Assembly: GCA_003558985.1 (NCBI GenBank)
Contig: PWNJ01000139.1
Span: 1,244 to 65,243 of the forward strand
Direction of reading: 5' to 3'
Length of the DNA stretch: 64,000 nucleotides
Source: a candidate division CSSED10-310 bacterium
GTDB taxonomy: Bacteria; CSSED10-310
Below, one piece after another: positions 1 to 64,000 of the stretch. Numbering within the stretch: the stretch's first letter is position 1; every line of letters begins with the position of its first letter. The position numbers were made by a program, and so were the translations under genes. The notes under the pieces are model-generated. The model saw nothing but the letters and a program-made list of their open reading frames with translations, made no database searches and had not been told where the DNA came from.

Positions 1-1
1 T

Positions 2-2737
2 GATGTTTGCCAAACCGTTCGTATTGCACGTGAAATGAACATTCCAATCACCGCTCGTGGCGCGGGGGCAGGTCTTACAGGAGGATGTCTTGGAACCGGT
101 ATTGTGATCGATTTTTCCAGGTACATGAATCGGATATTGTCGATTGATGTAGATAATCGAACAGTAGTTGCAGAACCGGGAGTCGTTCAAAATGATCTGA
201 ACCGTGCATTAAAAAAACATGGGTTGTTTTTTCCTCCAGATCCTTCCAGCTATATGTATTCAACAGTCGGAGGAATGACAGGTAATAATGCGGCAGGTCC
301 CCATTCCATTAAATATGGAGCAACTCTTGATTATCTGAAGTCAGTTTCTGCTGTTTGTGCCAATGCTGAAGAGTTTATATTTGAAAAAGATATGCACCCC
401 GATCAAGTCAAAGGGAATTTTTTTAAATCGTTGATCGTCGATCTGGGCTCATTATTGGCTAAAAATAAACATTCCGTGCAAAACAATCTTCCCAAAACAA
501 GAAAAAATTCCAGTGGATACCGTATCGACATTCAAGCAAGTGAAACGAACCTTGATCTGGCAAGATTAATGGCTGCTTCAGAAGGTACTTTGGGAATATT
601 TACTGGTCTTGAGCTCATCGTAAAACCGCTGCCCGAACATACCGGCATGCTGCTTCTGATGTTTGATTCTTTGCAGGCTGCTTGTGAAGCGGTTCCCATT
701 ATTACCGAAATGAATCCGTCTATGCTGGAAATAATGGAATCCACATTTATCGAACTGGTACGCAAAAGTGCATTTGATGTCGGCGTGCCATTTATACGTA
801 ACCTGGAGGCGTTGCTTTTGATTGAATTCAACGGCTCATCAATTGATCACGTTACAAATCATATTAATGAACTTGAAAAAATGTTTGTCGGACCTGGTCG
901 CCCTGCCATTGGTTCCAAAAAAGGAATTCAAAAAAATGAACAGGAACGTCTGGATAAACTGCGGCAAGCGGCAAGTCCAATTTTAAATCGCTACCCGGCA
1001 CCCTGTAAACCTGTCAAATTTATTGAAGATACCGTTGTCCCTGTCGCATGTTTACCAGATTATATTTCAGATTTGCATAAACTATTTAATAAATTTGATC
1101 TTACAGGGCTTATCTACGGACATGCAGGTGATGGTCATGTGCATGTTAACCCACTTTTCAATATCCATGACACCGGATTGATAGCCAAAATGACCTCCGT
1201 CGCAGAAACAACAAATGCTATCGTTAAACACTATAATGGAAGCCTTTCCGGTGAGCATGGTGATGGATTATTACGAACACCATTTTTAGAAGATTTCTTT
1301 GGTCCGATTTATCCGGTTTTTAAAGCTGTCAAACAACTTTTTGATCCGGACAACATATTGAATCCGGGCAAAATTGTGCGAACAGGTAATGAACGCTTTA
1401 CGGATAACCTGAAAATAACAGATCACAAACAACAACGAGTTACTGAATCATTACTGGACAACCAAACTCTATTTGAACAATTGTTCAAATGTAGTAACTG
1501 CGGTGCATGTCGGCAATACTGTCCGGTGTTCAAAGCGACAATGGACGAACGCATGTCACCCAGAAGCAAGGTAAATTTGTTGACTCGAATTCTTAGCAAA
1601 CGCTTTCCTGCTGAAAATGAAGTAATATCCCCGGATTATCGTTCGGTTTTCGACCTTTGCATTCATTGCAATACATGCCTTACCGAATGTCCGTCGGGCG
1701 TCAATGTGCCATTGTTAATGATGAGCGCAAAACATGTTAACAATGACCATAATGGTGGTAACATGAAAGATCGCCTGTTAAGTGATACCGGAACTATTGT
1801 CACACTTGGAAAAACATTTTCGGTTCTTTCAAATAAAGTTCTGAACAGTTCATTCGTTAGAAAAACACTCGAACGGACTCTGGGACTGGATCAGCACGCT
1901 CCAGTGGCTGAATTCACCAATACCGGACTGGCAGAAATTGCATCAGATCTTACTGTTGCTGGCGGAACTCCTGTTGTCTATTTTCCGGGCTGTTCAGCAG
2001 AAGCCAATGATCCCTGGGGCGAAGGCGCAGCGACATTGTCTGTATTGTCCCACCATGGGTTTTCACCTGTATTGCCTAAAGTCAAATGCTGTGGAATAGC
2101 CGCTATATCATCCGGCCTTCTGGATTTTGCTCGCTCCGGAATGGAAGAGAATGTTCGTGTTCTGCATGAACTGGCTCGGGGCGGAATGAAGATAATCTGC
2201 AGTTCTCCTAGTTGTGGACTTGCATTAAGGCATGAATACCCGGATATCATACAATCAGAAAGCGCGGACTATGTTGCTAAACATGTCGTTGATATTCATG
2301 AATTTCTAACCGATCTGTTAAGTAACGGAAAACTGGATATGCGATTTCTGCCCCGAAACATGTCTGTTGCTGTTCATCAACCATGTCACTCACGCGCAGT
2401 TGGCGCTGGCGAATATCCAATTCGTCTTCTGGAAATGATACCCGGCTTGAACATCCACGTTTTGGAATCGTTATGTTGCGGTATGGCCGGCACTCATGGC
2501 TTAAAAAAACATACATTCCACTTTTCAAGACAAATCGGCAAACGGCTCTTTCTGGAAATTGAGCAAGTCACACCAGAATATGTTGTGTCCAGTTGCGGAG
2601 CCTGCAGAGTTCAAATTGAGGCAGTCACCGGCATTCAAACTGTTCATCCGGTGTCACTGTTAGCAGAAGCATATGGTCTTTTACCACTGAAAGCGGGAAT
2701 AATAAAACAATCTATGGCAATTTCATCAGATCATTAA
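2..2737 (+). CDS. FAD-linked oxidase (GlcD / D-lactate dehydrogenase-like) fused to a GlcF-like Fe-S / CCG oxidoreductase domain; 5' end cut by the window edge
   Basis: The frame of ORF 35..2737 stays open back to nt 2 (DVCQTVRIAREMNIPITARGAGAGLTGG, a FAD-binding PCMH-type motif), so the true N-terminus lies upstream. It has the GEHGDG motif, two ferredoxin-type cluster motifs (CSNCGACRQYCP, CIHCNTCLTECP) and two Cys-rich CCG-like halves (KCCGIAA, CCGMAG). Confidence 0.85.
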   Translation, partial: DVCQTVRIAREMNIPITARGAGAGLTGGCLGTGIVIDFSRYMNRILSIDVDNRTVVAEPGVVQNDLNRALKKHGLFFPPDPSSYMYSTVGGMTGNNAAGPHSIKYGATLDYLKSVSAVCANAEEFIFEKDMHPDQVKGNFFKSLIVDLGSLLAKNKHSVQNNLPKTRKNSSGYRIDIQASETNLDLARLMAASEGTLGIFTGLELIVKPLPEHTGMLLLMFDSLQAACEAVPIITEMNPSMLEIMESTFIELVRKSAFDVGVPFIRNLEALLLIEFNGSSIDHVTNHINELEKMFVGPGRPAIGSKKGIQKNEQERLDKLRQAASPILNRYPAPCKPVKFIEDTVVPVACLPDYISDLHKLFNKFDLTGLIYGHAGDGHVHVNPLFNIHDTGLIAKMTSVAETTNAIVKHYNGSLSGEHGDGLLRTPFLEDFFGPIYPVFKAVKQLFDPDNILNPGKIVRTGNERFTDNLKITDHKQQRVTESLLDNQTLFEQLFKCSNCGACRQYCPVFKATMDERMSPRSKVNLLTRILSKRFPAENEVISPDYRSVFDLCIHCNTCLTECPSGVNVPLLMMSAKHVNNDHNGGNMKDRLLSDTGTIVTLGKTFSVLSNKVLNSSFVRKTLERTLGLDQHAPVAEFTNTGLAEIASDLTVAGGTPVVYFPGCSAEANDPWGEGAATLSVLSHHGFSPVLPKVKCCGIAAISSGLLDFARSGMEENVRVLHELARGGMKIICSSPSCGLALRHEYPDIIQSESADYVAKHVVDIHEFLTDLLSNGKLDMRFLPRNMSVAVHQPCHSRAVGAGEYPIRLLEMIPGLNIHVLESLCCGMAGTHGLKKHTFHFSRQIGKRLFLEIEQVTPEYVVSSCGACRVQIEAVTGIQTVHPVSLLAEAYGLLPLKAGIIKQSMAISSDH

Positions 2738-5007
2738 AGGTCATCATCATTATCGCCAGCGCTCAACATCAATTCTGCTATTCCACAGGTTGCCAGTTGG
2801 CGCTCCATTATCTGCACTGAATCAAACCGTGCATCGGGATCCTTCTCAAGACACTTTAAAATCAGCTCATTCAGCCAAAGCGGAATCTCTGGGTTCAGCT
2901 CAACAGGCGGTATCGGCATACTCTCCACCTGATCAACAAGTATTTTCATTGCGTCGGGATTGGCAAACGGAGGTTTACCTGTTGCCATTTCGTATAAAAT
3001 GGTTCCCAAAGAATAGATGTCACTTCTGGGATCTGTCTGCTCACCTTTCGCCTGTTCAGGACTCATATAATCGGGGGTTCCAACAACAAACTCCGAATCA
3101 GATTCCATAGCGCTCTCAATTACTGTAGCTATTCCAAAATCAACCAGTTTTACCATACCTTCGTCGTTTATAAGAATATTTTGAGGTTTGATATCTCTGT
3201 GAACAATTCCACGCCTGTGAGCCGCCCATAATCCGCGACAGGTCTGAGTCATTATCGGGATGATTTCTTCAGTGGTCATAATACCTTTTGAGCGAATGAT
3301 CACCTTTAAATCCCGACTGTGAAAAAACTCCATCGAAATATACAAATGGTTTTCCAGCTTTTCAAAATCATACAACTGAACAACATTTTCATGGTGAACT
3401 TTTCTTGCTAATGTCACTTCCCGTTTGAAACGCTGGACCATTTCATGGTTATGTGTATATTTTGACTTTAACAGTTTTAGAGCCACTTCAAGGTTAAGCT
3501 CTTTGTCAAGAGCCCGATATACCTCTCCCATACCACCCGATCCGGCTTTGCTTTTAATAATATATCGTTCTGCAATGATTTTTCCTGGAGAAAACTGGTG
3601 CTGCATAGTTGTGGCATTATTGTTTCTGATCTCTGCCAAAATAGCAGCCAATCTGTCCAGACGATCTCGGACATCCTTAAAATCCAGATCATATGCTGAT
3701 AATTCCTGAAACAGTTTGTGTGCTTCCTCATACTGGCCCCTGGAATCAAAGCTGCATGCCAATTCATATTTTGTTTCCAGGTTATCAGGCGCAACACTCT
3801 CTTCGACCAGAAACTTCAGATATTGATCATAGGCAATCTCAAAACTGCCACGACGCAAAAAAGCTAATCCAAGCGCATTACGTAATGACGGCATTCGATC
3901 ACCCTGGCCCCAGGCTCTCTGAAGAACTCGAATAGCCTCATCAAGATTACCAATTTCCATCAGGATTTCGCCTGCTTTCAAAGGTTTTCCCGCTTGAGAA
4001 TATAGTTCCGCGGCTTTCTTTACATCACCAAGCTTCTCTCTCAATTCCGCCGCCTTTTCCACTTGACCGGTTTTTTCCAGTAAAGTGGAAGCACTGGCAA
4101 GATTATTTGTCTTAATAAACATTTCTATCGCTTTGGTAACATTGCTTGCCAAATGATAACGTTCTGCGGCACGACCATAATCTTCTGCACTCTCATATGC
4201 GCCTGCTGCCATTTCATGTTCACCGATTTCATCAGCAAGGTTCGCCGCTCTCACATACTGTCTTTGATTTAGAAGATTCTGTACTTTTAGCAGAGTGGCA
4301 TGTGTCTTTTGACCCGTTTCTTCGTAAATCTCGGCTGCAAGATCAAATCGCCCTGCTTTTTCAAGCCATGACGCTGCTTGAGCAAGATTACCTGTCTGTT
4401 TGCAAAGGGATACAGCTTTGGGGATATCATCAGCCTGGAAAAAATGATGTGCAGCAAGATCATATTTGTCTGTTTTTTCATAAGCCTTAGCCAGAAGTTG
4501 CGCTATATACTTTCTGGTTTTCTGAAGACTTTTATGAGGAGAATCTGTGTTAAACGCAAGATTTTTTATCTCTTTTTCCAGACAATTTATAGCCCGTTTG
4601 AAGTTACCCCTCTCCAGATACAATTCCCCTGCTTTCTGAAAGTTTCCAGCTCGTTCATACATTACTGCTGCATCAATAATAGCGCCCGATTTGTCATACA
4701 TATCTGCAGCCAGCAAAGGAAAGTCGGCTTTTTTATACATCTCTGCCGCTTTATAATACTCTTGCATTTGTGTATATAAATCAGCCGCTTTGACATATTG
4801 TCGGGCCTTTACAAGATATGCCGCAGAATCTTCCAGCCGCCCTAACCGTTTTAAAAGAGATGCTGATCGTTCATATGCCTTAGCCAAAGAATACATTTCC
4901 AAAGCCTTCTCATACTCACCAGCATCCTGATATACATCACCGGCCCCTTGATAATCTCCGGCTCGGTGGAGTTTTTGAGCAAGCCTTTGAAACTTCAAAA
5001 TACACAC
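2734..5007 (-). CDS. Hanks-type Ser/Thr protein kinase with the kinase domain at the C-terminus and an N-terminal 13-residue repeat / TPR-like solenoid
   Basis: All kinase motifs are intact: GSGGMGEVY (G-loop), VALKLLK (beta3 Lys), HRDIKPQNILI, DFGIA, GTPDYMSPEQ, DIYSLG. The N-terminal ~370 aa are AAxxYxxxGxxxK-type repeats. Confidence 0.9.
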   Translation of the reverse strand: MCILKFQRLAQKLHRAGDYQGAGDVYQDAGEYEKALEMYSLAKAYERSASLLKRLGRLEDSAAYLVKARQYVKAADLYTQMQEYYKAAEMYKKADFPLLAADMYDKSGAIIDAAVMYERAGNFQKAGELYLERGNFKRAINCLEKEIKNLAFNTDSPHKSLQKTRKYIAQLLAKAYEKTDKYDLAAHHFFQADDIPKAVSLCKQTGNLAQAASWLEKAGRFDLAAEIYEETGQKTHATLLKVQNLLNQRQYVRAANLADEIGEHEMAAGAYESAEDYGRAAERYHLASNVTKAIEMFIKTNNLASASTLLEKTGQVEKAAELREKLGDVKKAAELYSQAGKPLKAGEILMEIGNLDEAIRVLQRAWGQGDRMPSLRNALGLAFLRRGSFEIAYDQYLKFLVEESVAPDNLETKYELACSFDSRGQYEEAHKLFQELSAYDLDFKDVRDRLDRLAAILAEIRNNNATTMQHQFSPGKIIAERYIIKSKAGSGGMGEVYRALDKELNLEVALKLLKSKYTHNHEMVQRFKREVTLARKVHHENVVQLYDFEKLENHLYISMEFFHSRDLKVIIRSKGIMTTEEIIPIMTQTCRGLWAAHRRGIVHRDIKPQNILINDEGMVKLVDFGIATVIESAMESDSEFVVGTPDYMSPEQAKGEQTDPRSDIYSLGTILYEMATGKPPFANPDAMKILVDQVESMPIPPVELNPEIPLWLNELILKCLEKDPDARFDSVQIMERQLATCGIAELMLSAGDNDDDL

Positions 5008-5134
5008 CTCCAGCTAATGCAAGTCTATAATATACGGATTTTGCTCTCTCGTCGATAATGATTTGTGTCTTTTCATTTAACTTGAATTTTGTTAAAAATA
5101 GCAGATGGAAAAGATAGATTGACGGAGTGATGAA

Positions 5135-6112
5135 ATGCCGGCAAATTTAACACCTCAGTATAAAGCTGCAGAAGCACAGTATAAACAGGCTCAAACGGCT
5201 TCAGAAAAAATACAAGCTCTGGAAGAAATGTACCGTGCTATTCCCAAACATAAAGGTACCGAAAAGCTATGCGCCGATATCAAACAACGACTCTCAAAAG
5301 CACGTAAACAATTGGAACTGTCACACCGGTCTCAAAAAAAAGGAATTTCATTTCATGTCGCACCTGAAGGAGCTGCACAAATTGTTTTGGTTGGACCTCC
5401 TAACAGCGGAAAATCTTCAATTTTAGCTGGTTTTACAAATGCTAATGCGACGGTTGCTGACTACCCTTTCGCAACACAAAAACCTCTGCCCGGGATGCTG
5501 CACTGGGAAAATGTGCAGTTCCAACTGGTGGATTTACCACCGTTGTCTGACGAATTCTACGAACCCTGGGTACCCAGTCTGGTCCGGGTCAGCGATATGG
5601 TTCTTCTGGTTGTCAGTATGGATACCATTGATCAGGTCGATACCATTTTGAAAATAATGGATGATTGCAAAATTTCACTGGTAAACAACTACGCCAGTTC
5701 TGATTACCACGGCAGAATTGTAAAAATTCCAGCTATTATAGCAGCAACCAAAACCGATTTTCCGGATGCTGAAATCAGTCTTGAACTTCTGAAGGAAACC
5801 TGTGAGCATCTAAGCATATTACCCCTGTCAGGAAACAATCCGGGCGATGCTGTTATTCTGGGACGAAAAATATTTGAAACTCTTGAACTGGTCCGGGTAT
5901 ATACCAAAGCGCCAGGAAAAGATGCAAATATGAATCAACCTGTTATCGTCCGCAAAGGCTCCACGCTTATTGATGTTACCAGCGAAATACACAAGGATTT
6001 TGCTGAAGACATGAAATATGCCCGGGTTTGGGGTTCTGGCAAATTTGACGGACAGAAAATTCAGCGTGATTATATTGTTGAAGAGGGTGACATTTTTGAG
6101 TTTAAAGTGTGA
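5135..6112 (+). CDS. DRG/Obg-like GTP-binding protein with a C-terminal TGS domain
   Basis: G1 is GPPNSGKSS, G2 region is YPFATQKPLPG, G3 is VDLPPL, G4-like is ATKTD. The C-terminal RVYTKAPGK...YARVWGSGKFDGQKIQRDYIVEEGDIFEF is TGS-like. The N-terminal helical segment (KHKGTEKLCADIKQRLSKARKQL) resembles the DRG N-terminus. GGAG lies 8 nt upstream of the ATG. Confidence 0.8.
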   Translation: MPANLTPQYKAAEAQYKQAQTASEKIQALEEMYRAIPKHKGTEKLCADIKQRLSKARKQLELSHRSQKKGISFHVAPEGAAQIVLVGPPNSGKSSILAGFTNANATVADYPFATQKPLPGMLHWENVQFQLVDLPPLSDEFYEPWVPSLVRVSDMVLLVVSMDTIDQVDTILKIMDDCKISLVNNYASSDYHGRIVKIPAIIAATKTDFPDAEISLELLKETCEHLSILPLSGNNPGDAVILGRKIFETLELVRVYTKAPGKDANMNQPVIVRKGSTLIDVTSEIHKDFAEDMKYARVWGSGKFDGQKIQRDYIVEEGDIFEFKV

Positions 6113-6123
6113 TATAAAAAACC

Positions 6124-6573
6124 TCAAAAAGAATAGTCATTTTTAATCAGACGGGATAATTCAAAACTGCTTACAGTACCTACTATTCTGTTAACTTCGC
6201 GACCAAAACTGAACAAAAGGATAGTAGGCAATATGTCAATGCCATATTGTCGGCGACTTTCAGGATTTTCTGATATATTTAGCTCCGAGATAAGAATATT
6301 ATCCGGTTTATTCTCCATTTCCAGGCGAAAAAGAGTTAAAACCTTTTCACTTTCCTTTTCCCAGGGAGCCCAAAATAATACCATAACCGGTTTTTTAACC
6401 ATCATTATAAACTTGTCAATCGAAATATCGTCCAGAGGAAACATACCGGATGATGCTGTCGGAAACTGACAGACCGGGCAAAAAACCCGGTCTGTATCTT
6501 TATCTTTGTATACATGCGATTTTATTTCACATACAGGGCAGGTGATAAGAGGTGCAGAGGAAAAATCACTCAT
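6124..6573 (-). CDS. Thioredoxin-2-like protein (N-terminal zinc ribbon plus thioredoxin fold) lacking the CxxC active site
   Basis: The N-terminus carries CPVC...x17...CPVC. The thioredoxin-fold segment reads VLFWAPWEKESEKV where thioredoxins have WAPWCGPC. It also has the cis-Pro region GIDILPTILLF. It lies 2 nt downstream of the preceding membrane gene. Confidence 0.7.
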   Translation of the reverse strand: MSDFSSAPLITCPVCEIKSHVYKDKDTDRVFCPVCQFPTASSGMFPLDDISIDKFIMMVKKPVMVLFWAPWEKESEKVLTLFRLEMENKPDNILISELNISENPESRRQYGIDILPTILLFSFGREVNRIVGTVSSFELSRLIKNDYSF

Positions 6574-6575
6574 GA

Positions 6576-7280
6576 CTAATGCACTATTCCCAACCAGTCT
6601 TTAAAAATAAACACAAATCGACCAATTGCCAGTGAAATACGCGCCATGACTGTCAAACCGAATGAAGCTCCAAAACCTACCATTACAGCTAAAATTCCGA
6701 TATTGCTGACTGGCCTAAGAAAACCTTTGTGTTCTGCCGAGAAAAAGAAGTACACCAGAGTAGCTACAGTTGTCACAAAGATAAACAGTCCGTATATAAG
6801 GACCGACCAACTGCTGAAATCCGCTCTTGTCAGAATGGATGCTTCAAGCTGTCGGACAATAGATGCTTTGAAGGAGGCCGGTATAGCAATAGCTGTATAG
6901 TATCCCATAGTTATACCTATTGGAATACGAATCATCCATGAGATTTTCGGAATAAACCGGGTAATATACAGCGAGCCAACCATCATCGGTATAATAATGA
7001 AAAAGTTGTTGTCATTATAAGGATTTAAAACATTGAGTTCATCAAACGTAAAAAAGGCGGTTGTGAATCCCTGTTCCCGGGTCGTTCTGAAAGCGCCAAC
7101 CAGAGGATCAATCATATGGGGTATAACAACGTTGTACCACGACAGAACGATCGAATATCCGTTGGCAACACCAATAAACAGATGTTCTGCTGTTCGATAA
7201 AAGGCGTTATCATCATATAGAAAACTTAGAATCGCCAGCGTCAGAATTGCAGCTGTCCATGTCCAGAAATCTGTTGCCAT
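6576..7280 (-). CDS. Polytopic membrane protein (about 6 TM helices), unknown family
   Basis: I trimmed the start to the ATG (MATDFWTW...), which overlaps the upstream stop by 1 nt (TAATG) and is preceded by AGGAGG. The track ORF began at an upstream TTG (7325). Hydrophobic segments are spaced as about 6 TM helices. No motif was recognised. Confidence 0.7.
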   Translation of the reverse strand: MATDFWTWTAAILTLAILSFLYDDNAFYRTAEHLFIGVANGYSIVLSWYNVVIPHMIDPLVGAFRTTREQGFTTAFFTFDELNVLNPYNDNNFFIIIPMMVGSLYITRFIPKISWMIRIPIGITMGYYTAIAIPASFKASIVRQLEASILTRADFSSWSVLIYGLFIFVTTVATLVYFFFSAEHKGFLRPVSNIGILAVMVGFGASFGLTVMARISLAIGRFVFIFKDWLGIVH

Positions 7281-8188
7281 TATACACTCCTCCTGTTTTC
7301 TACGCGACGTTGCATGAAATAACAAAAATTTCCAATCAGAATCATTATGATGATTGCAATATGCGTTGCTGACTGGCTGCTCATGCCCTCGGTTGCCATC
7401 CTTCGTCCATCATCGTGCGGAAAATATTCAGCTATAAGCTGCTCATATTCCGCAGCTCCTTTCATACCTTCAAGCATTCCGGTCAATTGTCCTGAATCAA
7501 TATAAGGATAAAAATCCGCTGCTGAAACAGCAGTTATTCCCGCTGTTACCCTGATGCCAAAGCGTGCCTGAGCGAATGCGATGTATGTAATAGGCGTCGA
7601 GCTGGCTGATAACGACCCGATCATATCCATATTGCGATAGTTTCTAATCCGGTTATCCACCATGATCGGCATTGTTCTAAGGTCATCTCCATAAAAATCG
7701 CGCGGGAAAACGTCAAAGATATTTTCCCCAAGACCAAGAATTGGCACAATCGGTGGCGGCGTCCATCCCAGAAACACGAAATCCTCACCATAAACGACGC
7801 GACGTCCAACACCCCGTGCCGCTCTATTATTAAACTCTGTAGCTACCTGATTCAAGGCCTGCTCAGCTAAACCCAGTGATGCGGGAAACAGACACAAAAC
7901 AAGCACTTTTATATCACGATGAAAGCAATGACGAATCCAGGACACAAGCATTGGGTAAAGCTCTGGCTGATCCTGCGGATTCAGATCGGCTGATATCAAA
8001 AATACTCCGTTTTCATTTGGAAAGTTGTCTATCGCCTGAAACATTGCGCCGGTCGTTCTTTCAGCAACCCGGACAGGTTGGTCAAATGGAAAGATAATCG
8101 GTACAATCATAACAACAGCAACCATCAGGTATATTATTCTTCTGTCAACCGACATCATTTTTTGCCAGACAGTTTTTTCTTCCTGCAT
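7280..8188 (-). CDS. Bitopic membrane protein: N-terminal TM, ~245-aa soluble domain, C-terminal TM; unknown family
   Basis: TM segments are IIYLMVAVVMIVPIIFPF and ATHIAIIIMILIGNFCYFM. The start overlaps the upstream stop by 1 nt. No motif was recognised. Confidence 0.7.
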   Translation of the reverse strand: MQEEKTVWQKMMSVDRRIIYLMVAVVMIVPIIFPFDQPVRVAERTTGAMFQAIDNFPNENGVFLISADLNPQDQPELYPMLVSWIRHCFHRDIKVLVLCLFPASLGLAEQALNQVATEFNNRAARGVGRRVVYGEDFVFLGWTPPPIVPILGLGENIFDVFPRDFYGDDLRTMPIMVDNRIRNYRNMDMIGSLSASSTPITYIAFAQARFGIRVTAGITAVSAADFYPYIDSGQLTGMLEGMKGAAEYEQLIAEYFPHDDGRRMATEGMSSQSATHIAIIIMILIGNFCYFMQRRVENRRSV

Positions 8189-9138
8189 TATTCATCACCT
8201 CCGCCCAGCCAGGCACGTTCAATACCCAGAATAATTTTGAAAGATGTTGCTGAAGCGCCCAGACCAACTCCAATCATAATACCCCTTTTGGATGCCAGAT
8301 TAGGCACATCAAGAATCCATTGCCGCAAATCATGAAGCCAGGGTATAAAAACAGTCGCAAGTGGTATTTGACCCAACATTACAATGAATGCCGACACCAG
8401 CAATATGCCCGCATGAAGATTTCTCATTCTGAACGCCCGATATGCAGCAGAACACATGTAAAAAGCCAGCATTGCAAACATTGTCGAACCACAGGGAACC
8501 ATGATCCCTTCATACAATGCCTGCAAACTGATCTTGAAATCCGCTCTGTACCTTACTGTTTCACCCGATACCGGACTGATCATTGGGGGTATCGGTTCAT
8601 CAGCCATCTCGTATCCAGCATGTTGTAACTCAATTTCCTGGCGAAGCAATGCTGCATGATATCGACTTAAAAACACCTGTTCACCTTCCGGAGCATCCAT
8701 TTCCCGTGGTAAATCCATTAGAGCTTTGTCAGGATCAGCATAACTTGCGGGATTTGACATAAATGTATTCAGTTCGTCACGATTCATAAAGGCATATACT
8801 TTGCCCTCATGAGCCCCTAACATTGTTCCTCCAAAAATCGTCGGAAGACGTCCCTCACCACGAACACCGCCAAAAAGACCAACAAACGTCGTTACAACCA
8901 AAGCTATCAGCATCACATAACTGTATTGCCAAAAGCGGGCTTTTCGTCTGATTTTTTGAGAATGATGAAAAATAAGGCTCCCCAAACCCAGAATGATTGC
9001 GAAAGCTCCTACAATTAACAGCAGTCTGTTTCGAAGGAGATTATCAAAATTTCTGACAGGGGTTTTACCGACAAAATACGATATTCCACCCCATATCGCT
9101 AAAATGAACATGATTGTCATTGGAATCTTGCGTTTCAT
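8188..9138 (-). CDS. Polytopic membrane protein (about 6 TM helices with a ~110-aa hydrophilic insert), unknown family
   Basis: Three N-terminal and three C-terminal hydrophobic helices flank a hydrophilic central segment. It starts 4 nt after the upstream stop. Confidence 0.7.
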   Translation of the reverse strand: MKRKIPMTIMFILAIWGGISYFVGKTPVRNFDNLLRNRLLLIVGAFAIILGLGSLIFHHSQKIRRKARFWQYSYVMLIALVVTTFVGLFGGVRGEGRLPTIFGGTMLGAHEGKVYAFMNRDELNTFMSNPASYADPDKALMDLPREMDAPEGEQVFLSRYHAALLRQEIELQHAGYEMADEPIPPMISPVSGETVRYRADFKISLQALYEGIMVPCGSTMFAMLAFYMCSAAYRAFRMRNLHAGILLVSAFIVMLGQIPLATVFIPWLHDLRQWILDVPNLASKRGIMIGVGLGASATSFKIILGIERAWLGGGDE

Positions 9139-9142
9139 TATG

Positions 9143-10405
9143 TTACCTCACTTCAACCCAGCCAACTGTATCAATGCCGAACAGCACTGCCAGCAGCGTC
9201 AGAATAACCATTGCCAAAAGGAATGAAAGTTTTCCGTAATCTTGTGCTTTCAGCGTACCCAGCAACATGGGTTCACGAGATAGATAAGCGCTGGCCGCAT
9301 ATAATTCTTCACCTATCAAGGTGTAATCACAGGCAGTAATAAAAAATGGCAACTGCGCGACAGAATCCGTGCCAGCAATCTGAACAGCTCCTGTACTGGC
9401 GCCGGTTTCTGCCATAATCAGTGACTCAGCCCAGAAGTATCCCAGTAAAAATATGGTTGCCGGCTTTTCCCGGACCATAATTCCATCAACCCCGGCCGCA
9501 AAAGCAAACTGGTCAGGAACCAGATAAAACACACTATCCGGATCATACGCATCGGGACGACCTTCAGAAGCATACGTCTCCTTTACAATTTCCCGGGCTA
9601 TCGTATAAACTATTGGATCCCTGTTTGGACAAATAATCTTGACATCATAATGAACTGTTCGGCGAGCAACCTCCCCAAGAATGTTTAGCGCTGCCAGTGT
9701 TCCGACATCTTCAATCCCTGAAAGACCTGGAACATAAAGAACAGGTTTACCCATCTCAGTCGCACGACCAATGGCATCCTCAACTGCTGTTAAGCCGGAT
9801 ATCCTTCTCACAAATAATTCAACACCGCGTCGCGCTGCCTGAATAAACCAGAGGAGGAAGAACACGAAAATCATGATGGCAATAAGTACCGGAACCTCAC
9901 CAAGTTTTAACCAATGATCCAATGGCGCTACCGGATCCGTTGGTTCGGACCTCGCTACACCTTCCGGATAAATCGCTGAAACCCGAAATCTGTACAAAAC
10001 ACGGTTCGTTAACTGCGAAACCCGGTACTGTGTCATAACTGTTTCCGTTACTTCATGCCACAAACCATCTGGACCCGAAATTTCCAACAAATAACGTGTT
10101 GGAGTTTTTTCAGGCGGAGGTTCCCAAACGACCATAATCGCTTCACCGTCATCATGTGGAACATCAAATGCGGTAACATTCTGAGGTGGCATCAATTTTG
10201 AGTCTGCCACCGGTTCAGTCTCAGTTGCACTTAGAGCATCCTCGGACATTTCCACGAAAACTTCTGTCTCATTAACAAAAGGTTCCATGCCCGTATCATC
10301 ATGCACTCCAGCGTTTGTATCTGGAAACATCTGATCTTCTGGAAGCTCCTGTACAGCAAAAACCGGGACTGCTGCCAAGATAAAAATCAAAAAACAGTAT
10401 TTCAT
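9143..10405 (-). CDS. Signal peptide / FN3 ectodomain / TM / ~215-aa soluble domain / C-terminal TM protein, unknown family
   Basis: I trimmed the start to the ATG (MKYCFLIFILAAVPVFAVQ, signal-peptide-like), which is preceded by GGGAGA; the track start at 10420 is TTG. The fibronectin type III pattern is PPQNVTAFDV...IMVVWEPPPE...YLLEISG...YRFRVSAIYPEGVARSEP. TM helices are VPVLIAIMIFVFFLLWFIQAA and LSFLLAMVILTLLAVLFGI. Confidence 0.75.
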   Translation of the reverse strand: MKYCFLIFILAAVPVFAVQELPEDQMFPDTNAGVHDDTGMEPFVNETEVFVEMSEDALSATETEPVADSKLMPPQNVTAFDVPHDDGEAIMVVWEPPPEKTPTRYLLEISGPDGLWHEVTETVMTQYRVSQLTNRVLYRFRVSAIYPEGVARSEPTDPVAPLDHWLKLGEVPVLIAIMIFVFFLLWFIQAARRGVELFVRRISGLTAVEDAIGRATEMGKPVLYVPGLSGIEDVGTLAALNILGEVARRTVHYDVKIICPNRDPIVYTIAREIVKETYASEGRPDAYDPDSVFYLVPDQFAFAAGVDGIMVREKPATIFLLGYFWAESLIMAETGASTGAVQIAGTDSVAQLPFFITACDYTLIGEELYAASAYLSREPMLLGTLKAQDYGKLSFLLAMVILTLLAVLFGIDTVGWVEVR

Positions 10406-10624
10406 AAAAATGTCTCCCAATTGGTCGCATCTGCCAATGCGAAGGAATGCATAGTAACCAAATCATTCAGTACCTTCAACCTTCTTCGTCAGATAATTTG
10501 CGTATACTGACCTTCGCGACCTGTTTTTCATGTTTCATTTGAAATCAAGCTCCCAAATCTGTAATACTAACGCAGGCACAAGGTAACCCAAAAGCCCCTG
10601 AAAAAAAAAGGTAACATATTATTA

Positions 10625-11962
10625 ATGGAAAACAATCTGCCAAAACTGAATAAACAAAAACCGGTATGGAACGGTCAAATGTTTTTCGATATGGAACCCA
10701 TAATTCGCTCCATGCAAAAAATTATTTTGCGCCAAACAACTCGCATACCTGCGGATAATCACATAAACATCCGTTTCATCAAAGAATTTGAATACTCATC
10801 CAACTGGGCCGAAATAATGACCTCGTGGCTAAGCAATGACTCCAGGTTTTTTCGCATTCCGCATGGAAAACTGCCTGTCCATCATAACCCGGAAGCCATC
10901 AGGGATTTATATAAAATCGAAAATCAACTTGCGTCTGCTCCATTTTCACAATTAAACGGATTTGAATGCAGGAAAATCGTCGAACGTATGAAGCATTTTA
11001 AAGTTACGGATATTGATGATTCGCTTCTGGATGCAATATATGATGCTGGCAACTGGGTTATTTCTGAATCAATTACTGAAGAAAACTGCCGTCGAGAGCT
11101 CGAAATGACTCAAGACTCAATTCAACGTGCTGAATTATTCATGATAATGGGAAATGATGTCCAGGCATATCGGGAGTTCGTTAATATTACTCCGGAGGAA
11201 AGCAGCAACCCTGAGAATGCTTTGGCTTTGGTAAATCTTGTAGAACGCTATGAAAGTCCAAAATCTGCGATCAGAATTCTGCGCAAATGGTTTCTGCTGG
11301 AAATTATACTGCATCCACTCCCATTTGATCTTGTTTTTGATCTGCTGACAGACAGAAAAAAGGTGGAATCTTCACCTAGAACACGCTATTTGCAATCGCT
11401 ATTACTGCAATCCGAAACAATGTCTCCAAAAGATTTATACAATCAACTATTACTGGTAATTCCGTCAAACACATTGATAAAACCGAACTTGCAGGATGTG
11501 GACCGAAGACTCAAATCCTTTGGATTGAGCCTTGAAAGTATGGATCTTGTCCTGGACGAAAATGAATCAGTAAATATTTGTGCTTTGCTTGGTGGAGTAA
11601 CAGATCAATTGCTGCACCTTTCTGATTTGGCGCATCGGGCCAAAAAAGAAAAACTGGCGGTCAAAGCATTGGAAAGAGCTATCCTGTCCTGTTTTGTCCT
11701 TATTAATCTGCCAGAAAATCTGACTGCCTGTTCGGATGCTCTGGAAAGTTGTACTAAGCATATGATCATCAATGATTACCTAAATGACTTTCATGATTTA
11801 ATGGAAGAGTTTTTTGATGATTCGGCAATAAGCTGTAATCATCACTTGATTGAAAAACAAATTGCTGCTCTGGGTAAGCTGGCCAGACATAAAGTGACGG
11901 ATTATTATCAGGAGGAATCAGATGGAATGCCCGGTATGCCGAGAAAGCATGGTTATAATTGA
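10625..11962 (+). CDS. Hypothetical, predicted all-helical cytoplasmic protein; no family recognised
   Basis: Long ORF with no competing ORF. AAGG lies 9 nt upstream of the ATG. It overlaps the next gene by 41 nt. No TM segment or catalytic motif was seen. Confidence 0.6.
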   Translation: MENNLPKLNKQKPVWNGQMFFDMEPIIRSMQKIILRQTTRIPADNHINIRFIKEFEYSSNWAEIMTSWLSNDSRFFRIPHGKLPVHHNPEAIRDLYKIENQLASAPFSQLNGFECRKIVERMKHFKVTDIDDSLLDAIYDAGNWVISESITEENCRRELEMTQDSIQRAELFMIMGNDVQAYREFVNITPEESSNPENALALVNLVERYESPKSAIRILRKWFLLEIILHPLPFDLVFDLLTDRKKVESSPRTRYLQSLLLQSETMSPKDLYNQLLLVIPSNTLIKPNLQDVDRRLKSFGLSLESMDLVLDENESVNICALLGGVTDQLLHLSDLAHRAKKEKLAVKALERAILSCFVLINLPENLTACSDALESCTKHMIINDYLNDFHDLMEEFFDDSAISCNHHLIEKQIAALGKLARHKVTDYYQEESDGMPGMPRKHGYN

Positions 11963-12329
11963 GTATGAATCAATAGAACTGGATTACTGTGTGGGATGTA
12001 TGGGAATCTGGTTTGATAGTGGTGAAGTTGAATTGCTTCTTGAAAAAGCTGGAGTTTCGGTTCCATCGGATGCATTGAAACTTGTAGATGCAAGTTCTGA
12101 ATTGCGAGAGCTTTCCAGGCCATGCCCGTTGTGCAGAAAAAATATGCGAAAAGTTTCACCGCCTGAAACCGGTATAATACTTGATCAGTGCCCTGACAAT
12201 GAGGGCTTGTGGTTTGACGCAGGTGAAGTCGGTGAAACTGTGAAACAAATGGCTGGCGCCAGCAGCAACATTGTGATTCAAGTTCTACAAGATTTTCTGG
12301 GAAAAGCCGTTTCTTCAAATAATGAATAA
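11922..12329 (+). CDS. Double TFIIB-type zinc-ribbon protein
   Basis: There are two copies of the pattern CPxC...(D/Q)xC...G(I/L)WFDxGEV: CPVCRESM...DYCVGCMGIWFDSGEVELL and CPLCRKNM...DQCPDNEGLWFDAGEVGE. From memory this matches the Pfam zf-TFIIB (PF13453) family. Confidence 0.7.
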   Translation: MECPVCRESMVIIEYESIELDYCVGCMGIWFDSGEVELLLEKAGVSVPSDALKLVDASSELRELSRPCPLCRKNMRKVSPPETGIILDQCPDNEGLWFDAGEVGETVKQMAGASSNIVIQVLQDFLGKAVSSNNE

Positions 12330-12403
12330 ATCTGTTGTTTATTTTTTCAACAATGAATATATTTCAAAAACGAATCGTAGATTGGACAATGGAGGGTTAA
12401 ACA

Positions 12404-12967
12404 ATGACAGCTTTAACGGTTTTATTGCTTATGTTGATCATCGCCGCGATTCTGGTTTTCTGGGTTTTCAGTCTGTACAACGGACTGGTTAGATTACGAA
12501 ACGCAGTTAAAAATGCATGGTCACAAATTGATGTTCAACTGAAAAGACGACACGACCTGATTCCAAATCTGGTAGAAACTGTAAAAGGATTCGCTTCTCA
12601 CGAAAAAGATACGCTTGAACGCGTTATCTCTGCCCGCAATTTCGCTATGAAAGCATCCGGCCCAGCCGAAGCTGGAAAAGCTGAAGGCGCTCTGTCCGGA
12701 GCTCTGAAATCCCTGTTCGCAGTCTCTGAAGCATATCCTGATCTCAAAGCCAATCAGAATTTTCTGGCGCTGCAGGAAGAACTGACATCAACCGAAAATA
12801 AAATCGCTTTTTCTCGACAGGCCTACAACGATTCAGTAATGCGATATAACAACAAAACAGAAGTCGTGCCATCCAATATCATAGCCGGTATGTTTGGGTT
12901 TAAAGCAGCAGAATTTTTTGAGATTGAACTTCCCGAAGAAAGGGCAGTTCCCAAAGTCAGTTTCTAA
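12404..12967 (+). CDS. lemA: LemA family membrane protein
   Basis: N-terminal TM helix followed by [50 protein letters not shown], the characteristic LemA core. GGAGGG lies upstream. Confidence 0.88.
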
Positions 12968-13001
12968 CGCGCAGATTCGGTCTTTTTCAAGGAGCTGACT
13001 T

Positions 13002-14288
13002 GTGTGGGAGATAATCCAAAGCAATAAACGAAAATCATTGTTGCTCGTTTTTCTGATGGCAGCACTGCTGATGCTCATCGGCTCCACATTTGGAGAGTAT
13101 TTCGCCGGTTCCTATCTTACAGGACTTTTTATAGCATTTATCATATGGATCATATTAAGCCTGGTTGCCTATTTTCAGGGGAAAAACATCTTTTTAAGTA
13201 TTTCCGGAGCTAAAAAAATCAGCAAGGATGATCATCCTCGATTGTTTAATATTGTTGAAGAAATGAAAATAGCTTCTGCCCTGCCGGCTATGCCCGATGT
13301 TTATATCATCGACGATCCGGCTCCAAATGCATTCGCTGTCGGACGCACCCCCGAAGACGCCGCCGTGGCAGTCACCACAGGATTGTTAAACGTTCTTAAC
13401 AGAGATGAATTGCAAGGCGTTGTTGCCCACGAAATCGGCCACATTGTCAACCGTGACACAATGTTCATGTCCATGCTTGCAATAATGCTTGGAACTATCG
13501 TAATGCTCGCAGAAATTGCCCGGCGTTCCCTGTTTTTTGGCGGTGGAAGAAGACGGTCCAGATCCTCATCACGGGGGGGTGGAGGTCAAGCTCAGATTGT
13601 AATTCTTGTTGTTGGATTGCTGTTAATGATATTGGCTCCACTGCTTGCACGACTAATTTACCTCGCTGCTTCCCGAAAAAGAGAATACCTGGCAGATGCC
13701 TCAGCAGCCGTGTTTACTCGTTATCCGGAAGGTCTGGCAAGCGCTCTTGAAAAAATCTCGGTCTCACCAGTCAAAATGCGAAAAGTCAATCAGGCAACTG
13801 CACCCATGTTTATTATTAATCCCATGCAAAAACTCCATGAAAGCAAAGATTCGCTTTTCAGCACACATCCAGCCTCCAAAAATAGAATCGGTATTCTGCG
13901 TGCAATGGCTGGCGGTAGCAGCTACCTGAACTACAATCAAGCCTATCAATCGGTAACAACTGATAAACACTCCCTGATTCCCAAATCTGTTTTGAAATCT
14001 CCGCCTGCCATGGATGAAAAAAAGAAAACCGCCGAAAAGAGTCAACCCGATATGACCCAAATGATTACAAGAACAGTTATGACCGGAGCGATTATATCTG
14101 ACTCAGCTAAACCCAATGAACCGGAAAACCATGTCGAACGCGTTCGGGAAACCAATGATGCATTATGGAAGTCACAAGGTTATAGATTTATTGACTGCAA
14201 TTGCGGCGCAAAATTAAAGGTTCCACCGGACTACAAACGACAAAATGTCGTCTGTTTACGATGTCATGAATCCCATTCGATAAAATGA
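13002..14288 (+). CDS. HtpX-like M48 zinc metallopeptidase with a ~140-aa C-terminal extension ending in a zinc ribbon
   Basis: HEIGHIVNRD (HExxH), a downstream REYLADASAA (third-ligand Glu region), four hydrophobic helices, a Gly/Arg/Ser linker, and a C-terminal CNCGAKLKVPP...CLRCH. GTG start. Confidence 0.85.
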   Translation: MWEIIQSNKRKSLLLVFLMAALLMLIGSTFGEYFAGSYLTGLFIAFIIWIILSLVAYFQGKNIFLSISGAKKISKDDHPRLFNIVEEMKIASALPAMPDVYIIDDPAPNAFAVGRTPEDAAVAVTTGLLNVLNRDELQGVVAHEIGHIVNRDTMFMSMLAIMLGTIVMLAEIARRSLFFGGGRRRSRSSSRGGGGQAQIVILVVGLLLMILAPLLARLIYLAASRKREYLADASAAVFTRYPEGLASALEKISVSPVKMRKVNQATAPMFIINPMQKLHESKDSLFSTHPASKNRIGILRAMAGGSSYLNYNQAYQSVTTDKHSLIPKSVLKSPPAMDEKKKTAEKSQPDMTQMITRTVMTGAIISDSAKPNEPENHVERVRETNDALWKSQGYRFIDCNCGAKLKVPPDYKRQNVVCLRCHESHSIK

Positions 14289-14299
14289 CAATAAGGCTG

Positions 14300-15697
14300 C
14301 TACTGAATATAACCCAACGCCTGCAATCGATTTAACAATAAATCGTCTTCTTCATTAAATGTATCGGAGACTGACTCTGAAATCATATAGTGATCTGATT
14401 CATATGATGAAATACGTTGAATGGGACGCTCAGATGTATAATCAACATTAAAAAAATCAAGTCGGGGACCAGCAGCAAAATCATCTGCAACCGGTAAACC
14501 CAGCAAATACAAAATCGTCGGCAAAATTTCTGTAACATGAACATTGCTGATTTTTTTTCCTTCAACAACCTCTGGACCCGCAATTACAAACACTCCATCC
14601 GGTTTGTCTGAATGCTGTCCAGTCGGTGCGGTATAAACCAGATTAACCGAAAACGGATCTGTATCAAATGAAGGTCCCGGAGGAATTTCCGGAGCTTTTG
14701 CGGGGTCCCTCTGATCAAGCGGCGTGTCTTCTGCAAGTATCAGAAACTTCTGTGGTTCTTCCGCATCTTCCATTCCATGATCTGAACAAATTATCACATA
14801 AGTTTCTGAAGATATTGAATCCAGTAATTTTCCCAGAAAATCATCATACAGTCTGCACCATTCCATAAGCAGATGTGAGAAATCTGGCAATTCGGAATTA
14901 TCCGGACTGGTCAGAAATCTGAAAAAATTGTGACCCAAAGCGTCCAGAGAGTAAAAATAAACTGCAGATAGTGATCGCTGTTGCTGATGAAACAGGTGGC
15001 GTGCAATATTCTTGAACTGCACATCCAGTTGATATTCACGCAAAAGCACCATTAATTTCCATTGCCACTCGGGTTCCAGTTGTTCATATCTGAATCGATC
15101 AATACCTGTAAGGTTTTCAATATCTTTTAATGTAAATGTTTCCTGGAGCATGTCGACCTGAACAGCCAACTCGGCAGGCCATGTCCGACGATCCCGCTGA
15201 CGCTGAAACGCGTAATCTGAAACCATTTCACCGTTAACAGTCTCAACAGGCCAGGTTACTGGCCAGCGAACAATGCTAACATCCAAACCTTCACCGCTTA
15301 CAATTCGCCACATAGGCTTGACCTTGGATGAATAGGAACTTAATGGTCGCATCTGTCCTGTTTCAGGATCTTTTTCAACCACTGCAGTAATACCATGATC
15401 ATCAGGCATTCTTCCGGTTGCTATTGTTGTCCAGACCACCGGTGTCAAAGTGGGCAAAATCGTTTCTAAAGGTCCGTGCGCTCCCTGTTCGATCAATGTT
15501 TGTAAACGAGGCATTTTCCCTTTTTGAATCGCTGGATAAAACAGATCCCAGGTGCCACCATCAAATCCGATAATCAAAACCCTGGGCGAAGCATCATCTA
15601 CAAACTCAGTGTTCCCAGTCGAATACCGATCATCGCAACCAATAGAAAACATAATAATCAGCGCCATGACAACTGTTACAATCTTTTGCATTCTCAA
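14300..15697 (-). CDS. Lipoprotein of the alkaline phosphatase / type I phosphodiesterase-nucleotide pyrophosphatase superfamily
   Basis: Lipobox-like MALIIMFSIGC. Metal-site motifs are LIIGFDGGTWD and ICSDHGME, plus GHNF. This is typical of the PF01663-type fold. Confidence 0.75.
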   Translation of the reverse strand: MRMQKIVTVVMALIIMFSIGCDDRYSTGNTEFVDDASPRVLIIGFDGGTWDLFYPAIQKGKMPRLQTLIEQGAHGPLETILPTLTPVVWTTIATGRMPDDHGITAVVEKDPETGQMRPLSSYSSKVKPMWRIVSGEGLDVSIVRWPVTWPVETVNGEMVSDYAFQRQRDRRTWPAELAVQVDMLQETFTLKDIENLTGIDRFRYEQLEPEWQWKLMVLLREYQLDVQFKNIARHLFHQQQRSLSAVYFYSLDALGHNFFRFLTSPDNSELPDFSHLLMEWCRLYDDFLGKLLDSISSETYVIICSDHGMEDAEEPQKFLILAEDTPLDQRDPAKAPEIPPGPSFDTDPFSVNLVYTAPTGQHSDKPDGVFVIAGPEVVEGKKISNVHVTEILPTILYLLGLPVADDFAAGPRLDFFNVDYTSERPIQRISSYESDHYMISESVSDTFNEEDDLLLNRLQALGYIQ

Positions 15698-15736
15698 ATA
15701 CCCTCCAATGCTGAATGCTAATGATCAACACTTTAA

Positions 15737-16540
15737 ATGTCAAAGTCAGGTATTGTTTTGAAATGCCCTTTATCGCATACTGATAACATGAACTGTTTAA
15801 CTTTTAGTCATCTGACAAAACGGGGTATCAAACACGCAATAACTACACGCAAATGTGGATACAGTATGCCTCCCTATCACTCATTAAACCTCGCTCTGAA
15901 CACCGGCGATAACCCGAGTAATGTCTTGAAAAACCGAAATATTGTCTGCAATAATTTTTCTGTTTTGCAAAGTCAGATGTGTTTAGCAAAGCAAATACAC
16001 GGCAATGATGCGATTTTAATAAATCAGAAAAACAAAGTTGCTATCGAGTCAACTGAAGCTGACGCTTTGATTACTAAAAACAAAGAGCTTCTTATCGGTG
16101 TCCTGGTCGCAGACTGTTATCCATTACTAATTGCTGATAAATCTGGTATGGTTATTGCTGCTGTTCATGCGGGACGGAAAGGTATTGAATCCGGCATTAT
16201 TCAACAAGTATTGTCAGTATTTAAGCAAAAATACCATATCAAAACCAGTGATCTTTTAGTAGGTGTTGGTCCCGGTATCAGTAAAACAGCATATCAGGTT
16301 GATAAAACAACCGCGGAGATTTTCCTGAAAAAAACTCGATATGCCAATTGGGATTTGACACAAAATTCAGTCACACTTGATTTGCGGGCCGCAATTCATA
16401 AAATACTGCATGATTGCGACGTGGATCATCGCAATATCGAAGATATTGAACTATGCACATATGCCAATCCCGATATGTTTTTTTCGTATCGCTACAACAA
16501 CGGACTAACGGGGCGTTTTGGGGCGTTTATTATGTTGTGA
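15737..16540 (+). CDS. pgeF: Peptidoglycan editing factor PgeF / YfiH (DUF152, laccase-domain protein)
   Basis: Motifs are HAITTRKCGYS..PYHSLNL, QIHGNDA, EADALIT, VADCYPLL and AAVHAGRKG. The true start may be the internal Met at about 15788. Confidence 0.85.
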   Translation: MSKSGIVLKCPLSHTDNMNCLTFSHLTKRGIKHAITTRKCGYSMPPYHSLNLALNTGDNPSNVLKNRNIVCNNFSVLQSQMCLAKQIHGNDAILINQKNKVAIESTEADALITKNKELLIGVLVADCYPLLIADKSGMVIAAVHAGRKGIESGIIQQVLSVFKQKYHIKTSDLLVGVGPGISKTAYQVDKTTAEIFLKKTRYANWDLTQNSVTLDLRAAIHKILHDCDVDHRNIEDIELCTYANPDMFFSYRYNNGLTGRFGAFIML

Positions 16541-16602
16541 CAACCCGTTTTTCAGGCGAATTCTCTCGGGTTGATTCAAATACAGGGCAGGGAGACGATT
16601 GG

Positions 16603-17289
16603 ATGAAATATCGGCTTTATGTAGTAGCAATCTTTTGTTTGATAACCGTGTCATCAGGTGAAAGCAATGATTCCAGAAACTGGGGAGGTAACTTTGGGGG
16701 AGCTTTCTGGCAACCCGGCTGGACTGCAGATCATAATGAATTTGACTCGTCATCAACAGGTCTTTTCGGTCCTTCATTGTTTTTTCACTACAATAATGCC
16801 GGGATCGGTATTCAATACTTTTCAGGTGATTTTAACCTGAATTTTACCGATTCTACTCAACCGATTACTGCTGCTCGAACCGACATGGATATATTTTTCA
16901 GCTATCGACTTGGTAATTTTCTACAGTTGTCCGCTATATACAAAAACATTAAATATGACTGGGATCAGAAATTCAGCGTAAAATCACATATAACCGGTTT
17001 TGGATTAGGTGCAGGATTCAACCATATCCTGCCCGAAAGATTTTTATTATACGGATATGGATTCTATTTGCCTGAACTTGATTATTCTCAAGAGATTTCC
17101 TGGGGAAATGATCTTGAAGGTTCCGCCAGAGGATATTGGCTTGAAGCAGGGGTCGGCTATCTTCCGACGTCTTTCCCAATCATAATCAGAGCTGGCTATC
17201 GGCATCAACACCTTTCAATTGATGTGACCCATAGAAGCTGGATAGAAAAAACCAGTGGATTACGGTTTGATATCAGTTACTATTTCTGA
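16603..17289 (+). CDS. Small outer-membrane beta-barrel protein
   Basis: I trimmed the start to ATG 16603 (MKYRLYVVAIFCLITVSSG signal peptide, GGAGA upstream); the track ORF ran into pgeF. It shows alternating aromatic/hydrophobic strands and a C-terminal ...RFDISYYF with terminal Phe. Confidence 0.7.
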   Translation: MKYRLYVVAIFCLITVSSGESNDSRNWGGNFGGAFWQPGWTADHNEFDSSSTGLFGPSLFFHYNNAGIGIQYFSGDFNLNFTDSTQPITAARTDMDIFFSYRLGNFLQLSAIYKNIKYDWDQKFSVKSHITGFGLGAGFNHILPERFLLYGYGFYLPELDYSQEISWGNDLEGSARGYWLEAGVGYLPTSFPIIIRAGYRHQHLSIDVTHRSWIEKTSGLRFDISYYF

Positions 17290-17305
17290 TTTGGTACGAA
17301 AATCC

Positions 17306-19207
17306 TTAATCCTCAATTCTTTTTTCAGCTTCTACTGCATTCTCCCACAATTCCATTGTCCTGGTAATATCATTCTGAAGCGCTGTTTCCTTTTGGACCA
17401 ACTCATTCAAATCTGCCCATAAATGTGAAATTTCAGGATTATTCATTTCAGCACGCACATCCACAAGCTCCGTTTCAAGTCGATTGATTTCATTCTCATA
17501 ATAGGCCGCAGATTTACCCGTCTGCTTCCGTACTCGAAGCCGCTCAATACGCTTTGCTTTCCTGCTTTTCTTCTGCGAAAGGTCATCGCACACAGAAGTA
17601 TTTGATTGTGACTCTAAACTGCTTAAAAAATCTTTGTAGTCTGTATAGCTACCCAGATATTCATTAAAGTTCATGTCATGCAAACACCAAATTTTGTCAA
17701 CAATTCTATCCAGAAGATATCTGTCATGTGTTACAAGTAAAATTGTACCTGAAAACGATTTCAACACGGATTCAAGAGACTCCCTGGCATGAACATCCAA
17801 ATGATTGGTTGGTTCATCCAGCAACAGCAGATTGGCCTCCTTTAAAAACAGCTTTGCCAAAGCTACCCGTGCTTTTTCGCCACCACTCAAAGTCCTGACC
17901 TGTTTGTAAACGTCTTCATCCGAAAAACGAAATGCACCCAGATGATTATGCATTTGCTCCAGGGTATACTCCCGACGCTCGTTCCATACCTCTTCCAAAA
18001 CTGGTAGATGCTGATTCAAATCATTAAGATGCTGGTCATAAACCGCTTTTGTTACATTGTGTCCCCATTTTATCGTTCCCATATCCGGCTGTAACTGTTG
18101 GCTCAGCAATCTGATCAGAGTGGATTTTCCTGACCCGTTAGGACCAATAACTCCAACTTTTTCTCCTCGATGGAGTTTCAGGTTTACATTTTCAAACAAT
18201 TTTTTCTCATTGAATGACATGGCAAGCTTCTCTGTTTCAAATACTATCAAGCCGCTGATTTTATCTGCATTCAGCTTCAATTTCATTGGTTTTCCAGGTT
18301 GCTGAACACTGTCAATCCTTTGAATTCGGTCAAGCTCTTTCTGACGGCTTTGAGCTTGTTTTGTTTTCTGAGCCGCCATATTTTTTCGAATATATTCTTC
18401 CAGTCTTAAAATGCGTTTCTGCTGTATTTTGTAATGTTTTTGCAATATGGCTTCCTGTTGTTCTTTCTTTTCTTTAAAAACAGTGTAATTCCCGTGATAA
18501 AAAGTACACTTTTCGGCTGCCAACTCAACAATGCTTCCAGCCACCCTATCAAGAAAATATCTGTCATGCGCAATAAAAATAACGCCACCTTTGAACGTTT
18601 CAAGATAGTTTTCCAGGAACTCAACAGCCTGAATATCAAGATGGTTTGTCGGTTCATCCAACAGCAGGAGATCCGGTTTTTCCAGAAGCAATGCCGCAAG
18701 CATTATTCTGGCCTGTTCACCACCAGAGAAAGTATTCATCAACCGATTTGGATCTTGTTTTGCTAACCCCAGCCCCTGTACAACCTCCTCTATCTGGCTG
18801 CGAAATGTATATCCTCCAGCCTGGCGAAATGTTTCCAACAAATTGTCATAGCGCGTAAATATAACATCGTCCGGATTGCTGGCCATTTCAAAGCTGACTT
18901 TTTCAAGTTGTTTTTCCAGATCAATAAGAGATTTAAATGGTTTCAGAAGAACTTGCTCCATCGTTTCACTATTGTCCAGATCCTGAGTCTGTCTTAGAAA
19001 ACCCATCCGCAAATCTCTGGATAGCAGAACGTCGCCACCATCCGGTTGTATTTCCTTGTACAACAACTTAAGTAATGTTGTTTTCCCGGAACCGTTAGCT
19101 CCAATTAATCCGATGCGACAATCGTCACTTAACTGCAAGGAAAAATTCTTAACAACAGGTTTGTTATGATATCCAAAACTGACATTTGCATACTGTGCTA
19201 AAATCAT
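17306..19207 (-). CDS. ABC-F family ATPase (Uup/EttA-type, two ABC cassettes plus a C-terminal coiled coil)
   Basis: Cassette 1 has GANGSGKTT, LSGGEQARIMLA and LLLLDEPTNHLD. Cassette 2 has GPNGSGKST, LSGGEKARVALA and LLLLDEPTNHLD. There are no TM segments, and there is a charged inter-domain linker. Confidence 0.92.
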   Translation of the reverse strand: MILAQYANVSFGYHNKPVVKNFSLQLSDDCRIGLIGANGSGKTTLLKLLYKEIQPDGGDVLLSRDLRMGFLRQTQDLDNSETMEQVLLKPFKSLIDLEKQLEKVSFEMASNPDDVIFTRYDNLLETFRQAGGYTFRSQIEEVVQGLGLAKQDPNRLMNTFSGGEQARIMLAALLLEKPDLLLLDEPTNHLDIQAVEFLENYLETFKGGVIFIAHDRYFLDRVAGSIVELAAEKCTFYHGNYTVFKEKKEQQEAILQKHYKIQQKRILRLEEYIRKNMAAQKTKQAQSRQKELDRIQRIDSVQQPGKPMKLKLNADKISGLIVFETEKLAMSFNEKKLFENVNLKLHRGEKVGVIGPNGSGKSTLIRLLSQQLQPDMGTIKWGHNVTKAVYDQHLNDLNQHLPVLEEVWNERREYTLEQMHNHLGAFRFSDEDVYKQVRTLSGGEKARVALAKLFLKEANLLLLDEPTNHLDVHARESLESVLKSFSGTILLVTHDRYLLDRIVDKIWCLHDMNFNEYLGSYTDYKDFLSSLESQSNTSVCDDLSQKKSRKAKRIERLRVRKQTGKSAAYYENEINRLETELVDVRAEMNNPEISHLWADLNELVQKETALQNDITRTMELWENAVEAEKRIED

Positions 19208-19279
19208 TTATAAAGAGCCCCATTCGGTCAAAAATGACAGTTTAGTGTATGGAATGGATTCTGTTTTGTAAACCTGAAC

Positions 19280-19308
19280 TTGACACGGGTAAAATCTAAA
19301 ACTAGAAT
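19280..19308 (+). promoter_or_regulatory. Sigma70-type promoter for the rpmH operon: TTGACA, 17 nt, TAGAAT
   Basis: A perfect -35 hexamer (19280-19285) and a 5/6 -10 (19303-19308) with a 17-nt spacer, about 95 nt upstream of the rpmH start. Confidence 0.6.
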
Positions 19309-19401
19309 GCGTTTTCTGATGAGCGAGCCGCAGTGAAATGACATATATCTACTTTTGAGAATAAAAAAATTAAATGATTAATTGAAACAAAGGAGGCTAT
19401 T

Positions 19402-19536
19402 TTGAAACGCACATATCAGCCAAGCAGAATAAAAAGAAAAAGGACCCATGGATTCAGAAGTCGTATGAGTACCCGCAATGGCCGGAAAGTTATAAACCGG
19501 CGCCGTGCCAAAGGTCGAAAACGATTGACTGTCTGA
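19402..19536 (+). CDS. rpmH: 50S ribosomal protein L34
   Basis: It is not in the ORF track (44 aa). A TTG start lies 5 nt after AGGAGG. My hand translation is [44 protein letters not shown], the unmistakable L34 sequence. It sits immediately upstream of rnpA, as in most bacteria. Confidence 0.95.
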
Positions 19537-19542
19537 CAGGTT

Positions 19543-19914
19543 TTGCTGCTGAAACATTCATATTTAAAACGCATCAAATCTTCACGCGATTTCCAGAATG
19601 TGTATAATTATGGCAAGAAATACTGTTGTCAGTATTTTTTTACCTATGTCCGGGATCACGATGAACCCTATATTCGCTATGGTGTTACGGTTACACGTCG
19701 TATTGGCAATGCCGTTGTAAGGAACCGCGCCAAACGAATTATGCGTGAAGCATTAAGACAAAGCGCTGAATATGCAGAACCCGGATTTGAAATTGTTTTG
19801 GTTGCGCGCTCCGATATTAAAAAAGTGGGTTTTTTTCCAGTGCTTCATCAGTTAAAAAAGCACTTGTTTGAAAAACATAGCATACACAGGAAAGGTAAGG
19901 TTCTGGAACGGTGA
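19543..19914 (+). CDS. rnpA: Ribonuclease P protein component
   Basis: Canonical position after rpmH. It is basic, with the RLKSSRDFQNVY-type N-terminus and the GNAVVRNRAKRIMRE (RNR) motif. TTG start. Confidence 0.9.
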   Translation: MLLKHSYLKRIKSSRDFQNVYNYGKKYCCQYFFTYVRDHDEPYIRYGVTVTRRIGNAVVRNRAKRIMREALRQSAEYAEPGFEIVLVARSDIKKVGFFPVLHQLKKHLFEKHSIHRKGKVLER

Positions 19915-20120
19915 AATGGTTGTTTATTACAGTACTTCGATTGTATAAAGTATTATTATCACCATTGCTTCCCGCGGCTTGCCGGTTTAATCCAACCTGT
20001 TCAGATTATGCGATCATAGCAATAGCACGTCATGGTTCAATCAGAGGAACTTTGCTCAGCGCTAAACGAGTTTTGCGATGTCATCCGTGGAATACGGGAG
20101 GATTTGACCCGGTTCCCTGA
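19911..20120 (+). CDS. yidD: Membrane protein insertion efficiency factor YidD
   Basis: It has the CRFNPTCSDYA motif and is 69 aa long. The GTG start overlaps the rnpA stop. Confidence 0.9.
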   Translation: MKWLFITVLRLYKVLLSPLLPAACRFNPTCSDYAIIAIARHGSIRGTLLSAKRVLRCHPWNTGGFDPVP

Positions 20121-20143
20121 TTAAGATAAGGATTATTTATATT

Positions 20144-21853
20144 ATGGAAAAGCGTTTTTTTCTGGCAATGATTTTATCAATAATGGTTTTTCTGGTCTGG
20201 AGCCACTTTTTCGCTCCACCGCCACCCGAGATTGCACCTCCTGCACCTGCAGTTACTGATGATACACCATCAACAGATACCTCAATGTCGGTTGAACCTC
20301 ACGATATCATTGACCGCACACAAGATTTACCTCAAATACCCGATGATGACTTTCTTCACGAAACCATTCCTGCGCCAGAACGCCGTCAAATACAAATCGA
20401 AACATCACTGGTAATTGCTGAATTGGATACACTGGGAGGAAGAATTACCAGTTGGAAATTGAAAGATTATGACGGGATCGAGAATGATCCAATTGACTTG
20501 ATTTCACCTATGGATCCACTCCATTATCCCGGCGATCTTACCGTTAATGGCCTTGATATTTTTAATAGTACAGTGTTTTCGACCACTTTTAACATGGATC
20601 ATATCGTGTTGGATGAAACTCAGCAGGAAGTGACAATTTCTATGTCAACACTTTTGCGAACTGGTGAGTTTCTAACCAAGGATTTTACATTTCACCATGA
20701 TAAATTCATGGTGAATATGGATGTAACTCTGGCCAATAAAAGCTCTGGAAACATGGGATCATCATTTGAGTTCCTTTTACCGGACAAACTGGTTGAGCCT
20801 TTGAACAGCGGCGCTACAAACAGATATTTTCGAAGTGGACCTGTTTTATGGGATGGACAATCCCGTGACCGGCCCAGAATTGACAAAATTCAGGCCCGGA
20901 CAACATTTCCGGGAATCCGCTGGACGGCGTTCCAGGAAAACTACTTTTTTGCGGCTGTCGCTACAACTTCACAATTGGCTACCGGTTTTGTGAAACCGGG
21001 TCGCACAATCCCGGAAACAGGAAAAACTGAAACCGTTGTGTCTGGAATAGCTCTGGAATCACGGTCAATAGCACCCGGCGATGCTGTAATGCAGAAAACG
21101 TATTTGCTGTTGGGACCTAAAAAATACGACAATCTAAGAGATTTGGGAATTGGCATAGAAAACATTGTGGATTTTGGATGGATAACCTTCCTGGGCAAAT
21201 TTTTCTATTATGTTTTAACGTCATCGGTGGTTTATCTGGGAAATTTCGGCTTGGGAATAATTCTGATTACGGTCGCCATAAAACTTATACTGTTCCCCAT
21301 TTCGCACAAGCAAATGCAGTCCATGAAAAAAATGCAGGTAATTCAACCCCAAATGAAAGCGTTACAGGAAAAATATCGAAAAGAACCTCAAAAACAACAG
21401 CAGGAACTTGCAAAACTATACAAAAAACATGGCGTCAATCCTATGGGAGGTTGTCTGCCATTACTCATTCAATTTCCGATTTTTATCGCACTTTATCAGG
21501 TTTTGATGAATGCTATTGAAATGAGGGGCGCATCATTTCTGTGGGTAAATGATTTGTCACAACCAAATGTCGCAATGGTTTTAATAATGGGAGTCAGCAT
21601 GTTTGTGCAGCAAAAAATGACACCTGTTTCAGGAGACCCTCGACAGGCAAAAATTATGATGATGCTTCCAATTGTTTTTACTGCCATGTTCTGGAATTTC
21701 CCGGCAGGACTGGTGCTGTATTGGTTGACAAACAATGTTCTGACAATCGGTCAACAACATATAATGAATCGGTTACAAAACCAGGATGCTGATCAGGAAC
21801 CCAAAATGAAAGCCAGGGTAAGACGAAAATTGGAAGAAAAAAACAAACAATAA
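20144..21853 (+). CDS. yidC: Membrane protein insertase YidC (long, diderm-type with a periplasmic P1 domain)
   Basis: N-terminal TM, a ~330-aa periplasmic domain, and the conserved C-terminal core (ILFPISHKQMQSMKKMQVIQPQMKALQEKY, GCLPLLIQFPIFIALY, PAGLVLYWLTNNVLTIGQQ). Confidence 0.95.
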   Translation: MEKRFFLAMILSIMVFLVWSHFFAPPPPEIAPPAPAVTDDTPSTDTSMSVEPHDIIDRTQDLPQIPDDDFLHETIPAPERRQIQIETSLVIAELDTLGGRITSWKLKDYDGIENDPIDLISPMDPLHYPGDLTVNGLDIFNSTVFSTTFNMDHIVLDETQQEVTISMSTLLRTGEFLTKDFTFHHDKFMVNMDVTLANKSSGNMGSSFEFLLPDKLVEPLNSGATNRYFRSGPVLWDGQSRDRPRIDKIQARTTFPGIRWTAFQENYFFAAVATTSQLATGFVKPGRTIPETGKTETVVSGIALESRSIAPGDAVMQKTYLLLGPKKYDNLRDLGIGIENIVDFGWITFLGKFFYYVLTSSVVYLGNFGLGIILITVAIKLILFPISHKQMQSMKKMQVIQPQMKALQEKYRKEPQKQQQELAKLYKKHGVNPMGGCLPLLIQFPIFIALYQVLMNAIEMRGASFLWVNDLSQPNVAMVLIMGVSMFVQQKMTPVSGDPRQAKIMMMLPIVFTAMFWNFPAGLVLYWLTNNVLTIGQQHIMNRLQNQDADQEPKMKARVRRKLEEKNKQ

Positions 21854-21886
21854 AACAAATTCATTATTTTCAGGAGTAAACCATTA

Positions 21887-22657
21887 ATGAACACAAAGTT
21901 TACCGGCAACATAGACAAAAATAACGACAGGAACGATCACGCAAAAAAAAAGAAATCATTGGACGAATACATATTTGAGAGTATTGATGATTCCGACACG
22001 TTTGACGATGATTTATACTCAGTTGAAGGTGATTTATATGAATCGTATAATGGTCAAATTCCAACAGCCAATCCCGTTACCGGGGAACCCTGTATCGAAA
22101 TACTTGTGGACCAGACCATTAACAGGGCCTTTTCAGCTTCAGAATATTTGAAAGGCATTCTTCTTAGAATGAGATTAAGTGGACGAATTGCTGTCACGGT
22201 CAGACATGGCTCTGTGCATCTTGAGATATCAGGCGCTGAACCTGGGCTGGTGATTGGACATCGCGGTCAAAATTTGGATGCATTGCAACATCTTGTAAAC
22301 AGAATGGTGAACAAGGACAGCGAAGACCTTGTGCCTGTAACCGTTGACGCAGACAATTATCGTGGGCGCCGACTTCAACAGTTGGAAAAACTGGTACGAT
22401 CTTTAAGTCGCGAGGTCATTGATACAGGAAAAACTATCATAACGGATCCGATGACTCCCAGTGAACGACGTTTGTTTCATATGTCAGCCAACAAAGTTCG
22501 CGGAATACGCACAACCAGTTTTGGGAACGGTTTTTTTCAACCAGTAAAAATATATCCAGCACATTTAAGCGGACATTCTTTTTATATGAGTAGCAAGGAT
22601 TCCAGCCCTGACAATTTCAGTGGAAGTGTTCACGAATACGGTGATACCGGCAAGTAG
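21887..22657 (+). CDS. jag: Jag/SpoIIIJ-associated RNA-binding protein (KH plus R3H domains)
   Basis: Synteny after yidC. It has KH-like GHRGQNLDALQHL and an R3H region MTPSERRLFHMSANKVRGIRTTSFG. Confidence 0.8.
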   Translation: MNTKFTGNIDKNNDRNDHAKKKKSLDEYIFESIDDSDTFDDDLYSVEGDLYESYNGQIPTANPVTGEPCIEILVDQTINRAFSASEYLKGILLRMRLSGRIAVTVRHGSVHLEISGAEPGLVIGHRGQNLDALQHLVNRMVNKDSEDLVPVTVDADNYRGRRLQQLEKLVRSLSREVIDTGKTIITDPMTPSERRLFHMSANKVRGIRTTSFGNGFFQPVKIYPAHLSGHSFYMSSKDSSPDNFSGSVHEYGDTGK

Positions 22658-22694
22658 TTCCAAAACGTCATCAGAGTGTTGGACTGGAATTATT

Positions 22695-24074
22695 ATGAAA
22701 GATACAATCGCAGCAATTGCAACACCTGAAGGTTTCGGAGCAATATCTGTAATTCGTCTTTCCGGGAATCAGGTATCAGTAACTGCTCAAAAAATAATCC
22801 GTCCCCTTTACAAGCCGTTTTCCAAAATTAAATCACACCAGGCAACAGTAGCTAATATTGTGCATCCGGTTACCGGAGATGTACTGGATGAAACACTCGT
22901 TACTTTTTTTAAAAAACCGCACTCATTTACCGGTGAAGATGTTCTTGAAATTAGTTGTCATGGAAATCCATTCATTACAAGAGCAATACTTGAGGCCATA
23001 CTTGTGACCAACGTCAGACTTGCGGAACCCGGCGAGTTTACACGCAGAGCTTTTGAGAATCAGCGTATTGATTTGAGTAAAGCAGAAGCCGTTGCCATGA
23101 TGACAACAAGCGAATCTGAAATTGCCAGAAAGGCCGCTCTACAGATTTTATGTGGTGGACTCTCTGAACCGGTTCAAAAAATCCGTGGTTATATTACCGA
23201 AATTCGATCGGCATTTGAGCTGGATCTTGATTTTCCAGAGGAAGATGACCATGTTCCTGGATATATAATTACTGAGCATTTCCATAATGCTGCAGATGCT
23301 CTGGAAAATCTGGTTAATTCCGGTCATTTGAGCGATCAATATCGAGTAAAAAACAATGTCATTATTGCCGGAAATGTTAACGCCGGAAAATCAACTCTTT
23401 TCAATCAGCTTACAGGACGCAATCGGGCCATCGTATCAGACGAACCAGGAACCACTCGAGATATTCTGGAAATCACCGCTGAATGGCATGGGTGCACTTT
23501 AAGTCTGGTTGACACTGCAGGAATCAGAGATTCCCAATCAAATGCAGAAACCGAAGCTGTTCGCAGAACAAGTGCGGCTTTGCAACAGGCAACTCTTATC
23601 ATCTATGTTGTTGATGGTTCAAAACCGCAAACAAGTCATGTAAAAAACATCACAATGCATTCATCTGATACACCAATACTGGTGTTTTGGAATAAAACTG
23701 ATCTGAAAAAACCGGACAAATCTGATGTTGACAAAATAAATGATTACAAAAATGTCGCCGGATTGATTCTGGGAAGCGCCAAAGAAGGTACCGGAATCAA
23801 AATTCTCAGACAAGAAATTTCTTCACTCGTTCAAAAAATCAGTAACAAGGGATCTGAATCAATGATAATGGTTTCAACCAGACAAAAGTCTGCCCTTGAT
23901 AAAGCATATGAATTAATCCGGGAAGCTAAACAACTATATCAAATTAACACCGGTACCGAATGTATCGTCCCACTACTTAAAGAAGTTGATTATCTATTGG
24001 GTTTAATTCTTGGGGATACCGTATCGCCCGATGTTTTATCCAATATCTTTTCAAACTTCTGTATCGGAAAATAA
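22695..24074 (+). CDS. mnmE: tRNA modification GTPase MnmE
   Basis: I trimmed the start to ATG 22695 (MKDTIAAIATPEGFGAISVIRLSG). G1 is GNVNAGKSTLFN, with DTAG and NKTD. The C-terminal tetrapeptide is CIGK. Confidence 0.95.
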   Translation: MKDTIAAIATPEGFGAISVIRLSGNQVSVTAQKIIRPLYKPFSKIKSHQATVANIVHPVTGDVLDETLVTFFKKPHSFTGEDVLEISCHGNPFITRAILEAILVTNVRLAEPGEFTRRAFENQRIDLSKAEAVAMMTTSESEIARKAALQILCGGLSEPVQKIRGYITEIRSAFELDLDFPEEDDHVPGYIITEHFHNAADALENLVNSGHLSDQYRVKNNVIIAGNVNAGKSTLFNQLTGRNRAIVSDEPGTTRDILEITAEWHGCTLSLVDTAGIRDSQSNAETEAVRRTSAALQQATLIIYVVDGSKPQTSHVKNITMHSSDTPILVFWNKTDLKKPDKSDVDKINDYKNVAGLILGSAKEGTGIKILRQEISSLVQKISNKGSESMIMVSTRQKSALDKAYELIREAKQLYQINTGTECIVPLLKEVDYLLGLILGDTVSPDVLSNIFSNFCIGK

Positions 24075-24108
24075 CTCAGATAGTTAAAACCGGATCAAAA
24101 CAAATCAA

Positions 24109-24648
24109 TCATAAACCAAGTTCATCAGACACTGACTGCATTGCAATCAATCCATGTTCCATCAATTCTTCCAGCTCAATACCGACCTGATTGCATGATT
24201 TCATTGCATCCCTGTCTGCACCCGCAGCAAACCTTTTTTCCTTAAAACGTTTTTTTACCGTTTTTACAGTAACATTTGACAGTTTCCTGCCTTTAACCAA
24301 TGCACATGCCGTAATTAAGCCGGAGAGTTGATCAGCAGCAATCAAAAGGGTATCCAGAGGCGTACGGCACTCTGAATGTCCAGCATGAGCGAGAACTGCA
24401 TGAACCAGTTCATCCGGCATTCCAGACCGCTCCAACCATTCTGCCCCTATTCGACCATGTTGGTCCGGATCATCCGTTGTTCCAAGGTCAATGTCATGCA
24501 AAATGCCAGTTAACTCCCACATCTTCAAGTCTGCGTTAAAATGGCAAGCCAGCCGCTTCATGATGGCGCCAACAGCAATCATATGTCTTACAAGATTCTG
24601 ATCTGATACTTTCTGTTTTATCATTTCAATTGCTTCATTTCTTTCCAT
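24109..24648 (-). CDS. HD-domain phosphohydrolase (HDIG-like)
   Basis: I trimmed the start to ATG 24648 (MERNEAIEMIK...), 1 nt after the upstream stop. Motifs are RHMIAVGAIM, GILHDIDL and HAVLAHAGH. Confidence 0.75.
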   Translation of the reverse strand: MERNEAIEMIKQKVSDQNLVRHMIAVGAIMKRLACHFNADLKMWELTGILHDIDLGTTDDPDQHGRIGAEWLERSGMPDELVHAVLAHAGHSECRTPLDTLLIAADQLSGLITACALVKGRKLSNVTVKTVKKRFKEKRFAAGADRDAMKSCNQVGIELEELMEHGLIAMQSVSDELGL

Positions 24649-24649
24649 G

Positions 24650-25996
24650 TTAATACCCCGGAGGCCAAAAGCCATAAAGTGAGCCTGTTTCATAAAAATC
24701 GAAAACCTGATGTGAAGAAACCAGTTTTCCGAAGTAAAATTCACGCTGAAATGCCAATAATGACAATTTATAAACAATTCGGGCCTGCGACCCAAATCCC
24801 TCCTGATGAATTGTCAGCACGTATGTCCTGCTGCCATAACCTATGATATGGAGCACAATACTTCTGGTAGGCATATCTTCAGATAATCGATAAAAAGCTG
24901 CAGTCTGAAGAGTATGCAAAACTGATTCTATATGTTCCGGACTTGATAATTCCTCTTGAACATTCTGATTTATTTTAACCATTATTCTGTCAACTGACGA
25001 CGGCTTCATCGAAAAAAAAGAATGATAGCTAATGGAACTGACCAAAATCATCATCAGTCCTACTGCGGTCACAGCAATACAGGCGGTAACTTTTGTGCGG
25101 TTTTTGTCTTTTTCAAGAATAACTTTTACCAGATAAAATAATGCTGCAAAAGCAACAATAGCACCGGCAAAAGATAATGCGGGCTCAACAAAACTCCAGA
25201 CTGATATCAAAATGAACAACATGATTAAGCCAAATAGTGAATACATAGCTGCCATAAATCCAAATCGTTCGAAAACAGTTTTATGCGTTATCGAGGTAAC
25301 AAAGGCCGCTACTGGAAAAAACAGAAGTTTTAAAATCACATCGATCAGCGTAATGTTTTCCGGATGAAAAAAGGTAATAATTGCTGTAACCGCACCGAAT
25401 GCTACACCACTTAAAATAAGGTGAAATGGAAACTTTGCTGAGGGAAATTTGCATGGCAATTTCCACTGGTCATCCAAAGATTTGGCCACTGTTTTTCCCT
25501 TGTCATTATGTAGTGGAATACCAATGACATCACTCAAATGTGATCCTATTCTGATCGCAACATACAAAGGAAACTCCTTAAACAAACACACCCTTGTACG
25601 ATTGGTCAATACCATAATCAGATTACATGTCGAACAAGTTATAGTCAGTTCCAAACAACTGACATCCGAGAATTTTACGGGTGTTTGACAGTCCTGAAGT
25701 CCTGAAATCTGACGAGTTGCCATATCGAACGAAATTTCATTCGCTTTATTTCGAAGCGATAACGGCCAATACAAAAGCGCTAAACCAGCCAGAAGAAGCA
25801 ATAGAAAAAAAGATTTACCTTCGGTTTGCGGCGCCCAAAGGAGTGATGTGCTATACACAATAAGAAAAGCGCCCAGAATTGCAGATAGTACCTGATACCA
25901 AAGCATACCTTTACGTGATGTAAAGATAATTCCTGATTTACTGAACTGGTTTACCGTGACCAATGTATTGCGAATTGTTTCAGACATTTTGAACAT
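24650..25996 (-). CDS. Polytopic membrane protein of unknown function
   Basis: 448-aa ORF with about 8 hydrophobic helices and a ~110-aa soluble C-terminus. It overlaps the rsmG end by 17 nt. No motif was recognised. Confidence 0.6.
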   Translation of the reverse strand: MFKMSETIRNTLVTVNQFSKSGIIFTSRKGMLWYQVLSAILGAFLIVYSTSLLWAPQTEGKSFFLLLLLAGLALLYWPLSLRNKANEISFDMATRQISGLQDCQTPVKFSDVSCLELTITCSTCNLIMVLTNRTRVCLFKEFPLYVAIRIGSHLSDVIGIPLHNDKGKTVAKSLDDQWKLPCKFPSAKFPFHLILSGVAFGAVTAIITFFHPENITLIDVILKLLFFPVAAFVTSITHKTVFERFGFMAAMYSLFGLIMLFILISVWSFVEPALSFAGAIVAFAALFYLVKVILEKDKNRTKVTACIAVTAVGLMMILVSSISYHSFFSMKPSSVDRIMVKINQNVQEELSSPEHIESVLHTLQTAAFYRLSEDMPTRSIVLHIIGYGSRTYVLTIHQEGFGSQARIVYKLSLLAFQREFYFGKLVSSHQVFDFYETGSLYGFWPPGY

Positions 25997-26660
25997 CTTT
26001 CAAAGTCAATACAGCATAGTGCATACACCGCGTGGAAACCGGAAGCGATATTGTATGAACAAAACCCGTCCACAAACGGCTTTCATTCTGTTCTATATTA
26101 TACCTGGTTTTTGTTTCTGATTCACCTCTGGGGGAAATCAAAACAGCGCCATTTGCTGCAAAAGGATCTGCATAAGCAATCAAAGTCTGTATATCAGCCA
26201 ATGCACGCGAAAAAAATACGCTGATTTTTTGTTCCAACTCAGGGCATTGTAACACCAGGTTTTCCAGTCTCTGATTTACAACAAAAGCTTGTTCCAGATG
26301 CAATCTTGTTTTGACGTTAGTCAGGAAATCGGTCCGCTTTTGTCTGGAATCAACCAGATAAATGATTTGTTCAGGTAACAAACACGCAAGAATCATACCA
26401 GGAATACCGGCGCCGGTACCCATATCCATCCATCTATCATGGCCATCAGCATTGCCGACTTTCGTTCTGGCAACTCCAGCCAACAAAGCTGATTCAACTA
26501 CTATTTTTTCTATCCAACAATCCTGCGGAATTCCTGTCAGGTTATATCGCAAATTCCATTTCTTCAGTTCATCCAGATAACCCTCAATGTTTTTCAAAGC
26601 ATACCGGTTTGCCCATGGACAATATAGTTTGACAAATGTCTTTAACGAAAAATTTTTCAC
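25980..26660 (-). CDS. rsmG: 16S rRNA (guanine527-N7)-methyltransferase RsmG (GidB)
   Basis: SAM motif MDMGTGAGIPGMILA. Synteny directly after mnmG, with a 4-nt overlap. Confidence 0.88.
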   Translation of the reverse strand: MKNFSLKTFVKLYCPWANRYALKNIEGYLDELKKWNLRYNLTGIPQDCWIEKIVVESALLAGVARTKVGNADGHDRWMDMGTGAGIPGMILACLLPEQIIYLVDSRQKRTDFLTNVKTRLHLEQAFVVNQRLENLVLQCPELEQKISVFFSRALADIQTLIAYADPFAANGAVLISPRGESETKTRYNIEQNESRLWTGFVHTISLPVSTRCMHYAVLTLKDVQNV

Positions 26661-28549
26661 TCAGTAGTCCTGTTTATGTTTGTACCTTTTTGAATAAGAA
26701 TCGACAGAGCTGTCAATGCCGCCGGGGTTATTCCGGGAATTCGCGATGCCTGTCCCAACGAAACCGGTCGGGTTTCACTCAGTTTTTGTCTCGCTTCTGT
26801 TGACAGAGCCTGAGCCGATGAATAATCAAAGTTTTCGGGAATTCTGATTTTTTCCAGTTGATCAAACCGACCGACTTCTTCAGCCTGTCGAGCAATATAT
26901 CCCTCATATCGGATATGTATCAAAATGTTTTCTTCATATTCTTCTGGAAAATCATAATCAACCAGATTCATCTTCCGCAACACCTCATAATCAAACCCGG
27001 GTCGTCGCAACAGTTCATTTAAAGTAATATGTCGATTAATCTCAGGTAGCCCCAAATCCTGGAATCGTTTTTGATTATCATTTGAAGGTGAAACTTTTTG
27101 AGTGTTCAGTCTTATCAATTCACGATCAATAAGTTTTTGTTTTGTAGTGTATTTCTGAAAGTGTTTTGATGATAACAAACCAACAGTTTTGCCGATTGTT
27201 GCCAATCGGGAATCAGCATTGTCAAATCGCAGTTGTAACCGATATTCAGCTCGTGAAGTAAACATACGATACGGTTCATCAATGCCCTTTGTTACCAGAT
27301 CATCAATCAAAACTCCAATATATGCCTGATCCCGTCTTAACACTACTGGTTCTTGTTCATTTATCTTATGTACCGCATTGATGCCTGCTATCAATCCCTG
27401 CCCTGCCGCCTCCTCATATCCCGATGTGCCATTGATCTGCCCTGCAAGAAATAAATTGGAAACTGCCCTGCATTCCAGGTCTGGTTTCAGTTGAGTAGGC
27501 TGAACGTAATCATATTCAACAGCATACCCAGGACGAATCATTCGGGCTTTTTCCAAACCCTCAATTGAATGAAGTATGTCAATCTGAACATCATACGGAA
27601 GACTGGTAGAAATCCCATTGGCATAAATTTCATAGGAATCGATCCCTTCCGGCTCAAGAAATATCTGATGTCTTTCCCGATCAGGAAAACGAAATACTTT
27701 ATCCTCAATTGAGGGACAATACCGCGGGCCGGTTCCGGTTATTTTGCCTGTATAGAGCGGTGATCTGTCAAGGTTTTCGCTGATTCTTTGATGGGTTTGG
27801 CTGTTTGTAAACGTTAAATAACAATCAACCTGTGGTAAGAGCTCCGGGGTATACCAATATGAAAATAAAGGATGAACGCTATCTCCCGACTGTGGTTCCA
27901 GTTTTTTCCAATAAATGGTGCGTTTATCAATTCGACATGGTGTGCCGGTTTTTAATCGACCCATTTTCAATCCGAGTCGATTCAGGCCAGCGCTCAAACT
28001 ATCTGCTGAAAACTCACCCATTCGACCTGCATGACTGGCATTCAATCCTATGAATATCTTACCGTTTAAAAATGTTCCTGGAGTCAAAATAACTGCTCTT
28101 GCCTGGATTGTTTCACCAGCAGATGTAACAACACCGGTACATTGATTGCCTGTGATCTGAAAATCAACAACTTCTTCCTGTATAATATCAAGATTATTCT
28201 GACTGAATAACAACTTGCGACTTTCCAACCGATAACGGTTTTTGTCGTTCTGCGTTCTAAGCGACCAAACTGCTGGACCTTTTTTACGATTCAACATTCT
28301 GTATTGAATTGCTGTCGCGTCAGCCAATTGTCCAATACAGCCGCCCAAAGCATCAATTTCTCTTACAATTTGACTTTTTCCCAACCCGCCTATTGCAGGA
28401 TTACACGGCATCTGGCCAATAGCGTCAACATTCATGGTGACAAGCGCTGTCTTCATATTTAATCGGGATGCAGCCATAGATGCTTCAATTCCCGAATGAC
28501 CACCACCAACTACCAGAACATCATAACAGTATTTCGAACTTCTGTTCAT
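26657..28549 (-). CDS. mnmG: tRNA uridine 5-carboxymethylaminomethyl modification enzyme MnmG (GidA)
   Basis: FAD motif YDVLVVGGGHSGIEA, then GQMPCNPAIGG and GPRYCPSIEDK. Length is 630 aa. Confidence 0.96.
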   Translation of the reverse strand: MNRSSKYCYDVLVVGGGHSGIEASMAASRLNMKTALVTMNVDAIGQMPCNPAIGGLGKSQIVREIDALGGCIGQLADATAIQYRMLNRKKGPAVWSLRTQNDKNRYRLESRKLLFSQNNLDIIQEEVVDFQITGNQCTGVVTSAGETIQARAVILTPGTFLNGKIFIGLNASHAGRMGEFSADSLSAGLNRLGLKMGRLKTGTPCRIDKRTIYWKKLEPQSGDSVHPLFSYWYTPELLPQVDCYLTFTNSQTHQRISENLDRSPLYTGKITGTGPRYCPSIEDKVFRFPDRERHQIFLEPEGIDSYEIYANGISTSLPYDVQIDILHSIEGLEKARMIRPGYAVEYDYVQPTQLKPDLECRAVSNLFLAGQINGTSGYEEAAGQGLIAGINAVHKINEQEPVVLRRDQAYIGVLIDDLVTKGIDEPYRMFTSRAEYRLQLRFDNADSRLATIGKTVGLLSSKHFQKYTTKQKLIDRELIRLNTQKVSPSNDNQKRFQDLGLPEINRHITLNELLRRPGFDYEVLRKMNLVDYDFPEEYEENILIHIRYEGYIARQAEEVGRFDQLEKIRIPENFDYSSAQALSTEARQKLSETRPVSLGQASRIPGITPAALTALSILIQKGTNINRTTE

Positions 28550-28710
28550 ACATTAATCCCCTCAAAACAGCAGTATAAAACATTTGTTGAAAACCGCCAA
28601 TAATTCACACCGTGCAAATGATTGAATTGGAGTTCATATGGTAATAGTTGGTGAATTATTGTATAGATTTGTTTAAATGCCTTCAGGCATCTGTTTGAAA
28701 GGAGCTTTTC

Positions 28711-30747
28711 ATGAGTCACATGTTTCCAGATGATATTGTTCAGGGAATACCAGATAATCTGCCAGAAATGCCGCCCTGGGACGACACGGTAAATCATGCG
28801 CCTGTTCGCCCTCTTGTACTGAACAGAGCCGAATGTGAACTGGCCGTTAAAAATGCCCTGCGCTATTTTCCTGAAAAATTTCATTCACAGCTTTCGCAAG
28901 AATTTGCTGAGGAGCTTTGTCATGAGGGACGCATTGTTATGCGACGCTTCAGACCTCCAGGGCCAATATTTGCCCGCCCGCTTGATCAGTATCCGGCAAA
29001 ATGTAAAGAAGCTGCTGCAATCATGCTAATGATTCAGAATAACCTGGACCCGGAGGTGGCCCAACATCCACATGAACTGATAACTTATGGCGGTAATGGG
29101 GCTGTATTTCAAAACTGGGCACAGTACCGGTTAACAATGAAATATCTTTCTGAAATGCATAGTAAGCAGACCCTGGTTTTATATTCCGGTCATCCCATGG
29201 GACTGTTTCCTTCATCTGAATGGGCTCCGCGTGTTGTAATCACAAACGGTATGATGATACCTAACTATTCATCACCGAACGATTACCTCAGGTTTAACAG
29301 CATGGGAGTTACTTCGTACGGCCAAATGACGGCTGGCAGTTTTATGTATATCGGTCCTCAGGGAATTGTACACGGAACAACTATAACTATAATGAACGCC
29401 GCCAGGAAATACCTCGGAAAAGATCCTGAAGAACCGTTAAATGGCATTACCCTTATTACATCCGGGCTTGGAGGCATGTCTGGTGCGCAGGCAAAAGCCG
29501 GTGTTATTGCGGGCACTGTAAACATAATTGCTGAAATCAATCCAAAACCACTCTATACACGACTAAGACATGGGTGGCTGTCAGAAGTTGAAACAGACCT
29601 GGACAAACTTATGAAAAGAGTTGAAATAGCACAAAGCCAGGGCGAAGCTGTTTCCATTGGATACCTGGGCAACATTGTAGACCTATGGGAACACGCAAAA
29701 AAAAGCGGTTTACGTGTTGATCTAGGATCGGATCAGACCTCATTACACAATCCATACGGTGGTGGTTACTACCCTGCAGGATTATCATATGAAGAAGCAA
29801 ACAATATGATGAAAGAAGATCCGGAATCTTTCAGGTCGTATGTTCAAAATTCGTTAAAACGACAAGTAAACGCCATAAATTCACTAGCTGATAACGGCAT
29901 GTTTTTCTGGGATTACGGCAATGCTTTTCTTCTTGAGGCATCCCGGGCAGGGGCCGACAATATACTTAACTCAGATGGATCATTTCGTTATCCTTCATAT
30001 GTCGAAGACATAATGGGGCCTGTATGCTTTGATTACGGATTTGGACCTTTTCGCTGGATATGCTGTTCGGGTACCAATGAAGACCTGTTGACAACCGATA
30101 AAATAGCTGCCGAGGTTCTGGAACGTTTACAGGAGAATGCCGATTGCGAAATCAGACAGCAACTTCATGATAATCTGTCATGGATTAAAGCCGCAGACCA
30201 GCATGATCTTGTTGTAGGAAGCAAAGCCAGAATTCTATATTCAAACGAAGAAGGTAGAACTCAAATTGCTTTAGCATTCAATCAGGCTATTCGCGAAGGA
30301 AAAATTAAAGGACCGCTCGTACTTGGACGGGATCACCATGATGTTTCCGGAACCGATTCTCCATTCCGGGAAACCGCTAACATAAAAGACGGATCAAACA
30401 AAACTGCTGATATGGCCGTACATAATGTTATTGGAGACGCCATGCGGGGTGCTACCTGGGTCAGTCTTCATAATGGTGGCGGCGTTGGGTGGGGTGAAGT
30501 CATCAACGGAGGTTTTGGCTTGGTACTGGACGGTACTGATCTGGCAGATACACGTATAAAAACTATGTTGTCATGGGATGTTAATAACGGAATTGCCCGT
30601 AGAGCATGGGCAACGAATAAGGGTGCTGTTCATGCGATGCGATCGGCCATGCAAGATAATCCGGGACTGGTTGTTACCCTGCCGTATGAGGCATCCGATT
30701 CAACGGTTAGAAAAGCTCTGGATTCGATTGATACAACAGCTCAATAA
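28711..30747 (+). CDS. hutU: Urocanate hydratase (long ~680-aa form)
   Basis: Motifs are ELITYGGNG, GLGGMSGAQ and GRDHHDVSGTDSPFRET. GGAG lies upstream. Confidence 0.9.
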   Translation: MSHMFPDDIVQGIPDNLPEMPPWDDTVNHAPVRPLVLNRAECELAVKNALRYFPEKFHSQLSQEFAEELCHEGRIVMRRFRPPGPIFARPLDQYPAKCKEAAAIMLMIQNNLDPEVAQHPHELITYGGNGAVFQNWAQYRLTMKYLSEMHSKQTLVLYSGHPMGLFPSSEWAPRVVITNGMMIPNYSSPNDYLRFNSMGVTSYGQMTAGSFMYIGPQGIVHGTTITIMNAARKYLGKDPEEPLNGITLITSGLGGMSGAQAKAGVIAGTVNIIAEINPKPLYTRLRHGWLSEVETDLDKLMKRVEIAQSQGEAVSIGYLGNIVDLWEHAKKSGLRVDLGSDQTSLHNPYGGGYYPAGLSYEEANNMMKEDPESFRSYVQNSLKRQVNAINSLADNGMFFWDYGNAFLLEASRAGADNILNSDGSFRYPSYVEDIMGPVCFDYGFGPFRWICCSGTNEDLLTTDKIAAEVLERLQENADCEIRQQLHDNLSWIKAADQHDLVVGSKARILYSNEEGRTQIALAFNQAIREGKIKGPLVLGRDHHDVSGTDSPFRETANIKDGSNKTADMAVHNVIGDAMRGATWVSLHNGGGVGWGEVINGGFGLVLDGTDLADTRIKTMLSWDVNNGIARRAWATNKGAVHAMRSAMQDNPGLVVTLPYEASDSTVRKALDSIDTTAQ

Positions 30748-30768
30748 TTGTCTTGGTTCAGCAGGTTT

Positions 30769-33700
30769 TCATGCAAGCTGAAAGTGACCCGATTTATACA
30801 GCTTTTCCAGAATTGCTGTAATCTCCGGGTCAAACTGTGTTCCCGCATTTTTCAGGATAACACCAATCGCTTCCTCCAGGGACATTGGCTGCTGATACGG
30901 ACGATACGTTGTCATAGCATCCAGAGCATCCGATATAGCGATTATCCGGGCAAGAGGATGTATTTCGTTGGCTTGCAAATGATCAGGATAACCTTTGCCA
31001 TCGAAACGTTCATGGTGCTGACGAATAGCCTTTGCAACTCGCGCAAACTTTAAAACCGGTTTCAATATTCTGGTAGCAATTACCGGATGCTGCTGAATCT
31101 CATGATGCTCGGAAACTGATAATTTTTTTACACTTTTCAGAATATCCCCGGATATGCCAATTTTTCCCAAATCATGAAGGTAAGCGCTAATTTCAAGGTC
31201 ACGTAAATCACTCAGGTCCAAACCCATTTCTCTGCCTATTGTCAATGCATATCTGGCAACACGGGAAGAATGACCATGGGTGTGAGGATCTTTTGCATCC
31301 ACCGCTGCTCCAAGAGCTCTGACCATACTCATGAACGTCTTGTCTATATCATTATACAAGCTTGATAGTTCCAGAGAAAGCCCTGCTTCATCCGCAAGCT
31401 CCTGAACCAGAGACACATTTTTTATAAGAGTATCCGAACTGTCCTTACGAACATCAGCATAGATGACCCCAACAACATCCCGCGCCGACCTCATAGGGAC
31501 AAATAATCCACTGCGGTCTTTCAACAATCGCTTCATCTTAACATTTTTAATTGAATCTTTTGTTAAAGATTCTGTACCAAATACATGTGTTTTCCCCAAG
31601 ACTACTGACTGGAATATAGAAGATGATCGTAACAAATGACTGTTCAACTCGGGAACTGCACCAACCCGACGGGATCCTGCCATCTCAAAAACATCCTGTT
31701 CAGACAGTTTTAGAAATACAAGCGCCCGATCCGCACCGGTCAGTCTTAAAACAGCATTCAATACCGCATCAATCAACTCAGTCCTGTCAACACTTTTTCT
31801 GAATTGCCGAACCGTCGATCGAAGCAAACGATAATGCTCATCACTAAATGCTATTCTCTCATCACCCGTTACATCAGATGTTTTTTTCAAGGACGGCAAT
31901 TGTACTGTTCCGGAAAACGGCGTCTTCTCATCTTTTTTCCTAATATTAAGCTGCTTTTTAACATATTGAACGTCTAACCGTCTTTTATAGGATTTTACAA
32001 ATGCAGGAGATCGAAGTGACTGAACAATATCGTCAATATTTTTATCTGCAGCCAACAAAGATTCATGCGATGCAGACCCCAGATTCAGATGATCAAACAA
32101 TTGTGACCTTAACCGTAAGAATCTCCAAACATACTCCCGACAACCCATCTTCCGGGCTTTTTCAAGCGCGAGATCAACAATTTCCAAAACATGGTGTACA
32201 TTTCCTCGCCTAAGGCCCAGTCTTCCAATTGTCATTGCTGTGTCCATCACCAAGTGCCAGGAACCAAAAACTCTTGCGCTTTCCCATAATTCAATGGCCT
32301 TGGCCCATACTGAGTCAGAAATGTTTATATCTATAACATCTCGTAACAAAAACTCCTGAACAAACATGATACCTTCTTTTGATTCGCATTTCTGAAACAG
32401 TTTTTCGGCATCACAGATAGAATCATAAAAAAGTCGCCTGTTCCTGTCTAACCGTGCCAGACGAGCTTGCAACAGTTGTAATCGAGCCATTAGCAAAACA
32501 TTGCCTTTTTTAACTGCTTTTTGACAGGCTTTATTCATGAATTGTTTGGTGCGGCTAATTTGATTCAGCCGAAACGATATCATGGCAAGAGCGTAAAACA
32601 CATGTTCTTCTTCACGAAAACAATGTGTCTTTTGAATGGCATTCAGGGCCTGAACAAAGTATCTGTACGCTGATGTATAGCAGGCTCTTTCCATAAAAAG
32701 CATGCCTGTCTCAACACAAATACTTATATAAGCAGGTCCGTGTAACACATCCGATATTGATTTTAGCAGTTCGTCGGCCTGATCAAAATTGCCTCTTACT
32801 CGATACAGACCCGCCAACATTCGTTTTTGTTGAATGACATCCAGCGTTCTATTCAAGCGCAAAGAGGTATCGATTGCATGACGATAAAAAGACTCTGCAT
32901 CTTCATATTGACCCCGGTAAAGCGCTATTGTTCCATTTATTTGACGGGCAGCAGCATATTCAGATTGAATGCTGGTTTCCTGAAGCAATCGCATCGATTC
33001 AATTAAATATCGTTCAGCATCATTGAATAAACCCAGCGATGCTTCCAGTTCGGCGCGTTTGTTTCTGAATAGTGTGCGATAAAAACCGAAACTGTTTTTA
33101 TCACTTATGACTATTGCTTTATCAATCAATGCTCGAGATTTATCGAAATCTCCCGCATCTATCAGTAATGCTGTTTCTATATTTAGTATTGTCGCATACG
33201 CAGAGTTGTATTCTTTTGGTTCGGAAATATTTTTCAAGTTGGAAAAGGCAATAGCAACTGCCGCTCTTGCCTGGTCGTATTTACCTTGATGTCGAGCTAT
33301 CGCTGCCGACAAAATTCTTAGAGTAACAGATGTTTCCAGATTGTGATGTTCTATTTCTTGTAATCCTCGTTGAACAAAAGCTTCAGCCTCTGAAAATTTT
33401 GTTTCGCGCATTAAAATCTGTCCAATACATTGATACATAAAGGTTCTGATTCCCAAAAACTTTAAGGTTTGAGGAAGTAATTTTAATGCTGTTTCAGCAT
33501 ATTTTACCGAATCTCGGTGTCTGTTCCTTAACAAGGCAGCTTCAGAGGCAGCATACATTAATTTGCCCTTAAGAACATCCGGTATGGTATGCGATTTTTG
33601 TAAAAGCTCATTGATCCAGATTTCTGCATCCTGATAAGCCCCGGTGTTTATCATTTCCCATGCGGCTTCCAATCCGATTTGTATACCTTTCTTATATTCT

Positions 33701-35454
33701 TCTGCCTGTAACCAGTGATATGCCGTTTCCTCCAGTGACCATTCTATGTCCGCAGTAATCTTTGCCAGCATTGTATGTATTTCTTGAGTTTGTTGATCTG
33801 TTGTTTGTTCCCGAATTAAACTTTTATAAACCTGGGCCACCGTGTACATTTCAGGATCACCGTTATAACAAACCAAATAATTCCTTTCTTTCAATAAGTT
33901 TATAGCGCTTGAAACCTGCTGTTCCGGAAATCTTTTATTTAACAACCTTGTATTAAAAGGTTTCCTGAAAAACGAGAACAGTTTGAGCAAATCATGTGTG
34001 ATACCATTCAAATGGTTTATTCTGTCGTTATAAAATTGTTTGATCTCATCAGAAACAGGCATGGTAACCTGTTCATCAGATATCAGATGCCAGGAACCTG
34101 TTTCACAAACAAGAAGGTATTCGGCAATCCAATGATTCAGGATTTTAATAGCAAGACCCGGATTCCCTACAGAGTATTTGTAAACTTCATTAAAAAACCA
34201 TCGCGGCAAAGCATCGCCATGCAATGATTTGACCATAAGGCTTATTTCAGAAGCTGACCATGCGGAAAACCATATCACTGAAACTTGTTTTATCGTTTGA
34301 AATCTGTCCAGATCATCCTCATTAACTCGAAATATAACTCGCATATTTCGTTCTGCCAGTTTGTTAATAATACTCAGCAAACTATGAAAATTCTGTTGAA
34401 TGATTTTATCGGAGGTCACAATTAACAGAGATTCAGAAACAGAGTGCAGGAATGCAGATATTTCGTCTGGAATATGATCAGTGACATTACCAGAAATCCA
34501 TTTCTTTAAATAACCCAACTGTTTTACATTAATTTCCAGAACAGAGCATTCTTGAACATTTATTTCAGGCAGCCAATTTCTAAGCAATCTCCGCCGGCCA
34601 GAGCCCGGAAAACCAGCAAGAAGAAGACAGGGATCTGATTTATTTGTATACCACTCTGATAACTTTGTTTGCTCATCAGAACGCTCAACAAAAAAGCCCT
34701 CAGTGAAATATACCTGACGTATTGGATTTTTCGTATAAGCATGATTATAAAATGTGTTAATTATGTGCAATGCCATTAAAAAAACAGCATCTTTATCAAT
34801 AGAAATCTCTTTTTGAAGAAAATACTCAAATATTTGATCAAGCTTTTTTAAATCTGTTTTGTCAAAATCATTGAACTTGCTATCGAAACCTTCTGAGTCG
34901 CTTATAAGGCTTCTGATAACAAAGACCAGTTGCAAAGCATCCTTTTGATATTCATGGCCCTTTAATGATTGATTGCTTGAATTGTCCAAATGCTTTCCTG
35001 GTGGCAAACCATAATTGATCAGCTTGACTCGCGACTTGGGGTGGCCCGTTTCCGGGAGCCAGAAAACATGGGACCTTTTCAGTTTAATTGATGTATGCCC
35101 CAATCGATGCAGATATACTAGCGCCTGACAGACTTGTATTGTTATCGTAACTATTTCATCCGGCCGGAAGTGCTTATGCTCAATTGTCGGATAATCAAGC
35201 CACGGCATAGTATAAAACGGTTTTTCTGTTACAGGCCATACAGAATAATCTTTTACAGGCGCCAGTAAAAAATGCGAACATTTTGCCATGGTTTTGTAAT
35301 GAGATTGAAAATTCAGTATGTCCTCTTCGCCAGTATAAGCATTCAGCATTTTCAGGGCGACCGTTTTGTCTTCCCATACATCATGTGCTTTGTAGATTGA
35401 AAACAATGATCCCTTGTGTTTTAAAACAAGTGTTTTGTATCGTTTTGATACCAT
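30769..35454 (-). CDS. Multidomain signalling protein: kinase-like (predicted pseudokinase) / STAND-like NTPase / TPR array / GAF / HD-GYP phosphodiesterase
   Basis: The N-terminus has VALK, but the HRD position reads GHTSIKLKRSH and the DFG position reads INYG. A P-loop-like GFPGSGRRR lies at aa 281-289. Next comes a long TPR-like helical region, then GAF-like ADRALVFL...VGVIYADV. The C-terminus has HGHSSRVA...YLHDLGKIGI...HHERFDGKGYP (HD-GYP). Confidence 0.8.
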   Translation of the reverse strand: MVSKRYKTLVLKHKGSLFSIYKAHDVWEDKTVALKMLNAYTGEEDILNFQSHYKTMAKCSHFLLAPVKDYSVWPVTEKPFYTMPWLDYPTIEHKHFRPDEIVTITIQVCQALVYLHRLGHTSIKLKRSHVFWLPETGHPKSRVKLINYGLPPGKHLDNSSNQSLKGHEYQKDALQLVFVIRSLISDSEGFDSKFNDFDKTDLKKLDQIFEYFLQKEISIDKDAVFLMALHIINTFYNHAYTKNPIRQVYFTEGFFVERSDEQTKLSEWYTNKSDPCLLLAGFPGSGRRRLLRNWLPEINVQECSVLEINVKQLGYLKKWISGNVTDHIPDEISAFLHSVSESLLIVTSDKIIQQNFHSLLSIINKLAERNMRVIFRVNEDDLDRFQTIKQVSVIWFSAWSASEISLMVKSLHGDALPRWFFNEVYKYSVGNPGLAIKILNHWIAEYLLVCETGSWHLISDEQVTMPVSDEIKQFYNDRINHLNGITHDLLKLFSFFRKPFNTRLLNKRFPEQQVSSAINLLKERNYLVCYNGDPEMYTVAQVYKSLIREQTTDQQTQEIHTMLAKITADIEWSLEETAYHWLQAEEYKKGIQIGLEAAWEMINTGAYQDAEIWINELLQKSHTIPDVLKGKLMYAASEAALLRNRHRDSVKYAETALKLLPQTLKFLGIRTFMYQCIGQILMRETKFSEAEAFVQRGLQEIEHHNLETSVTLRILSAAIARHQGKYDQARAAVAIAFSNLKNISEPKEYNSAYATILNIETALLIDAGDFDKSRALIDKAIVISDKNSFGFYRTLFRNKRAELEASLGLFNDAERYLIESMRLLQETSIQSEYAAARQINGTIALYRGQYEDAESFYRHAIDTSLRLNRTLDVIQQKRMLAGLYRVRGNFDQADELLKSISDVLHGPAYISICVETGMLFMERACYTSAYRYFVQALNAIQKTHCFREEEHVFYALAMISFRLNQISRTKQFMNKACQKAVKKGNVLLMARLQLLQARLARLDRNRRLFYDSICDAEKLFQKCESKEGIMFVQEFLLRDVIDINISDSVWAKAIELWESARVFGSWHLVMDTAMTIGRLGLRRGNVHHVLEIVDLALEKARKMGCREYVWRFLRLRSQLFDHLNLGSASHESLLAADKNIDDIVQSLRSPAFVKSYKRRLDVQYVKKQLNIRKKDEKTPFSGTVQLPSLKKTSDVTGDERIAFSDEHYRLLRSTVRQFRKSVDRTELIDAVLNAVLRLTGADRALVFLKLSEQDVFEMAGSRRVGAVPELNSHLLRSSSIFQSVVLGKTHVFGTESLTKDSIKNVKMKRLLKDRSGLFVPMRSARDVVGVIYADVRKDSSDTLIKNVSLVQELADEAGLSLELSSLYNDIDKTFMSMVRALGAAVDAKDPHTHGHSSRVARYALTIGREMGLDLSDLRDLEISAYLHDLGKIGISGDILKSVKKLSVSEHHEIQQHPVIATRILKPVLKFARVAKAIRQHHERFDGKGYPDHLQANEIHPLARIIAISDALDAMTTYRPYQQPMSLEEAIGVILKNAGTQFDPEITAILEKLYKSGHFQLA

Positions 35455-35650
35455 ATAAAACCTCTATTACGGTATTAAAAACCAATAGCGCTACCGCACA
35501 AAAACTTTACTATTCAGTCCGTTGATATTATAGCTGCTTTAATAATGGTTTTACCAGCATTAAAACAGGTTTTTACACAGATATCCATAAAATCGACCGA
35601 ATATAAACGTGTTGCTATAATGCTATTCAGGTCGTATAAATTGTACGAAA

Positions 35651-35684
35651 ACAGCTATGACTCGCTCTAATAGCTGTGTTTTTT
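35651..35684. terminator. Hairpin with flanking A- and T-tracts (bidirectional-type intrinsic terminator) just downstream of the TonB-C gene
   Basis: An 8-bp stem ACAGCTAT / ATAGCTGT (35651-58 / 35670-77) with an 11-nt loop. On the + strand it is followed by GTTTTTT. On the - strand it is preceded by AAAAAA and followed by TTTCG. Confidence 0.5.
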
Positions 35685-35707
35685 CAGCAGACACAGATAA
35701 CGTGTTA

Positions 35708-36460
35708 TCACAATCTTTCAATATCAATAAAACGAAATCGTATGGCGGACGTATTGTATTCCAAATCCAAAGTCCTTGTGAATCGAACCGGTACTCCATT
35801 TTTTATTGCGGGCTCCCAGAACGAACCCTTGATCATTTGAATAATATATCTATCCAAAACCTCGTTTCCGGTACCTTCAACAGGTTCAGCATTGTCAACC
35901 AGCCCTTCAGCATTGATGAAAATCCTGAATACCGCGGATCCCTGCATATTTAACTGTATAATTTCAACCGGTATACTCCCTATGGGCGGCTGTGTCAGTA
36001 CAATCGCGTTTTGATTCACTTCCTGATCTGTATAATACTCTGTCTGTTCATCGAAATCAGGTGGGTCTTCTGCTTCAAACGTTGTGTAATCAGTCTCTTC
36101 AGAATAAACTGTGCTGTCCACTATAATTTCAGGCTCTATTGTTACCGTTCGCTGTTGCCAAAATGACATGGCATCAATAACCATTCCCTGAGTCAGGTCA
36201 ACATATACAGATTCGCTTACCTGAAAAACATGGTCAATCAAAACCGATTCTAATGAATTGATATGAATTTGAATGACTGCATTTTGACCTGAAAGACCCT
36301 TGACACGAAACGGTGTGGTACCTACTTTAACGTCATCTATCAAAACCGAAGCATTTGAGGGGATGGAGTAAACGGTCAGGGTTTGCGTGTCCGCATCAGA
36401 TCCTTTGATTGTCAGCAAACCACAAAAAATCAAAACCTTAATAATTGTTATGGTTTTCAT
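35708..36460 (-). CDS. Periplasmic PEGA-domain plus TonB C-terminal-domain protein
   Basis: I trimmed the start to ATG 36460 (MKTITIIKVLIFCGLLTIKG signal peptide, AGGAG 6 nt upstream). It has PEGA-like YSIPSNASVLIDDVKVGTTPF and a TonB_C-like C-terminus (GSAVFRIFINAEGLVDNAEPVEGTGNEVLDRYIIQMIKGSFWEPAIKNGVPV). Confidence 0.7.
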   Translation of the reverse strand: MKTITIIKVLIFCGLLTIKGSDADTQTLTVYSIPSNASVLIDDVKVGTTPFRVKGLSGQNAVIQIHINSLESVLIDHVFQVSESVYVDLTQGMVIDAMSFWQQRTVTIEPEIIVDSTVYSEETDYTTFEAEDPPDFDEQTEYYTDQEVNQNAIVLTQPPIGSIPVEIIQLNMQGSAVFRIFINAEGLVDNAEPVEGTGNEVLDRYIIQMIKGSFWEPAIKNGVPVRFTRTLDLEYNTSAIRFRFIDIERL

Positions 36461-36489
36461 ATGTAACTCCTTATCAACCACCAAAACAA

Positions 36490-36518
36490 AGTTTAAATTT
36501 TGTTCTGGCAACTGTCAA
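36490..36518 (-). promoter_or_regulatory. Sigma70-type promoter for the PEGA/TonB-C gene: TTGACA, 17 nt, TAAACT (read on the minus strand)
   Basis: A perfect -35 (complement of 36513-36518) and a 4/6 -10 (complement of 36490-36495), about 30 nt upstream of the trimmed start. Confidence 0.45.
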
Positions 36519-36591
36519 CAAGGGTAATAGAACAAAGTAACTTATTTATCACCTGTTCAGGTTTTCTGTTTGATAACCATGAAGCCAGATT

Positions 36592-38322
36592 TTACATTTT
36601 TTCAACGGGCTTTATCCCTAAGATCTGTAAACCGCTTTTTAAACAAAAAGCAACAGCAGCAGCCATAGCTAATCGGCTCTGTGACAGCAACTCATCACCG
36701 CAATCAAGAATTCGATGACATGTATAAAACGCATTAAAACATCTTGCAACCTCCCATAAGTGAGCCGCAATACGTGATGGATTCAGGTCATCCTCTGATT
36801 TTTTTAACGCCTCAGGGTATTGCAAGAGCGCCCGAATAATGGATTTTTCTTCTTTGCTGATTAATAGCGCTGGATTCCATGTTTTTGATTCTGTCCAGTT
36901 TGCTTTTTGTAAAAGTGAGCATATTCTTGCATGGCAATATTGAATATATGCACCTGTTGCCCCCTCAAATGACAATGATTTTTCCGGATCAAAGTGAATG
37001 TCCTTTTGTGGATTAAAACGCAATATATAATACTTTATCGCTGATAGACCTATCGCTTCAGCAATTGAGTCTCTTTCAGATTGCTCGATTTGAAAATGTG
37101 AGTGTTCCATGATTTCTCGCGACATTTCTTTCATTTTATCTATAAGATTGTCCGCATCGATTACTTTTCCTTCACGGGATTTCATTTTGCCTTCCGGTAA
37201 ATAAACCATTCCATAACTCAAATGGTCACATTTGTCTGCCCATGTATAACCCAATTTTTCAATTATATGAAAGAGCGCTTTGAAATGGTAAATTTGCTCC
37301 GAGCCAACCACATATATTGCTCTGTCTATTTGAAGATCATTAAATCGTTCAACGGCAACACCCAGATCCTGAGTGATATAAAGTGATGTGCCGTCTTTTC
37401 TTAAAACAGCTTTTTCGTCCAAACCGTAATCACTCAAATCAATCCAGACCGAACCGTCATCCTTAAGATAAAAAACATTCTTTTGAAGTCCCTCAGAAAC
37501 AATTTGCTTGCCAGGCAAATAGGTGTCACTTTCGCGTTGAACCAGTTGAAAATGAGATCCAAGTCTTGCATATGTTTCATCAAACCCCTGCTGAACCCAA
37601 TGAGTAAGCTTGTGCCACAACTCACGTGTTTCCATGTCCCCCATTTCCCAGTCACGTAGCATTTGTCTGGCCTCATCCATAAGCTCCGGGTTTTTTGGGG
37701 CATTCTTTTCAAACAAAACATACAAATTACCAACAAATTGGTCTCCTTTTATCTTCATGTCATTTGGTGTCTTACCTTCTGCAAATCGTTTATAAGCAAC
37801 CATTGCTTTGCAAATATGTATTCCCCGATCATTTAGAATGGTTGCTGGAATGCACTTGTGTCCAACAGCCTGAAGCAAATTAATAACAGCAATGCCCAAA
37901 ACATTGTTTCTTACATGGCCCAAATGCAGTGGCTTGTTTGTGTTGGGAGATGAATACTCAACCAGAATTAATTCCGGTTCAGACTGATGTATATGACCAA
38001 ATTTTACTTTTCTGCTCAGAAGTTCTGAAATAACTGTGTCGAATAAAATGGAATCTTTGATTTTGAAGTTAATATACGGTCCAGAAGCAAAGACTGTGTC
38101 AAACCATTTTTTTGGTGACATGCCAGTCACAATCGTCGCAGCTATTTTGGCCGGGGCCTGTCTTAACGCTTTTGCAAAAGTGAAACAAGGTAATGCATAT
38201 TCAGCATCTATGTTTTCAGGGGGAACAACAGGGTCTGGTATATCCGGTCTAATGCCATATGTCTCAACCAATGTTTCAGCAATAACAGACTTTATCTGTA
38301 AACCAAATTCTTCTGTCTTCAT
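36592..38322 (-). CDS. argS: Arginine--tRNA ligase
   Basis: HIGH-type motif SSPNTNKPLHLGHVRN, a KMSK-like GKMKSREG, and a DALR-type anticodon-binding C-terminus. I chose the ATG at 38322 (AAGGA upstream); a GTG at 38337 is the alternative. Confidence 0.93.
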   Translation of the reverse strand: MKTEEFGLQIKSVIAETLVETYGIRPDIPDPVVPPENIDAEYALPCFTFAKALRQAPAKIAATIVTGMSPKKWFDTVFASGPYINFKIKDSILFDTVISELLSRKVKFGHIHQSEPELILVEYSSPNTNKPLHLGHVRNNVLGIAVINLLQAVGHKCIPATILNDRGIHICKAMVAYKRFAEGKTPNDMKIKGDQFVGNLYVLFEKNAPKNPELMDEARQMLRDWEMGDMETRELWHKLTHWVQQGFDETYARLGSHFQLVQRESDTYLPGKQIVSEGLQKNVFYLKDDGSVWIDLSDYGLDEKAVLRKDGTSLYITQDLGVAVERFNDLQIDRAIYVVGSEQIYHFKALFHIIEKLGYTWADKCDHLSYGMVYLPEGKMKSREGKVIDADNLIDKMKEMSREIMEHSHFQIEQSERDSIAEAIGLSAIKYYILRFNPQKDIHFDPEKSLSFEGATGAYIQYCHARICSLLQKANWTESKTWNPALLISKEEKSIIRALLQYPEALKKSEDDLNPSRIAAHLWEVARCFNAFYTCHRILDCGDELLSQSRLAMAAAVAFCLKSGLQILGIKPVEKM

Positions 38323-38387
38323 AACAAATCCTTTCACTTATCAACACACATAAGCACCCGGATTTAATACATCAATCCTTGTAAAGA

Positions 38388-39077
38388 TTAAACCCGATAA
38401 TTTTTTCTAAAAAAAACACTCAAAAGGTACATACCAAAAAGAAAACCACTGATATGTGCCCAGAAAGCGACTCCACCATGCTCCGGAACACCGTTAACTA
38501 AAATCCATGTTCCACTGTGCAATTGAGAAACAAACCAAACTAACAGGTACACAAAAGCAGGTACTTCAAAAAAGAACGGTATAAAGAACAATGGGAAAAG
38601 AACCACTATTCTTGAAAAGGGCAAAATTACAAAATAAGCGCCAAGAACACCTGCAATAGCGCCACTGGCCCCAACAGTCGAAATCGTTGATCCAGAGTGT
38701 ATCGCTGCATGAACCAGAGATGATCCGACCCCGCATAACATATAGAAGAAAAGATATTTCAAATGTCCCATTCGATCTTCTATACAGGGGCCAAAAAGAT
38801 ATAGTGTCCATAGATTGAATAGAATATGAAAAAATCCTCCATGGATAAACATCGCTGTCAAAACAGGTAAAAATATCATGTTAGAAACATCGTTAAACGA
38901 GCTGGCTCGCAAAGCCCACAAATCTGCCGGGACCAGCCCGAATACATTAAAAAACTCTTTCAGTTCATTTTCTGTCAAGGTCAGCTCAAAAGCAAACACC
39001 ACCAGATTTACAAGACATATCAACAGTGTAATCCATGGAAATGTGTGACAGCGCGTTTTGTTTTTAACAGGAATCAT
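38388..39077 (-). CDS. Rhomboid family intramembrane serine protease
   Basis: Six to seven TM helices, the HGGFFHILFN motif, catalytic GASGAIAG (GxSG) and AHISGFLFG (His). The start overlaps the upstream stop by 1 nt. Confidence 0.88.
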   Translation of the reverse strand: MIPVKNKTRCHTFPWITLLICLVNLVVFAFELTLTENELKEFFNVFGLVPADLWALRASSFNDVSNMIFLPVLTAMFIHGGFFHILFNLWTLYLFGPCIEDRMGHLKYLFFYMLCGVGSSLVHAAIHSGSTISTVGASGAIAGVLGAYFVILPFSRIVVLFPLFFIPFFFEVPAFVYLLVWFVSQLHSGTWILVNGVPEHGGVAFWAHISGFLFGMYLLSVFFRKNYRV

Positions 39078-40672
39078 CAGTCTCTTTTTATCGGTAACAC
39101 CGGTGGGACGTAGCTATCAGTCCACGTCCTTTGAAGTAAATCAGGAACATCAATTGCGCATATCATTACGTAAAATTTACTTTCAGGCAATCTGTATTCA
39201 TCCAGAATTACATGATATCCCAAATTTTCCCGATATAACTCCAAATCTTTCTCCTCAACAACTATTCCAACCCTCTTGTTTGGGTTCTCGGATAGTTCTA
39301 ACGGTTGCTTGTCAGGATCAGAAACCCATTGGCCATTTTCAAAACCAATTATTGATATCCTGTCATGGTACCAGGTTCGAGTAGCAACCCAAAAAGGCAT
39401 ATGGTAATGAGTAACTTCAGAAATTCCAGTGCTGAACAGATAAGGAATTTTTTCAAGTGATTTCATATCAGATTGCAATCTGGTCATTGTATCTGGTCGG
39501 GGATGAATCTGATAAGGACCTTTGAAAAATTGCCAGATGTTTAAAATGATTAGAAAACCCACCACAGCGATACTGAGCCATGCGGCAAATTTTCGTTTCA
39601 TTCTTTTTGTTATAAAGTCAAGTAAGCCACAAAGACCCACCGAAGCCGTTATTGCAAAATAGGGCATAGAAAAAGCGTGGTACATACTGCTCCAATTTTC
39701 GGTTTTAATAAACCCCAATAGCAAATACTTAATTATTGGCAGACCCAATGCAAACAAAAACAGTTGCTTATCTGCTTTAATAAGAAAATAAGCACCCGCT
39801 AGCACAAAGATTGCCATGGTAGAGTTTAAAACAGCCGCTTCAGAATTCGATAGTATGCAGTCATAATTGCCCCATACAAGACTTCTGAAAAAATAAATCA
39901 TCGCATTAAAAAACGTACCTAAAACATCTTGCAGGTACCAGATTTCTTCTTGAAAATGGCGTTTTCGCCACAATAAATAATATGGGTTTCTAAATAAATA
40001 CAGTATTAACGGAAGAGTGAAAATAAAATAAGCAAACACAATTGTTATACATTGGTATATTTTAGTTTTTATTGGATTTTCTTTAATCAGAACAGCCAAA
40101 ATCACAACAGGCGCTATAAGTGGATAATGCGCAAACCACGTTGAAACTGATAAAACGAAAGCGATTAGGACGTAATGAATTGTTTTGGTCGAGTTTATCG
40201 AGCTTAAATACAAGGAAAACATCCATAGTAATGTAACGAACATGATGAAATTCATGACTAAATATCTGTCCCAAACCAATTGCATAGGGACGCTGGCAAA
40301 AAACAACCCTGCGACAACTCCTGTAAACTGATTAAACCTTTTCGCTGTCAACCAATAAATGAAGGGCGGTACCATGGACGCTATAACAGTTCCAAACAAT
40401 CGAAAGGATGCCCAACTGCGTCCGAAGATCAATACCCATGGAACCATTAGCCAACTGTAAACGGCTTCATCATATTCAAGAATCCATGGAAGATGGGGAA
40501 AATGGTAATTGCCGTGAATATTATCAAAACAGGCCAGAACATGTCTGGCACCAAGATCATGAATTGCATTGTTGATTGTATTCGCATGAACAATTCGTAA
40601 TACAAATCCAAGCAAACCGATGAAGATAAAAATAACTATGTTTTTATATTTGGGTATCAACAATTGCAACAT
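39077..40672 (-). CDS. GT-C fold membrane glycosyltransferase (ArnT / PMT, GT39-like) with a C-terminal soluble domain
   Basis: About 11 TM helices, an acidic first-loop motif ILEYDEAVY typical of GT-C enzymes, and a ~150-aa C-terminal hydrophilic domain. The family assignment is from pattern only. Confidence 0.55.
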   Translation of the reverse strand: MLQLLIPKYKNIVIFIFIGLLGFVLRIVHANTINNAIHDLGARHVLACFDNIHGNYHFPHLPWILEYDEAVYSWLMVPWVLIFGRSWASFRLFGTVIASMVPPFIYWLTAKRFNQFTGVVAGLFFASVPMQLVWDRYLVMNFIMFVTLLWMFSLYLSSINSTKTIHYVLIAFVLSVSTWFAHYPLIAPVVILAVLIKENPIKTKIYQCITIVFAYFIFTLPLILYLFRNPYYLLWRKRHFQEEIWYLQDVLGTFFNAMIYFFRSLVWGNYDCILSNSEAAVLNSTMAIFVLAGAYFLIKADKQLFLFALGLPIIKYLLLGFIKTENWSSMYHAFSMPYFAITASVGLCGLLDFITKRMKRKFAAWLSIAVVGFLIILNIWQFFKGPYQIHPRPDTMTRLQSDMKSLEKIPYLFSTGISEVTHYHMPFWVATRTWYHDRISIIGFENGQWVSDPDKQPLELSENPNKRVGIVVEEKDLELYRENLGYHVILDEYRLPESKFYVMICAIDVPDLLQRTWTDSYVPPVLPIKRD

Positions 40673-40681
40673 AAGTGATAA

Positions 40682-42346
40682 TTACAGATACTGTTTCAAA
40701 ACACGCCAGTATAAATCATGTTCCTCAACTAAAACTCTCTTCGCAAGCGTCTCCGGTGTATCGGAAGCTAAAACAGGTACAACTCTCTGACCAAGAATTT
40801 CCCCGGCATCATATTCAGTGTTAACTCGGTGTACCGTTGCTCCAGTATAACGCACTCCGCTTCTTATAACCTCCTGATGAATACGTAAACCATACATGCC
40901 CTTTCCACCAAAAGCCGGAAGCAAAGCTGGATGAATATTAAAAACACGATCATTGAAACTTTTTAATACTCTGTCAGGTATTTTTTTCATATATCCAGCC
41001 AGAACAAGTGTATCAGCAGCACATTTTTCGATTACTTCAAAAAGCTTATCAGTTTCTTTACCGGGATGTGTAACTTGCGAAATATGATACGCTGGTATCC
41101 CTTGCTTTTTAGCTCTTTCCAATATAAATGCTCTGGAATTATTTGAAACCACACATACAATTTCTGCGTCCAGATCACCGCGATCAATTGCATTGCAAAG
41201 AGATTGCATATTTGTTCCACTGCCCGACCCCAGAACTGCTATTCTGGCCTTTCGGGTCTGTGTTTTTAATCCGATGTCATCCTTTGTACTAACTTTAACA
41301 TTTTCTTTGATTGAGTTTGACCATGTAATTCCGGGTCTGGATGAAACCTGTCCGATAATATAGTGACTGTATCCATGAAAGTTCAACGTGTCCTGAATGT
41401 TTTTCAAAGATTCACTGTTGACAGCAATAATCATTCCTAAACCCATGTTAAAGGTTCGTGACATTTCTGTTTGATCAATTTGCCCAATCTCCTGCATAAT
41501 CTCGAAAATCGCTGGAACGGGCCAACTGTTTTTATGCAGGGTAGCCCCGCATGAATCAGGCAGTATTCTGGGAAGATTTCCCGGAATTCCACCTCCGGTT
41601 ATGTGAGCTGCTGCTTTTACTCCTTCAAGACTTAAAAGAATAGAAAACTCATCGGTATAAATATGTGTTGGTTGAAGTAAAACTTCTCCCAAGGGTTGGC
41701 TTAATCCCGGCAACATTGATTCCAGGGGGTATTTTTTCCGATCTTTAAAAAGATTACGGACCAGTGAATATCCGTTTGAATGAAGTCCATTTGAAGGCAA
41801 TCCGATCAAAATATCACCGGGAACAACGTTTTTGGAGTCAAGAATTTTATCTTTGTCAACAATACCAACAGCAAAACCAGCAAGGTCATACTCATTAGCC
41901 TTGTAAAAATCCGGCATTTCAGCCGTTTCACCTCCAAGTAAAACACATCCGCTTTTTAAACATCCATCGCAAATACCGGCGATCACCTGTGCCAGCTTTT
42001 TACTATCAATTTTTGATGTAGCCAGATAATCCAGAAACGCTACTGGCTGGGCTCCGGTTACCAGCAAATCATTTACAGACATTGCGACAAGATCAATTCC
42101 AATTGTATCGTGGCGATTCATCTCAAATGCAATTTTCAGCTTTGTACCAACACCGTCTGTACAAGCAACCAAAACCGGATTCTTCCAATTGCCCGATGAA
42201 AGATTTATCATTCCAGCAAATGAACCGATATGGTCCATCGAGCAAAAAGTTCGCGTCTTGTCTACATGCGGCAATATGGCCTTCACAAACGCTTCACCGG
42301 CGTCGATATCTACCCCTGACTCTTTATAAGTGATTCTTTTATACAC
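40682..42346 (-). CDS. purMN: Bifunctional PurM-PurN fusion: AIR synthetase plus GAR formyltransferase
   Basis: The N-terminal half is PurM (YKESGVDIDAG, ACTDGVGTKL, GGETAEMP). The C-terminal half is PurN ([48 protein letters not shown]). Confidence 0.9.
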   Translation of the reverse strand: MYKRITYKESGVDIDAGEAFVKAILPHVDKTRTFCSMDHIGSFAGMINLSSGNWKNPVLVACTDGVGTKLKIAFEMNRHDTIGIDLVAMSVNDLLVTGAQPVAFLDYLATSKIDSKKLAQVIAGICDGCLKSGCVLLGGETAEMPDFYKANEYDLAGFAVGIVDKDKILDSKNVVPGDILIGLPSNGLHSNGYSLVRNLFKDRKKYPLESMLPGLSQPLGEVLLQPTHIYTDEFSILLSLEGVKAAAHITGGGIPGNLPRILPDSCGATLHKNSWPVPAIFEIMQEIGQIDQTEMSRTFNMGLGMIIAVNSESLKNIQDTLNFHGYSHYIIGQVSSRPGITWSNSIKENVKVSTKDDIGLKTQTRKARIAVLGSGSGTNMQSLCNAIDRGDLDAEIVCVVSNNSRAFILERAKKQGIPAYHISQVTHPGKETDKLFEVIEKCAADTLVLAGYMKKIPDRVLKSFNDRVFNIHPALLPAFGGKGMYGLRIHQEVIRSGVRYTGATVHRVNTEYDAGEILGQRVVPVLASDTPETLAKRVLVEEHDLYWRVLKQYL

Positions 42347-42384
42347 TTCTCCTGCCCATCTGCATTTTCGGTTTCTATCGTTGT

Positions 42385-43449
42385 TCAGCGAATACCGGAA
42401 ATAACTCGTAACATGTATGATCTGTCAACAGAACGGGAAAGAACCATATCTTTGGAGATGATTTCTTTCTTGTATAACTGATATAGCGCCTGATCCATTG
42501 TCTGCATTCCTTCTTTTTTACTTGACTGAATAAGGCTTGTTAACTGGTGCGTTTTGCCCTCACGGATAACATTGGAAATCGCTGAGTTACAAATCATCAG
42601 TTCGACTGCGGGCACCCTGCTGTTCCCATCTATGGTGGGTAACAATTGTTGTGATATTACGCCTCTTAAAGACACTGAGAGCATAATTCGTACATGTTCC
42701 TGTTCTTCAACCGGAAAAACATCAACAACACGGTCGATTGTTTTGACAGCAGAATTAGTGTGTACAGTAGCAAAAACCAAAATTCCTGTTTCAGCGGCTG
42801 ACAGTGTCAGCTGGGTTGTTTCCAAATCACGCATTTCGCCTACAAGAATCAAATCAGGGTCTTCTCGTAAAGCTGCACGCAAAGCATCTGAAAAGGATTC
42901 TGTATGCAGACCAACCTCCCTTTGCGTAATTAGACATCCCTGGTTGTAGTGAACAAACTCTATGGGATCTTCAATAGTCACAACATGGCGTTTCCCCCGT
43001 TTGTTAATAATATCAATAATAGAGGCCATTGTTGTGCTTTTTCCAGAACCGGTTGCTCCAGTAATCAAAACCAATCCGCGATCAAGATCGGCAAACTTTC
43101 TAATGCTTTCAGGCAGGCTGAGTTCCTCCAAAGGTATCGGTTGATCAGGTATGACCCGAAACACAGCTCCCAGACCTTTGCTTTGATGAAACATCGCTAC
43201 TCTGAAACGCGATAATCCTTGAACCTGGTATGCAAAATCAACATCCTTATCTTCTTCAAAACGATTTTTGTGAATTTTACTCAACACTTCGTACAGAATC
43301 GCCTTGCCTTGTTCAAAAGTAACAATATCGTCTCTCATCGGAGTCAAAATACCATTTAAACGTATCATCGGTTTGGCGCCGGTGACAAAATGTAAATCAG
43401 ACCCGCCCCGGGATACTACTTCACGCAACAGTTGGTCAATTACAGGCAT
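42385..43449 (-). CDS. pilT: Type IV pilus retraction ATPase PilT
   Basis: Walker A GATGSGKSTT, Walker B/Asp box ILVGEMRD, His box TVHTNSA, and the PilT-type motif AISNVIREGKTHQL. Confidence 0.9.
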   Translation of the reverse strand: MPVIDQLLREVVSRGGSDLHFVTGAKPMIRLNGILTPMRDDIVTFEQGKAILYEVLSKIHKNRFEEDKDVDFAYQVQGLSRFRVAMFHQSKGLGAVFRVIPDQPIPLEELSLPESIRKFADLDRGLVLITGATGSGKSTTMASIIDIINKRGKRHVVTIEDPIEFVHYNQGCLITQREVGLHTESFSDALRAALREDPDLILVGEMRDLETTQLTLSAAETGILVFATVHTNSAVKTIDRVVDVFPVEEQEHVRIMLSVSLRGVISQQLLPTIDGNSRVPAVELMICNSAISNVIREGKTHQLTSLIQSSKKEGMQTMDQALYQLYKKEIISKDMVLSRSVDRSYMLRVISGIR

Positions 43450-43451
43450 CG

Positions 43452-44603
43452 TCAGCCTCGTTTCTGAAGAATCCAGTTTCTTGGAGATGATTTTTTAGAT
43501 CGGCCCTTAACATTAATTTCTACTTGATGAGGTCCAATATTGGCTTTTTTGCACGCATCCGTAAAATACTTGGGATCATGAGCGTGTAACAACGCTTCAT
43601 CATAAGACACCTTTCGGGCTTTCAAAAGCCTGACCAAATCTTCATCCATCAGGTGCATTCCAGAAGAATGACTCATTTGTATAATACTTGGAATCTGAAA
43701 TGTTTTGGCGTCGCGGATTTGAGCTGAAATCGACGCTATTCCGACGAGTACTTCACATGCCAGAATTCGGGATTTTCCATCAACTGTTTTAAGCAAATTC
43801 TGACAAACAATACACCGAATGGATTCGGATACCATCGTCCGGATTTGATTACGTTGATGCCCCGGAAAGGCGTCAATGATTCGATCAAGTGTTTTTGAGG
43901 CTGACAGCGTATGCAGTGTTCCCAATACAAGGTGGCCAGTTTCTGCGGCAGTAATTGCCATAGAAATCGTTTCTAAATCCCGCATTTCACCAACAAGAAT
44001 TATATCTGGATCTTGTCGAAGCGCTTGTCTCAAAGTTGTCGCAAATCCTTTACAATGATAGCCGACTTCTCTTTGATTTACCATGCACAGCTTATTTTCA
44101 TGAACAAATTCTATCGGGTCTTCCAATGTAATAATATGCTTTTTCTGAGTTTTGTTTATCAGATCAATCATCGCAGCAAGAGTCGAGGTTTTACCTGTTC
44201 CTGACGAACCAGTCACAAGTATCAAGCCCTGGTTTAACTGACACATTTCCCTAACGATATCAGGCAATCCAAGTTCATTCAGTGACGGTATGCGGGATGG
44301 AATAACATGAAAATTGGCATCCAATCCCCTGCGCTGCCGGTAAACATTTACTCTGAATCTTTGATTTTTCGTTGATTTATATGAAAAATCCAGCTCTTTG
44401 CAGCTCTTCAGCACAATCTCTTTCTGTCGTGCATCAAGCAACTCCATTATCAGAGTTTTTGACATGTCAAATGTAACAACTTCGTCGGTCATTCTGACAA
44501 GATCACCGTGTAATCTCATTAACGGTGGCGCGCCTGTACAAAAATGAACATTGGAAGCTTTTGCCTGAACAGCTTTGTCCAGTAATGTATCTATTGCTGC
44601 CAT
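43452..44603 (-). CDS. PilT/PilU-family ATPase paralogue
   Basis: GSSGTGKTST, ILVGEMRD and TLHTLSASKT. The PilT AIRNLIRE-type motif has diverged (ISAQIRDAKTFQI). There is a ~35-aa C-terminal extension. Confidence 0.85.
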   Translation of the reverse strand: MAAIDTLLDKAVQAKASNVHFCTGAPPLMRLHGDLVRMTDEVVTFDMSKTLIMELLDARQKEIVLKSCKELDFSYKSTKNQRFRVNVYRQRRGLDANFHVIPSRIPSLNELGLPDIVREMCQLNQGLILVTGSSGTGKTSTLAAMIDLINKTQKKHIITLEDPIEFVHENKLCMVNQREVGYHCKGFATTLRQALRQDPDIILVGEMRDLETISMAITAAETGHLVLGTLHTLSASKTLDRIIDAFPGHQRNQIRTMVSESIRCIVCQNLLKTVDGKSRILACEVLVGIASISAQIRDAKTFQIPSIIQMSHSSGMHLMDEDLVRLLKARKVSYDEALLHAHDPKYFTDACKKANIGPHQVEINVKGRSKKSSPRNWILQKRG

Positions 44604-44666
44604 TATCTCCTTGCTCCAGGTTCTCGGTAATCCATTTACCGAAACAAAATACTAACCTATCACAGT

Positions 44667-44678
44667 TTTACATGTAAA
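44667..44678. repeat. Perfect 12-bp palindrome TTTACATGTAAA in the divergent pilT-paralogue / glycosyltransferase intergenic region
   Basis: Read directly from the sequence; it is self-complementary over all 12 nt. Confidence 0.6.
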
Positions 44679-44756
44679 TTCCAGCGATTGTTTTCATCAG
44701 TAGATGCAAGTAACAGACATTGTAAATACCGATCTCATCCTGTATCTTTCACCTCT

Positions 44757-45965
44757 ATGAACGTATTGGATGACCAGAATAACATCTCCAACAAGCCTGC
44801 AGAGCCGCAAATTGTCGGAATTGATATCAGAAAAATGAATGATTTTGGCATTGGAACATATATTCGTCATCTAATACAGGGCTTGTCTGAATATGATATG
44901 CCAAATCAGATAAAATTTCATTTAATCATTAACAAACATATATCCAATCGTTCTTTTTCGTTATCAAAAAAACGTTTTCAAACAGTACATTTGAATAGAA
45001 GCCGGCGATCTCCACTTCAGGGGCATCTGCCATCGTCGCTAAATCTCAACTTGTTTCATGCCCCCCATTATCTGGCGCCTGACAATGGTTCAACTCCCAT
45101 GATTTTAACTGTGCACGACTGCATACATCTGCATCCGCCCACCATTCCGCAAGCATTTTCAAATATGACGTCGCTTTCACAATCAATGTTTATACGAGCC
45201 AAACGGTTCTATCATCAACAACTGGCTTCGGGAAAATTTAAACGGGCTGTCAAGTCGGCATCTGCAATAATTGCGGTTTCAAACTATTCAGCCACGCATC
45301 TGGTTGAACTGACAAACATTGACAGGCGAAAAATTTCAGTAGTTTACAATTGTGTTGACAAAATCTTTTTGAAAGACAGAAGTGACGCTGACAAACGTCA
45401 GTTTTGTCGTCTTTTCAATTTGCCGTATAAAGAATACGTCCTTTATTGCGGCAATGATTTATACCACAAAAACCTGTTAACACTATTGCTGGCCTGGAAA
45501 CACCTTCAGGAATCAAACAGTTCTCCAGCTCTTGTTCTGGCAGGGCCCCCTCGAAAAGAAATGATTTCACGGTATACCGAAATGCTCGGTATTCAAAATT
45601 CTGTTTTTTTAACTGATCGAGTGCCGGCTCATCAGATGCCTTTGCTATATAGAAGTGCACTGTGCCTTGTAAATCCATCATTAGCAGAAGGATTTGGACT
45701 ACCGGTAATCGAAGCCATGGTATCCGGAATTCCTGTAGTATGTTCAAATCTGGAGGTTTTCAGGGAAGTGACGGGCGGTCATGCATCTTTTTTTAATCCG
45801 AAAAAACCGGAGGATATTTGTGAAGTTTTGTTGCATAGTCTGCATAAACAGAAAGATATGAGTTCTATGTTAAATCTCGCATCAGCTTTTGCGCGAAAAT
45901 ACTCGATGAATGCTTTTGTTTCCGGTCACAAGCATGTATATAGTCGTGTGCTGGGAGGTTTGTAA
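44757..45965 (+). CDS. Glycosyltransferase, GT4 (GT-B fold)
   Basis: EGFGLPVIEAM (E-x7-E motif). The track start (44688) is TTG, so I trimmed to the first ATG at 44757. Confidence 0.8.
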   Translation: MNVLDDQNNISNKPAEPQIVGIDIRKMNDFGIGTYIRHLIQGLSEYDMPNQIKFHLIINKHISNRSFSLSKKRFQTVHLNRSRRSPLQGHLPSSLNLNLFHAPHYLAPDNGSTPMILTVHDCIHLHPPTIPQAFSNMTSLSQSMFIRAKRFYHQQLASGKFKRAVKSASAIIAVSNYSATHLVELTNIDRRKISVVYNCVDKIFLKDRSDADKRQFCRLFNLPYKEYVLYCGNDLYHKNLLTLLLAWKHLQESNSSPALVLAGPPRKEMISRYTEMLGIQNSVFLTDRVPAHQMPLLYRSALCLVNPSLAEGFGLPVIEAMVSGIPVVCSNLEVFREVTGGHASFFNPKKPEDICEVLLHSLHKQKDMSSMLNLASAFARKYSMNAFVSGHKHVYSRVLGGL

Positions 45966-47101
45966 TGAAGGTAGCTCTGGTACATGACTGGTTAACTGGC
46001 ATGCGAGGTGGGGAAAGAGTTTTGGAACTGTTTTGCTCTATGTTTCCACAAGCACCCATTTTCACTTTGTTTCACTATCCCGGAACCGTTTCAAAAATAA
46101 TTGAATCTCATCAAATAGTCGTATCTCGACTGCAAAAGATTCCATTCTCACAAACACACTATCGAATGATGCTACCTTTTTTTCCAAGTGCAGTCGAAAG
46201 TTTTGATTTGCAGGAGTTCGACTGCATAATTTCTACCAGTCATGCAGTAGCAAAAGGAGCCATAAAAGGTCGAAACAGTCTTTCAATTTGTTATTCACAT
46301 ACACCCATGCGATACATTTGGGATCAGTACGATACTTACTTTAAAAGTCCGCAGACATCCTGTACCGTTCGTTTTGTGATGTCATTTTGCAAAGACTATC
46401 TTCAATCATGGGATTTTGAGACGCGTAACAGAGTGGATTATTATATATCAAACTCACGTTTTGTCAGTCAGAGAATCCGCACCATTTATAATCGTGACAG
46501 TACTGTTATTCCGGCTCCGGTTGATTGCCGTTTCTACACGCCGGCAGGTACTGATCCGGATAATTTTTATCTGATAGTCAATGCCCCGGCGCCATACAAG
46601 CGGATTGATCTTGCAATTGAAGCATTCAACCAAAACGGACGACGACTAATTGTAATTGGTGGAGGAAAACAGTATAAGGCTCTGAAAAAACAAGCAAAGC
46701 AAAACATTGAGTTTACAGGGCGTATAAGTGATGAAGATGTCCGGGATCATTATCGCCGCTGCAAGGCAATCGTCTTTCCGGGTGTTGAAGATTTTGGATT
46801 GGTGCCTCTTGAAGTTCAGGCATGCGGCCGACCAGTTATTGCTTTTGCAAAGGGCGGCGTCCTGGAAACTGTCATTGAAGGCGTTAATGGACATTTTTTT
46901 CATGAGCAAACCTCTGAATCTTTGAATCAGGCAATCAAAACGTTTGAAATTATGTCATTCTCCCCGGATATTATACGTAAAAGAGCTCTTGAATTTGATG
47001 TACTTGAAATTGAAAAGAAATTGCGTCATTATTTGAATAGTGTTTTCTGGCCAAAAGGCTTTCCGCTATTGGACAAAGGAACGGTTCAGACGGCATGTTA
47101 A
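45965..47101 (+). CDS. Glycosyltransferase, GT4 (GT-B fold)
   Basis: MKVALVHDWLTGMRGGE N-terminus and EDFGLVPLEVQACGRPVIA. The start overlaps the upstream stop. Confidence 0.8.
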   Translation: MKVALVHDWLTGMRGGERVLELFCSMFPQAPIFTLFHYPGTVSKIIESHQIVVSRLQKIPFSQTHYRMMLPFFPSAVESFDLQEFDCIISTSHAVAKGAIKGRNSLSICYSHTPMRYIWDQYDTYFKSPQTSCTVRFVMSFCKDYLQSWDFETRNRVDYYISNSRFVSQRIRTIYNRDSTVIPAPVDCRFYTPAGTDPDNFYLIVNAPAPYKRIDLAIEAFNQNGRRLIVIGGGKQYKALKKQAKQNIEFTGRISDEDVRDHYRRCKAIVFPGVEDFGLVPLEVQACGRPVIAFAKGGVLETVIEGVNGHFFHEQTSESLNQAIKTFEIMSFSPDIIRKRALEFDVLEIEKKLRHYLNSVFWPKGFPLLDKGTVQTAC

Positions 47102-48534
47102 AACAGAATGAACGATATATAGTATTTTTTCAAGCTGTCTTCGATGTGTTGCTTACCTATGCAGCCTTGTATCTGGCGTATTATGTTCGTTTTTTCTCCG
47201 AGGTTTTCACGCAATCCGTACCAGTCGAGTTCGGTGTACCACCTATTCAAGACTTTCTTAATCTCAGGTATTGTTTAGTTATCGCATTTATCTGGCCTCT
47301 GGTATTTCGAGTAAATAAAATGTACCGAACAAAACGCGGAGTCCCGATTATTGATATTATCCTTTCAGTTGTTTCCAGTGTGACACTAAGCGCAACTCTG
47401 TTTCTGGTCGCCACGTTTTTTCTCAGACCCGTTCGCGAAGGTGTTGTTGTATCGTATTCTCGAGCTATGTTCGTAACTTTCTGGATTCTAAACATAATCC
47501 TTGTCCTGGCTTTTAGGCTTTCAACACGTTCAATGACTCACTACGCCCGAAAAAAAGGATACAATCAACGTCATATCCTTATTGCCGGCGCTGGAGAACT
47601 GGGCCAGGTGTTTGCTCAAAGGTTACGCTCAAATCCCGAAATGGGACTTCGCATCGTCGGATACGTCGATGACAGTCCCGGAAAACAGGGACAGGTTATA
47701 GATGGAATTACTGTTTTGGGAACACTCGACGACATATCAGACATAATCAGACGTGAGGGTATAGAGCAGGTCTATACAGCCTTGCCAATGACCGCCCATC
47801 GACGGATCTATCATCTGCTGAGTCAGATTCAAAACGAATGTGTCGATATTCGAATTATTCCTGATATTCTTCAGTACATAACTCTGCGGGCCGGATTCAT
47901 GAATATGGACGGTATTCCAGTAATCAATCTGACCGAAACACCTTTGTCTGGCGCGAATATTTTGATTAAACGCGCTTTCGACCTTGTTGTCGCATCAGTT
48001 ACACTGATCCTCTTCACACCCGTGATGCTGGTAATTGCTTTAATAGTTAAACTGACTTCCGGGGGCCCTGTTTTATACAAACAAACTCGAATGGGCATGG
48101 ACTTAAAAACATTCGATATATACAAGTTCCGATCCATGTATGTGAATGATCAAGGCCTGCAAGGTACTGGATGGACACGTGTTAATGATCCCAGAATAAC
48201 CCCTTTTGGACGTTTTATGCGTCGCTGGAACCTTGATGAATTGCCTCAGCTTTTTAACGTTCTGGCTGGCGACATGAGTCTTGTCGGCCCCAGACCTGAA
48301 CAACCGGCATTTGTTAAAGAGTTCCGGGAACGGTATCCACGTTATATGATTCGGCACAAAGTTAAATCAGGAATTACCGGCTGGGCCCAGGTTCATGGGT
48401 ATCGAGGCGATACCAGTATTAAGAAGCGTCTTGATTATGATATGCAATATATCGAAAATTGGTCGCTGTCTCTTGATATTAAAATTCTTGCCCTTACCGC
48501 ACTTCAAACATATAGAAATACAGCTCAACTGTAA
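47095..48534 (+). CDS. Polyprenyl-phosphate hexose-1-phosphate transferase (WbaP/WcaJ-type bacterial sugar transferase)
   Basis: Four N-terminal TM helices, a central Rossmann-like domain (ILIAGAGELG), and a C-terminal catalytic domain KRAFD...LYKQTRMG...DELPQLFNVLAGDMSLVGPRP...SGITGWAQV. Confidence 0.88.
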   Translation: MLKQNERYIVFFQAVFDVLLTYAALYLAYYVRFFSEVFTQSVPVEFGVPPIQDFLNLRYCLVIAFIWPLVFRVNKMYRTKRGVPIIDIILSVVSSVTLSATLFLVATFFLRPVREGVVVSYSRAMFVTFWILNIILVLAFRLSTRSMTHYARKKGYNQRHILIAGAGELGQVFAQRLRSNPEMGLRIVGYVDDSPGKQGQVIDGITVLGTLDDISDIIRREGIEQVYTALPMTAHRRIYHLLSQIQNECVDIRIIPDILQYITLRAGFMNMDGIPVINLTETPLSGANILIKRAFDLVVASVTLILFTPVMLVIALIVKLTSGGPVLYKQTRMGMDLKTFDIYKFRSMYVNDQGLQGTGWTRVNDPRITPFGRFMRRWNLDELPQLFNVLAGDMSLVGPRPEQPAFVKEFRERYPRYMIRHKVKSGITGWAQVHGYRGDTSIKKRLDYDMQYIENWSLSLDIKILALTALQTYRNTAQL

Positions 48535-49916
48535 TCCATCGGAAGATCATTAAAAATATCAACCGGATAACTCAAATCAAAACAGGCTTTACAATGATGA
48601 TTCGAGTGTGCTTCAACAGCTTCCATTAATCCGGCAACACTTAAATAACCCAATGTGTCCGCATCAATATAACGACAAATCTCATCAATTGTTTTCTTGT
48701 TCGCTATCAGTTCCTTACGTGTCGGTGTATCAATACCATAGCGACAGGGGCCAATTACTGGAGGTGATGAAATCCTGAAATGAACCTCCCGGGCATCAGC
48801 ATCTCGTATCAATCTGACAAGTTTTCGACTGGTAGTGCCTCTGACAATCGAATCGTCAACTACTACTACCCTTTTACCTTCTATAACTGATCGCACTGGA
48901 TTCAGCTTCAGCTTGACTCCAAAGTCCCGTATCGATTGTAGGGGCTCAATAAATGTTCGACCCACATAATGGTTTCTGATCAGACCCATTTCAAAAGGAA
49001 TGCCATATACTTCACTTGCTCCCAGCGCTGCAACAATACCCGAATCCGGAACCGGAATAACAACATCCGCATTAACAGGATTTTCCCGGGCTAACTGGCG
49101 CCCCAATCTCTTCCTTACATCGTACACACTATGGCCATAAATTATCGAATCCGGCCTGGCAAAATATATCTGTTCAAATACACAGAAGGCTGACCTGGCT
49201 TGATCAAAAGGAAATATGGACTCCACCCCATCTTTATTCAACACCAGCATTTCACCCGGTTCTATTTCACGAACAAATTCAGCATTGATCAAGTCTAATG
49301 CACATGTTTCAGAAGCAATAACAAGAGAACCGTCTTTCAAACCTAAAATTAACGGACGAAATCCATTCGGATCCCGCACTGCAATTAACTTGTCCCGTGA
49401 CAACAATAAAATCGCATATGCTCCTTTTACTTTTTGCAACGCCTGAATCAAAGCATTTTCCAGTTCTGCCTCACGAGCTTTTGCAATTAAATGAAGGATG
49501 ACTTCGGAATCATTTGTCGTTTGAAATATGGACCCCTTCCGCTCAAGTTCATCACGTAACTGACGCGCATTAATAATGTTTCCATTATGCGACAACCCAA
49601 GAGAGCCACGCCAGCATGAAACAACAACCGGCTGGGCATTTTTTATGTGAGACGAGCCGGCGGTTGAATAGCGAACATGGCCAATACCGCAATCTCCTTG
49701 AAGATTAGCCAATATCTTTTTGTTGAAAACATCGGCAACCAACCCCATACCCCGGTGTGAATAAAGATCCGTTGAGTCAGACGTTACAATACCAGCGCTT
49801 TCCTGACCTCTGTGCTGTAAGGCATGAATCCCCAGATATACCAGATTTGATGCTTCGGAATGCTTGTAAATTCCAAAAACACCACATTCTTCGTGTAGTT
49901 TTCCGCTTGTTAACAT
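48525..49916 (-). CDS. purF: Amidophosphoribosyltransferase
   Basis: I trimmed the start to ATG 49916. This gives the propeptide MLTSGKLHEE followed by CGVFGI, the same spacing as Bacillus-type PurF. PRPP motif VVVVDDSIVRGTT. C-terminal Fe-S cysteines are present. Confidence 0.93.
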   Translation of the reverse strand: MLTSGKLHEECGVFGIYKHSEASNLVYLGIHALQHRGQESAGIVTSDSTDLYSHRGMGLVADVFNKKILANLQGDCGIGHVRYSTAGSSHIKNAQPVVVSCWRGSLGLSHNGNIINARQLRDELERKGSIFQTTNDSEVILHLIAKAREAELENALIQALQKVKGAYAILLLSRDKLIAVRDPNGFRPLILGLKDGSLVIASETCALDLINAEFVREIEPGEMLVLNKDGVESIFPFDQARSAFCVFEQIYFARPDSIIYGHSVYDVRKRLGRQLARENPVNADVVIPVPDSGIVAALGASEVYGIPFEMGLIRNHYVGRTFIEPLQSIRDFGVKLKLNPVRSVIEGKRVVVVDDSIVRGTTSRKLVRLIRDADAREVHFRISSPPVIGPCRYGIDTPTRKELIANKKTIDEICRYIDADTLGYLSVAGLMEAVEAHSNHHCKACFDLSYPVDIFNDLPMDYS

Positions 49917-51226
49917 GTGTTCTCCCAAGAATTTACTAACCCAATTCGCTGGTAGATAGCATCAATATTGGCCAAATAGGATGAAACATTAAAAATGTCA
50001 GCCAGTTCAGATTCGGATAGTATTGCGGTTATGTCTGAATCATTCAAAAGGTTTTGATAAAACGATGAATGTTCCTTCCATGTTTTCATAGCATTTCTTT
50101 GAATAAGCTCATATGCATCATTTCGCGCAACCCCTTTTCCTGTTAGCGCCAGCAGCGCTTTCTGAGAAAACACAAGACCATTCAATATGTCCATGTTTTC
50201 CAGCATTTTATTCTTGTTGACCACCAGATTGGATAAAACCCCCCGTAATCTGTAAAGCAGAAAATCCAGAGCAGTCGTTGCATCAGGGAATATGACACGT
50301 TCAACTGAAGAATGTGAAATATCACGCTCATGCCATAGCGCGATGTTTTCCAGCGCCTGGGTAACATATCCTTTGACCAGTCTGGCAAGACCTGTAATGT
50401 TTTCACACAAAATAGGGTTTTTCTTGTGAGGCATAGCGGATGAACCCCGTTGCCCTTTCGCAAAAGATTCTTCAAGCTCAAGTACTTCCGTACGCTGACA
50501 ATGACGTATTTCGACAGCAATTTTCTCGGCAATTGATGCTGTTAAAGCCAAAACACATAGAAAAAAAGCATGACGATCTCTTTGAACAATCTGGGTAGCG
50601 ACCGGTTCGGGATCAAGTCCCAGTTTTTGCATAACATGTTCTTCAACTGCCGGTGGCAGATGAGCAAAATTACCAACAGCTCCAGATAGTTTTCCAACAC
50701 TTGCTTCTTGTATTGCCATGTTTAAACGTTCTAAAGCTCTTTTAAAATCCTGAAACCAGACAGCACATTTCAAACCAAATGTGGGTGGTTCAGCATGAAT
50801 TCCATGGGTTCGACCGATACAAACTGTGTCTTTATGAGCCATTGCAAGTTGACGCGTAATTTGTATAAGCTCAGTCAAATTTTGGCGTATTAGCATGCCC
50901 GCTTCACGCATCTGCAAAGCAAAACAGGTATCAAGAATATCGGATGAGGTTAACCCCTCATGAAAATATGATGCGTCATCTCCCAAAGATTCTTCAACAA
51001 CGGTGACAAAAGCAATCATGTCGTGTCGTGTTCGTTCCTCGGTTTCTGCTATCTTGTCAATATTGAATGATGCATTGGCCCTAATACGCTCGGCTGCATC
51101 CGCTGGTATCATATTCAGTTTTGCACGCGCTTCACAGGTCAGCAACTCAATCTCAAGCCAATGGCTATACCGGCGCTTATCTGACCAGATTTCCGCCATT
51201 TGCGGTCGGGTATAACGTTTAATCAT
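49910..51226 (-). CDS. purB: Adenylosuccinate lyase
   Basis: Fumarate-lyase signature GSSAMPHKKNP. Length is 438 aa. Confidence 0.93.
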   Translation of the reverse strand: MIKRYTRPQMAEIWSDKRRYSHWLEIELLTCEARAKLNMIPADAAERIRANASFNIDKIAETEERTRHDMIAFVTVVEESLGDDASYFHEGLTSSDILDTCFALQMREAGMLIRQNLTELIQITRQLAMAHKDTVCIGRTHGIHAEPPTFGLKCAVWFQDFKRALERLNMAIQEASVGKLSGAVGNFAHLPPAVEEHVMQKLGLDPEPVATQIVQRDRHAFFLCVLALTASIAEKIAVEIRHCQRTEVLELEESFAKGQRGSSAMPHKKNPILCENITGLARLVKGYVTQALENIALWHERDISHSSVERVIFPDATTALDFLLYRLRGVLSNLVVNKNKMLENMDILNGLVFSQKALLALTGKGVARNDAYELIQRNAMKTWKEHSSFYQNLLNDSDITAILSESELADIFNVSSYLANIDAIYQRIGLVNSWENTC

Positions 51227-51244
51227 CAGGTTACCATTCTCCTG

Positions 51245-52024
51245 TCATATAGTTATAACTTCTGAAATCAATGTTTGCATGGCAACATGAATGCGGGTTT
51301 CTCCATTCTTGCATCCTGCCCGTCTGACTGCGTCTTCAGCAGTCATTCTGGCCATATCAGGCATGTTGTTTTCTTTCGAAAGATGGGCCAAAAACAAATG
51401 CTGAAGACCCGAGTGCCACATTTCTTCACAAAACTTTCCTGCATCATCATTGGACAAATGTCCAATTCGTGATCGTATGCGCTGTTTTAATATCCAGGGA
51501 TAGGAACCGGCCAGAAGCATGGTTGAATCATGATTGGATTCCAGAATAAGCGCATCACATCCTTTCAGTCTTTGTCGCATCAATTGAGTAACACATCCGG
51601 AATCAGTACAAATACCCAGTTTTGATGTTCCATTTTCAATAATAAAACCGACAGGTTCTTCAGCGTCATGCGAAATATCAAATGGTTTTATATTTAGATT
51701 GTTTATTTCTATTGATTGACCGCCCTGTATGCATTTTAAACCATTTACATCACCAAGTTTTCTTCGGCCGTTTCGAAACGTTCCTTCAGTACCAAATACT
51801 GGTATCTTGCAACGTCTTGCAAGGACTCCTGCCCCTCGAATATGATCGGAATGTTCATGGGTCAATATCAGCGCCTGAATCTCTGAAATGCAAAAGCCAG
51901 CCGCGTTAACCCGATCCTGAAGTGTTTTGCCACTAAAACCCGCATCCACAAGAATTGTGGTTCTGCCCTCATTTACCAAAACTGCATTACCATCTGAACC
52001 GGAACCCAGGACCGCTATTTTCAC
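51245..52024 (-). CDS. MBL-fold metallo-hydrolase
   Basis: LTHEHSDH (HxHxDH), plus downstream His/Asp ligands. Length is 259 aa. Confidence 0.8.
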
Positions 52025-52581
52025 TCGTCCTTACCCCCTGCCTGTGTCACATCATTTTCCTGTGTATATGGCTCATTGGAATACTCAGTCATTTGTGAAT
52101 CATCAGTATTTTGCTGTTTAACCGGCCACGAAAAACCCGTCGACCCAAATCCACCTGCTCCACGCATGGATGGTTTAAGTGATTCAACTTCTTCAAAAGC
52201 GCATTGCTGAATCGGTGCAATAACAAGCTGCGCAATACGATCTCCCCGATGAATAACAAACGGTTCATCCCCCAGATTGACAAGAATAACCCCAACAATT
52301 CCGCGATAGTCAGCATCAATGGTGCCGGGGGCATTCAAAAGGGTAACACCATATTTCAGTGCAAGCCCGCTGCGAGGTCTGATTTGACCTTCATATCCAG
52401 TCGGTATCGCAATCCTGACTCCTGTTGATATCAAACGCCACTGGCCGGGTTTAAGAACAATGTCAGACCGTGTTGCAGCATGCAGATCAACTCCAGCTGA
52501 AAATGGCGTAGCATACTGAGGTAATGGAAAATCTTTATAATCCTGTTCTAGCCGAATAAAAACTTTTGGTCTGTCGCACAT
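52021..52581 (-). CDS. dut: dUTP diphosphatase with an acidic C-terminal extension
   Basis: Motifs are [32 protein letters not shown] and [10 protein letters not shown], followed by a ~40-aa extra tail. Confidence 0.92.
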
Positions 52582-52697
52582 TACATTCCCTTTATTATTT
52601 TAGCCGAAACAGCAAAACGACCAATCGAAGTATAGGAGGTCTTTTTTTCTTTTACAACAATTATAAAATGCCTTCAGTCCTGTGGTCTATAGCGTTT

Positions 52698-53282
52698 TTA
52701 ACGTGTCTGATCAGATGGTTTTGTTTCTTTCGATTGATCCACCCGGATCAGGTTTTGTGTGTCAAAACCCCATTTTTCGGCGCGTTCCAGAATACCATCC
52801 AACTGTTGTTCCGCCATGACCGGTTCACGACTTAACACCCAGAAATATTTTAGCGATCGACTTGTTACAACCGCATATTCATAATCGTCACCGATTTCAA
52901 TTATTCGATACTGAGCTGAAAATGGCCAGAAGAAAGTGACCGATAACTCCGCATCATTACTGCTTCCACGAAATGATGCCCGGGCTTCCGCCTCTACCCA
53001 TTTTTCCTTTTGTGTATTATAACCACGATTTAAAACATGAATTTGACCGTCAGCCCTTCTGGAATAGGTTGCCGTCACATGTGTCAGATTGCGCTCAAAT
53101 CTGTGATCCGCCCTGGCAATTTCATACCATACACCGAAATAACGATCCGCATTAAAATTGGAAATCGCCGGGATATGACGTGTCGAACCGGCAACACATC
53201 CTGAAAAACATAATAACAGCAACATTTGGATAACACCTTTAATTTTAAACTTCAAGTTGATTTTGTCCATATTTATCTTCAA
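52698..53282 (-). CDS. blc: Bacterial lipocalin (Blc-like outer-membrane lipoprotein)
   Basis: Lipobox LLLCFSGC and the lipocalin signature FNADRYFGVWYEIAR. The true start is probably an internal Met. Confidence 0.85.
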   Translation of the reverse strand: MKINMDKINLKFKIKGVIQMLLLLCFSGCVAGSTRHIPAISNFNADRYFGVWYEIARADHRFERNLTHVTATYSRRADGQIHVLNRGYNTQKEKWVEAEARASFRGSSNDAELSVTFFWPFSAQYRIIEIGDDYEYAVVTSRSLKYFWVLSREPVMAEQQLDGILERAEKWGFDTQNLIRVDQSKETKPSDQTR

Positions 53283-53967
53283 GTGACCTGTGGTTTCCTT
53301 TCAAACGTGACTCTATCTCTGTCAGTATAATCTTTTCTTCAGATTCCGACAAACTTGCAGGCACTTCGATCGGTGTTCTGTCAGCAAAATGATAAACCTT
53401 TGAAAATGGTAACGGGATATATGTTTTAGACCATGATTTATGAAAGACAAATCGTCTGGGGGCAACTGCGCTGACAGTTATGATCTGCGCGCCTGTTTTT
53501 TGTGCCAATTTGACAATCCCCGGCTTGGCTTTATGCCGCGGACCGCGAGGGCCGTCAATAGTAATCGCACAGGCAGCCGGTTTTTTTCGCAAAATTCGAA
53601 TAACCTCCAGTAACGCTCTTGCCCCACCGCGACTGCTTGATCCTCTAATTGGCTTGCATCCCAGTTTTGTCATGACATATGCGAGCAAATTGCCGTCTTT
53701 CGATTGAGATACGATAACATGAAAACCTGTGGATGCATAACGCCCGATCATGGCTACATCATCTTCATGCCAATGCGCCAGAATTAACGGACGATTTTTC
53801 TGCAAAACACCGTTTTCCCACCACAGATTTTCTGTTTGAACACGCAATGTTGAATAATACACTTTGTAAAAAGCATAAATACCCCAGGCTACTATTCGGT
53901 CTTTTAACGGCATTGAATCATTCACAAGAAAAAGATAACAAGCTTGATCCATTTTGTCAGCATCCAA
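53245..53967 (-). CDS. DUF374-type lysophospholipid acyltransferase family protein
   Basis: ILAHWHEDD and SQSKDGNLLAYVMTKLGCKPIRGSSSRGGARAL, which is the DUF374 core pattern as I recall it. Confidence 0.7.
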   Translation of the reverse strand: MDADKMDQACYLFLVNDSMPLKDRIVAWGIYAFYKVYYSTLRVQTENLWWENGVLQKNRPLILAHWHEDDVAMIGRYASTGFHVIVSQSKDGNLLAYVMTKLGCKPIRGSSSRGGARALLEVIRILRKKPAACAITIDGPRGPRHKAKPGIVKLAQKTGAQIITVSAVAPRRFVFHKSWSKTYIPLPFSKVYHFADRTPIEVPASLSESEEKIILTEIESRLKGNHRSLEDKYGQNQLEV

Positions 53968-54132
53968 TTTTCACGTAATGCGATTCTGCGAATTATGGAT
54001 ATAATCCAGGTACAATTTGCGTTTCCGGATTGAACATCCGGGTTTACCCTGATATTGATATATGCTGAAATCGGGCTGTAATCAGGTATCTGATTCCGGA
54101 TTTCCAAAGAAGAGCTTAAAGCAGGAATTACA

Positions 54133-55560
54133 ATGAAGAACAAGCGTTTGCTTTTAATACTGCCTCATTTTTCTGAAAAACATCATTATGGCGCTATGAG
54201 CAAAGTGGCGCCGTCGCTGTTGCCAGTCAGTCTGGTCTATCTGGCAGGTTATCTTGAGGCACAGAATTATCAGGTAAAAATATTTGACGGACAGGTTGAA
54301 ACTATGAACAGCCATACAATTACCACGGCCGTTAATGAGTTCAAACCTGATGTTGTCGGAATTACCTGTATGACTCCCATGGTAGTTGAAACACACCTTG
54401 CTGCCAAAATAGTCAAATCGTGCCAACCATCGCCCATGGTTGTCGTTGGTGGTATTCATCCGTCAATTCTTCCGGAAGATGTTATCAAGGATAAAAACAT
54501 TGATGTCGTGGTACGAGGCGAAGGTGAAATTACATTTCATGAACTGCTTGAAGCTCTGCCAGACAATGATCTGGAACATATTCAGGGGTTGACTTACCAA
54601 AACAATGATTCGATTGTGCATACACCGGACAGACCACTTCTGGACAATCTTGATATTCTGCCCTTACCAGCTAGACATCTTGTCAACTATAATGGATATC
54701 ATCAGATCCCGGATGCCGTATTCGCGGAACCTTTGCGAGAAATACTGACCTCTCGGGGCTGTCCCTTTCAATGCATTTTTTGCTCTGCACGTTTTATCTC
54801 CGGCTACAAATACCGTTACCATTCACCTGAACGTGTTCTGGAAGAGGTGGATTTGCTGGTTAACAAGTATAACGCCAGACAAATTGCGGTGCTTGATGAT
54901 AACTTCGTGGTTGACATACAAAGAACAATTGATATCTGCAACGGCCTGCTTAAGCGCGGCTATCATAAAAAACTGGTATGGACAACCGCAGCCCGTGCGG
55001 ATCAGGTTGATTATGATTTGATGAAACTGATGAAGGAGGCCGGATTCAAACTGTTGTCATTCGGAGTGGAAACGGGTTCTGAACGTTTGTTGCAAATGAT
55101 ATGTAAAGGTGAAAACAAGGATCATATCAGCAGTGCCGTTCAAAATGCACATCGTGCAGGTCTGAAAGTGCGAGGAACACTAATACTTGGACTGCCTACA
55201 GAAACGCGACAGGAAAGTCTGGCCACAATACAGTGGGCCAAAGATCTAAGGCTTGATTTTGCCAAGTTTTCGCTGGCAACTCCGTATCCAGGAACACCTC
55301 TGTATGATATCGCCATAAAACAGGGAATGCGCACAGATGACTGGTCTCATTTCAGCTCAATGGCAGGTTTCGCTGATTATGACCCTGTGTTTGTTCCTGA
55401 GGGCAGAACACCAGCAGAACTGAAACAACTGCAAAAACAGGCCATGCGTGATTTTTATCTTCGACCACGCCAACTCTGGAGCTTGATACGGAATATTACG
55501 TCCTGGAAAGATATTAAAATGTATTACTATGGCGCACGATCTGTTTTAATCAAGAGGTAA
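54133..55560 (+). CDS. B12-binding-domain radical SAM protein (class B-like)
   Basis: N-terminal cobalamin-binding-like Rossmann segment (DVVGITCMT...VVVGGIHPS) and the radical SAM cluster motif CPFQCIFC. AGGAA lies upstream. Confidence 0.85.
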   Translation: MKNKRLLLILPHFSEKHHYGAMSKVAPSLLPVSLVYLAGYLEAQNYQVKIFDGQVETMNSHTITTAVNEFKPDVVGITCMTPMVVETHLAAKIVKSCQPSPMVVVGGIHPSILPEDVIKDKNIDVVVRGEGEITFHELLEALPDNDLEHIQGLTYQNNDSIVHTPDRPLLDNLDILPLPARHLVNYNGYHQIPDAVFAEPLREILTSRGCPFQCIFCSARFISGYKYRYHSPERVLEEVDLLVNKYNARQIAVLDDNFVVDIQRTIDICNGLLKRGYHKKLVWTTAARADQVDYDLMKLMKEAGFKLLSFGVETGSERLLQMICKGENKDHISSAVQNAHRAGLKVRGTLILGLPTETRQESLATIQWAKDLRLDFAKFSLATPYPGTPLYDIAIKQGMRTDDWSHFSSMAGFADYDPVFVPEGRTPAELKQLQKQAMRDFYLRPRQLWSLIRNITSWKDIKMYYYGARSVLIKR

Positions 55561-55563
55561 ATT

Positions 55564-56679
55564 TTGAAAGTTACCAAATTATACCAGTTAATAAACTCGC
55601 TTCATACTGCTGTCCCCAGACGTTTATTTCCCGGAGGTTACGCTCTGCCCCCCCTGCGCGTGGGGTGTGTCCTTACACACCGATGCAATCTGAAATGTGC
55701 GATGTGCTTTGTATGGAAGCACGGCAGTAATGAGTTATCTCAGAAAGAATTAACCACGGATGAATGGAAATCGGTTTTTGATCAGATACCATCACAAGCA
55801 ATCATTACCATGACAGGTGGTGAACCACTTGTTCGGTCTGACTTCAGCGAATTGTTGAAATATGCCTGTCGCCATCATCGTGTGCATCTGGTATCAAACG
55901 GCACCCTGTTTACTGATGAACTTGCAAAACTGTGCGTTGACCTGGCTCCCAAATCAATGTTTAGCAAGGGTCTTGTATCATTGGGGGTTAGCCTTGAAGG
56001 ACCAGAAACCATTCATGATGCAATGGTTCAAATCCCGGGTTCGTATGCCCGAACTACAAAGCTTCTGCAAAATGTAGCTACCATGAAAAAAAACGCTGGC
56101 AAACGCTACCCCTTGCTGGATCTGAAAATAGTAATTTGCCGCGAAACACTCAGTTCATTGCCACAACTGTATAGTTTGGCGAATGACCTTGAACTCGATA
56201 TTATCTCATATCAGCAATGCACAACCCAGGAATCAAGCTATGGAATTGACGATGCCCCGAAAAATGCCATCGCTGTGCCACCAGCAGATATTGAACCGAT
56301 ACCCCGGGAAGAATTGATACCTGTTCTGAAAAAACTCGTGCAAATGTCCGAACACAGAAAAACGGTACTAAGATTTAATCCCGATATGGATTTGGAACTT
56401 TTTGCAGATCGATACGAAAACCGGTTTCCTCTGCATCTGTTTACATGCGCAGCCGCATGGAGTGTGATGCATATCGGCCCCTATGGAACTGTTTTCCCGT
56501 GTTTTTCAATTTCAATGGGAAATGTCCGTTCAACACCTTTGACAAAAATATGGAATGGACCGGAATACAAAAAATTCAGGCAAAAACTCCGAAAAGCTGG
56601 TATTTTTGATGGTTGCACCGGGTGTTGTGTAATGAAACCTGATGCTCAAAAGATTAAAACTGCACGAGATTCACAATGA
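55564..56679 (+). CDS. Radical SAM protein with a SPASM/twitch-like C-terminal Cys domain
   Basis: CNLKCAMC, GGEPLV, and a C-terminal C-x19-C...GN...W...C-x2-CC pattern. It starts 3 nt after the previous stop. Confidence 0.8.
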   Translation: MKVTKLYQLINSLHTAVPRRLFPGGYALPPLRVGCVLTHRCNLKCAMCFVWKHGSNELSQKELTTDEWKSVFDQIPSQAIITMTGGEPLVRSDFSELLKYACRHHRVHLVSNGTLFTDELAKLCVDLAPKSMFSKGLVSLGVSLEGPETIHDAMVQIPGSYARTTKLLQNVATMKKNAGKRYPLLDLKIVICRETLSSLPQLYSLANDLELDIISYQQCTTQESSYGIDDAPKNAIAVPPADIEPIPREELIPVLKKLVQMSEHRKTVLRFNPDMDLELFADRYENRFPLHLFTCAAAWSVMHIGPYGTVFPCFSISMGNVRSTPLTKIWNGPEYKKFRQKLRKAGIFDGCTGCCVMKPDAQKIKTARDSQ

Positions 56680-57725
56680 AACCATCTGTTCTGTTTAAAA
56701 GATCTTTAAAGCAAAATCTGAATGCTCTGAAAATGAGATTGTTTCCTATGAACAAACCTGTCTGCAGGCACGACCCCGAATCAATCATGGTTTTTGTGAC
56801 CAATCGATGCAACTTTAAATGCAATACCTGTCCGTTTACAAATACATCACCATGGTCTCCACCAGACAATGTGCCGGATATGCCGGTTGATCTGTTCAGA
56901 TCAATAATCAATAAGTACTCTGGAGCGAAAATCCTGGGGCTCGTCGGCGGTGAACCTTTGCTGCATCCGAATCTGAATGAAATGATCACCATAGCTGCCT
57001 CAAAAAAGATTGCTGTGAACATTTCAACAAACGGTTCATTGCTGACTGAAAGAAAAACTCGTCAACTTCTTGACCTTCCGCTGACATCACTTAATATATC
57101 CGTGGATGCCGTCAATGAAGATGAGTTCAAACGCTTGCGAGGCGGCGATTCAAAAACGTATCAAACAGTTGTTACCAATGCAGCGCGGTTCGGTGAAATC
57201 AAAAAGAAGAAAAATAAAAACATGTCATTTAAACTGAGTTTCGTAACTGATTCACAAAATCTGTTCAGAATTCCTGAATATTTTGACCTGGCCCGTTCTG
57301 TAAGCGCTGACACAGTATTTTGCCAAAGTGTATTGTCCTATGAATGTTCATCAGTAACTGCAGGTGAAAGTGTTTTATGGGATACACCAGAGAACAGAAA
57401 TTTCCTGCAATCTTTAAAAACACCTGATGATATAACGTTTATTCCCCCACTACTCACTGCCCAAACTGACAAAAACAACACAACCACCAGTTGTGTTCAT
57501 CCATTTAAAATACTGGCCACAGACGGGGCTGGAAATGTGTCACCATGTTGTGTTATTCCTCCCCATAACCGGTTTGGAAATTTTTATAACGATATCATTA
57601 TCTGGCGAAAAGGAGCGGCTTTGCGGAAAATCCGTTCAGAAATGCTTGAAAACAAACCTGCTTCAGAATCAATATGTCTTAATTGCTGGGAACGATTTTC
57701 CATGCAACCCGATAAAAAACAATGA
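56676..57725 (+). CDS. Radical SAM protein with a SPASM/twitch-like C-terminal Cys domain
   Basis: CNFKCNTC, GGEPLL, and C-terminal CVHP...SPCCV...GN...CLNCW. It has a 4-nt overlap with the previous gene. Confidence 0.8.
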   Translation: MKPSVLFKRSLKQNLNALKMRLFPMNKPVCRHDPESIMVFVTNRCNFKCNTCPFTNTSPWSPPDNVPDMPVDLFRSIINKYSGAKILGLVGGEPLLHPNLNEMITIAASKKIAVNISTNGSLLTERKTRQLLDLPLTSLNISVDAVNEDEFKRLRGGDSKTYQTVVTNAARFGEIKKKKNKNMSFKLSFVTDSQNLFRIPEYFDLARSVSADTVFCQSVLSYECSSVTAGESVLWDTPENRNFLQSLKTPDDITFIPPLLTAQTDKNNTTTSCVHPFKILATDGAGNVSPCCVIPPHNRFGNFYNDIIIWRKGAALRKIRSEMLENKPASESICLNCWERFSMQPDKKQ

Positions 57726-58201
57726 AACGATTTTTTCAACAGCTTTTGAATGATCTTTTAAACACCTCCGATGATTCGGACGATAATCTTAAAAAACTGC
57801 ACAGTCTGGAAATGGCCGCATCAGTTATTCTTTTGGAAACCGCTGCAACTGACAAAGATATTTCAAACGAAGAACTGGCCGGAATTACCTGTATTTTGCA
57901 AAAGCAATTTAAACTGAGTGATGATGATACCAATACTTTGCTTGACGCTGCAGAGACAGCTCGTAAAAAAGCCATTGATCTACACCAGTTTACTCAAATC
58001 ATAAACAAAAACTGTTCAAAGGATCAAAAATCCCGGCTGATTGAATATGTCTGGCAAATCATTTACACAGACGGCAGGTTGGACAAACACGAGGATTTCC
58101 TTGCGCACAAACTGGCCCGTTTAATGCATATAGACCACAAGGATTTTATTGCTGCAAAACTGAAGGCCAGGCAAGCATCAAAGAAACGAAAATCAGGCTA
58201 A
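57722..58201 (+). CDS. TerB-family (tellurite-resistance TerB / DjlA-N-like) protein
   Basis: Two TerB-like half repeats (LLETAATDKDISNEELAGI and IIYTDGRLDKHEDFLAHKLARLM). It has a 4-nt overlap with the upstream radical SAM gene. Confidence 0.6.
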   Translation: MKRFFQQLLNDLLNTSDDSDDNLKKLHSLEMAASVILLETAATDKDISNEELAGITCILQKQFKLSDDDTNTLLDAAETARKKAIDLHQFTQIINKNCSKDQKSRLIEYVWQIIYTDGRLDKHEDFLAHKLARLMHIDHKDFIAAKLKARQASKKRKSG

Positions 58202-58228
58202 CCACTCAAACAGTCCTGGAATAATTGG

Positions 58229-58723
58229 CTAATCTGTCTTTGGAAGATATGACAGAATCTGTTCAGCGTGTCCGGCTGTGTCAACCTGGTCAATAATTTC
58301 CATTATCATACCTTCCGGATCAATGATATATGTCATACGTCTTGGGAAGACTTTACCATGAGCATTATATGCTTTAGCTACGGTTTTCTGTGTATCCGAA
58401 AGAAGTGTAAACTGGAATCCATGTTTATCTGCAAACTTTCTGTGGGATTCAGGAGTGTCATAACTGATGCCAAAAACAACAACACCTCGTTCGCGCAGGT
58501 CTGCAAACCCGTCTCGTATTGAACAACCTTGTTTTGTGCAGCCAGGAGTATTGTTTTTGGGATAAAAATACAAAACAACAATGTTTCCCCGGTAATCAGA
58601 TAACGTATGAGTTTTACCATCGGCATCAGGTAAAGTGAAATCGGGTGCAGGATCACCTTTTTGCAAAACAGATGCCCCGGTTGACGACAACGCGAATAAA
58701 GCCAATATTGATATCAGTTTCAT
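58229..58723 (-). CDS. bcp: Secreted peroxiredoxin, Bcp-type thiol peroxidase
   Basis: I trimmed the start to ATG 58723 ([14 protein letters not shown] signal peptide). It has [16 protein letters not shown], with peroxidatic and resolving Cys spaced C-x4-C. Confidence 0.85.
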
Positions 58724-58782
58724 CAGTTTAAAGCCCCCTTTAATCAAGGTTTTACAACACAATAATCCGTTTTGATTAATAC

Positions 58783-59895
58783 CTACGGCGCTTTTCCAAG
58801 CCGTTTTATTTCGCGAAATACACCAGCAAAACCAAGCCGCTGCTCCATATTCATCAACCGATTGTAACCGCGACCATACACATCATCGCGGTAATGTAGT
58901 CGAACTACCAGATCCGAATAACCCATTCCAGTCAATACCCTGCCCGCAACCCATTGTGCAAAACCTTCAATCAATTCATCTCCAGATAAATAAGGTGCAT
59001 TTTCTGCCTGCCAGGCATGAGCCAGTTCATGGGCAACCGTTTCAATACATATTGGTTGCGACAAACCCCGCAATATCTGAATTGTAAAATCGTTACCCCT
59101 ACGAATAAAACGACCGGATTCGCGATAGTGATCCGATCGAATCGGTTTACCAAGATCATCAACCAACTCGAAATTGATCTTCGTATTAATATTCATCAAC
59201 ATATCGCGTTCCAGATAACGCGAAACCTGGTTTATTACATTACGTAAACCGGTTTTAGTACTGACGGCTGTTGCGGCACATTCCCGGCACAATGAATTGC
59301 CATTGTTCATTCTGACAGGCCGATCACCAGTCGGACGCAGACAGGAAATACAGGAGTCTGTCTGTTCAACACAAGTCATGCAAAACTGTCCTTCAAATCC
59401 TTTAAAAACACTGTATCGCCCGGAAATGTAATCATGACAACCGGTACATCTGGGCGTATCATCATGACATGTGTGACAAACCTGTCGGCCTGAATCATGT
59501 AACCACTTTCCCGGAAGAAGTATGGATCGGCATAAAGAACAGCGGTCTGCCGATTCATTGCAACCTGAACAAAATGTGTTTCCATGACTGTTTTTAAAAT
59601 AAACTCTTGTTAATACATTACCGCAGGCGTCGCAACGGGCAGCAGTCCTTGAACATGACCTGCATATTACATCGCGATCCCCTTCCCGGGTCCCGGCTGT
59701 CGGCATACCGCAAGAATAACATCTCCCAGTCGTATTCTTACAATCTTCGCATACAGTCATTTCAGTGGAATTACTTTGAAACACAAAATACTCTCTGCTC
59801 ATTGCCTTCTGACAAAGATCACACCTGACAGAGGCAGCGCAGGGTAATATCCCGATTAAAAATATTGTAACTGATAAAAATAGTTTAAATCGCAT
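58783..59895 (-). CDS. Signal-peptide protein with six LIM-like C4 zinc knuckles and a C-terminal DA1-like HExxH peptidase domain
   Basis: I trimmed the start to ATG 59895 ([27 protein letters not shown] 5 nt upstream). It has six tandem C-x2-C-x13-19-C-x2-C units, then HELAHAWQ...EGFAQWVA. Confidence 0.7.
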
Positions 59896-60066
59896 GTTCT
59901 CTCCAGATTCATTAGCAAGAAAATCCCTATATATTTTCCTGATAAAGGCCACCAAAATCAAATTCTGACCAAATAAATCAACTTCGAAAGCTCTGTCCGT
60001 GTCGCAGCGGCGTTGCAGCAGCGTTGCCTGAAACACTCTGTTAATGTTAATGTATTCAAAAATGTC

Positions 60067-60075
60067 TGTTATAAT
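60067..60075 (+). promoter_or_regulatory. Extended -10 promoter element (TGTTATAAT) upstream of clpB
   Basis: TGnTATAAT at 60067-60075, about 65 nt upstream of the clpB ATG. The -35 is weak (TTAATG). The element lies in what the track shows as a spurious N-terminal extension of the divergent ORF. Confidence 0.45.
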
Positions 60076-60140
60076 AGGGTTTACATCTGGCATGAATCTT
60101 GATTAAAAAAACAGGTAGTTTGATTGGAGGTATTTTTATA

Positions 60141-62759
60141 ATGAACATGAACAGATTAACACAAAAATCACAGGAAGCATTACAGCAAGCTCAATCTTAC
60201 GCCATAAGCAACGGTCATCATGAAATTGATTCTGAACACTTGTTCTACGTGTTGATTAAGGCAGAAGACGGCTTGATAAAACGTCTGTTTCAAAAAATGG
60301 ATATTGACCCGGCGGGAGTTACAGATCTGGTTGAAGAACTGCTTGGTAAACGACCCCGTGTATCCGGTCCCGGCATTGAGCCCGGCAAGGTTTATATTAC
60401 ACAACGATTGAACGAAATACTGGTTCAGGCAGAGTCTGAGGCCAAAACATTAAAAGATGAGTATATTTCCGTTGAACACCTGATGCTGGCTTTGATTGAA
60501 AAATCACATGAGTCGCCTCTTGAGAATGTGTTCAACACATTCGGTATAACTCGCGAACGCTTTCTGTCAGCATTAACTGGAGTCAGAGGACACCAGCGTG
60601 TGGTGAGTGACAATCCGGAAAGCACATATGAAGCATTGGAACGTTATGGGCGCGATCTGGTTCAGGCAGCCCGTTCAGGCAAACTTGATCCGGTTATTGG
60701 CCGGGATGATGAAATTCGTCGTGTCATACGGATCTTGTCCAGAAAAACCAAAAACAATCCTGTTCTAATCGGCGAACCCGGAGTTGGTAAAACAGCTATT
60801 GTGGAGGGTCTGGCACATAGAATTGTACGCGGCGATGTACCGGATGGCTTGAAGGATAAAACTGTCTTTTCGCTGGATATGGGCTCACTGATTGCTGGAG
60901 CAAAGTTTCGTGGTGAATTTGAGGAACGTTTAAAATCTGTATTGCAGGAAATTCGTGAAAGCGAAGGTCGCATTCTTCTTTTTATTGATGAAATGCATAC
61001 GATCGTGGGAGCTGGCAAAGCTGAAGGTTCAATGGATGCTGGCAATATGCTGAAACCAATGCTTGCACGGGGTGAGCTTCATTGCATAGGCGCAACGACT
61101 CTTGATGAATATCGACAACACGTAGAAAAAGACGCGGCTTTGGAAAGACGTTTTCAACCCGTTCTGGTCACCGAACCAAACGTCGAAGATACAATAAGCA
61201 TTTTAAGAGGTCTCAAGGAGCGTTTTGAGGTACATCACGGTGTCAATATTACAGACAATGCACTGGTATCGGCCGCAATCCTTTCAAACCGTTATATTTC
61301 CGACAGGTTTTTACCTGATAAGGCCATTGACCTTGTGGATGAAGCTTGCGCAATGATTCGAACCGAAATTGATTCAATGCCGTCAGCTCTTGATGCTGTA
61401 ACCAGACGAATTATGCAGCTTGAAATTGAAGCGGCCGCGTTAAAAAAGGAAAAAGATAAGAGCGTTAAAGAACGCTGTCAGGCAATTAACCGTGAATTGG
61501 CCGATCTGAAAATGGAACAGTCTGAAATGCTGTCACGTTGGGAATCAGAAAAGAAAGATATATCAGAAATCCAGAATTTGAGAAAAGAAATTGAATCGAT
61601 ACGGCAAGAAATTGAAGTAGCCGAACGTGATTATAATTTGAATCGGGCAGCAGAGTTAAAACATGGAAAACTGCCGGCGATTGAGCAGCAGTTACATGAA
61701 AAGGAACAAAAGCTTGCTCAGAAAGATACAGGTGATAAACTTTTACGTGAGGCTGTAACAGACGATGAAATCGCCGATATCGTGTCTCGCTGGACCGGTA
61801 TTCCAGTTACTCGCCTGATTGAAAGCGAACGCGCCAAACTGCTTAAGCTCGATCAGGTTTTGCATCAACGGGTTGTCGGACAGGATGAAGCTGTTCAACG
61901 TGTCGCAGATGCTGTCATTCGTGCCCGGTCCGGTATCAAGGACCCCAAAAAACCAATCGGATCATTTATTTTTCTGGGCCCGACAGGTGTTGGAAAAACA
62001 GAATTGGCCAGAGCGCTGACCGAAGCGCTGTTTGACGCGGAAGAAAATATGATCAGAATTGACATGTCTGAATACATGGAAAAACATTCGGTATCCAGAA
62101 TGATTGGAGCTCCTCCGGGATATGTCGGGTTTGAACAAGGTGGCCAATTGACAGAGGCGGTACGAAGAAAACCATACTCAGTAATCTTGTTCGATGAAAT
62201 CGAAAAAGCACATCATGATGTATTCAATGTATTGCTTCAAATTCTGGATGACGGTCGCGTGACCGATAGCCATGGCAGAACAGTTGATTTCAAGAATACG
62301 GTTATCATTATGACCAGCAATATTGGCTCGCAATATCTGCTGGAAGAAACGCTTGCCAACGGGGATGTGTCCCAAACAGCACAAAACAGCATTTTAAGCG
62401 AACTCCGTCAGCATTTCCGGCCTGAGTTTTTGAACCGGGTAGATGATATTGTCATTTTCAAAGCGTTGACCTTGAAGGAAATTGAACAAATCGTCGTACT
62501 GTTGATGAACAATCTGAAAAAACGACTGGCTGACAGACATGTTTCAATCAACATGTCAGATGAAGCAAAATCATATATTGCCAAACAGGGGTTTGATCCG
62601 GTATATGGCGCTCGTCCATTGAAACGATTTATTCAGCGGGAATTGGAAACACGGGTTGGACGAGCACTAATTTCAGGCGATGTGTTTGAAGGGGCTACTG
62701 TTTACATAGATGTTGTTGAAGGGGAACTGGATATTTCAATAGATAATAACCAACCCTGA
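60141..62759 (+). CDS. clpB: ATP-dependent chaperone/disaggregase ClpB
   Basis: I trimmed the start to ATG 60141 (GGAGG 10 nt upstream). It has a Clp N-domain, AAA-1 GEPGVGKTA, a long coiled-coil M domain, AAA-2 GPTGVGKTE, and the sensor motif GARPLKR. Confidence 0.96.
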
Positions 62760-62841
62760 TCCGCTATCGGTTTAAAGTCATTGCCATTGATAGTTCATTC
62801 TGTTATGTATTTCGCTGGTGAATGGCTGATTATTTGAAAGA

Positions 62842-63708
62842 TTGCGGATAATGTATATGAATTCGAGTGAAACTATCGATAAAGTCAGAGATGTTTACAA
62901 AAAATTGCCCGGCGCCTGGGCAATTGCCCTTTTTGGCTCGCGAGCCAAAGGGACTGCAACTGATGAGTCTGACATAAACCTGATGGTCATAGAATCGGAA
63001 CTTGCCACACAAAGCTCACGAGCACAAATCCTTGCAGAGCTGGCCGATTCTGGTACGCCGTCGGCGTGTCGTGACATGCCGATTCCATCTGATTCACTTT
63101 TTGTAAACAACATCAAAGTCAGCGTATGGCATATTCCAGAAGATCTGGTATGCGAACGGGTATCAAGCGTTCTGAAAAACCGCCGCCTTGAAGATTCGGT
63201 TATCGTCAGTATTCTTCACGATAGCAGAATTTTGTGGGATACCAAAAATCAATTGCACGCATGGAAGAATATTATCTCCCCATTACCACCTGAATACAAA
63301 AAAAAGATCGTTCCGGTGATGTTCTCGGAAATTGCCTATGGCCTTGACGTTATGAAAACTGTCGATCCCTCCGAAAGCCTGTTCTACATACATCATGAAC
63401 TTATAGCTCTTATAAAAACGATCTACGAAATCATTTTTATTTCTAATAACAGCTACTTTACGTTCAGCCACAGACTGGATCAGGAATTGAACCTTCTGGA
63501 AAGTCTTCCAGACGGTTTTTTAAAACACGTGAAAGCGATTCTTTCACTTGAAATATCACCGGAAGGCCAGAAAGCCCGATGGCGCCGGATTTGTTTTTTA
63601 ACACAACTTATTGGCAACCACCTGGATCAACAAGGTTTATATAATCTGAAAACCGGCTGGACTCAGTTAAAACGCACAGCGCCATTTTTGTTTGAATTCA
63701 CAAAATAA
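62842..63708 (+). CDS. Nucleotidyltransferase-fold protein (KNTase/DUF4037-like: N-terminal NTase plus C-terminal helical domain)
   Basis: ALFGSRAKGTATDESDINLMV (the G[SG]...DxD Pol-beta-type NTase motif). The track start is TTG; ATGs at 62851 and 62857 are alternatives. Confidence 0.6.
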   Translation: MRIMYMNSSETIDKVRDVYKKLPGAWAIALFGSRAKGTATDESDINLMVIESELATQSSRAQILAELADSGTPSACRDMPIPSDSLFVNNIKVSVWHIPEDLVCERVSSVLKNRRLEDSVIVSILHDSRILWDTKNQLHAWKNIISPLPPEYKKKIVPVMFSEIAYGLDVMKTVDPSESLFYIHHELIALIKTIYEIIFISNNSYFTFSHRLDQELNLLESLPDGFLKHVKAILSLEISPEGQKARWRRICFLTQLIGNHLDQQGLYNLKTGWTQLKRTAPFLFEFTK

Positions 63709-63728
63709 ATAATTCCCATTTAAGTTTG

Positions 63729-63810
63729 AAACCCGTTATATTTATATCAGAAAAGAGTGAATTACTTGTTTTCTGAAAGAAGAGATTATAATAAGCATAG
63801 TAACGGGTTT
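63729..63810 (+). repeat. Nested inverted repeats in the leader of the last gene
   Basis: The outer 10-bp arms are AAACCCGTTA (63729-38) and TAACGGGTTT (63801-10). The inner 8-bp arms are TCAGAAAA (63747-54) and TTTTCTGA (63769-76). Confidence 0.5.
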
Positions 63811-63835
63811 GTCCGTTTGAAAAGGAGAATGAAAA

Positions 63836-64000
63836 ATGCGTAAAACTGTTTTGTGTTTGGTTTGTTTTTTACTGTTTGTTTGTAGCGGACATGCTCAGAA
63901 TCTGCTTATTAATAACAATTTTGAAGACTGGACTGCAGGCCTTCCCGATCACTGGGAAAAGGAAAGCGCTGTTAATATCACGCAGGAAACATCACCGGTT
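63836..64000 (+). CDS. Secreted protein, 3' end beyond the window (N-terminus only)
   Basis: It is not in the ORF track because it is open-ended. AAGGAG lies 8 nt upstream of the ATG. My hand translation is MRKTVLCLVCFLLFVCSGHAQNLLINNNFEDWTAGLPDHWEKESAVNITQETSPV, a signal peptide plus a mature N-terminus. Confidence 0.6.
   Translation, partial: MRKTVLCLVCFLLFVCSGHAQNLLINNNFEDWTAGLPDHWEKESAVNITQETSPV

Follow-up and report, generated by a model that had tools for sequence, protein, structure and literature searches.

Four membrane proteins, here called A, B, C and D, are encoded in a fixed order on the minus strand of a 64,000-nucleotide stretch of DNA from a CSSED10-310 bacterium (the window). 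Together, they probably constitute an undescribed membrane machine, because the cassette is widely conserved in gene order and its parts resemble no studied protein. The initial annotation had already read the locus as a multi-subunit machine of an undescribed kind, and for A-D this reading stands, given the broad synteny and the lack of family matches for B, C and D. We propose, with a probability of about 40%, that A-D act as a self-contained transporter or translocase that is coupled to an ion gradient and includes no ATPase.

The cassette is far from rare: a profile of A finds relatives in at least 594 species genomes, the close homologues of A number more than 8000, and clustering at 50% identity divides the C family into 3644 clusters. 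The host lineages are dominant in many anoxic sediments, digesters, sponges and anammox reactors. For none of the four core proteins is there a link to a studied protein, and the only family name among them is one for which we found no paper. Solving the function of the cassette would annotate thousands of "hypothetical" genes together, and it might bring to light a novel principle by which uncultivated bacteria carry out membrane transport or maintain their envelope.

Layout of the operon

The locus is a real chromosomal operon with A-B-C-D as its four-gene core. All five minus-strand open reading frames described earlier are present: A (9143-10405; 420 aa from ATG 10405), B (8188-9138; 316 aa), C (7280-8188; 302 aa), D (6576-7280; 234 aa from ATG 7280) and a fifth gene, E (6124-6573; 149 aa). 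Their tight coupling as one unit was borne out, with adjacent genes overlapping by 1 nt or lying 2-4 nt apart. As read from the sequence, the TAA stop codon of A ends at 9143 and the ATG of B lies at 9138, leaving a 4-nt gap. A TAATG is common to B and C at 8188, and another is common to C and D at 7280. The stop codon of D ends at 6576, and the ATG of E follows at 6573 after a 2-nt gap. The open frame of A runs on to TTG 10420. Most likely, this codon is only the boundary of the frame and translation starts at ATG 10405, since a Shine-Dalgarno-like GGGAGA (10413-10418) is located 7 nt upstream of that ATG. Shine-Dalgarno-like runs also precede B, C and D.

On the same strand, the leader of A contains the inverted repeat TCGCAT-N6-ATGCGA (10425-10442, from reading the sequence). 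The repeat is present as annotated, but the proposed hairpin is not significant, as the leader folds no better than shuffled sequences (z = -0.65). No convincing internal terminator was found in the operon. The GC content of the operon agrees with that of its surroundings, and the cassette has no match in plasmid or phage collections. The PADLOC defence models gave no match to A-D and weak matches to E alone (E-value 0.007 or worse). As judged from these comparisons, the cassette is neither mobile nor a defence system.

Occurrence of the A-B-C-D cassette across phyla

Hundreds of uncultivated bacterial species, spread over at least ten candidate phyla, keep the cassette in this order. Named carriers include WOR-3, Poribacteria, Cloacimonadota, Zixibacteria, Eisenbacteria, Fermentibacteria, Stahlbacteria, Latescibacterota and anammox Planctomycetes. 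The carrier phyla are presumably diderm; all the named hosts are candidate phyla or belong to the anammox group, and they are commonly taken as such. The loci that we compared were drawn from the best 80 of the at least 594 genomes. Across 83 loci, the A-B-C-D order occurs in 52 single, six double and two triple arrangements, and it is fixed at nearly every locus having room for it. Tandem copies, two or three in a row, are common. The neighbourhood check suggested by the initial annotation, whether homologues of A, B, C and D are adjacent elsewhere, thus reveals synteny that is strongly conserved across phyla. Five genes are indeed packed together in the window, but the conserved system consists of A-D, and E is confined to close relatives.

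Over the 83 related loci, the median gap is 9 nt for A/B, -1 nt for B/C and -4 nt for C/D, and 89-94% of the junctions measure 30 nt or less. Because these gaps are kept across the loci, the tight packing is not a matter of chance. The four proteins A-D are almost certainly synthesised at a constant ratio.

Between phyla, the cassette retains 45-60% identity, and A retains 48-57% with many invariant residues. No exact copy of A was found in the assembly collection, where the most similar entries share 99% (P0001) and 82% identity with it. Some small genomes carry three or four paralogous cassettes. Between the deep paralogues within genomes, identity amounts to 62% for the DUF6754 region of A, 52% for B, 49% for D, 45% for C and 38% for the ectodomain of A; the periplasmic parts are the fastest-diverging among the paralogous cassettes of one genome. 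The identity maintained between phyla, combined with the presence of multiple copies, indicates a central physiological role.

Architecture of the five proteins

Protein A has the architecture assigned to it at the outset: a signal-like N-terminus, an acidic linker, a fibronectin type III module, a transmembrane (TM) helix, a soluble domain of some 215 aa and a second TM helix at the C-terminus. The fibronectin module (9938-10189, minus strand; aa 73-156), which is predicted to be periplasmic, matches Pfam fn3 (PF00041) with an E-value of 9.8e-7 and 29.3 bits (cut-off 25). In the AF2 model of A, the pLDDT exceeds 90 for aa 71-160. Foldseek on this model returned only FN3 structures (probability 1.00), and PDB profile searches with A found nothing beyond FN3.

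The adjoining region (9182-9916, minus strand; aa 164-408) comprises a TM helix, an alpha/beta domain and a hydrophobic stretch. It matches DUF6754 (PF20539) over profile positions 4-248 of 257, with an E-value of 3.1e-111 and 371 bits (cut-off 27), making A a full-length member of that family. According to precomputed Pfam assignments, PF20539 is present in 120 of the 120 A homologues among the matches listed. The earlier statement that the operon has no recognisable family therefore needs to be narrowed: A consists of fn3 and DUF6754 and E is thioredoxin-like, whereas B, C and D match nothing in Pfam, NCBIfam, PADLOC or the PDB. DUF6754 is catalogued in Pfam as an uncharacterised family, a name without function, structure or paper, and its members usually bear the annotation "fibronectin type III domain-containing protein". 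The entry is silent on their constant company of three more orphan membrane proteins. Our literature search found no paper on DUF6754 or PF20539, and the CSSED10-310 papers that it listed do not, by their titles and abstracts, have the cassette as their subject.

DUF6754 is the most conserved part of the cassette. About 50 of its residues are invariant, including many with acidic or polar side chains, and there is one invariant cysteine in addition. Many invariant acidic and polar residues are located in its alpha/beta domain, and two invariant glutamates, E327 and E333, lie within the hydrophobic stretch. Since a K/R-rich stretch follows the first TM helix of A, the domain is predicted to be cytoplasmic. 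In the AF2 model, the region reaches a pLDDT of 50-80 (below 50 for aa 297-354) and displays a Rossmann-like beta-alpha pattern. Searched alone against PDB sequence profiles, DUF6754 has no relative, and the GRATEMGKP segment of A does not fit the Walker A pattern on reading the sequence.

Such conservation would also suit a membrane enzyme complex, engaged for example in the modification or flipping of envelope lipids or glycans, in which DUF6754 would be catalytic and the other three proteins would move the product to the far side of the membrane. The Rossmann-like pattern agrees with this explanation, as do the genes for a sulfatase, a phosphodiesterase or LPG_synthase_TM near some cassettes (L084, L025 and positions 14303-15697 of the window). 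However, these envelope-enzyme neighbours are sporadic, no enzyme family was matched in Pfam, NCBIfam or the PDB, and we recognise no nucleotide- or cofactor-binding motif. We consider an enzyme complex unlikely.

Protein B contains six hydrophobic segments and a hydrophilic insert of about 110 aa, as first described and as now supported by alignment and loop charge. It is predicted to span the membrane six times with both termini inside. The insert (8509-8841, minus strand; about aa 100-210) lies between TM3 and TM4 and is predicted to be periplasmic. In the B alignment, it is found only in the window and in locus L001; B measures 310 aa in L086 versus 220-224 aa in L084 and L085. By this alignment, the insert is restricted to the CSSED10-310-like lineage of the window.

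The layout of C, a TM helix, a soluble domain of about 240 aa and a second TM helix, was likewise recovered. Its termini are K/R-rich, and from this charge bias the domain is predicted to be periplasmic. All 850 close homologues of C are hypothetical proteins without a Pfam assignment. Protein D has about six TM helices, as the initial annotation proposed, and its AF2 model is all-helical with moderate scores (pLDDT 73.9, pTM 0.44). Its 1055 homologues are all hypothetical. An invariant carboxylate, E32, lies in a hydrophobic stretch of D. B and D share a size of about 210 aa, six TM helices, conserved helices rich in Gly, Ala and Ser, and invariant polar residues. B, C and D have no invariant cysteine and no conserved Cys/His cofactor motif.

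Searches of B, C and D against Pfam, NCBIfam, PADLOC and PDB profiles gave no match. A confident match of either six-TM protein to a characterised family of transporters, respiratory proteins or secretion systems would have spoken against an undescribed system; none was found there or with Foldseek on the D model. The best PDB match of that model, itself of moderate quality, had an E-value of 1.7, with TM-scores of 0.16-0.21. Since the AF2 models are only moderate (pTM 0.44 for D, pLDDT 50-80 for DUF6754), the empty fold searches constitute weak evidence.

The suggestion that A and C are distant paralogues was not supported, as BLASTP was not significant and hhalign gave probabilities of 0.7-1.6%. 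With locus- and database-derived profiles, hhalign aligned only their TM helices, and at the sequence level we reject the paralogy of A and C. Paralogy of B and D was not supported either (hhalign probabilities of 3.6% and 0.8% in local and global mode). According to charge bias, the soluble domains of A and C are on opposite faces of the membrane. An inverted topology of the pairs (A,B) and (C,D) is speculative, because loop charge bias does not fix the orientation of D.

Protein E combines a CxxC...CxxC zinc ribbon with a thioredoxin fold that lacks the redox cysteines, in agreement with the original description. It matches Pfam Thioredoxin (PF00085) with an E-value of 1.9e-10 and 41 bits (cut-off 23.5), and the NCBIfam TrxC model over aa 11-138 with an E-value of 4e-11, below all equivalog cut-offs. 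E. coli thioredoxin 2 (TrxC) similarly joins a CxxC...CxxC zinc finger at its N-terminus to a thioredoxin fold, but unlike E, it keeps the WCGPC active site. At this position, all three orthologues (window, L001 and L086) have FWAPW, followed by E, S or Y. As WAPW replaces the active site, E cannot be a disulfide reductase. The protein is present only in these close relatives and is already gone at 54-59% identity. It is probably a redox-dead cytoplasmic adaptor or chaperone added in the CSSED10-310-like lineage.

Neighbourhood, proposed function and related systems

Genomic neighbours offered little guidance. A Pfam scan of 134 flanking proteins, covering 162 families, revealed no recurrent partner, no recurrent ATPase neighbour and no conserved outer-membrane partner, and no substrate-related genes are linked to the cassette. 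Clustering 258 flanking open reading frames, together with Pfam scans, yielded lineage-specific housekeeping genes with the exception of one pair. In nine loci, a GlmL-family ASKHA protein and a 375-aa partner with a weak RnfC_N/barrel-sandwich match are encoded directly upstream of A; the pair is absent from the window.

The outer-membrane protein Wzi is encoded directly downstream of D in L002 and L003 and near the cassette in L011 and L083, the Wzi-bearing loci belonging to WOR-3 and Fermentibacteria. This proximity would fit an envelope machine or tether driven by the proton motive force, comparable to Tol-Pal, ExbBD or GldLM, in which a membrane stator would let the FN3 and C domains act on peptidoglycan, the outer membrane or a surface layer. 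The diderm nature generally ascribed to the hosts, periplasmic modules that adjoin the membrane and the conserved carboxylates in hydrophobic segments are consistent with such a machine. The same applies to the ectodomain of A, whose size varies widely and reaches about 700 aa in Cloacimonadota. However, Pfam and NCBIfam detect no MotA_ExbB, OmpA-like or TonB-like signal in the cassette proteins, the outer-membrane partner is not conserved, and three or four paralogous cassettes per small genome would be atypical. An envelope machine is improbable.

In the transporter or translocase that we favor, A-D would assemble as one inner-membrane complex, as co-translation and co-inheritance suggest. 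The complex would have about 16 TM helices predicted from sequence (two in A, six in B, two in C and about six in D). Its cytoplasmic face would present the highly conserved alpha/beta domain of DUF6754. Its periplasmic face would present the FN3 module of A and the domain of C, joined in the CSSED10-310-like lineage by the insert of B. B and D may form the membrane path, and the invariant carboxylates E327 and E333 of A and E32 of D may handle the ion or substrate. The faster-evolving periplasmic modules would set which substrate is captured, so that each ancient paralogous cassette in a genome could serve a different cargo.

The six-TM features of B and D, together with the deep paralogues and their fast periplasmic divergence, lend this ion-coupled reading low-confidence support. 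That the cassette is self-contained agrees with the missing recurrent partner and with the lack of an ATPase among its genes. Against the transporter reading, no subunit has homology or a fold match to transporters, and the extreme conservation of DUF6754 could equally be expected of a catalytic site or of a hub for protein interactions. More tentatively, the cassette may represent a new class of membrane machine: an ATPase-less hetero-oligomer with about 16 TM helices and with a conserved domain in the cytoplasm and another domain in the periplasm, which possibly arose by an ancient duplication relating (A,B) to (C,D) and would act as an ion-coupled transporter or energy converter. It would have been retained, often as several specialised copies, by anammox bacteria, Poribacteria and many uncultivated phyla related to the FCB group, and a GlmL-type actin-fold ATPase would have been recruited in one subfamily.

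A further explanation is that the HMM searches missed a highly divergent known family, either an Rnf/Nqr-like ion pump or an ABC-2/GldF-GldG-like system that has lost its ATPase. The subunit sizes and layout of the cassette, which we take to resemble those of RnfA/E with RnfG/RnfB or of GldF with GldG, favor it by analogy, as do the weak RnfC_N partner and the GlmL-family protein at the nine loci. Conversely, 24 B, 23 D and 32 C sequences gave no match to Rnf-Nqr, FMN_bind, ABC2_membrane or ABC_transp_aux at E-values up to 1, and neither the lack of conserved Cys/His cofactor motifs nor the low Foldseek TM-scores of D agree with such an origin. We regard it as very unlikely.

The cassette nevertheless invites comparison with these systems. 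Like Rnf/Na+-NQR (RnfA/E, RnfG, RnfB), and by analogy only, it combines two six-TM subunits of about 200 aa with bitopic periplasmic and cytoplasmic subunits in a tight operon; unlike them, it has no FMN, Fe-S or flavin motifs, no RnfC/D equivalents and no redox partner. It differs from GldA/F/G, an ABC-2 system with a GldG-like auxiliary protein, in having no ATPase gene (A-E match no ATPase family, including ABC, in Pfam or NCBIfam) and in a C protein half as large as GldG. Conversely, C displays the GldG-type hairpin layout of a large periplasmic domain between two TM helices, and B and D are similar in size to ABC-2 permeases.

A conserved four-gene cassette

Genes A to D, which all encode membrane proteins, are conserved and inherited together as a tightly packed set with overlaps. 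In the window, they lie on the minus strand together with gene E, as open reading frames at 9143-10405 (A, 420 aa, with an open frame that reaches 10420), 8188-9138 (B, 316 aa), 7280-8188 (C, 302 aa), 6576-7280 (D, 234 aa) and 6124-6573 (E, 149 aa). The close junctions described in the initial annotation are borne out by the sequence: A and B are separated by 4 nt, B/C and C/D each share a TAATG overlap, and D and E are 2 nt apart. Shine-Dalgarno-like runs occur upstream of A, B, C and D. The start of A is likely ATG 10405, and not TTG 10420, because GGGAGA sits 7 nt 5' of this ATG. The hairpin previously noted in the leader (TCGCAT-N6-ATGCGA) occupies 10425-10442, but folding of the leader is no stronger than that of shuffled sequence (z = -0.65). 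A promoter and terminator scan within the operon yielded nothing convincing, and the operon GC content (0.42-0.45) is the same as in the remaining window.

A profile scan using one genome per species found a relative of A in at least 594 genomes. Among the best 80 of these, from which the host phyla were read, the hosts are WOR-3, Stahlbacteria, Edwardsbacteria, Poribacteria, Eisenbacteria, Fermentibacteria, Latescibacterota, Zixibacteria, Cloacimonadota, Scalindua and Brocadiaceae. Plasmid and phage collections yielded no relative of A. Synteny was followed by iterated HMM searches of the open reading frames of 83 loci. Where the contig has room, the order A-B-C-D on a single strand is retained, with orphan-A exceptions: 52 of the 83 loci have ABCD, six have ABCDABCD and two have a triple arrangement (ABCDABCDABCD or ...ABC), while incomplete versions occur at contig ends. 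The median gaps are 9 nt (AB), -1 nt (BC) and -4 nt (CD), and therefore translational coupling itself is conserved. In loci L004, L014, L027, L058 and L065, A stands without B-C-D downstream despite a continuing contig, and at L022:5759-8059 two A genes precede a single BCD set.

Tandem repeats of two or three ABCD copies are found in L013, L018, L039, L043, L045, L046, L055, L079 and L080, and on one WOR-3 chromosome (CP070705.1, 2.3 Mb) A is present at least four times (L013, L073). Cassettes repeated within one genome are old, and in a neighbour-joining tree such copies branch deeply and in separate clades. Between such copies, identity is 62% for DUF6754 (the C-terminal region of A), 52% for B, 49% for D, 45% for C and 38% for the A ectodomain; the periplasmic parts thus diverge fastest.

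Neighbours and lineage-specific additions

The flanks of the cassette vary by lineage and include shikimate kinase with DHQ synthase, PurF, M23 peptidase, transketolase and Wzi. The 134 neighbour proteins scanned matched 162 Pfam families, of which the commonest, PurF, occurred just 5-6 times. With no recurrent neighbour family, the cassette is therefore autonomous. The exception is an actin-fold ASKHA protein of the GlmL/MutL family (~600 aa) and, after it, a conserved partner of 375 aa whose RnfC_N and biotin-lipoyl-like matches are weak. In nine of the 83 loci (L053, 3802-6852; L039, L044, L046, L055, L063, L068, L077 and L081), from Eisenbacteria, Scalindua and others, this pair immediately precedes A and shares its strand. 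Neither protein was found in the window or has a PDB relative; the pair may be a cytoplasmic partner of one cassette subfamily. Wzi, an outer-membrane capsule-assembly protein, is encoded directly downstream of D in two WOR-3 loci (L002, 11289-12947, and L003); homologues occur one gene farther along in L011 and beside the orphan A of L083 (Fermentibacteria), there on the other strand.

Gene E is restricted to the window and its close relatives L001 and L086; cassettes at 54-59% identity and those of other phyla lack it. It encodes a thioredoxin fold (PF00085, E 1.9e-10) with a TrxC-like N-terminal zinc finger (NCBIfam TrxC model E 4e-11, under the cut-off). E is predicted to be redox-dead because all three orthologues have FWAPW(E/Y) at the active-site position. 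The ~110-aa insert of B has an identical narrow distribution: the insert (8509-8841) and E (6124-6573) co-occur in the CSSED10-310-like lineage only. The two may represent one linked elaboration of this lineage, though predicted on opposite membrane sides. Among named organisms, candidate division CSSED10-310 is the closest.

Flanks common to these three loci encode a TGS GTPase, a TPR-kinase and a zinc-ribbon protein, and L001 also has LemA and the M48 peptidase. Divergent from A, a plus-strand open reading frame of 445 aa (10625-11962) has no Pfam match; its counterpart (440-448 aa) is retained in L001 and L086, where a NUDIX-UDG fusion gene, missing in the window, separates it from A. At 11922-14288 follow a double Zn_ribbon_TFIIB protein (41-nt overlap with the preceding frame), LemA and an M48 (HtpX-like) peptidase, and then, on the opposite strand, a type I phosphodiesterase (14303-15697). 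This arrangement, shared with L001, looks like an ordinary membrane-stress neighbourhood (11922-15697).

Protein architecture and possible function

The K/R bias predicts that A exposes its fibronectin type III (FN3) module outside the membrane and keeps DUF6754 cytoplasmic; ARRG..VRR comes after TM1. B is predicted to be N-in and C-in with six TM helices, its insert lying in the periplasmic TM3-TM4 loop, and C to have both termini inside and a periplasmic domain of ~240 aa; the bias does not fix the orientation of D. We infer that A to D would assemble as a single inner-membrane complex of ~16 TM helices, combining a conserved cytoplasmic domain with variable periplasmic modules. An ion-gradient-coupled transporter or translocase is ranked first (probability about 0.4), because two of the subunits (B and D) have six TM helices and are rich in Gly/Ala/Ser, hydrophobic stretches contain invariant carboxylates (E327 and E333 of A, E32 of D), the cassette is self-sufficient, and there are several ancient paralogues per genome. 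A PMF-driven envelope machine comes after this and seems unlikely.

DUF6754 is the sole database name in the cassette (PF20539, E 3.1e-111; fn3, E 9.8e-7), and a literature search found no mention of it. Close homologues of A number more than 8000, and identity is still 48-57% in WOR-3. In its AF2 model, FN3 is confident (pLDDT above 90) and DUF6754 is poor (pLDDT 50-80, below 50 at aa 297-354), with a beta-alpha-beta pattern there. Searches of A against PDB profiles and with Foldseek returned FN3 matches only, and a profile of DUF6754 alone found no solved relative in the PDB. A reading in which DUF6754 is the catalytic domain of a membrane enzyme complex is rather improbable and is placed after the transporter. 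Large A proteins occur in L069, L075 and L076 (~975 aa), L064 (1023 aa), and L026 and L028 (700-760 aa); ectodomains in Cloacimonadota and some other lineages measure 450-760 aa and, beyond an occasional fn3, have no Pfam match.

B, C and D have no match in Pfam, NCBIfam, PADLOC or PDB sequence profiles, and family members scanned singly at E up to 1 (24 of B, 32 of C, 23 of D) still gave no Pfam match. The close homologues of C (850) and D (1055) are all "hypothetical", and a C profile, with E limited to 1e-3, retrieves 3644 clusters (50% identity). Some C-family proteins are much longer (630-840 aa) through an insertion or fusion, of a CARDB domain in P0365 and of HEAT repeats in P0474; these could be true fusions or gene-calling artefacts. 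The paralogy of A and C suggested earlier found no sequence support: BLASTP was not significant, and hhalign (1.6% and 0.7% probability) aligned TM helices alone. A structural-level paralogy may exist, as the predicted strands and helices of the two soluble domains follow a similar order by eye. Paralogy of B and D is likewise unsupported (hhalign 3.6% local, 0.8% global).

The AF2 model of D, from a 101-sequence alignment, is all-helical and moderate (pLDDT 73.9, pTM 0.44), and matched no PDB fold (best E 1.7, TM-score below 0.21). The cassette is without an ATPase or cofactor motifs, and no characterised protein is detectably related to it. The least probable reading, well behind the transporter or translocase, is a very divergent Rnf/Nqr-like or ABC-2-like system. 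By every test run, with fold-level comparison drawing on one moderate model (D) and one poor model (A), the A-B-C-D system lies outside known kinds, and we regard the cassette as a real finding of high interest.

Follow-up and report, generated by a model that had tools for sequence, protein, structure and literature searches.

A four-gene operon occupies positions 54133–58201 (+ strand) of the window, the 64,000-nucleotide stretch of DNA analyzed here, which comes from an uncultured sediment bacterium of candidate phylum CSSED10-310. We read its junctions directly: g1 and g2 are separated by a 3-nt gap (TAA-att-TTG), with an AAGAGG ribosome-binding site ahead of the TTG start codon of g2, and the g2/g3 and g3/g4 junctions are both 4-nt ATGA overlaps (caATGAaa). 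No terminator-like site was found on the + strand inside this block. All four are real genes: homologues of 45–86% identity occur on many independent contigs, and seven loci share the gene order. Reading frames and junctions were exactly as described in a first-pass annotation, which had called the four genes one operon. The operon and its divergent flank contain the following features:

53245–53967, − strand: DUF374/LpxJ-family acyltransferase gene (lipid A late acyltransferase family; PF04028, 85.6 bits)
53968–54132, no strand: divergent intergenic region of 165 bp, with a conserved palindrome, CCGGATTGAACATCCGG, at 54025–54041
54133–55560, + strand: g1, 475-aa radical SAM enzyme of class B, with a B12-binding domain (PF02310 and PF04055)
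55564–56679, + strand: g2, 371-aa radical SAM enzyme whose C-terminal auxiliary-cluster domain is twitch-like (PF04055 and PF13186 SPASM)
56676–57725, + strand: g3, 349-aa radical SAM enzyme, the second whose C-terminal domain is twitch-like (PF04055 and a marginal SPASM match)
57722–58201, + strand: g4, TerB-domain protein translationally coupled to g3, 159 aa (PF05099)

Domains and cluster ligands of the encoded proteins

The g1 protein has a B12-binding domain (PF02310, 83 bits) followed by PF04055 (80 bits), and its CxxxCxxC motif, CPFQCIFC, comprises C210, C214, and C217. These three cluster Cys, together with G106, H109, E130, and E132, are invariant in 24 homologues of 43–86% identity. 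The best NCBIfam matches were HpnJ (228 bits; cut-off 577.6) and BchE (204 bits; cut-off 481), and because both scores lie below cut-off, g1 is a member of neither family; the third was ApyD, a RiPP B12 radical SAM enzyme (184 bits; cut-off 750). By sequence, the closest solved proteins were AprD4, MgmA (9CCB; second closest), TokK, CysS, and OxsB, with E values of 3e-22 or weaker.

The g2 and g3 proteins are distant paralogues (23–26% identity). PF04055 scored 62 bits in g2 and 74 bits in g3; SPASM scored 53 bits in g2 and, marginally, 22.3 bits in g3 (cut-off 21.5). The motifs CNLKCAMC and CNFKCNTC, reported earlier along with that of g1, were confirmed, and their Cys are invariant across the homologue alignments. 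In g2, the invariant Cys are C41/C45/C48 plus C295, C313, C351, and C354, with C355 almost invariant; in g3, they are C45/C49/C52 plus C273, C291, C292, C334, and C337. Just four to five C-terminal Cys are thus invariant, which indicates a single, twitch-like auxiliary cluster, as a full SPASM domain has seven to eight; the C-terminal auxiliary-cluster patterns of the first-pass annotation hold in the former sense but not in the latter. The single-cluster pattern C-x17-C...C-x2-C is also found in twitch enzymes with sugar or nucleoside substrates (BtrN, DesII, BlsE, SpeY), which, like g2 and g3, have no peptide-recognition domain.

Fold searches with AF2 models (pLDDT 92.3 for g2, 91.5 for g3) did not separate sugar-acting from peptide-acting twitch/SPASM enzymes. 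Foldseek returned only generic SPASM/twitch matches for g2 (SkfB, SuiB, BlsE, PqqE, anSME, and DesII; TM 0.5–0.62), and the top matches of g3 were DesII, SkfB, BlsE, SuiB, MoaA, viperin, and BtrN. DesII and BlsE thus stand among the top matches of g3 and g2 (TM ∼0.45–0.65, 12–18% identity), but peptide-modifying SkfB and SuiB match equally well. Both families are small: g2 has ∼45 clusters at ≥33% identity among 5.8 billion proteins; g3 has about 21 clusters at ≥45% identity among the matches listed, the named ones being CSSED10-310 or unclassified “bacterium,” and only 21 representatives with E ≤ 1e-30 among 1.84 billion.

In NCBIfam, the best matches of g2 and g3 were AhbD, the tungsten-cofactor oxidoreductase maturase, AhbC, MftC, and PqqE. 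These would fit maturation of a cofactor or metalloenzyme, whether heme/siroheme-type (AhbD/NirJ-like), tungsten-cofactor-oxidoreductase-maturase-like, or PQQ/mycofactocin-like. However, the scores reach only 15–30% of the curated cut-offs (g2 on AhbD, 88 bits and partial, against 500), most alignments are confined to the radical SAM core, and neither the window nor the syntenic loci were found to have a gene for a client oxidoreductase or for tetrapyrrole, PQQ, or mycofactocin, making such a role very unlikely. None of the four proteins reached the curated cut-off of any NCBIfam family, HpnJ, BchE, PqqE, AhbD, tungsten-cofactor maturase, and viperin included, in agreement with the earlier view that no characterized pathway can be assigned. 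The operon is a conserved set of three uncharacterized radical SAM enzymes plus TerB that fits no known pathway.

Conservation of the operon and its flanks

The g1-g2-g3 trio is conserved, in order, in seven loci of CSSED10-310. The fullest version, L092, reads DUF374(−), then GT-C-like-g1-g2-four-helix-bundle protein (IVP)-g3-TerB; it is ancestral-looking, and its GT-C-like and four-helix-bundle genes are absent from the locus in this window. The four-helix-bundle gene, placed between g2 and g3 in L092, is present in five of the seven loci. The GT-C-like gene encodes a multi-pass membrane protein of 620–700 aa and ends ≤13 nt from the g1 start or overlaps it (L001, L002/3, L007, L010, and L092). 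This protein carries an invariant DD in its first loop, and homologues in L050 and L066 have C-terminal TPRs, as in TMTC proteins. Pfam and NCBIfam gave no match to it; it is assigned to GT-C only through a remote profile match, to PMT_2-type GT-C proteins (hhalign probability 95.6%, E 1e-8).

The description of g4 as TerB-like was borne out by PF05099 (94 bits) and can be refined: the gene follows g3 in the window, L006, L009, and L092 but is missing from L001, L007, and L010, and so TerB is an accessory member (four of seven loci), not a core one. Defense systems with TerB domains include Dionysus, Bunzi, and Shango, and those with radical SAM enzymes include Ophion and pVip (bioRxiv 10.1101/2025.09.30.679545); moreover, g3 scored 72 bits against the PADLOC pVip model. 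An anti-phage role, pairing a viperin-like radical SAM enzyme with TerB as a membrane-surveillance protein, nevertheless seems extremely improbable. The pVip match spans the radical SAM core alone, the NCBIfam prokaryotic viperin model gave 69 bits against a cut-off of 180, and g4 matched no model in PADLOC, nor anything in NCBIfam or the PDB. TerB is dispensed with in three of the seven loci, and the locus does not sit in a variable island: its neighbors are housekeeping genes (purF, purB, dut, and clpB), and its conservation there is vertical.

The divergent DUF374 gene belongs to a family renamed LpxJ, of lipid A late acyltransferases (PMC6148475). It adjoins the operon in the window, L006, L009, L092, and L093, with a PIN-like gene and the GT-C-like gene intervening before g1 in the last two, and is possibly linked to it functionally. 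Of the lipid-related divergent neighbors pointed out previously, DUF374 is therefore conserved, but Blc was found in this window alone. In an alignment of the window with L009 and L006, the block GGATTGAACA..CCTGATA..GAT was kept and the remainder of the intergenic region had diverged; Rfam gave no match across 53968–54132. A GT4-GT4-Bac_transf operon 5.6 kb upstream in the window is conserved in L009.

Genomic context and substrate class

A peptide or protein encoded elsewhere might be the substrate, as a RiPP without an adjacent precursor or in protein maturation of the MgmA-for-MCR kind. The RiPP maturases SkfB, SuiB, PqqE, and CteB share the core fold and C-terminal cluster domain and were top Foldseek matches, ApyD and MgmA rank high among the relatives of g1, and the operon can include small helical proteins (TerB and the four-helix-bundle protein, the latter fused to g3 in one case, P0248). 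We nonetheless consider this reading improbable. The cluster motif begins at residue 41 in g2 and 45 in g3, leaving, as the first-pass annotation had argued, no room for an N-terminal RRE/PqqD domain, and no RRE domain was detected; only four to five of the seven to eight SPASM Cys are present, and neither helical protein is universal. That annotation had also seen no precursor peptide, sulfatase, or cofactor gene. Neither of the latter gene types was found, nor was any protease, transporter, immunity gene, or conserved small ORF; one candidate precursor, a 24-aa ORF at 54062–54136 that runs into the start of g1, has no conserved counterpart in L006 or L009. The context goes beyond the earlier judgment that a non-peptide substrate is as plausible as a RiPP; it favors a non-peptide.

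Distant homologues of g1 and g2 lie among GT2, GT4, GT-C (PMT_2), flippase-like, and acetyltransferase genes. For g1 homologues of 51–61% identity, the neighbors are a methyltransferase, GT4, a hexapeptide transferase, two LPG_synthase_TM proteins, and an epimerase in L002, and GT4, GT2, PMT_2, and LPG_synthase_TM in L004. For g2 homologues of 34–37% identity, found independently, they are two GT2, two GT4, Mannosyl_trans2, Wzy_C, and PMT_2/TMEM260 in L091, and a GDSL protein and PMT_2 in L090. Among 142 same-strand operonic neighbors of g1-family genes, largely of homologues with just 30–36% identity whose functions may differ, we counted Glycos_transf_2 (23), PMT_2 (6), GT1/GT4 (4), LPG_synthase_TM, Glycos_transf_4, YfhO, DUF2304, and Hexapep (3 each), and DegT and Polysacc_synt (2 each); no fatty-acid-synthesis, RRE, or peptide-export family was in the top 25. 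In 16 loci, a g1-family gene has within 100 bp of it a polyprenyl-phosphate-sugar-synthase-like GT2, encoded on the same strand in 14 of them; the best models for this GT2 were AglJ, PpgS, Dol-P-hexose transferase, and ArnC, none of which reached its cut-off. Some g1 homologues of 43–59% identity (Acidobacteriota, Planctomycetes, and KSB1-like bacteria) occur without g2, beside unrelated genes (a kinase, a permease, and giant T9SS proteins). The operon in this window has no GT, flippase, or GT-C gene, and its glycan link therefore rests on relatives. Taken more widely, the context speaks for chemistry on glycans or glycolipids more than on acyl chains, and the relatives' neighbors suggest that what the operon tailors is a sugar or glycolipid of the cell envelope, not a peptide.

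The main rival is modification of lipid hydrocarbon chains, in which the trio would methylate, cyclize, or cross-link acyl chains of membrane lipids or lipid A at unactivated carbons. The enzyme set resembles the Gms/Gmm/GrsA-B clusters of archaeal tetraether bridging, methylation, and ring formation, which also combine SPASM/twitch and B12 radical SAM enzymes (PMC11214058, PMC13459092). Moreover, in archaeal loci (L020, L038, L048, L056, L059, and L061), a B12 radical SAM gene 33–36% identical to g1 immediately follows the gene for an AhbD-like SPASM enzyme that has an N-terminal extension of 115–170 aa; these are probable Gms-Gmm pairs. The conserved neighbor is an LpxJ-family acyltransferase, and the host is an anaerobe and so needs O2-independent C–H chemistry. 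However, g2 and g3 have neither the N-terminal, COG4001-type lipid-binding extension nor the strong AhbD similarity that define Gms; on AhbD, the probable Gms proteins score 275–310 bits in full-length matches, well above the partial match of g2. Against a cut-off of 360, the model for B12 radical SAM enzymes of ladderane-type lipids gave 123 bits. No Tes, Mss, ACP, Fab, or Pls gene was found in the window or among operonic neighbors, the hosts of the operon are bacterial, and the coupled partner in relatives is GT-C-like. On balance, we judge lipid-chain modification unlikely.

A putative role in envelope sugar tailoring

Our tentatively preferred explanation of the operon is that it uses anaerobic radical chemistry to modify a lipid-linked sugar, or the head group of a glycolipid, bound for the envelope; gene structure, domains, cluster ligands, conservation, and neighborhoods were observed, and the substrate class, step order, and individual chemistries are inferred. 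The best curated model for g1, HpnJ, acts with HpnI, HpnK, and HpnL in the bacteriohopanetetrol cyclitol ether head-group pathway. The hpn set includes a glycosyltransferase and a membrane protein of the LPG_synthase_TM family, a pairing shared with the g1 relatives in L002 and L004. HpnJ itself, a radical SAM enzyme with a B12 domain, is believed to contract the ring of a lipid-bound glucosamine (PMC13459092). In contrast to hpn, our operon has two extra twitch enzymes and, in relatives, a GT-C-like partner without an hpn counterpart, and no hopanoid gene (shc, hpnH, hpnI, or hpnK) was found in the window.

A second likeness is to three-component periplasmic glycosylation (GtrA/B/C; ArnC/D/E/F/T; polyprenyl-P-ribose synthase, flippase, and GT136; and DprE1/E2 tailoring), as relatives pair radical SAM genes with GT-C-like, polyprenyl-P-sugar-synthase-like GT2, and flippase-like proteins, although the operon in this window encodes none of these three canonical components. 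Tailoring of a lipid-linked monosaccharide ahead of GT-C transfer is an established principle and offers a precedent (PMC11127046, which does not mention radical enzymes); a literature search that combined radical SAM with GT-C and lipid-carrier terms found no paper connecting them.

In this sugar-tailoring model, three radical SAM enzymes would form a cytoplasmic anaerobic module whose probable target is the sugar of a membrane-anchored envelope precursor: a sugar carried on polyprenyl phosphate, or a glycolipid or LPS head group. The cobalamin-domain enzyme g1 could carry out C-methylation or an HpnJ-like carbon-skeleton rearrangement. With a radical SAM cluster and one auxiliary [4Fe-4S] cluster each, g2 and g3 might then add an oxidation, epimerization, dehydration, or C–C step, by analogy with BtrN, DesII, and BlsE, which act on sugars. 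In related genomes, the GT-C-like protein, encoded immediately upstream of g1 and translationally coupled to it, would present the lipid-linked product on the outward-facing side of the membrane or transfer it there, much as ArnT, GtrC, and arabinosyltransferases act after ArnD or DprE1/E2 has tailored the lipid-linked sugar. In this window, where the GT-C gene is absent, the trio sits beside the LpxJ-type lipid A acyltransferase gene, and TerB would be a small accessory partner, perhaps a membrane-associating or metal-binding helper.

Remote g3 relatives include GT2+rSAM fusions (P0377, P0395, and P0411) and a 1927-aa protein, P0392, that combines a B12-binding domain, four rSAM domains, and three SPASM domains.

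Operon structure and conservation

The triple radical SAM operon is real, conserved, and uncharacterized. Direct reading of the ORFs and junctions together with Pfam searches bore out the four plus-strand genes, with their domains, described in the first-pass annotation:

54133–55560, +, g1: 475 aa; B12-binding and Radical_SAM (Pfam)
55564–56679, +, g2: 371 aa, TTG start; Radical_SAM and SPASM (Pfam)
56676–57725, +, g3: 349 aa; Radical_SAM and marginal SPASM (Pfam)
57722–58201, +, g4: 159 aa; TerB (Pfam)

Three bases separate the g1 TAA from the g2 TTG, with AAGAGG just 5′ of the TTG, and ATGA overlaps were read directly at both the g2/g3 and g3/g4 junctions. No terminator-like sites were found on the plus strand within the four-gene block, and Rfam gave no match to a riboswitch or other RNA leader 5′ of g1. 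In the intergenic region between g1 and the divergent DUF374 gene, the sole block conserved among the window and the loci L009 and L006 is a palindrome, CCGGATTGAACATCCGG at 54025–54041, followed by CCTGATA..GAT; this block may be an operator or promoter element. Only one small ORF lies near the operon:

54062–54136, +, 24-aa ORF MLKSGCNQVSDSGFPKKSLKQELQ: stop overlapping the g1 ATG (ATGA)

It is unconserved in L006 or L009 and is, therefore, probably spurious.

The check on operon conservation proposed in the first-pass annotation came out positive, as seven loci have g1, g2, and g3 together (the window, L001, L006, L007, L009, L010, and L092). L009 and L006 share the window neighborhood: GT4-GT4-Bac_transf, purF, purB, MBL, dut, the divergent DUF374/operon arrangement, a Cys-rich protein, and ClpB, with PrxQ also in the neighborhood of the window and L006. 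In L001, L007, and L010, the gene of a 620–640 aa multi-pass membrane protein abuts or overlaps the start of g1, a PF05635 four-helix-bundle gene lies between g2 and g3, and TerB is absent. L092, found by a metagenome scan seeded with this membrane protein (GT-C-like, as set out below), reads DUF374 (−) / PIN-like, membrane protein, g1 (80%), g2 (64%), four-helix-bundle, g3 (52%), TerB (44%). Since L092 carries all elements, it and the gene orders of the other loci together define a pan-operon, [GT-C-like]-g1-g2-[4HB]-g3-[TerB], beside DUF374, of which the window holds a reduced form. TerB occurs in 4/7 loci, the membrane protein in 4/7, the four-helix-bundle gene in 5/7, and DUF374 in 4/7, plus L093. 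We rejected mutual exclusion of GT-C and TerB because L092 has both. The four-helix-bundle genes (PF05635/TIGR02436, family name “23S rRNA intervening sequence protein”) lie between g2 and g3:

L001, 10553–11164
L006, 8980–9612
L007, 10544–11149
L010, 4729–5331
L092, 5451–6059

A single database protein, P0248 (558 aa), fuses the four-helix bundle to g3.

TerB, which had been taken for an operon gene, is real and coupled here but is an accessory in the wider set of loci. The g4 match to PF05099 scores 94.4 bits (cut-off 24.4; residues 31–146), and a PDB sequence search returned no match to g4. Assignment of g4 to a terZABCDE tellurite-resistance cluster was rejected, with no other ter gene found in the window or syntenic loci. 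The lipid-related divergent neighbors fared unequally: the DUF374 gene is conserved, but Blc occurs in the window only and was rejected as a functional partner for that reason.

53245–53967, −, DUF374: PF04028, 85.6 bits (cut-off 26.8)

DUF374 has been identified as LpxJ, a lipid A late acyltransferase family (PMC6148475), and by family membership the divergent neighbor is an LpxJ-type gene, predicted to encode a lipid A acyltransferase.

A role as a defense module is hardly tenable: vertical housekeeping synteny contradicts it, the PADLOC pVip match covers the core only (positions 2–150 of 257) and leaves TerB unmatched, and where TerB and radical SAM do figure in one paper, they belong to two distinct systems. 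Two further genes accompany the operon in some loci. A PIN-like gene of ∼150 aa stands directly 5′ of the GT-C-like gene (L001 5446–6119, L092 565–1023, L093 881–1297), and in L001 a faint RHH_3 gene comes before the PIN-like gene; judged by sequence, these look like a toxin-antitoxin pair. Downstream, a minus-strand gene at 58783–60093 encodes 436 aa with one predicted TM helix (residues 71–89). Paired CxxC...CxxC repeats resembling zinc ribbons or LIM domains occur about seven times in the protein, and near its C-terminus is a HELAH motif like that of metalloproteases. The protein is unmatched in Pfam and NCBIfam, and its gene is kept beside the operon in L006 and L009.

Family placement of the radical SAM enzymes

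By sequence, g1 has the class B radical SAM architecture, with a B12-binding Rossmann domain predicted at the N-terminus and a CxxxCxxC core after it. PF02310 matches at 83 bits (cut-off 32.1; residues 23–138) and PF04055 at 80 bits; all 24 homologs keep C210, C214, and C217, and GGIHP and RGEGE are conserved stretches among them. Of the solved structures, AprD4 (3e-22) is nearest in sequence; it is named a radical SAM diol-dehydratase, not a methylase; MgmA (9CCB), TokK, CysS, and OxsB are further, weak PDB sequence matches. The nearest curated model is HpnJ, whose proposed reaction is itself the rearrangement of an amino sugar bound to a lipid (PMC13459092). We rejected g1 as HpnJ (TIGR03471; 228 bits vs. 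a curated equivalog cut-off of 577.6), and BchE (TIGR02026; 204 vs. 481); ApyD scores 184 vs. 750 in NCBIfam, and the ladderane B12 radical SAM family fell far below NCBIfam/Pfam cut-offs. The hopanoid genes hpnH/I/K and shc were found neither among the Pfam-scanned window ORFs of ≥150 aa (43/47) nor in syntenic loci.

In g2 and g3, the C-terminal SPASM model PF13186 scores 52.9 and 22.3 bits, respectively, the latter marginal against the cut-off of 21.5. Homolog alignments give as invariant, besides the three radical SAM Cys, C295, C313, C351, and C354 in g2 (C355 is also conserved) and C273, C291, C292, C334, and C337 in g3. The seven-to-eight-Cys set of a full two-cluster SPASM domain (CX9-15GX4C ... 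CX2CX5CX3C ... C) is absent. The C-x17-C...C-x2-C pattern fits one auxiliary cluster, and the domain is, therefore, twitch-like rather than full SPASM.

None of the four proteins reaches any NCBIfam curated cut-off, in keeping with the earlier view that no characterized pathway could be assigned. The best scores include AhbD for g2 (88 bits vs. 500; residues 37–209 only), tungsten-cofactor maturase (98 vs. 380) and a twitch subfamily model (87 vs. 170) for g3, and viperin NF038283 for g3 (69 bits) and g2 (41 bits; cut-off 180). HpnJ, BchE, PqqE, AhbD/NirJ, tungsten-cofactor maturase, MoaA, and viperin were all rejected as far below NCBIfam and Pfam cut-offs. PDB sequence matches of g2 cover the core only (SkfB, GDGT-MAS, PqqE), and those of g3 are weak (MoaA, DesII, viperin, BtrN, BlsE). 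Confident AF2 models (pLDDT 92 for g2, 91.5 for g3) retrieved SkfB, SuiB, BlsE, DesII, PqqE, anSME, MoaA, viperin, and BtrN in Foldseek at TM 0.45–0.65. These are generic SPASM/twitch matches that mix peptide and sugar substrates, and the fold, therefore, does not discriminate substrate class.

Modification of a peptide or protein by the trio is quite unlikely. Both points made in the first-pass annotation stood: an N-terminal RRE/PqqD-like domain would have no room, as the cluster motif begins at residue 41 in g2 and 45 in g3 and PF05402 is unmatched in Pfam, and there is no conserved precursor, the sole small ORF being the 24-aa one. Export genes are absent as well. Cofactor maturation by the trio is very unlikely, with neither a client nor a pathway gene present.

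Lipid-chain chemistry by the trio, which we consider rather unlikely, draws on six archaeal loci in which a g1 relative (33–36% identity) is paired with an AhbD-like SPASM enzyme bearing a 115–170 aa N-terminal extension. As published, the Gms signature consists of an AhbD-like SPASM enzyme extended at its N-terminus by ∼100 aa (COG4001) (PMC11214058). Because this signature is matched, the archaeal pairs are probably Gms-Gmm (GMGT synthase/methylase); the probable Gms proteins score 275–310 bits on AhbD over the full length and have 115–128 aa extensions. The AhbD-like gene stands directly 5′ of the B12 radical SAM gene (L020 6978–9869, L038 8565–11389, L048, L056, L059, L061), and the hosts are Bathyarchaeia, Thermoproteota, Asgard archaea, and Alkanophaga. 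However, g2 and g3 lack both the Gms extension and AhbD similarity, and lipid-synthesis genes are not nearby. Were this explanation true, bacteria would have in this operon a counterpart of archaeal Gms/Gmm chemistry, with a bearing on the origin of branched and bridged sediment-biomarker lipids.

The three families differ in size. The g1 family is large (5394 matches among 8000 candidates scored), and source names of the closest relatives point to candidate division CSSED10-310. The g2 family comprises ∼45 clusters at ≥33% identity, beyond which only generic SPASM proteins appear. The g3 family is smaller still: an exhaustive HMMER scan of 1.84 billion yielded no more than 21 representatives with E ≤ 1e-30, and the matches listed include at least about 21 clusters at ≥45% identity, the named ones being CSSED10-310 or unclassified “bacterium.” Under either the glycan or the lipid-chain reading, g2, and especially g3, represent small lineage-restricted radical SAM families without a characterized member. 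Fusions of GT2 with radical SAM domains occur among the remote g3 relatives. Some of these relatives are giants: P0392 (1927 aa) has a B12-binding, four Radical_SAM, and three SPASM domains; P0370 (1444 aa), P0395, P0411, and P0377 are further multi-radical-SAM proteins; and examples among these giants join GT2 to one or two radical SAM/SPASM modules. These polypeptides could be real fusions or gene-calling artifacts.

A possible role in envelope sugar tailoring

The most economical reading is that the operon encodes a cytoplasmic radical SAM module tailoring a sugar anchored in the membrane, either on polyprenyl phosphate or as the head group of a glycolipid or LPS. It agrees with and sharpens the cautious first-pass annotation, the context now leaning toward envelope glycoconjugate tailoring. 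We hold it as a tentative proposal, somewhat short of an even case, because the window has no operonic glycosyltransferase, the statistical support comes in good part from homologs at 30–36% identity, and the GT-C call is remote. In fuller operons, the tailored product would be handed to the GT-C-type protein. Tailoring of a lipid-linked donor before GT-C transfer is established logic, as with ArnD and DprE1/E2 (PMC11127046), and the proposed g1–g3 module would parallel these.

The membrane protein upstream of g1 has no Pfam or NCBIfam match. Its profile aligns with PMT_2-type GT-C proteins (hhalign probability 95.6%, E 1e-8, N-terminal 214 columns), its first loop contains an invariant DD, and, like TMTC-type GT-C proteins, its remote homologs in L050 and L066 have TPR repeats at the C-terminus. 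On these grounds, we mark it as GT-C-like, a remote assignment. The gene is absent from the window and is present and coupled to g1 in L001, L002, L007, L010, and L092. A polyprenyl-phosphate sugar synthase GT2 and a flippase are found in neither the window operon nor the loci of CSSED10-310; only the surroundings of more distant g1 homologs have them (L002, L004, 33/88 loci). A common C-terminal substrate motif in the large proteins encoded 5′ of g1 homologs (GT-C-like, GDSL/Big, T9SS giants) was rejected, as a comparison of these classes revealed no similarity.

Glycan-related genes recur around the homologs. L002 and L004, whose g1 homologs are 51–61% identical, retain g2 and have as neighbors a methyltransferase, GT4, hexapeptide transferase, LPG_synthase_TM, epimerase, GT2, and PMT_2. 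Independently found g2 homologs (34–37% identity) lie near GT2, GT4, Mannosyl_trans2, Wzy_C, and PMT_2/TMEM260 (L091) and near a GDSL protein and PMT_2 (L090). Clustering of neighbors over 88 loci, 81 of them from a genome scan, gave SPASM radical SAM proteins in 36, a main GT2 cluster in 33, a second GT2 cluster in 9, GT4 in 8, and flippase-like LPG_synthase_TM in 7. A NAD-epimerase-like cluster, so called from sequence (the L002 copy has epimerase Pfam matches), occurs in 13/88 and an aminotransferase-like cluster, judged DegT-like in the same way, in 8/88. The best models for the main GT2 cluster, all below cut-off, are AglJ, PpgS, Dol-P-hexose transferase, and ArnC; in 16 loci, this cluster lies ≤100 bp from a g1-family gene, and 14 of these loci have both on one strand. 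A random sample of same-strand operonic neighbors of the g1 family (n = 142) contained Glycos_transf_2 (23), PMT_2 (6), GT1/4 (4), and LPG_synthase_TM, Glycos_transf_4, YfhO, DUF2304, and Hexapep (3 each), with no fatty-acid or RRE families in the top 25.

A bolder version, which we think somewhat unlikely, is that the trio (one cobalamin-type and two twitch-type enzymes) forms an unrecognized tailoring arm of GT-C-dependent envelope glycosylation. It would carry out anaerobic remodeling of a polyprenyl-phosphate-linked sugar (C-methylation, ring contraction, epimerization, or deoxygenation) before flipping and transfer to LPS/lipid A or some other acceptor in the envelope, and the same logic would be widespread in CPR bacteria, DPANN archaea, Omnitrophota, and other anaerobes with a B12 radical SAM gene beside a GtrB/ArnC-like GT2. 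A literature search turned up nothing connecting radical SAM enzymes to GT-C or polyprenyl-phosphate systems. Should the glycan or glycolipid reading hold, this would be the first case of radical SAM tailoring linked to extracytoplasmic glycosylation of the GT-C type; unusual sugars (C-branched, ring-contracted, or deoxy) would be expected in envelopes of uncultured anaerobes, and many B12 radical SAM genes beside polyprenyl-phosphate glycosyltransferase genes in candidate phyla would gain a function.

Other genes in the window and homologous loci

A plus-strand operon at 44688–48534 comprises GT4-GT4-Bac_transf (WbaP/WcaJ-like, with CoA_binding_3) and lies upstream of the radical SAM genes at a distance of 5.6 kb. 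This initiation module for a polyprenyl-phosphate-linked glycan shares the neighborhood of the radical SAM operon and is conserved in L009 and, at least for the transferase, in L006. Among the 142 sampled operonic neighbors, five are Peptidase_U32-family proteins (e.g., L060 3390–4562), a family that includes O2-independent hydroxylases such as UbiU/UbiV. In KSB1/Zhuqueibacterota-like MAGs (L008 20–7774, L015 142–3987, L016 1230–9827), a g1 homolog with 44–46% identity and no g2 lies between giant GDSL/Ig-repeat proteins with T9SS-type C-terminal sorting tails and FG-GAP proteins, a context unlike the other g1 contexts. Two other minus-strand genes of the window encode multidomain proteins:

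40682–42346, −: single 554-aa ORF, apparently a purM-purN fusion, joining AIR synthase domains (PurM-like AIRS/AIRS_C) to a formyltransferase domain (PurN-like)
30769–35454, −: 1561 aa with MalT-like TPR, GAF, and HD(-GYP-like, HD_5) domains; looks like a large signaling protein
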